A stretch of DNA of 21,474 bases from Hyaloraphidium curvatum SAG 235-1. Taxonomy: Eukaryota > Fungi > Monoblepharomycota. Where the stretch lies: positions 1 through 21,474 of the forward strand of contig JAIVFI010000052.1 in the NCBI GenBank assembly GCA_025558095.1, in the 5' to 3' direction. Every line of letters starts with the position of its first letter. The first letter of the stretch is position 1. Below are positions 1 to 21,474 of this stretch, in pieces. The notes beneath the pieces are model-generated. The model was not told where the DNA came from. It did not search any database and saw nothing but the letters and a program-made list of their open reading frames with translations. The position numbers and the translations under genes are program-made.

Positions 1-3000
1 CTTGTTGCGGAGCGCGCTGGCGAGGGCCTGCCCGCGGTCCTGCAGGCGCATGCTCGGCGAGTTGGGGAGCGAGGCGGCGCCGATCGCCGGCACCGACTTG
101 TGCGGGGTGGCGGGGGGTTCGGCGGGAGGCGGGGTCCCGGCGCCGTCGGTCGTGGCGCCTTCGGGAATCGGCAGCTTGACGATGAGCGAAGGCTTGCGCT
201 CCGGCTTCGGGGGCGCCGGGCGGGCCGCAGGCGTCTCGGGCGCGGGTGCGATCTCGCCGGGTGCAGCGGCGGAGGGCACCGTCTTGCCCATCCCCTGTTG
301 GCCCGCGGCCTGCTGTTCCTCGGCGACCGGCGCCTGCTCGCCCGTTTCCTGCGTCCCCTCGGCCTCCTCCATCGCCACGTCCCCGCCCTCTTCCTCGCCG
401 GCCTGCTCCACCATCGCACCCGGGCTCTCGACCGTCGCCGGCCCCGTCGGCGGCTCCACCTCCATCGACGTCAGCGGCGCGCCCTGCGTCGCCGGGCTCT
501 TCTCGTGCTCCTCCACCGCCTCGACGAAGTGGTCGTCGTCGGAGGAGTAGTCCACCAGAGGTAGCCCGCCGGCGCTGCGGGGCTCGGGCTCGGGAGTGGG
601 TTCGCCGGCTTCCTGCTCCGAGGGGGCCGCGGGGTGCTCGACCTGCATGCTGTCGACCGAAGCCTCGCGCGCGTCCGTCCTGTCCTCGGCGGTCTCGGTC
701 GCCGCCTCTTGCTCCGCGGCGGCGGCGGCGTCCTCCTGCGCGGGCGGCTCCTCCACAGCCGGCGTCCCGGGCCCCGCCTGCTGCTCCTCGACCGCTGCTT
801 CCGGCGCGGGTTCCGGTTCCGCCGCCTGCTCCTCCTCGGCCAGCTGCTCCTCCGCCCCGCCCTCCTTGCCCTCCTCCTCCGCAGCAGGCTGATCCTCCGA
901 CTGCGCCGTCCTGGCCCTCTTGCTCCTCCTCGGCCCCTCATCCTCCTCCGCCTCCCCCTCCTCCTCGTCCTCGTGCGCCGCCGACGCCTTGGACCTCGTC
1001 CGCCGGTTGGCCGCCGGCGCCGCCTCGGCCTGCAACCTCGCACGCTTGCCCGACCGCGACGCCCGCCTGCCTTCGTCCTCCTCCTGTTGCCCGGCGGCGG
1101 CGGCAGGGAACTCGTCCAGCGCCACCGACGCGGGCGTATCGCCCCCCGCGCTCTCCTCCTCGGGCGAGTTGAGCGCGTTCAGATCCGGCGCGCTCGCCGA
1201 CTTCCTCGGCCTCCCCGGGCGGCGCTTGCTCCCCGGCGCGGCGTCCCCGGGGGGACGGCAGCGCGCCGGGGAGGGTGACGGCGTCGACGGTGACCGAGAT
1301 GGGCGCGGGAGCTGAACCGTGGGGGGGTGCGAGCGCCGGCCGCGGCCGCGCCGGGCTTCGGGCTCCGCGTCTTGCTCCTCCTCCCGCCGCCGGTGGCTCC
1401 TCCGCCGGCGCCTCCTCCTCCTTCCCGGCCTTCTCCCGCCCTCCCCCTCGGCCGCCTCCTCCTTCCTCGGCCTCGCATCCGGGGGGAGGCGACCCCGCCG
1501 CCGCGTGCTCCTGCTGCGCGCGCTTGCTCCGCGTGACCCTGGCCATGAGCGGCTGGCTCCTCCTCGTCCTCCTCGGGCTCCTGCGCCTGAGCCGGCACCG
1601 GTTCGGGCTCCGCCTCGGCAGCCTTGCCCTTGCCCTTCCTTGTCCTTGTCCTTTTCCTTCTCCTTGTCCTTGTCCCTTGGGCGCCTCATCCCCCTCCTCG
1701 GCCGCCGGGTCGATCAGCCTCCTCCTCCTCCTCCCCTTTTCCTCCCCCTTCTCCTCCCCCTCCTCCCCCCTCTTCCCCCTCCTCGGCCTCTCCTCCTCCT
1801 CCCCCTTCTCCCCCTCCGCCTCGGTCTCCTCCCCCGCGTGCTCCCCCTCCCCCCCTCCCTTGCGCAGCTGCTCCAGCACCCCGGCCCACAGCGCGCGGCG
1901 CCGCGCGTGGCCGTCGAGGAAGTCGTTCATCGCGCGCACGTTGCTCGCCGAGACGGATTCGGGGATGTAGGACCAGCCGATGGGGTGCGCGGATTCGGAG
2001 GGGGTGGAGGAGCGCGCGGGCGGGGGGCGGGAACTCGTGGCTGGGGGCGGGTGCGCGGCGGAGGCGGGTTCGGGGACGATGTTGCGCTCGATCTGCGGGT
2101 TCCATGCCGACAAACGTCAGCCGAAGGACGGCGGACGGCGCGAGCAGGCAGGCGACCCACGTGCTTGGCCAGGTCCTTGTCCGCCCCTTCGACCGCCTTG
2201 CCCCACGCCATCAGCTTGTTCACCACCTTCTTCCTCTCGACCGGATCCTGCTCGTACCCCTCCGACGCCGCGAGGGGCAGCTCCACGCCGCTCAGCCCGG
2301 CCTCGGCGTCGGCGAACGAGTGGCCCGTGAGCAGCCCCAGCCGGCGGGCAAGGTACTTGAGGTATCCCCCCAGCGACGCAGCCACCTCCTCGAGGAAGGT
2401 GGCCATGTCCGGGTAGCCCCCCTTTTCGACGCGGTTCTCGATGGCCTGCAGCGAGGGCACGCTGGTCGGGAACGAGCGCGGGGGCGCGGAAACGAAGTTG
2501 GGGTCGAACGGGATGAACAGCGGGGTCTTGGTGCTCTGCTTGCGCCCCGAGAGCACGGTCAGCAGCCCCCGGACGGCGTAGAGCGTGTCGGGGTGCATGG
2601 CGCCGGGGACGGGGGATTTGCTGTCCGCGGGGGGGTGGTGCAGCTGGCGGAGGGGCTCGGGGGGTTCCGTTCGCCTAAAGTGGGGGGAAATACGGGAGTG
2701 AGTGGCATGGATAAGGGGCGGAGGACAACGCACCGCCGCTTCCTGGCGTCCTCCCTCGCGTTCTTTGGCGGCGGGTCGCCGGCGTCGGACGCCTCGTCGT
2801 TGGGCAGCTTCAGCACGGGGCTGCTGCTCCGCACCGAGTCGCGTGCGCGGCCGCGGCGGCCCTCTGACGCGTCCGACAGCTCGTGCTCCGAGAGGCCCGA
2901 CGAGGCGGCCGAGGGCGAGCGCTCGGGCGCGGCGGGCGGCTCGGCGCGGTCGGCGGCCCTGCCGCGCTGCCTGGGCTCCTTTGGCTGCTCGGGCTGCCCG

Positions 3001-3380
3001 GACTGCCCGGGCCTGGCGTCCTTAGCGTCCTTGGCATCCCTGTCCCTCGGATCCCGCGCCTCCCTCCCCTCCCTTGGGTCCGGCCTGGGGTCCTTCCCCT
3101 CCCTCGGTTGCGGCCCGGGGCTCCCGCTGCCGTCCCTGTCGCCGCGCCGCCGCCTGCCCGCGGCCTCCATCTCGCGCTTCTGCTCGGCGGCCGACGGGCC
3201 GAACCGGCCGCGCGGCGGGTTTGCGGGCGGCGCCGAGGCGGGGGCCGCCTTGTGCGCTGCGGCTTTGCCCTTCGCGGGCGGCGGCGGCGGCGTGGCGCGC
3301 GCGGGCGGGGGCGTCTTGCGGCCCGTGTCGCCGAAAATGTCCGAGATCACGTTGCCGCCGCCCTTGGCCTTGGGCGGCAT
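1..3380 (-). CDS. Large low-complexity nuclear/chromatin protein with a degenerate bromodomain-like region and an AT-hook; exons 3380-2734, 2674-2161, 2092-<1; 3' end lies outside the window; apparent frameshifts between ~1380 and ~1860
   Basis: ATG at 3380 (MPPKAKGGGNVISDIFG). Intron 2733-2675 (GTGCGT...TTTAG) joins KRR|RTEPPE in frame. Intron 2160-2093 (GTGGGT...CTGAC...CCGCAG) joins AKH|IERNIVPE. Exon 2 has TPLFIPFDPN...PSLQAIENRVEKGGYPDMATFLEEV. From ~1380 to 1 there is one open, Glu-rich frame containing KRRPGRPRK (~1200-1228). This frame is absent from the ORF track because it has no stop in the window. Confidence 0.75.
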
Positions 3381-4277
3381 CTTGAACGACGGGTGGAGGG
3401 AAACCAGGAGCGGACCGTGCGGAACAACAGCGCGTCTCAACACCGGCCCGTGTTTCAATATGGAGGTCCGTCCCGGCCGCCGCCGGAGAGTGGAACTGTT
3501 CAGCTGGCGCTCGTGGCGTCGCACTATGCTGGAATTCGGCCTCGCCAGCCGCTCGACGTGGGACCTCGTGCGGCCCTCGCTGGACACAACCCGGGGATCG
3601 CGCGCGGAAACCGGCCGACGCCGCCGTGAGATTGCTGGCGAGGACCGACGGCAACGCGCCGCGGTTTCGCGTTCCCGTTGTCCGCGGCGGCGGCCCCACC
3701 CTGCGGTCGGACATCCCCTTGGATTCCGCGGCCCTCCAGGCCGTCAAAAGCAGCGACCGTGCTGTCGCCGACGAATGCTCCCATCTAGCTTCTCGAAACA
3801 ATCTCATACCGCTTTCCGCGGGCCATCTTGCACGGCGTGGGGCAGGCGAGGGTGTACATCCCCGTTGCCTCGTGTCGCCCGCCCGGACCCATTGCGCCGG
3901 ACCAAAGATGCCTGCTGACCAAAGACGTTTTCGCGCGACCTCCAAGCGCCCATCTCGTCGTCAGGGATCCCCCGCCCGCACAAGGGGTCGAGGTCGCGGT
4001 TGTCGAGGGCCGAGCGGGCGGAATGCGTAGCAATCTACGTCTTCCGCAGCGAATGCGGGGCGGCCTCGGCCCGCGGCCAGCTTCCCATGCGCAAATCCCG
4101 CCCACAATCGATGCTCGGTGATGCACGCCCGGCGCTTCCGCTGCATGCCAGCAAGGCCGATCGCCGTGTGGACCCCGCGATCGTGCACAGCCGGGGAACC
4201 CAAGCCCCGAACGAACCCCCGAACGAACCCTCGAGGTCGGCCGGGCACTCTCCCGGCCCACCGCTCCCCGCGGCCGA

Positions 4278-4646
4278 ATGGCGCTGCCGCCGGCGTATTT
4301 CGCCGCGCAGCTTTCCGCGCTCGCGGCGGTGTTTTTCTTCGCGACGCGTGCGCCGCGTGCGCTGCTGGCCCTGGTGCTCCTGTCGTCGGCGTTCATCCTG
4401 GCGCGGGCGCCGATGTCGCCTGCGGAGCGCGCCAAGGTCGCGGCCGAGCTGCCGCTGGGGCTGGGCGCGGTGCTTGCTTTCCCGCTGCTGCCGCCGGGGC
4501 CGCGCGCGCGCCTCCTGCCGCGCTTCTCGCGCTTCGTGGACGCGGCCGTGCTGGCCAACGTCGCCGGGCCGGGGGCCGACGCAGCAATGGCGGGGGTTGC
4601 GTGGTGCGTGGCCGGCTATGCGGCCTACCGGACGTGGCGCATGTAG
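4278..4646 (+). CDS. Small hypothetical multi-pass membrane protein (122 aa)
   Basis: ATG-to-TAG ORF with 3-4 hydrophobic segments (LSALAAVFFFA, LLALVLLSSAFIL, LGLGAVLAFPLL, MAGVAWCVAGYAAY). Its composition is unlike the Arg/Pro-rich shadow ORFs. It is divergent from the gene starting at 3380. Confidence 0.55.
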   Translation: MALPPAYFAAQLSALAAVFFFATRAPRALLALVLLSSAFILARAPMSPAERAKVAAELPLGLGAVLAFPLLPPGPRARLLPRFSRFVDAAVLANVAGPGADAAMAGVAWCVAGYAAYRTWRM

Positions 4647-5132
4647 GCGTGGAAAGGTCGATGTTCGAGCCGGGACGGGAACGCACGAAGGCGCGAGGCG
4701 CGTGGAGTCCGTTCTGGTCCGAAGCGTACTCGGCTACTTGGCCTACGGGACGGATGACCAACCGGACGGCCTGCGCGGCATCCTCCATCTCGACGCGTCT
4801 CGCAGGCCGCTCGCAGTTCCGCCCCGACGGGGCGCTGAGCGATCAATCGCGCCCATCCAGCGCCTCAGGCGCGGACTTGTTTTGCTCCGACAGCCAGAGG
4901 ACCTCGCTCGCAACGGGGACACCGCCGGCAAGGCCGGGGACTAGGCGAGCGATCCTATCAGAGGAAGTGATCAAGCCGCCCGCACCAGACCTCTGTTTGC
5001 TAAGGAAGCTATGGTCGTGGCGGCGCCCGAAGCACTTGTTGAGAACTGGGTTGAGATTTGGCGAGCCGCGCACTCGCAGGTCGATTAGCCCCCTCCCGAG
5101 CCCCACCGCCGAGCGCCCGACGCGTTTTCGCA

Positions 5133-6234
5133 ATGGACGCGTCCCGAGATGTGCCTTCCGCGGCGGCGGACGTGCCCCTCGCGGCCCAGGACGCGGGCGA
5201 CGCTTCGCCGGAAGACCCCCCGATCCTCCCCGCGGAGCTGCTCATCCTCGTCTTCCGGCATCTGGAGGCAATGCGCTGCAAAGCGACCCTTTTAAAGTGC
5301 GGCCTCGCGAGCAAGGGGGCGCTCGGGCTCGTCCTTCCTCTGCTCTACAGCCGGATCACGTCCGCGGACGCGCGGCGCCCGTCGTTCCTCGCCGCGGCCC
5401 GGAAGCACGGGCCTGGTGCAGATTCTGGACCTGAGCAGCTCAAGGGTCGGCCTGGCACTGACGGCCGCGTGCCTCGCATTGTTTGTGGACCTGCGCGAGC
5501 TCCGCCTCGCGGTGTGGCACGGCTGGAGCGAATGGGACGGCGAAGGGACCGTTTTCGGGCTCGTCGCGGCCCTCCAGAAGCTGGAGAAGCTGGACGTGCG
5601 AGCTGTCGGGAACGAGGCATCGGAGCTCCGCATTTCCTTGCCGCCGTCGCTGCGGCACGTTTCGTGGTCGGGCACGGTCCCGTCCGACACAGGTCGGCTC
5701 GCAGCTGCGCTGGGTACGGCGAACCTGGAGACCCTGCGGCTCGACATCGGCGGCAACTTCGTGTACGGCCTCTTTGTGCGCCTGGATCCGTTTCCCCGCG
5801 CCGTTTCGGCGATCGATTCGCTGTCGTTGCGCGTCGGCGATCTGGGGCAGGCCGAGCATCTGTTCCGGAACCCCGCCTTTTCGCCCAGCGAGCTGCGGAT
5901 CAGCTTCCACCATCCCGGCCTCTTCGAGCCGCCGCTTATCCCGGGGTCGCTGCGCGGCGTGACCGGGCTGCGAGCGCTGGAGCTCGTGGGCGGGAAGACG
6001 GGCTGGTTGCTCCAGCTCGTGAACGCGCTGCCCCCGGCAAGGCGGCTCGTGCTCCGCGGCTTCGTCCCCACCATGCACAGGATCTCGCTTCCCGCCGCCG
6101 CGGGGATGCTGCAGGACTACGAGGACGTGGCGGTCTCCGAGCTCGACTTGGTGGAAGACGACGAGGATGGGGCGGCGGAAACGGAAATGTGGAGGAGGAT
6201 TACGGGCGGGCGTTACTCCGAGGCCGAGAGGTAA
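5133..6234 (+). CDS. F-box-like/LRR-like family member A, with a frameshift at ~5412 (pseudogene or sequence error)
   Basis: N-terminus ILPAELLILVFRHLEAMRCKATLLKCGLASK is F-box-like. The frame changes at CAC GGG C CTG GTG, where paralog D reads HADLVRIL, and continues VQILDL...LRELRL...LEKLDV...LETLRLD...LRALEL (LxxLxL repeats) to EMWRRITGGRYSEAER*. Confidence 0.75.
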
Positions 6235-6253
6235 ACGGCGTCTTGGAGCTGGT

Positions 6254-6620
6254 GTAAACCGCCTGAGTTGGCGGGCCGAGATCCCGGCGTCCGTGGCGGC
6301 AAGCGGGCACTCTTGGCATCCGGCCCTCTCTCAGCGGTCTTGGAGGTCGGGACACATACTCATGCTCGCAAACGGCTCCCCCGAGCATGTCGTGGACCTG
6401 GGGAACACGCGCCTCCGACAAAGCTGCTCATCACCTCGCACTTTGGCACTACGCCGAACGCGGAACTGCTCCCGGCTCTGGAGGAGATGATGGGGCGGTT
6501 CCCTTTCGAGCAAGTCGAAGTGATTGGATTCAGTGAGGACGTGTGCACAGGTCCAGACGTGGAAGCCGAAAGGGAGCTGTGGAGGAAGATCGCCCGCGGG
6601 CGGTTCTCGGAGTACTGGCA
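6254..6620 (+). pseudogene. Fragment B of the same F-box/LRR-like family (C-terminal pieces only, internal deletion and frameshift)
   Basis: VNRLSWRAEIPASV matches LRHVSWSGTVPSDT and LKHLSWAGGFPADV. ILMLANGSPEHVVDLGN matches LELVGGKTGWLLQLVN. In another frame EAERELWRKIARGRFSE matches the family C-terminal motif. No F-box N-terminus is visible. Confidence 0.6.
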
Positions 6621-7416
6621 AAGTGCGGGTCAAGATACGGAGCTGGACGATTGGTCGAGGGACGTTCGAGAGGCGTTGGACCCCGCGGAAGGACATTGGG
6701 TGGGACGGAGGTTGGCATTTCAAGACCATGGTATCACATTGATAGAACCGTCGACACAGTTGTCTCTCGCCCGGACCAGCGTGCGGTCCTTGGTCCCGCA
6801 TCGGCGACGGCACGTTCGGTCCGCCTTCCCGGCTCCAGCTCCACGGCCCGGCTTTTCCTCGCCCCGCACGGACGGGCCGCAGCTCCCCGCGGCCCTTGTG
6901 CACGGGGCGGGCCTCCCGCCCGGGTCGCACCTCCGACCGGCGGAAGCCCGCCACGCCGCACGTCCGTCCCGGGGTTCCGATCGCACGGCCATGCTGCGCG
7001 GCGGGCCGGGCAAACGGCGGGCTTCGCGCCGGGAGACGCGCGCGGGGGGTGGTGCGGGGGCATGCGAGCCGGCCTCGGCACGATGCGGGGGTCCAAGCAA
7101 GGGGGTTCGTTCGGGTCGGTCCCGGCCCCGGGGGGACGTCGGGTCGACGAGCACGGGGACCGACCGGTCCGCGCGCACCCCAAGGGGGTCCCGCTAACCC
7201 GATCCCTCGACTGCGGTCCGGGCTTTCTCCCCGGAAAGCGGAGGTGCGGAGGGTAGGGATCCGGGATCCCCTTACGGCGGCGGCTTCCCGTCCCTTGGAG
7301 CTCGGTGCGGGAGGGGCTTCCCCGCGGCGAGGCGCCCCGAAACGGCCCCCGCGATCCGGAGATGCCCATCGCTCGTCCGTCCGCCGCTTCGCAGGTCCAG
7401 GCCCCCCCAGTGCGGG

Positions 7417-7716
7417 TCAAATCAGCAGGCTCGGCAGCCCCTCCCCCGGCGTCCCCCCGTCCTCCTCGGGCGGCCACGGCGCCTCCTCCTCCGCGTCCGG
7501 GACCACGGGCGGCTCCCACCCGCGATCGAGCCAGCCGCGTTCGGGGAGGTGCGGCGGGGCGGCGGGAGCCCACGAGTCCGGCGGGGGGTCTGCGTCGGCT
7601 GGGTCGGGCGGGGGCACGGGGAAGGCGGAGGCGGGCGACGCGAGGAGGAGGAGGAGGGGGAGCAGGAGGAGGAGGGCCGGGCGGGGGAGCGGCCGGCGGG
7701 GGCGCGGGGGCGGCAT
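7417..7716 (-). CDS. Small secreted Pro/Trp/acidic peptide 1 (99 aa)
   Basis: MPPPRPRRPLPRPALLLLLPLLLLLASPASA-FPVP is a classic signal peptide (basic n-region, Leu h-region, ASA cleavage site). The mature part contains DSWA, RGW twice and WPPEE. Confidence 0.7.
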   Translation of the reverse strand: MPPPRPRRPLPRPALLLLLPLLLLLASPASAFPVPPPDPADADPPPDSWAPAAPPHLPERGWLDRGWEPPVVPDAEEEAPWPPEEDGGTPGEGLPSLLI

Positions 7717-7988
7717 GGCGGGGGTCGGCCGGTCGGGTGCGGGGCGTGGCGGGCGGGTGCCGCGTCTCCCCGGCGCTGCGGGCGCGATGCGGGTGCGGCG
7801 TGCGGCGGGACGGCACCGGGACTTGCCGGCAGACGTCCGGGGCCGTTGCCACACCGTGTCGGTCCCCCGTCAGCAGGCAGGCTGCGCGCGGTGAGTCGGC
7901 GCCGACCGCGCATCGCCGACCTCGACCGCACACACCAAACACCGCCGCACGCCTGCCCCCGCGCCGCCGCCCGCCGCCGCCCGCCGCA

Positions 7989-8279
7989 ATGATCCTCCGA
8001 AGCACAGGTGCGCACCGCCGGGGCCCGCACGCCGCCGCCGCTCACCCCCCGCCCGCCCGCCAAGCCCCCCTGCTGCTCGCCGCGCTGCTCCTCCTCGCCC
8101 TGCTCCCCCCCGCCCTCCCGGCACCGTTCCCGCGGCTCCCCACCGACGAGCCCTCGTGGGCGCAGCTGCTCCCCTCCGCTGACGGCGGCTGGGCCGCCGG
8201 CCTCCCCGCGCAGCACCCGCCCCCCGCGGACACGGACGCCGACGACGGCGGCCCCGAGGTGTGGCCGCCGGACGAGTAG
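7989..8279 (+). CDS. Small secreted Pro/Trp/acidic peptide 2 (96 aa unspliced; 77 aa if the in-frame intron 8008-8064 is removed)
   Basis: Hydrophobic LLLAALLLLALLPPALP-AP. A putative 57-bp intron (GTGCGC...CTCAC...CAAG) gives a canonical signal peptide, MILRSTAPLLLAALLLL. The mature part contains PSWA, GGW and WPPDE*. AATAAA lies downstream at 8458-8463. Confidence 0.65.
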   Translation: MILRSTGAHRRGPHAAAAHPPPARQAPLLLAALLLLALLPPALPAPFPRLPTDEPSWAQLLPSADGGWAAGLPAQHPPPADTDADDGGPEVWPPDE

Positions 8280-8453
8280 CCCCCCGCCGCCGCCTCCCCC
8301 CACCCTCCTCCGCACGACCCGCGCGGCCCGCGCCCCGGCCGACGCCGCCGCACGCGCGGGAGGCACCCCCTCCACTGCTCTGGGCGGCCCCCGCACGCCC
8401 GCCCCCACCTACGACGCACCCCCGCGCACAATATCGCACGAAACCCCATCTAC

Positions 8454-8463
8454 TGTAAATAAA
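8454..8463 (+). promoter_or_regulatory. Candidate polyadenylation signal (TGTAAATAAA) for peptide gene 2
   Basis: Overlapping TGTAA and AATAAA in a short AT-rich patch ~180 bp downstream of the TAG at 8279, within otherwise very GC-rich sequence. Confidence 0.4.
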
Positions 8464-9232
8464 CGATGGTTACACCCGTTCTACATCCGATTCGGTCGCG
8501 CCGATCCGGCTTCCGTCCGGATGCGGAGCCGCAGGGTCCGCCCGGCCGGCCGCCGCAGGGCCCCGCAGGCCGGTTTCCGCCCCGCGAGAACCCATCGCCG
8601 GCCGGCCGGCCGGTCCCCGCCGATCCGCATCCGCCTTCCGCTCCGACGGCGTCCCCGGCATCGATGCCCGCACGATGGGGCGCTGCTGTGGCAACCTTCC
8701 TCAACCCCCGGGCGGTGCCGACAAAGGGTCCGCAGATCCCCTATCCCCATCCCCATGTCCTTTGGCGGTGCCGGCCGGCTTGGCGGTGTCGTCCGCGCCC
8801 TTTGGCGGTGCCGTCGATGGTGAGGGGGAGGGGCGGACGGGAGCGGCGCGTGCTGGGTTGGGTTGGGTCCGGGTTCGGGCGCTGCGGAGCGGCAGCACAG
8901 CGTGCCGGCCGGGGTGGGACGCGGCCGCCGGCGGCTTCCCCCTCTTTGCGATGCATCCGTCCGCTGCGCGGCCCGTCCCGCCCGCGAACCCCCCCAAAGT
9001 GTGCTCGCGGCGGGGCGAACGGCGTCCCCGGGCGGGAGGTCTGCCGAGAAGGGCGACCGCGGGCTTCCGGAGAGTTCCGGGCCGTCCGCGGCCGGGCGAA
9101 GAAAATAGACCGCTGGTTGTATCAAGGGGCCCAATGCCGTCGCTATATCCACGATGTTGCCACCGGAATCCCGCACGCCGAACTGGCGCCATTCATCCCT
9201 CAGCGAAGCGACGCTACGGCGGCGACGCTCCC

Positions 9233-9960
9233 TCATTGCTCCTCCGAACGTCTCCCGCCCGTGATCCTCCTCCACATTTCCCCATTCTCGTCACCGTTCA
9301 CGAAAGCGGGTTCGGAAACGACCGCGTTCTCGTGGTTCTGCAGCAGATTATCCAAAGCACGCTGGTGCCTTCGGAGGTGGGAGTGAAGTCCCGGAGCACG
9401 AGTTGCCTTGCCGGCGGGAGCGCGTCCCCAAGGTCGAGCAGCCAGGGCTTCCGCCCGCTCACAAGCTCCAGCACGTCCTCTGGGTCGGCGAAGCCCACGC
9501 CATCGAAGGAGATTCGCAGCCTGCGAGGAGTGAAGCCGGGGTTTCCGAACAGATCTTCGGCGTGCTCCAGATCGGCAACGTGCAACGATATCATATCGAT
9601 CACGGAGACTACGTGGGCGAGCGGTTTGAGGTGCATGAAGAAGCTGTCGATACCGTCGCCATCGAAGTCGAACTCCAGGGTTTCCAGGTTCGCAGCCCCG
9701 AGCGCGTTCGCGAATGCATGTTCGGTTGTCCGGCGGCGCCTCCGACCACAAGAGGTGCTTCAGTGATGGCGGTAGGAGAACCTGGAGAAGAGGTTGGCCA
9801 AATGCCGGGGCGCGCACGTGCACGTGGAGCTTCTCGAGCTTCGGGATGGCCGCAATGAGCCCGAAAACGGCCCCTTCGTCTTCCCAGTTGGACGGCATCG
9901 CGAAGCGCAGCTCCCGCAGGTTCCCAAAGGGCGCAACAAATGCTGCTCGTAAGTCCTATT
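9233..9960 (-). pseudogene. F-box/LRR-like family member C, 5'-truncated, with at least two frameshifts
   Basis: PFGNLRELRFAMPSNWEDEGAVFGLIAAIPKLEKLHV aligns with member A (LRELRLAVWHGWSEWDGEGTVFGLVAALQKLEKLDV). The frame shifts at ~9730 into ALGAANLETLEFD...LEHAEDLFGNPGFTPRRLRISF...LPPARQLVLRDFTPT. It shifts again at ~9360 into EMWRRITGGRRSEEQ*. There is an upstream in-frame TAG at ~9956. Confidence 0.75.
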
Positions 9961-10058
9961 TCATGCAGGCGCCAGCCATGGACGTGCAGCCTTTCGCCTG
10001 CACGTCATTGCGCCCATTTGATTTGCTCAGCTCCTTGCCCCGCCCGTCCTGACGTCCC

Positions 10059-10550
10059 TCACTGTCCGGCCTCCCCCTTCTCCATCAGCGCGCCCCACCT
10101 CTCAAAGCTTTCGGCGCTCCACACCTCCCCCACGTCGTAGAACTCCGCCACGGCCCTCGCCCCCGCGGGCAGCACCACCCACGGCTGCTTCGTCGACGTG
10201 TAGATGTGCACGTCGGGCCGCACGGCGTCGGGGTCCTCGAGCGTGCCCGCGCGCACGAAGGCGCAGAGCCTCCCGGCCTGCGGGTAGTGCGACCACAGCG
10301 CGACGCGGCACGAGGGGCAGCGCGCGACGAGCTGCCCGCGGCCGCTGGCCGAGGGCGTGTCGACCTCCTCGGGCGCGCCCGCGAGGAGCTCCACGGCGTC
10401 GGTCTCGACGACGCAGTTTAGGGCGAAGGAGACGCCGGATTTGCGCTGGCAGTGGCAGCAGTGGACGATCAGGGGGGGGCGGGTGACTCGGTACCGCACC
10501 CGCCCGCAGGTGCAGCGGCCGGCGAGGGGGGGTTGGGAAGAGACGGGCAT
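10059..10550 (-). CDS. GFA / CENP-V (Mss4-like) zinc-binding family protein, intronless (163 aa)
   Basis: GRCTCGRVRY, HCCHCQRKSG, RCPSCRVALW, FVRAGTLEDP and PDVHIYTSTKQPWV are hallmark GFA-family motifs. Confidence 0.9.
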   Translation of the reverse strand: MPVSSQPPLAGRCTCGRVRYRVTRPPLIVHCCHCQRKSGVSFALNCVVETDAVELLAGAPEEVDTPSASGRGQLVARCPSCRVALWSHYPQAGRLCAFVRAGTLEDPDAVRPDVHIYTSTKQPWVVLPAGARAVAEFYDVGEVWSAESFERWGALMEKGEAGQ

Positions 10551-10646
10551 GGTGGGGGGTTACACGTAGGCAACGGGTGCTCGAGAGCCCTTTGGTGTGG
10601 AGCGTGTGGCTCGGTTTTTGGAGGTGACTCGTCGCCGGGCTCCGTT

Positions 10647-10920
10647 TTAGAAAGCCCCTTGTCTCCCATCTCTCCCAGCTTTCCCCTCCATGGCCATGAA
10701 GATGTGCAGGACCTGCTGCAGTTTCATCGCTCGTTCTCTATCGATCAGTCTGGGCACGTCTCCGGATTCATTCATTACGAAGACGCGTCGGCCCTTCGGC
10801 GGCGGGGTATCGGAGGAAGGGAAGGAGTATGAATTCACCGTGACGGATGTCTCCAAAAGAACAAAATCTCGGCTACGTATAGGTGCTCAAGAAGCAATCA
10901 GGAAACCCGGGCCACCAAGG
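10647..10920 (-). pseudogene. Possible START/SRPBCC-like domain remnant
   Basis: After an in-frame TGA the frame reads APIRSRDFVLLETSVTVNSYSFPSSDTPPPKGRRVFVMNESG, resembling the START motif P-x-x-x-RDFV...S...PP-x-KG. The resemblance is by eye only. Confidence 0.3.
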
Positions 10921-11104
10921 GGAAAGGAATAAGGCACAAAAGATCGCCAGGTGGTTCGCGGGCTGCTATGGACCGTTCGCAGCAGGGCGAAGGCCGCTGG
11001 TTGATATTGATGGAGGGCCAACACATTGCTACATGATACTGACGAACCGTCCCCGCACGACAATCCTAGCCGTCCGGCTCCCCACCACCATTGGTGGACT
11101 CCCA

Positions 11105-12269
11105 TCAGTCCGCCGAGGCCGCCGCTACAACGGCGAGAGACCTCCCTTCCTCGTATAGCGGCCCGCCCGTGATCCTCCTCCACATGTTCGTTTCGGCCTC
11201 TGCCCCTGCGGTGAACGAGGAACCGAGATTGGGCACGACACCCGCCCATACTTGCTTGCCAGCACCTGCTCCACGCCTGGAAGCGACTCCGGATCCAAGG
11301 ACGGGTAGAAGATCGAGAGCACGAGCCGCTTTGCAGGGGGGGGGCAGGGGCCCCAGCTCGACGAGGCAGGCCGTCTCGCCCATGCGGAGCTCGAGCACCT
11401 CCAGCCCGCGCAGGCGGCCGAGGGACGGTGGGACGGGCTCCTCGTAGCGAAACGTCAGGCTTATCAACAGCCTGCGGGGGGCGAAGGCGGGGTTCTCGAA
11501 CAGCGCTTGGGCTCCAAAGAGCTCCAAGACGGCCAGCGAGAGCGAATCGATGGCCGAGACAACATGCTGCATCTGGGCCAGGCGCACATACAGACCGTCG
11601 GGCGCGCCATCCTGGGTGAGGTCCAGTGCCAGCGACTCCAGCTCGGCGGCCCCGAGCGCGGCCAGGAGCCGGGGTACGTCTGCGGGAAACCCGCCGGCCC
11701 ACGAAAGGTGCTTCAGCGACGGCGGCAAAGCTTCGGCGAGGAAATCCCGATCAAAGTTCCACTCCCCGCCGACGTCCAGCTTCAGTCTCTCGAGCCCGGT
11801 GAGGCCGGCGATGAGCCGCCCGACGGTCCCGTCCTCGTTGGCCCGGTACAGGTTGAGAGCCACCTCACGCAGGTCCTTGAAGAGCCGCAAGCATTCCACG
11901 ATCAGCGCGGTGTCCGTCTCCTCGAAGTGCGGAGGACCGAGGTCCAGGATCCGCACCAGGTCGGCGTGCCGCCGGGCGGCGTCGAGAAAGGACTCGGCGT
12001 GCGCGTCCGCGTGCGTTATCCGCCCGTAGAGGACGGGGAGCGCGAGGTCGAAGGTCGCTTTGCTCGCGAGCGCGCACTCCAAAAGGGGAACTCAAACTTC
12101 GCCTGCGCCTGCGGCCGGTCGCTTTGCAGTCCACCGAGGCCAGTTCGCCGAAGATGAGAGACAGCTCAGGGGGAAAGTTGGGACCGCCGTCCGGCGGCGC
12201 GTCGTCCGCGTCCTGTGCGCGGGCTGGGGCGTCCGCCGGCAGGGAAAGCGCGTTTCCGAGCGTCTCCAT
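11105..12269 (-). pseudogene. F-box/LRR-like family member D, full length but broken by a 31-bp insertion (12086-12116) and compensating frameshifts at ~11340 and ~11230
   Basis: METLGNALSLPADAPARAQDADDAPPDGGPNFPPELSLIF...CKAT [31 bp] LLECALASK is co-linear with member A. A G9 run at 11336-11344 shifts the frame away from the family-like LPPAKRLVLSIFYPSLDPESLPGVEQVL. The gene ends in TNMWRRITGGPLYEE. Confidence 0.75.
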
Positions 12270-12478
12270 CGCGGTGGCTGCGAGTTCGACGGGTGACGGC
12301 GAGGTTTCGGTGGGCGTCTCGACATCCAGTGAACGCAGTAGAAGCGGGTTCGCGGAGCGGCCAACGCGATCCCATGGAACCATGCCAGCTACCCACGATA
12401 CATGCATGAATGAAAACCCCTGCTGCTTTTGAGATCAGTCCATCGCCTCGGCTGTGCCCGCCTCTGCCATCCCCGAGC

Positions 12479-13335
12479 TTACTCATCCTCAGAGTATTCG
12501 CCGCCAGTGATCCTCCTCCACATCTCCTTCTCGGCTTCCGCCTCCCCGGCGGGACGACCGGGCGAGGAACGGCGCTGATCGTAGACGGCAACGCTGCCGT
12601 AGTCCCGCCGCAGCATCGCCTCAACGGCCGCGAGCGATCCCGTCTCCAGCGACGGGGAGAACTCCAAGAGCTCGAGCTGCCCTGCCAGGGGGAACTCCAG
12701 AGCTCCCGCTGTGGCCTTGGTTTGTTCCACAGCCCTTCGACCCGGATACTGGATCCTTGCGGCCGCTGTTCGATGATTGAGGCCAGCATGGGCAAGTAGT
12801 AGGATTCACCATGGATACCTTCCAAGCCATCGCGAAGGACCGATTTCCGCAGGATCACCAGCTCCGAGTGGCAGTTCAGAAGGATGGGGAGAACATCGTC
12901 GAAGAGGGTGTGTGGGGACATCTGGGGCTCGTGGAAGCAAACAATCGGCAGCACTACCAGCGCCCTGAGCAACGGCTCTGCTCCGTGTCCGGTAAGGAAG
13001 GTCATGACATCCGCCCTCTCGACGTTGGCGAATCACGGCGACCTGTCCTCCAGAGCCCGCGCCAGTTTCTGAAAAATGTAGCGCTCGTGCAGAAAGAGGT
13101 GTTTGATCGGGGACCGCGACCACGGAACGGTCATTTGGAGCAGCTGCTGGATGTAGCCCTCGTTCGTCCTCGTGGCGTGGAGCTCGCGTAGAAGCAGCGG
13201 CCGCGCCAGAGCGACGCACTCGCGGGACGCCAGGGCGAAGTGGAGGAGCGTGCATCGGTGCTTTCGGTCCGCCAGAACTTCCATGGCCGCGAGCATCAGC
13301 TCGGGCAGAAGGGCGGGGGCTTCGGGTGCGGCCAT
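12479..13335 (-). pseudogene. F-box/LRR-like family member E (divergent), with in-frame TGA at 13033-13035 and a frameshift at ~12720
   Basis: MAAPEAPALLPELMLAAMEVLADRKHRCTLLHFALASRECVALARPLLLREL is F-box-like and matches the TLLxxxLAS of members A and D. The frame continues past the TGA. The C-terminal piece reads LELLEFSPSLETGSLAAVEAMLRRDYG...EKEMWRRITGGEYSEDE*. Confidence 0.7.
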
Positions 13336-13562
13336 TTTGGCTTTCGGCAATGAGCCAGAGCCGCCTCCCTCCGAAGCTTCAAAGGACGGGAAGCACCGAA
13401 GAACGGGGCAGTTCGTCTCGATCTTCTTGTTATCGCACTTCTCCAGCAACTTCGTCGGATATTCCATTCGTTTCGTATGACATGGACGCCAACGGATTGT
13501 AGAGTTCGAACGAAGACATAGGAAGGCCTACACAATAGAAAACCTTCCAAAGCGAACACACG

Positions 13563-16500
13563 TTACGCCGCCGATAGTCGAGCCAGCTCCCTGGCAACGT
13601 CGGCCATGGCCGGCCTGCGCGCCGGCTCCTCCTCCCAGCACGATCCGACGAGCGCCCAGACGCCGTCGGGCACCCCGCCAGGGCGGGGCGGCCTCTTCCC
13701 GCCGAAGATGGCCTTCATGACCTGGCAACAACGTGTTCCCTCAGTCAGACGGCGGGCAAACATGGAACAGTCGGTGAATACGCACCGCAGCGGGTGAGGT
13801 CAGGTCATCGTACGGGTCCCGCCCGCCAGAGAGGACCTGATAACACATCATCCCGAACGTCCACACGTCCGCCTACCTGCCCATGGGCTCGTGATCGAAG
13901 AACTCTGGGGGCGCGAAGCGGATCGTTGCGCCCTGCAGGCCCTTGTACACGTAGCCACCGTTGCCTTTGCTGTCCTCTATCCGGGTGCGGATCTTGGAGA
14001 TGCCAAAGTCGGCGATCTTGGCCACGGGGTTGCCCGAGCCGTCCACGGCGACGAGCACGTTGTCGGCCTTGAGGTCCGAGTACACGACCCCGCGGGAATG
14101 CAGGACGGCCATCCCCGCCGCGGCGTGGGCGAGCATGCGAATCGAGAGGGGCTTGGGCCAGCCTCGGGCGGCCAGGAAGGACTTGAGGCTGCCTCCATTG
14201 CATAGCTCTGTGACCAAGAAGGTGGGGCCGGTGCGGTACGCAAGCAGAGGCACAACTGGATGCGGGTCAGTCGAGAGCAAGTCTCGCATGGTTGCGTGGA
14301 CCCACGATTGTCGTGCCTGGGCACATCAATCCACATCTTGAGCTCGGCTTCGAACATGACCTTGGCGTCCGCCTCCTCGAGCGACGCATGCAGCAGCTTG
14401 ACCGCGACCTCGGCCCCGCGGAACCGCCCGCGGAACACCTCCCCGAACCCGCCCGCGCCCAGCGGCCGGTCCCTGAAGATCTGCACGTCGGCTTCCTCCG
14501 CCCACACGGCCTTGGTCACCGCGGGCTGCGCCGCGGCGCGCTTCAGCGCCATCGCGACGGATGCCATCGTGGGGCGGGCGCCGGGGTCCTCGGCCCAGCA
14601 CGAGGTCACGACGTCCCACACGGCGTTCGGGACACCTTCCGGCCGCGGCGGGCGCTCGCCCTTGAAGATCGCCCTCATGACCTGCGGCAGCAACGGTGCG
14701 TCACGGCGGCGCACAGGGGGCTCTTCGGGAAAAGGACACTCACGGCGGATGCCGAGCTGAGCTTGTCGTACGGATCCTTGCCTTGCGACAGGGCCTGGTA
14801 GCACATCATCCCGAACGTCCACACGTCCGACGCCCTGCGCGGCGGCTCGTCCTCGAAGAACTCCGGCGGCGCGTACCGCATCGTGGCCCCGCCCACGCCG
14901 TGGTACACGTACCCCGGCCCGCGGCTGTCGCCGACCCGCGTGCGCACCTTGGCCAGGCCGAAATCGGCGATCTTGGCCACGGGCATGCGGCCGCCGTCGT
15001 CGACCAGGACGTTGTCGGCCTTGAGATCTGAGTGGATGACTCCCTTGGAGTGGAGGAAGGTGACGCCGACGGCGGCCTCGGCGAGGAGGTGGATCGTCAG
15101 GGAGGGGTCCCAGTTCTTGCGGGCAAGGAACCTCTTCATGCTGCCCGCCGGGTACAGCTTGGTGATGAGGAGCGTCGGGCCGGTGCGGTATCCGAGGAGC
15201 GGGACGACGTTCTCGTGCGCAGGCAGATCAGCCCACGCCTTGACTTCCGCGTCCAGCATCGCGTTCGCCTCGTCCGTGCTGTACGTGTCCAGGGCCACCT
15301 TGACGGCGACGTCCGTGAGGCCGAGGTACCTGCCGCGGTAGACGGCACCGAAAGCGCCCCTGCCGAGCAGCTCGGACCGCTCGTACGCAATGTCGGCCTC
15401 GTCCACCCAGTACGACGTCTTGGAGCGCGCCGGAGCGGGCTTGGCATCGCCGCCCCCGACGACCACCGTCGCGTCGGAGGCGGAGGATTGCCCCCTCGAG
15501 AGCGGCCTCGGCGGCGGCGCGGGCGCGGCGAGCTTGCCCCTCTGGGCGGCATCGAACTCCTCGAAGATCTTCTCGGCGGCCTGCCACGCATCGTAGCGCT
15601 TGGGCGGCCGCGCGGCCTCGATCGCGCGCACGATGCCGTGGTGCTTCTCCTTGCGGGCGACGTCGAGCCCCGTCTGGCCCTGCGCGAGCGCAGCCGCGTC
15701 CGTGCGCTTGTCAGCAAGGAGCAGCTTGACGACTTCGAGGTGGCCCTGGTGGCATGCAGCGTGGAACGCCGTGAGCCCGTCGCCGAAGGAGGCGTTCACG
15801 TCCAGCTTGGCGTTTCCGAGCATGAGCGCGACCGCCGCGGCGCGTCCCTCGAGGCAGAGCATGTGGAAGCCGGTCAAGTTCTTGGTGTTCCTTGCGTTGA
15901 TGTCCACCCGCGGATCCGCGACGAGGAGTCGGATGACCGCCTCGTGCCCTTTGCGGCACGCAAAGTGGATCCCCGTCCAGCCGTCCTCGTCCTTGGCGTT
16001 CACGTCCAGCCCGTCCCGCTTTAGCAGGAACTTGACCACGTCGGCGTCGCCCTCGCCGCATGCGTGGCGGAAGACCCCGGCAGCGAGCTCGTCCGAGAGG
16101 ACAGGCGGCCCAGGAGCGGACTCCGGGTAGTCCATCTCCCCTCCCCCGACGCCCATGAGCGCCCGCACCCAGGCATCGCGCATGTCCATCCAGCCTTCCA
16201 CCTGGCTGGAGCTGCGGATGTGCTGCTCGACCGCGAGCAGGCACGTGGCCGCATGTGCGACGGTGCAGGTCGGCCCTTTCATCTCCTTGGCCCAGTGCTC
16301 GCGGCGGCCGCCGAGCCAGGACGACCTCTGGGCTTCGGCTTTGATCGCTCGCTCGTACTTGTAGAGCAGGTTGTAGAAGCTCGCCAGGTCCGTAACATCC
16401 TCGGGCCTGGCCAGGGGCACGTGCTCCGTCACGTACTCGGGCCGGAGGCTGCCGTGCAATCCACGCAGAGACGTCCACAGGACAGCCGGGTCGCCCTGCT

Positions 16501-17416
16501 TTGGTTCGGGGTCCGCGCACAGGACCAGGTCGTAGCTGCCTTCGGCGCCCCAGCGGTAGGTGTTGCTGGATCCGTTGTCCCATCGCACGGTGAGAACGCC
16601 GCCCGCCTTGTCGGCATCCTTCACTTTCCCGGCGCCCCCGCCGTCCTGTGATCCCCACTTCCAATCGGGGCCTCGGCGCACGCGCATGCCGACCATCTGC
16701 TCGCAAGTTGGACGGAGCGCCCTTACCACAAGATCCCAGCAGCCCTCCGCCCCCCAGCGATAGTTGTTGGTCTTCCCGACGTCCCATCGGACGGTGACCC
16801 ATCCCTTTTCCTTTTCCAGCACGCCGATTACGGCGCCCTCGCGGCCGGCACCCCCGTCCTGCTCGCCCCACTTCCAGTCCTTGCCGCGGCGCACGCGGAC
16901 GCCCACCATGCCCTCCCACCGCATGCCCCTGGGCCCGTGGCTGCGCACGACCTCGAGGTCGCAGCGGCCGCCAGCGTCCCAGCGGTAGACATTGCTCCGG
17001 CCCGCGTCCCAGCGCACGTGCACCCAACCTTCATACCCCGCATCGTAGTCCAGGGCGACCACCGTGCCTTCGCGGCCGGTGCCGCCGTCCTGGTCGTCCC
17101 ACTTCCAATCCCTGCCGCGGCGCACGCGCGTGCCCACGGCGTGCTCCCAGGGCGTGCCGCTGGCGGCCCCGGGCGGCGCTTCTTCGAGGTCGAACGCGCC
17201 ATCGGCGCCCCACCGGTGCAGGAAGGCGCCGCCGGCGTCCCACTCGACGCGCAGCCAGCCGTCCAGGGGCGCGTGCGCCGCGGCGACGGTGCCCAGGCGG
17301 CCCGCGCCGCCGTCCTGCTCGCCCCACCGCCAGTCGCGCCCGCGCCGCACGCGCCGCCCGATCATCGCGGCGATCGGCGGGCGCGGGGCGTCCCGCGCGG
17401 GCATCGCAGGCGGCAT
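13563..17416 (-). CDS. MIB/HERC2 x4 - helical W-motif repeat - ankyrin repeats - tandem TKL-type protein kinase (~1225 codons); exons 17416-14744, 14681-14306, 14255-13786, 13721-13563; in-frame TAG at 13873-13875
   Basis: Four copies of GxRVRRGxDWxWxxQDGG..G.V...VxWDxG....YRW..G..DL (~17365-16520). About 5 ankyrin repeats (GWTGIHFACRKGHEAVIRLL, GLTAFHAACHQGHLEVVKLLL). Kinase 1 has GRGAFG, VAVK, HSDLKADN, DFG and APPE. Kinase 2 has GAGGFG, VAVK, YSDLKADN, DFG and APPE. Introns 14743-14682, 14305-14256 and 13785-13722 are GT-AG and restore the frame. Confidence 0.88.
16520..17365 (-). repeat. Four tandem MIB/HERC2 domain-coding repeats (~220 bp period)
   Basis: Repeat units start at MIGRRVRRG, AVGTRVRRG, MVGVRVRRG and MVGMRVRRG. 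The + strand repeatedly shows ccacttcca and gccgcggcgcacgcg. Confidence 0.9.
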
Positions 17417-17455
17417 CGCGGTGCGCCGGCTGCCGGTGGGGGACCGCTGCGGTTG

Positions 17456-17471
17456 GACTGACTGACTGACT
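17456..17471. repeat. (GACT)4 microsatellite 40-55 bp upstream of the kinase gene ATG
   Basis: gactgactgactgact read directly from the sequence. Confidence 0.7.
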
Positions 17472-17872
17472 TTCGACGGCTGATGGGTGTTGGGGGACGG
17501 ACCCGGCCACGGGGGACTAACCGTTCCTGGCAGGCGAGACCTCCAGCATTCTCTTGGATTCGATTCGAAAGGACACTGATCAACTGGCAATGCGATTCCT
17601 GAGACAGATGACGTCGTCGTGTTTGCCGTCCGGCTCCGTTCGGGGGGGCGGGGCGGAGTTTCGGAGCGGTTTCCCCCGAATGCCACTCCTGGCAGAGCTT
17701 CACTTCCCCGATTCCATGACAACCAATTCCCATCAACTGGCCAGCATCCGATTGGCCCGATGTCAACGTCTGGCCGGTGACCTTGGCGTGAGCGCGCTGC
17801 CCTCCCCCTGTGCGCGCGGACCCCCGCAGACACTGCCACAAACTCCGGATCCCGTGACCCCAACAGACGCCC

Positions 17873-18373
17873 ATGGCCCCCGCCGCCGAGCGGCGCGCCC
17901 CCGCCGGCGATCCACGACCCCCTCCCGCCGTCGGCCGCGGGGCGCCGACCCCGCCGCCGGCCCCGCCGGCCCCGCAGAAGGCCCCGCCGCGCGCGGACCC
18001 CGCTGACGGCTCCGACTCGGACGGCACACTCGGCGCGGACGAACCCTCGCCCGCCGACTGCACGGCGCCGAAATTCACCCCGCGGCGGTGGGCCTCCCCG
18101 CCCAAGGCCCCCGCCTTCCGCACGCCGGTCCCCGACCGGATAGCGAAGCGCGACGCCGCCTCGGCCGCGCTGGTGGCCGCGCTGCTGCGCACGGGGGCCC
18201 GGGACGAGGACTGTGAGCTTGCAGAGGAAGACATCGAGGAGGTACCGCGCGTGCCGGCGGGGTGCGCTCGTTATTGGGAGTCCGGATTGTGCGACGACGA
18301 CCTGAGGGAGGGGGCAGAGCATTGGGAGGAGCGGTGCGCTGGCGACGCTTGGAGGACCGGGGCGTGCATTTGA
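17873..18373 (+). CDS. Hypothetical protein (166 aa), Pro-rich N-terminus and acidic Cys/Trp-containing C-terminus; divergent from the kinase gene
   Basis: ATG in a gcccATGG context. Non-random C-terminus (AALVAALLRTG...EEDIEEVPRVPAGCARYWESGLCDDDL). It shows the same C-rich-5'/G-rich-3' skew as the confident genes and is followed by more AT-rich sequence. Confidence 0.55.
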   Translation: MAPAAERRAPAGDPRPPPAVGRGAPTPPPAPPAPQKAPPRADPADGSDSDGTLGADEPSPADCTAPKFTPRRWASPPKAPAFRTPVPDRIAKRDAASAALVAALLRTGARDEDCELAEEDIEEVPRVPAGCARYWESGLCDDDLREGAEHWEERCAGDAWRTGACI

Positions 18374-19066
18374 AGGGGTTGTGTCAGGTTGTTTGGGGTC
18401 CGGGGTGCGGGGATGGGCTTGCTTGAATGGAGCACGGCATGGTCGGCTGCGCGCAGAGGGAGTGTGTTTGTTTCTGGGCGCTTCTCTGCGTCCGCAATGT
18501 TTGGAAGCGTTGGTTTTTGGTGAAGCCGGTCGAGTTCCGCGCGACGGTCGATGAACAGACTTGTAACATAAGCACCTGTCAAATGGACGAGCACGTGGAC
18601 ACACGCAGATGACAGGCGCCGGGAAGCTCCATCACGCGGAACACTTTGCTTTTTACCTGCTTGTTGCATCGAGGAGGATCTTGTCGTCCGGCGCTTGTCA
18701 ACGCGCTGTGGAACGCCCCTACGAAGGACCGAAGCTCTTGTCCGGGAACGCAGTTCCATGACAGGCGCCGGAAAACACTATCTCGCCTGACCTTCTCTTT
18801 CTTTGCTTCTTGATCCCTCGAGAACAATCGTTTCTTCCGGCGCCTGTCAAACGGCTACTATGGCCCGAGTCAGCTCCTCCGGGCCATTCATCGCCCAAGG
18901 AGCTCGACAGCACCGGAGGTTGGAATCAGTTGTATAATCTTCATTGTTTTCCTCCAGTTAGGCGAGCGATTGACCGCAGATCGCCTCCCTTGCCCTTCGT
19001 GCTTCGGGCTGCTTGGCGGCGCCGATCCAGCGGGTCCCGGCTAAACCCAACTGTCCCCCGAAAGCA

Positions 19067-20885
19067 ATGGCCGCGGCCTCCAAGCTCGCCGTCGCGGCGG
19101 CGGCGACCGCCGGCGGGCTCCTCCTCTCGCTCGCCGCGGCGTACCGCGTGCTCCGCGCGGGCGCGTACTCGCCGTGGTCGCACGTCCTGCTCGGCACCCC
19201 CGCGCCGGAAAAGGCCTCGAAGCGCCTGCAGTCGGCCGCCAAGCCCGACGGCACCGTCGCCGTCGACATCGAGACGGAATTCTACAGCGTGACGGGCACC
19301 GTGGATGCCGCCTACACGGACGTGGTCGACGTGTTCTGCCGCAACGTCGCCGAGGGCCACGAGGTCGGAGCGTCGTTCTGCGTCTACGTTGGCGAGCGCC
19401 GCGTGGTGGATCTCGCGGGCGGGCAGAAGGTTGGCGGGCGCAAGTACGACCTGGACAGCTGTAGGTCGACCGACGGCCGATCGCGGTCCACTTTCTGATT
19501 GGGCCTCCCCCGCTACCGACCCTGATCCCCTGGTTGAACCGCGGTCCCGCCGGCCCACAGGCAACCAGGTGTTTAGCTCCGGCAAGGCCATCATGTCCGT
19601 CATCGTGGCCTACTGCGTCGGAAAGGGCTACCTCTCCTACGACGACCTGGTCACGAAGTACTGGCCCGAATTCGGCCAGGGCGGCAAGGAGCATGTGACT
19701 GTCAAGGAGATCCTGCAGCACCGCGCCGGCGTGGGCTGGCTCGACCCCGAGAACCGGCTCACGTACGAGGAGTGCTGGGACCTGGACGCCATCCGGCCCA
19801 AGCTGGAGCGGCAGAAGCACAACTTTGACGGCGTCAAGACCCAGAGCTAGTCAGTCCCTTCGGGGCCTTTTCGCTCCGCCGTTCTCACACGCGGCCGCAA
19901 CGTTACGTTACAGCCACGCCGTCACCCGCGGCTACTACATGAATGAGATCCTCCGCCGCGTGCACCCGCAGGGCTACACCGCGCGCGACATCATGTCCAA
20001 GGAGATCCTCCCCCTCCTCGTCGCCGACGCCGACCGCACCGGCCACCCCGTGCACATCTCCGTGCCCGAGGACCCCGCGGTTTTTGGTCACATCTGGGAC
20101 CTGGTCGCCTACCCCATCCCCCGCGTCGTGCTGCGCCTCTTCTACCCGCGGTTCGCCAACCCCGACCCCCTGCCGGAGCAGATCGTCCGCGGCATCCGCA
20201 ACCCCAACCCCATCGCCAACAAGTCCATGGCCGAGACCATGCCCACGTTCGCCGGCCCCGACCCCGTCACGGGCAAGCCGGTGGGCAAGGGGCTGGACTC
20301 GCAGAACTCATGGAACGTGCGGCGCGGGCAGCACACGAGCTTCGCGGTGGTCACCAACGCGCGGGCCATGGCGAGGCTGGGGGCGCTGATCGCCAACGGG
20401 GGCAAGCTGGAGGGGAGGGAGGTGATCCCCGCGGGGACGGTCGGGGTGGCGATGGAGGAGGACCCGTGGAGCGGGGAGGACAGGGTGCTGCGGTTCGAGG
20501 TGCCCTTCACGGTAGGGTCGCGCGCGGGCCTTCTCTTGATGAACGCGGCCTGACGTCGGGATCAGAACGGCGGTTGGGGGATCACCAAGGGCCGCCGCGT
20601 GCCCCAGACGCCCTCGGAGCAGCGCTGGATCGACCAGGGCACGGGCTGGAAATGGGTCGGCTGGGCGGGGTACGGCGGGTCGATGATGCAGTGGGAGCCG
20701 GAGAAGAAGATCGCGTTCGGATAGTGAGTGCTCGGCGCCGCGTTGGGATTTCGGGGACGGAAGCTGATTCGGACGACAGCGCGCCGTCGGCTTTGCAGAT
20801 CTCGCTGCTCGGGGACTTCAGGTCGGCGAGGCTGCTCGAGACCGCGCTGGACTGCTGGGAGGCGGCGGGAGGCAAGGCCGCGTGA
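19067..20885 (+). CDS. Serine beta-lactamase/transpeptidase-fold hydrolase (class C/esterase family VIII-like) with an N-terminal membrane anchor; exons 19067-19460, 19561-19849, 19914-20511, 20566-20723, 20780-20885
   Basis: EVGASFCVYVGERRVVDLAGG, the SxxK motif FSSGK, YWPEFGQGGKEHVTVKEILQHRAG, YHAVTRG, TNARAMARL and GWAGYGGS...IAFGY. Four GT-AG introns (19461-19560, 19850-19913, 20512-20565, 20724-20779) join these in frame. Confidence 0.9.
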
Positions 20886-21091
20886 AGATTCCCGATCGGA
20901 ATCGAGCTTCGGGCACAGCTGTGTGAAGCACCTGGAATGACAAAGCTGGACGTCCAATGCGTTTTTCGGTGTACATACGCTACGTTACCGCCGCTAAGAT
21001 CCAATTCGCAAAAGATGAGCAAGATTCCGTACGTCCAAATCTCAAAGCGTGCAGTCCGAAAGAGAACGAACCCCACGGGTTGCCACGTCCA

Positions 21092-21474
21092 TCAGCGGTT
21101 GACTTGGAGGTTCCCGTTACCCGTAGCGGAGTTGTAGCTGTTTGACCCCGCATGCCTGCACGAGACGGACCTCCGGCCCAAGGAATCCCACGAAGGATAC
21201 CTGTACCGGTAGTTGGCCACCCCCTGCCAGTTTGTGTTTGCCCGCCCGACCTCGCGCCCGTTGACCGAGAAGATGATCTGGATGTTGTTCGCGCCGCCGC
21301 CGTTGTCGGTGCGCGTGGCCCCGCAGGTCAGCGTGACCTGCTGGCCCCTCTTGACTGTGCGGTAGGTCACGGAGATGCGGAGGTTGACCTTGCGGGAGCA
21401 TCCACTGCGGGACGGCAGGCCCAGCTCCCCTCCTTGGCGGCGAGGTGCCACCCTGGCGGACTTGTAGTTGGTGC
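21092..21474 (-). CDS. 3' end of a gene encoding a bacterial-type Ig-like beta-sandwich domain; 5' part outside the window
   Basis: TVKRGQQVTLTC...GANNIQIIFSVNGREVGRANTNWQGVANYRY...SVSCRHAGSNSYNSATGNGNLQV* fits the Big-type Ig pattern (G..VTL...V.F..G..VG...T...G.A). The frame stays open to the window edge, where TNYKSA resembles the end of a preceding repeat. Confidence 0.6.
   Translation of the reverse strand, partial: TNYKSARVAPRRQGGELGLPSRSGCSRKVNLRISVTYRTVKRGQQVTLTCGATRTDNGGGANNIQIIFSVNGREVGRANTNWQGVANYRYRYPSWDSLGRRSVSCRHAGSNSYNSATGNGNLQVNR

Follow-up and report, generated by a model that had tools for sequence, protein, structure and literature searches.

The window analyzed here, a stretch of 21,474 nucleotides of DNA, contains a MIB/HERC2-ankyrin tandem-kinase gene from Hyaloraphidium curvatum (SAG 235-1), a monoblepharid fungus. 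The gene is encoded on the minus strand (17416..13563), as are all of the features described below. The whole coding model extends from an ATG at 17416-17414 to a TAA at 13565-13563, both of which coincide with the ends proposed in the first-pass annotation. It consists of 1143 codons up to an in-frame TAG, or 1225 if the TAG is read through, and its start codon is conserved in the MIB-type paralog of the same genome (MPP...). Three introns were modeled, all with GT..AG borders. Intron 1 (14682..14743, 62 nt, GTGAGT..CCGCAG) lies within the C-lobe of kinase 1 and agrees with the NCBI model, intron 2 (14256..14305, 50 nt, GTGGGT..ATCCAG, phase 1) is skipped exactly and without mismatches by a contig of run X1, and intron 3 (13722..13785, 64 nt, GTGCGT..TGCCAG) occupies the same position in kinase 2 as intron 1 does in kinase 1. 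In the NCBI annotation, a single gene (P0001, 979 aa, "kinase-like domain-containing protein") runs from 16924 to the in-frame TAG at 13873-13875 and spans kinase 1 and a truncated kinase 2. RNA-like contigs cover 14946-17116 contiguously as well as the splice of intron 2 and leave holes at the TAG, introns 1 and 3, 17122-17562 (the 5' end with the first MIB domain), and 13300-13887. The gene is genuine and transcribed at least in part. Ten long ORFs from other parts of the window were without a Pfam match.

Domain organization of the gene

Database searches were performed with single exons as queries, and domains on fetched loci were mapped on exon translations placed side by side, with an X standing for the TAG and for the split codon. 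In the Pfam search of exon 1, four copies of the MIB/HERC2 domain (PF06701, 3.2e-66) were found, as the first-pass annotation had read them. They are located at 17183..17359 (62.1 bits), 16946..17134 (68.3 bits; the RNA-like contigs extend into this domain, to 17116), 16724..16903 (69 bits), and 16520..16690 (63.7 bits). About four to five ankyrin repeats follow at 15641..16066 (exon 1 residues 451-592), which are matched by Ank_2, Ank_4, and Ank and bear out the ankyrins noted earlier. The description of this front as Mind-bomb-like also holds, as the MIB/HERC2 domains precede the ankyrins and the best solved-structure match is the MZM module of MIB1 (4xi6, 1.8e-20).

Between the MIB/HERC2 domains and the ankyrins lies an unnamed helical module (16097..16504) of 136 aa with five predicted helices and an internal two-fold LL..E..I...Q...W...R..W motif. 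A helical element is thus present where a helical repeat had been proposed; it is a single module with a two-fold motif and not a long array. The module is confined to this gene and its MIB paralog. It gave no Pfam match even at E<=10 and no usable match in the Atlas feature search. Its AF2 model is of moderate quality (pLDDT 65) and retrieved nothing from the PDB with Foldseek at E<=0.001, and the best VIA-align hits (Z 7.0) are generic helical bundles below the level that is meaningful for helical folds. A likeness of the LL..E..I...W...R..W motif to WHIM/WSD motifs obtained no support and was dropped.

Kinase 1 extends from its N-lobe to subdomain IX at 14744..15385, with the motifs GRGAFG (15347-15364), VAVK (15296-15310), HSDLKADN (15011-15034), and DFG (14957-14965). 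Exon 2 (14306..14681) encodes the last part of kinase 1 (about 14550-14681), a linker of ~20 aa, and the N-lobe of kinase 2 (GAGGFG at 14442-14459 and VAVK at 14394-14408). This one exon physically connects the two kinases, which are collinear in the DNA; the RNA-like contigs do not span them. The core of kinase 2 is found in exon 3 (13786..14255; YSDLKADN at 14059-14082, DFG at 14002-14010, and APPEF at 13900-13914), and exon 4 (13563..13721) holds subdomains X-XI and the TAA, at which the MIB paralog also ends. Across the later exons, the Pfam profile PK_Tyr_Ser-Thr is matched collinearly by the end of kinase 1 and then by kinase 2 at profile positions of about 5-52, 72-177, 185-210, and 213-258, the last of these in exon 4. 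All motifs of kinase 1 are legible in exons 1 and 2: the Gly-loop, the VAIK Lys, the alpha-C Glu, the catalytic Asp/Asn, DFG, APE, and the subdomain IX Asp. Both catalytic loops carry a residue other than Arg before the catalytic Asp and are non-RD, in agreement with the earlier reading.

The kinases are TK/TKL-like, with higher scores for PF07714 than for PF00069 and with receptor tyrosine kinases, B-Raf, and IRAK4 as best solved relatives. Their nearest relatives are Hyaloraphidium paralogs (45-81% identity), with other fungi at <=35% and plant matches at 25-31%; no clade membership was found in the plant RLK/Pelle subfamilies LRR_8B, WAK, and RLCK. As neither a signal peptide nor a membrane segment is present (no hydrophobic segment exceeds KD 1.23), the protein is not a surface receptor.

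The in-frame TAG in kinase 2

The first-pass annotation had read two complete kinases in one spliced ORF. The TAG at 13873-13875, however, falls within exon 3, after the APE motif of kinase 2 and before its subdomain IX, which is why the open frame stops at residue 1143 of the 1225-codon model. The ORF is incomplete, and kinase 2 is truncated in the sequence as assembled. At this site the other K2 copies of the genome (3/3) encode Gln (the codon in the MIB paralog is CAG), and the K2 copies all read PMGRQ[AS]DVW. A change from CAG to TAG, as judged by the MIB paralog, would remove the C-lobe of kinase 2 in this copy, so that the product would probably stop after residue 1143, with its second kinase crippled.

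Two ways around the stop were considered and rejected. A different donor, which overlaps the TAG (AG|GTAGGC), shifts the frame when combined with the acceptor of intron 3, leads to a stop after two codons, and would delete the conserved subdomain IX. Reading the TAG as a sense codon is contradicted by the common TAA of the gene and its MIB paralog and by the NCBI annotation, which ends the gene at the TAG; where other kinase matches contain in-frame stops, these are few and include TAG, TAA, and TGA alike.

The TAG might also be absent from the living gene, either as an assembly error or as one allele of a diploid, in which case both kinases of a 1225-aa tandem would be complete, like in the paralog. 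The window is redundant with contig 1, where the TAG is present as well; the two differ by indels alone and therefore represent one assembly and not independent copies, which leaves room for such an error or allele. Beyond the TAG, the remaining 81 codons, intron 3, and the TAA show no damage, and this K2 sits on a short terminal branch (0.032). Omega against the MIB paralog is 0.15 after the TAG and 0.11 before it, with no relaxed constraint behind the stop, a pattern that fits a very recent stop and a spurious one equally well. On the other hand, the TAG occurs in both assembled copies and ends the NCBI annotation, it is of the substitution type, unlike the indels by which the assembled copies differ, and the catalytic loop of this K2 carries a further private change (His-to-Tyr). 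We regard a spurious TAG as rather unlikely.

The whole copy could also be a decaying duplicate, in which case the working MIB-ANK-kinase gene would be the paralog located at about 353-357 kb of contig 1. The premature stop precedes the last exon junction by 87 nt, and a stop so placed can trigger mRNA decay. Moreover, 13300-13887 is not covered by RNA-like contigs, although holes in contig coverage prove nothing. Against general decay speak the absence of a second disabling change from the 3.7 kb of coding sequence, the mismatch-free RNA-like contigs over much of the gene with intron 2 spliced, and the intact and constrained front and kinase 1. We consider this explanation unlikely.

A kinase family with differing N-terminal modules

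The genome encodes one true paralog of the gene, at the contig 1 locus mentioned above, with three MIB domains, two helical modules, ankyrins, kinase 1, and an intact kinase 2. These two are the only MIB-type genes, and no further MIB/HERC2 gene was found in the genome. The K1-K2 tandem occurs at four loci in total, two of which are without MIB or ankyrin domains, and the long N-terminal ORFs tried at these two gave no Pfam domain. Isocitrate dehydrogenase and P450 genes lie next to these MIB-less loci. The other three K2 copies are catalytically complete in sequence, and the K2 copies form one clade (support 98/96), which suggests that kinase 2 arose from an older intragenic duplication common to the four loci. 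Sel1 or LRR modules are found in close paralogs with a single kinase, so that the paralogs with swapped N-terminal modules, which the first-pass annotation had predicted, do exist. With more than 130 matches in this genome, the family is most likely a lineage-specific, Hyaloraphidium-specific expansion of non-RD kinases, in which N-terminal modules (MIB and ankyrins, Sel1, LRR, or none) appear to have been exchanged.

The first-pass annotation had proposed an immune receptor, and an intracellular version of this idea can be formulated: the MIB/HERC2-ankyrin front would detect a foreign peptide, upon which the two non-RD kinases in tandem would fire a defense response, as in plant tandem kinase proteins (TKPs) with integrated domains. 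Plant TKPs whose function has been validated reside in the cytoplasm, and all of them contain a non-RD kinase domain (PMC8761531). The fusion of the kinase module to differing repeat or sensor modules in the paralogs is consistent with such a role, and the two MIB genes differ in module number (four and three MIB domains, one and two helical modules, respectively). The front evolves three to four times faster than the kinases (dN/dS against the MIB paralog of 0.36-0.46 and 0.10-0.20, respectively), and one copy carries a nonsense change, as is seen in birth-and-death families. However, there are only two MIB-type genes, and the dN/dS comparison that had been recommended for the MIB/HERC2 and ankyrin parts gave values <0.5 in every domain, that is, purifying selection on average and no positive selection detected at the domain level. 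The non-RD loop, which had been taken as an immune hint, recurs in every close paralog that was read (H[SCG]D throughout); it is therefore a family trait, neither a mark of this gene nor specific to immune kinases. The kinases fall outside the plant RLK/Pelle clades to which the TKP kinases belong, and no pathogen system is known for H. curvatum. An immune sensor thus appears improbable. We would give equally little weight to its bolder form, a fungal counterpart of the plant tandem-kinase/integrated-domain receptors, in which a cytosolic non-RD family with exchanged fronts (MIB/HERC2-ANK, LRR, and Sel1) would sense foreign or danger peptides, with the MIB/HERC2 array as sensor and K1-K2 as a self-contained trigger.

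With moderate confidence, we favor the reading that the gene as a whole encodes a soluble, scaffolded signaling kinase from a domain-shuffling family, with kinase 2 truncated in this copy. The product, as predicted from its sequence, would be a cytosolic multi-domain kinase of probably 1143 residues. Its front, comprising four MIB/HERC2 beta-barrels, the lineage-specific helical module, and about five ankyrins, may serve as a partner-recruiting platform. By analogy with Mind bomb, where this type of domain binds short peptide motifs, the MIB domains might bind peptides. Kinase 1 is a predicted active, TKL-like non-RD Ser/Thr kinase, which would phosphorylate the recruited partner or itself.

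Comparison with known systems

The domain combination is rare and did not turn up elsewhere in the databases searched. The public annotation of the gene is generic. No other protein combining MIB, ankyrin, and kinase domains was present among the top matches from 1.84 billion representatives, in line with the first-pass annotation, which had not recognized the architecture as described; a literature search on the architecture and on the Hyaloraphidium kinome retrieved nothing relevant. Three database proteins (P0026, P0022, and P0081) do carry MIB/HERC2 and a protein kinase on one chain. In P0026, a non-RD (HLD) TKL-like kinase is located C-terminal to three MIB domains, but this protein also contains ZZ fingers, lacks ankyrins and a second kinase, and is encoded on an intron-less contig beside ANK and MLKL_N genes. 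P0022 and P0081 differ further, with an N-terminal kinase of bacterial type, a membrane segment, and C-terminal MIB domains. All three look like independent fusions.

Ankyrin repeats joined to a TKL-type kinase are found in ILK/ILK1, TNNI3K, and RIPK4/ANKK1, and the nearest Atlas clusters by protein-language-model features are indeed ILK1, TNNI3K, and RIPK4 (scores of 0.94-0.98). The ANK-kinase proteins P0225 and P0305 are also among the top matches. The N-terminal position of the ankyrins relative to the kinase is that of the ILK/TNNI3K type, a likeness of architecture, whereas in RIPK4 the kinase precedes its repeats. Unlike the Hyaloraphidium gene, these proteins have neither MIB/HERC2 domains nor a second kinase.

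To our knowledge, MIB/HERC2 domains have hardly been described outside ubiquitin ligases, in which they serve to recognize substrates. In the Mind bomb E3 ligases (MIB1/MIB2), as here, they stand N-terminal to an ankyrin block, and similarity to the MIB2-like protein P0039 is collinear over up to 57% of exon 1. The Hyaloraphidium gene differs in its four consecutive MIB/HERC2 domains and in having no ZZ finger (no PF00569 match at E<=0.01 in exon 1) and no Mib repeats (no match to REP, SH3_15, PF18346), in whose place the helical module is found. No RING family was detected in any exon, and the C-terminal half consists of the two kinases. The proposal that a RING had been swapped for a kinase is nevertheless unsupported, as the gene is without ZZ and Mib repeats and the genome is without a parental MIB/HERC2 gene. 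The peptide bound by the MZM module of MIB1 is the N-box of Notch ligands (PMC11887331). The gene would place MIB/HERC2 domains in front of a kinase instead of a ubiquitin ligase, in a fungus whose only MIB/HERC2 genes are this one and its paralog, and points to the MIB/HERC2 module as a re-usable, general targeting device.

TKPs have been described from plants (PMC8761531). Like Rpg1, WTK1/Yr15, and WTK2-4, the gene would encode two kinase domains in one soluble polypeptide (collinear at the DNA level, with the second cut by the TAG), its catalytic loops are non-RD, the tandem appears to stem from duplication, and family members carry extra, differing domains. The kinase lineage, however, is an unrelated, Hyaloraphidium-specific TKL-like expansion, and as both K1 and K2 domains keep all catalytic motifs, the layout is not the kinase-pseudokinase (decoy) one. 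Plant TKPs confer resistance, whereas no link to immunity is known for the Hyaloraphidium gene. What the two have in common is that one kinase type, alone or in tandem, is combined with differing interaction modules, which is a design principle of plant tandem-kinase and of animal and plant innate-immune receptors. If any member of the family proved to be a non-self sensor, the same logic would extend to early-diverging fungi.

Gene anatomy and transcription

In the window, whose GC content is 62-79%, an ATG at 17416 opens a minus-strand frame with several domain types, namely four MIB_HERC2 domains (3.2e-66), ankyrin repeats (ANK), and most of a PK_Tyr_Ser-Thr kinase, as identified by Pfam. 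A six-frame genome search located the MIB/HERC2 domains at 17183-17359, 16946-17134, 16724-16903, and 16520-16690 (all minus strand). Three short minus-strand GT..AG introns (14743..14682, 14305..14256, and 13785..13722) were read from the sequence. The downstream exons are collinear with the Pfam kinase profile, delivering the end of the first kinase (K1) and then profile positions ~5-52, 72-177, 185-210, and 213-258 of the second (K2), whose match ends at a terminal TAA (13565-13563, minus strand). On sequence reading, both kinases retain the Gly-loop, VAVK Lys, alpha-C Glu, DFG, an APE-like motif, and subdomain IX, and both are non-RD (HSDLKADN in K1, YSDLKADN in K2). Database and family searches were run per exon; exon translations were set next to one another in local domain mapping only, with X at the TAG described below and at the split codon. 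Ten long ORFs in the flanks (1-13500 and 17500-21474) were compared with Pfam, and none had a match at E<=0.001.

The public NCBI protein (979 aa, on the 21,474-base contig) was found by word search to be 100% identical. It shares introns 1 and 2 and the split codon but begins at an internal Met (16924). This start is probably too short, because the frame of the only other MIB-type gene of the genome (the MIB paralog) opens with the same MPP... directly before its first MIB domain. RNA-like contigs with zero mismatches extend to 17116, upstream of 16924. In the run X1 (RNA by automated guess), 64% of the sampled gene words were present, and a 461-nt contig with zero mismatches connects 14255 to 14306, leaving out intron 2 (50 nt; borders CT..AC on the plus strand) to the nucleotide, which identifies it as spliced RNA. 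One unbroken RNA-like contig (14946-16892) runs from MIB domain 3, most of which it covers, to the DFG of K1, taking in MIB domain 4, the helical module, and the ankyrins on the way. The RNA-like contigs leave the TAG, introns 1 and 3, and 17122-17562 uncovered, gaps that carry no evidential weight. As the K1 end and the K2 N-lobe lie within the single exon 2, separate K1 and K2 transcripts would require an internal promoter.

The interrupted second kinase

The first-pass annotation had described two complete kinase domains in one spliced ORF. Its anatomy and coordinates are correct according to Pfam, motifs, and introns, but K2 is interrupted by an in-frame TAG (13873-13875) that follows the APE motif and precedes subdomain IX (…EFFDHEPMGR*ADVWTFGMMCY). 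The open frame ends at codon 1143 of 1225, and the last codon of the public model abuts the TAG exactly. In the MIB paralog the corresponding codon is CAG (Gln), and PMGRQ[AS]DVW occurs in all three other K2 copies of the genome; the TAG is thus a derived Gln-to-stop change. The catalytic-loop Tyr (YSD, 14059-14082) is also private to this K2, the paralogs having HSD; like CAG-to-TAG, this His-to-Tyr replacement stems from a C-to-T change found in this copy alone.

The window is the entire contig 52 and has a counterpart on contig 1 (533609-555078, i.e., 533.6-555.1 kb), where a comparison of 16.4 kb gave zero mismatches and ~12 small indels; across the gene region, 4001/4001 positions are identical. 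The small contigs 52 and 51 appear to be redundant pieces of the assembly, not diverged haplotypes. The contig 1 copy also has the TAG, yet because the copies are redundant the two occurrences are not independent evidence.

Selection between the gene and the MIB paralog was estimated by the Nei-Gojobori method (dS 0.55-0.98). The dN/dS ratio (omega) was 0.36 for MIB, 0.42 for the helical module, 0.46 for ANK, 0.34 for the linker, 0.10-0.17 for the K1 pieces, 0.11 for the K2 core (whole exon), and 0.20 for the K2 C-terminal exon. The 81 codons past the TAG gave 0.15; since they show no relaxed constraint, the stop is either very recent or not real.

Paralogs and the immune-receptor proposal

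Outside the gene and its redundant copy, PF06701 occurs at one place only in the 31.9-Mb genome (contig 1, ~356.4-357.0 kb). This MIB paralog (~1024-5075, minus strand, of locus L013, contig 1, 352001-362000) carries three MIB/HERC2 domains, two helical modules, ANK, the same linker, K1, and an uninterrupted K2. Between HEN and VVPLL, its K1 is split by an intron that the window K1 lacks, and another kinase gene lies directly downstream (L013, 73-805). The K1-K2 tandem is also found, without MIB and ANK, on contig 25 and on contig 10, whose locus is repeated on the small contig 51. On contig 25 (L015, 148001-158000; ~6840-10000, plus strand), a third, divergent kinase comes after the tandem; its loop is HGNLKCSN, in which Asn replaces the catalytic Asp, giving a possible kinase-kinase-pseudokinase protein without recognisable N-terminal domain. 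The four K2 copies group as one clade (support 98/96) in a core-exon maximum-likelihood tree, so the intragenic kinase duplication is older than the split of the four loci; the K1 copies were not resolved among single-kinase paralogs.

The first-pass annotation proposed an immune receptor with a tandem kinase, a reading with some circumstantial support that fails on several points. Front modules are exchanged among the close annotated kinase paralogs, which carry Sel1 repeats (P0123, P0124, P0127), LRR (P0126), or no other domain (P0121, P0122), and module number differs between the two MIB genes; however, there are only two such genes. The genome has >130 matches to this kinase type. Although the front (MIB/HERC2-helical-ANK) evolves 3-4x faster than the kinases, net purifying selection was found in every region, and no domain, MIB/HERC2 and ANK included, has an omega near 1 in this one-paralog comparison. 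Plant tandem-kinase proteins with validated function are cytoplasmic, each with a non-RD kinase domain (PMC8761531), but here all close kinase paralogs share the non-RD loop, which makes it a trait of the family, and these kinases bear no relation to the plant tandem-kinase clades.

The product is best supported as a soluble signalling kinase. Neither a membrane-spanning hydrophobic segment nor a signal peptide was found in the protein. The front would recruit a peptide-bearing partner for K1, and K2 would be a second catalytic domain that arose by duplication, conserved in the sister genes and truncated here.

A rare combination of known domains

The domain combination is rare and real, its public annotation is generic, and its second kinase is truncated. 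Among MIB-containing proteins of comparable length, three others have a kinase, and none of the three has ankyrins or a second kinase. One of these, the unrelated P0026 (982 aa), combines two ZZ fingers, three MIB/HERC2 domains, and one TKL-like non-RD (HLD) kinase; its intronless gene (L028, Logan contig SRR23287150_22990, 3001-5949) neighbours ankyrin and MLKL_N-ankyrin genes on what looks like a giant virus or compact protist genome. When 1.84 billion representatives were searched exhaustively with HMMER, the gene's own protein ranked first. Second came P0200 (504 aa, 69% identical to exon 1), an ANK+kinase model that covers ANK and K1 only and possibly represents the MIB paralog in part. 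The rest of the best 150 matches were mainly ankyrin, MIB, or kinase alone, as judged by the best matched stretch, where weaker combinations may hide; a Pfam scan of seven candidates from these found ANK+kinase in two and MIB+kinase in none. Among the matches examined, no other protein combined MIB, ANK, and kinase, and no description of the combination was found in the literature searched.

PF07714 outscores PF00069 for the kinases, and the best-matching relatives of solved structure are receptor tyrosine kinases, B-Raf, IRAK4, and SYMRK; combined with the DLKxxN loop, these matches point to a TKL-like Ser/Thr type. The 136-aa helical module, present in the gene and the MIB paralog only, has a predicted fold of five helices (moderate confidence); it had no Pfam or Atlas match, and a structure search with its model gave no informative neighbour. 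Matches to the MIB array include the MIB1 MZM module (4xi6) and the HECTD1 MIB domain. Mind bomb uses its MZM module to bind the N-box peptide found in Notch ligands (PMC11887331). Unlike Mind bomb, the gene product lacks ZZ, Mib-repeat, and RING domains (Pfam). The nearest Atlas clusters are the ANK-kinase families ILK1, TNNI3K, and RIPK4, and the gene represents a new combination of already known parts.
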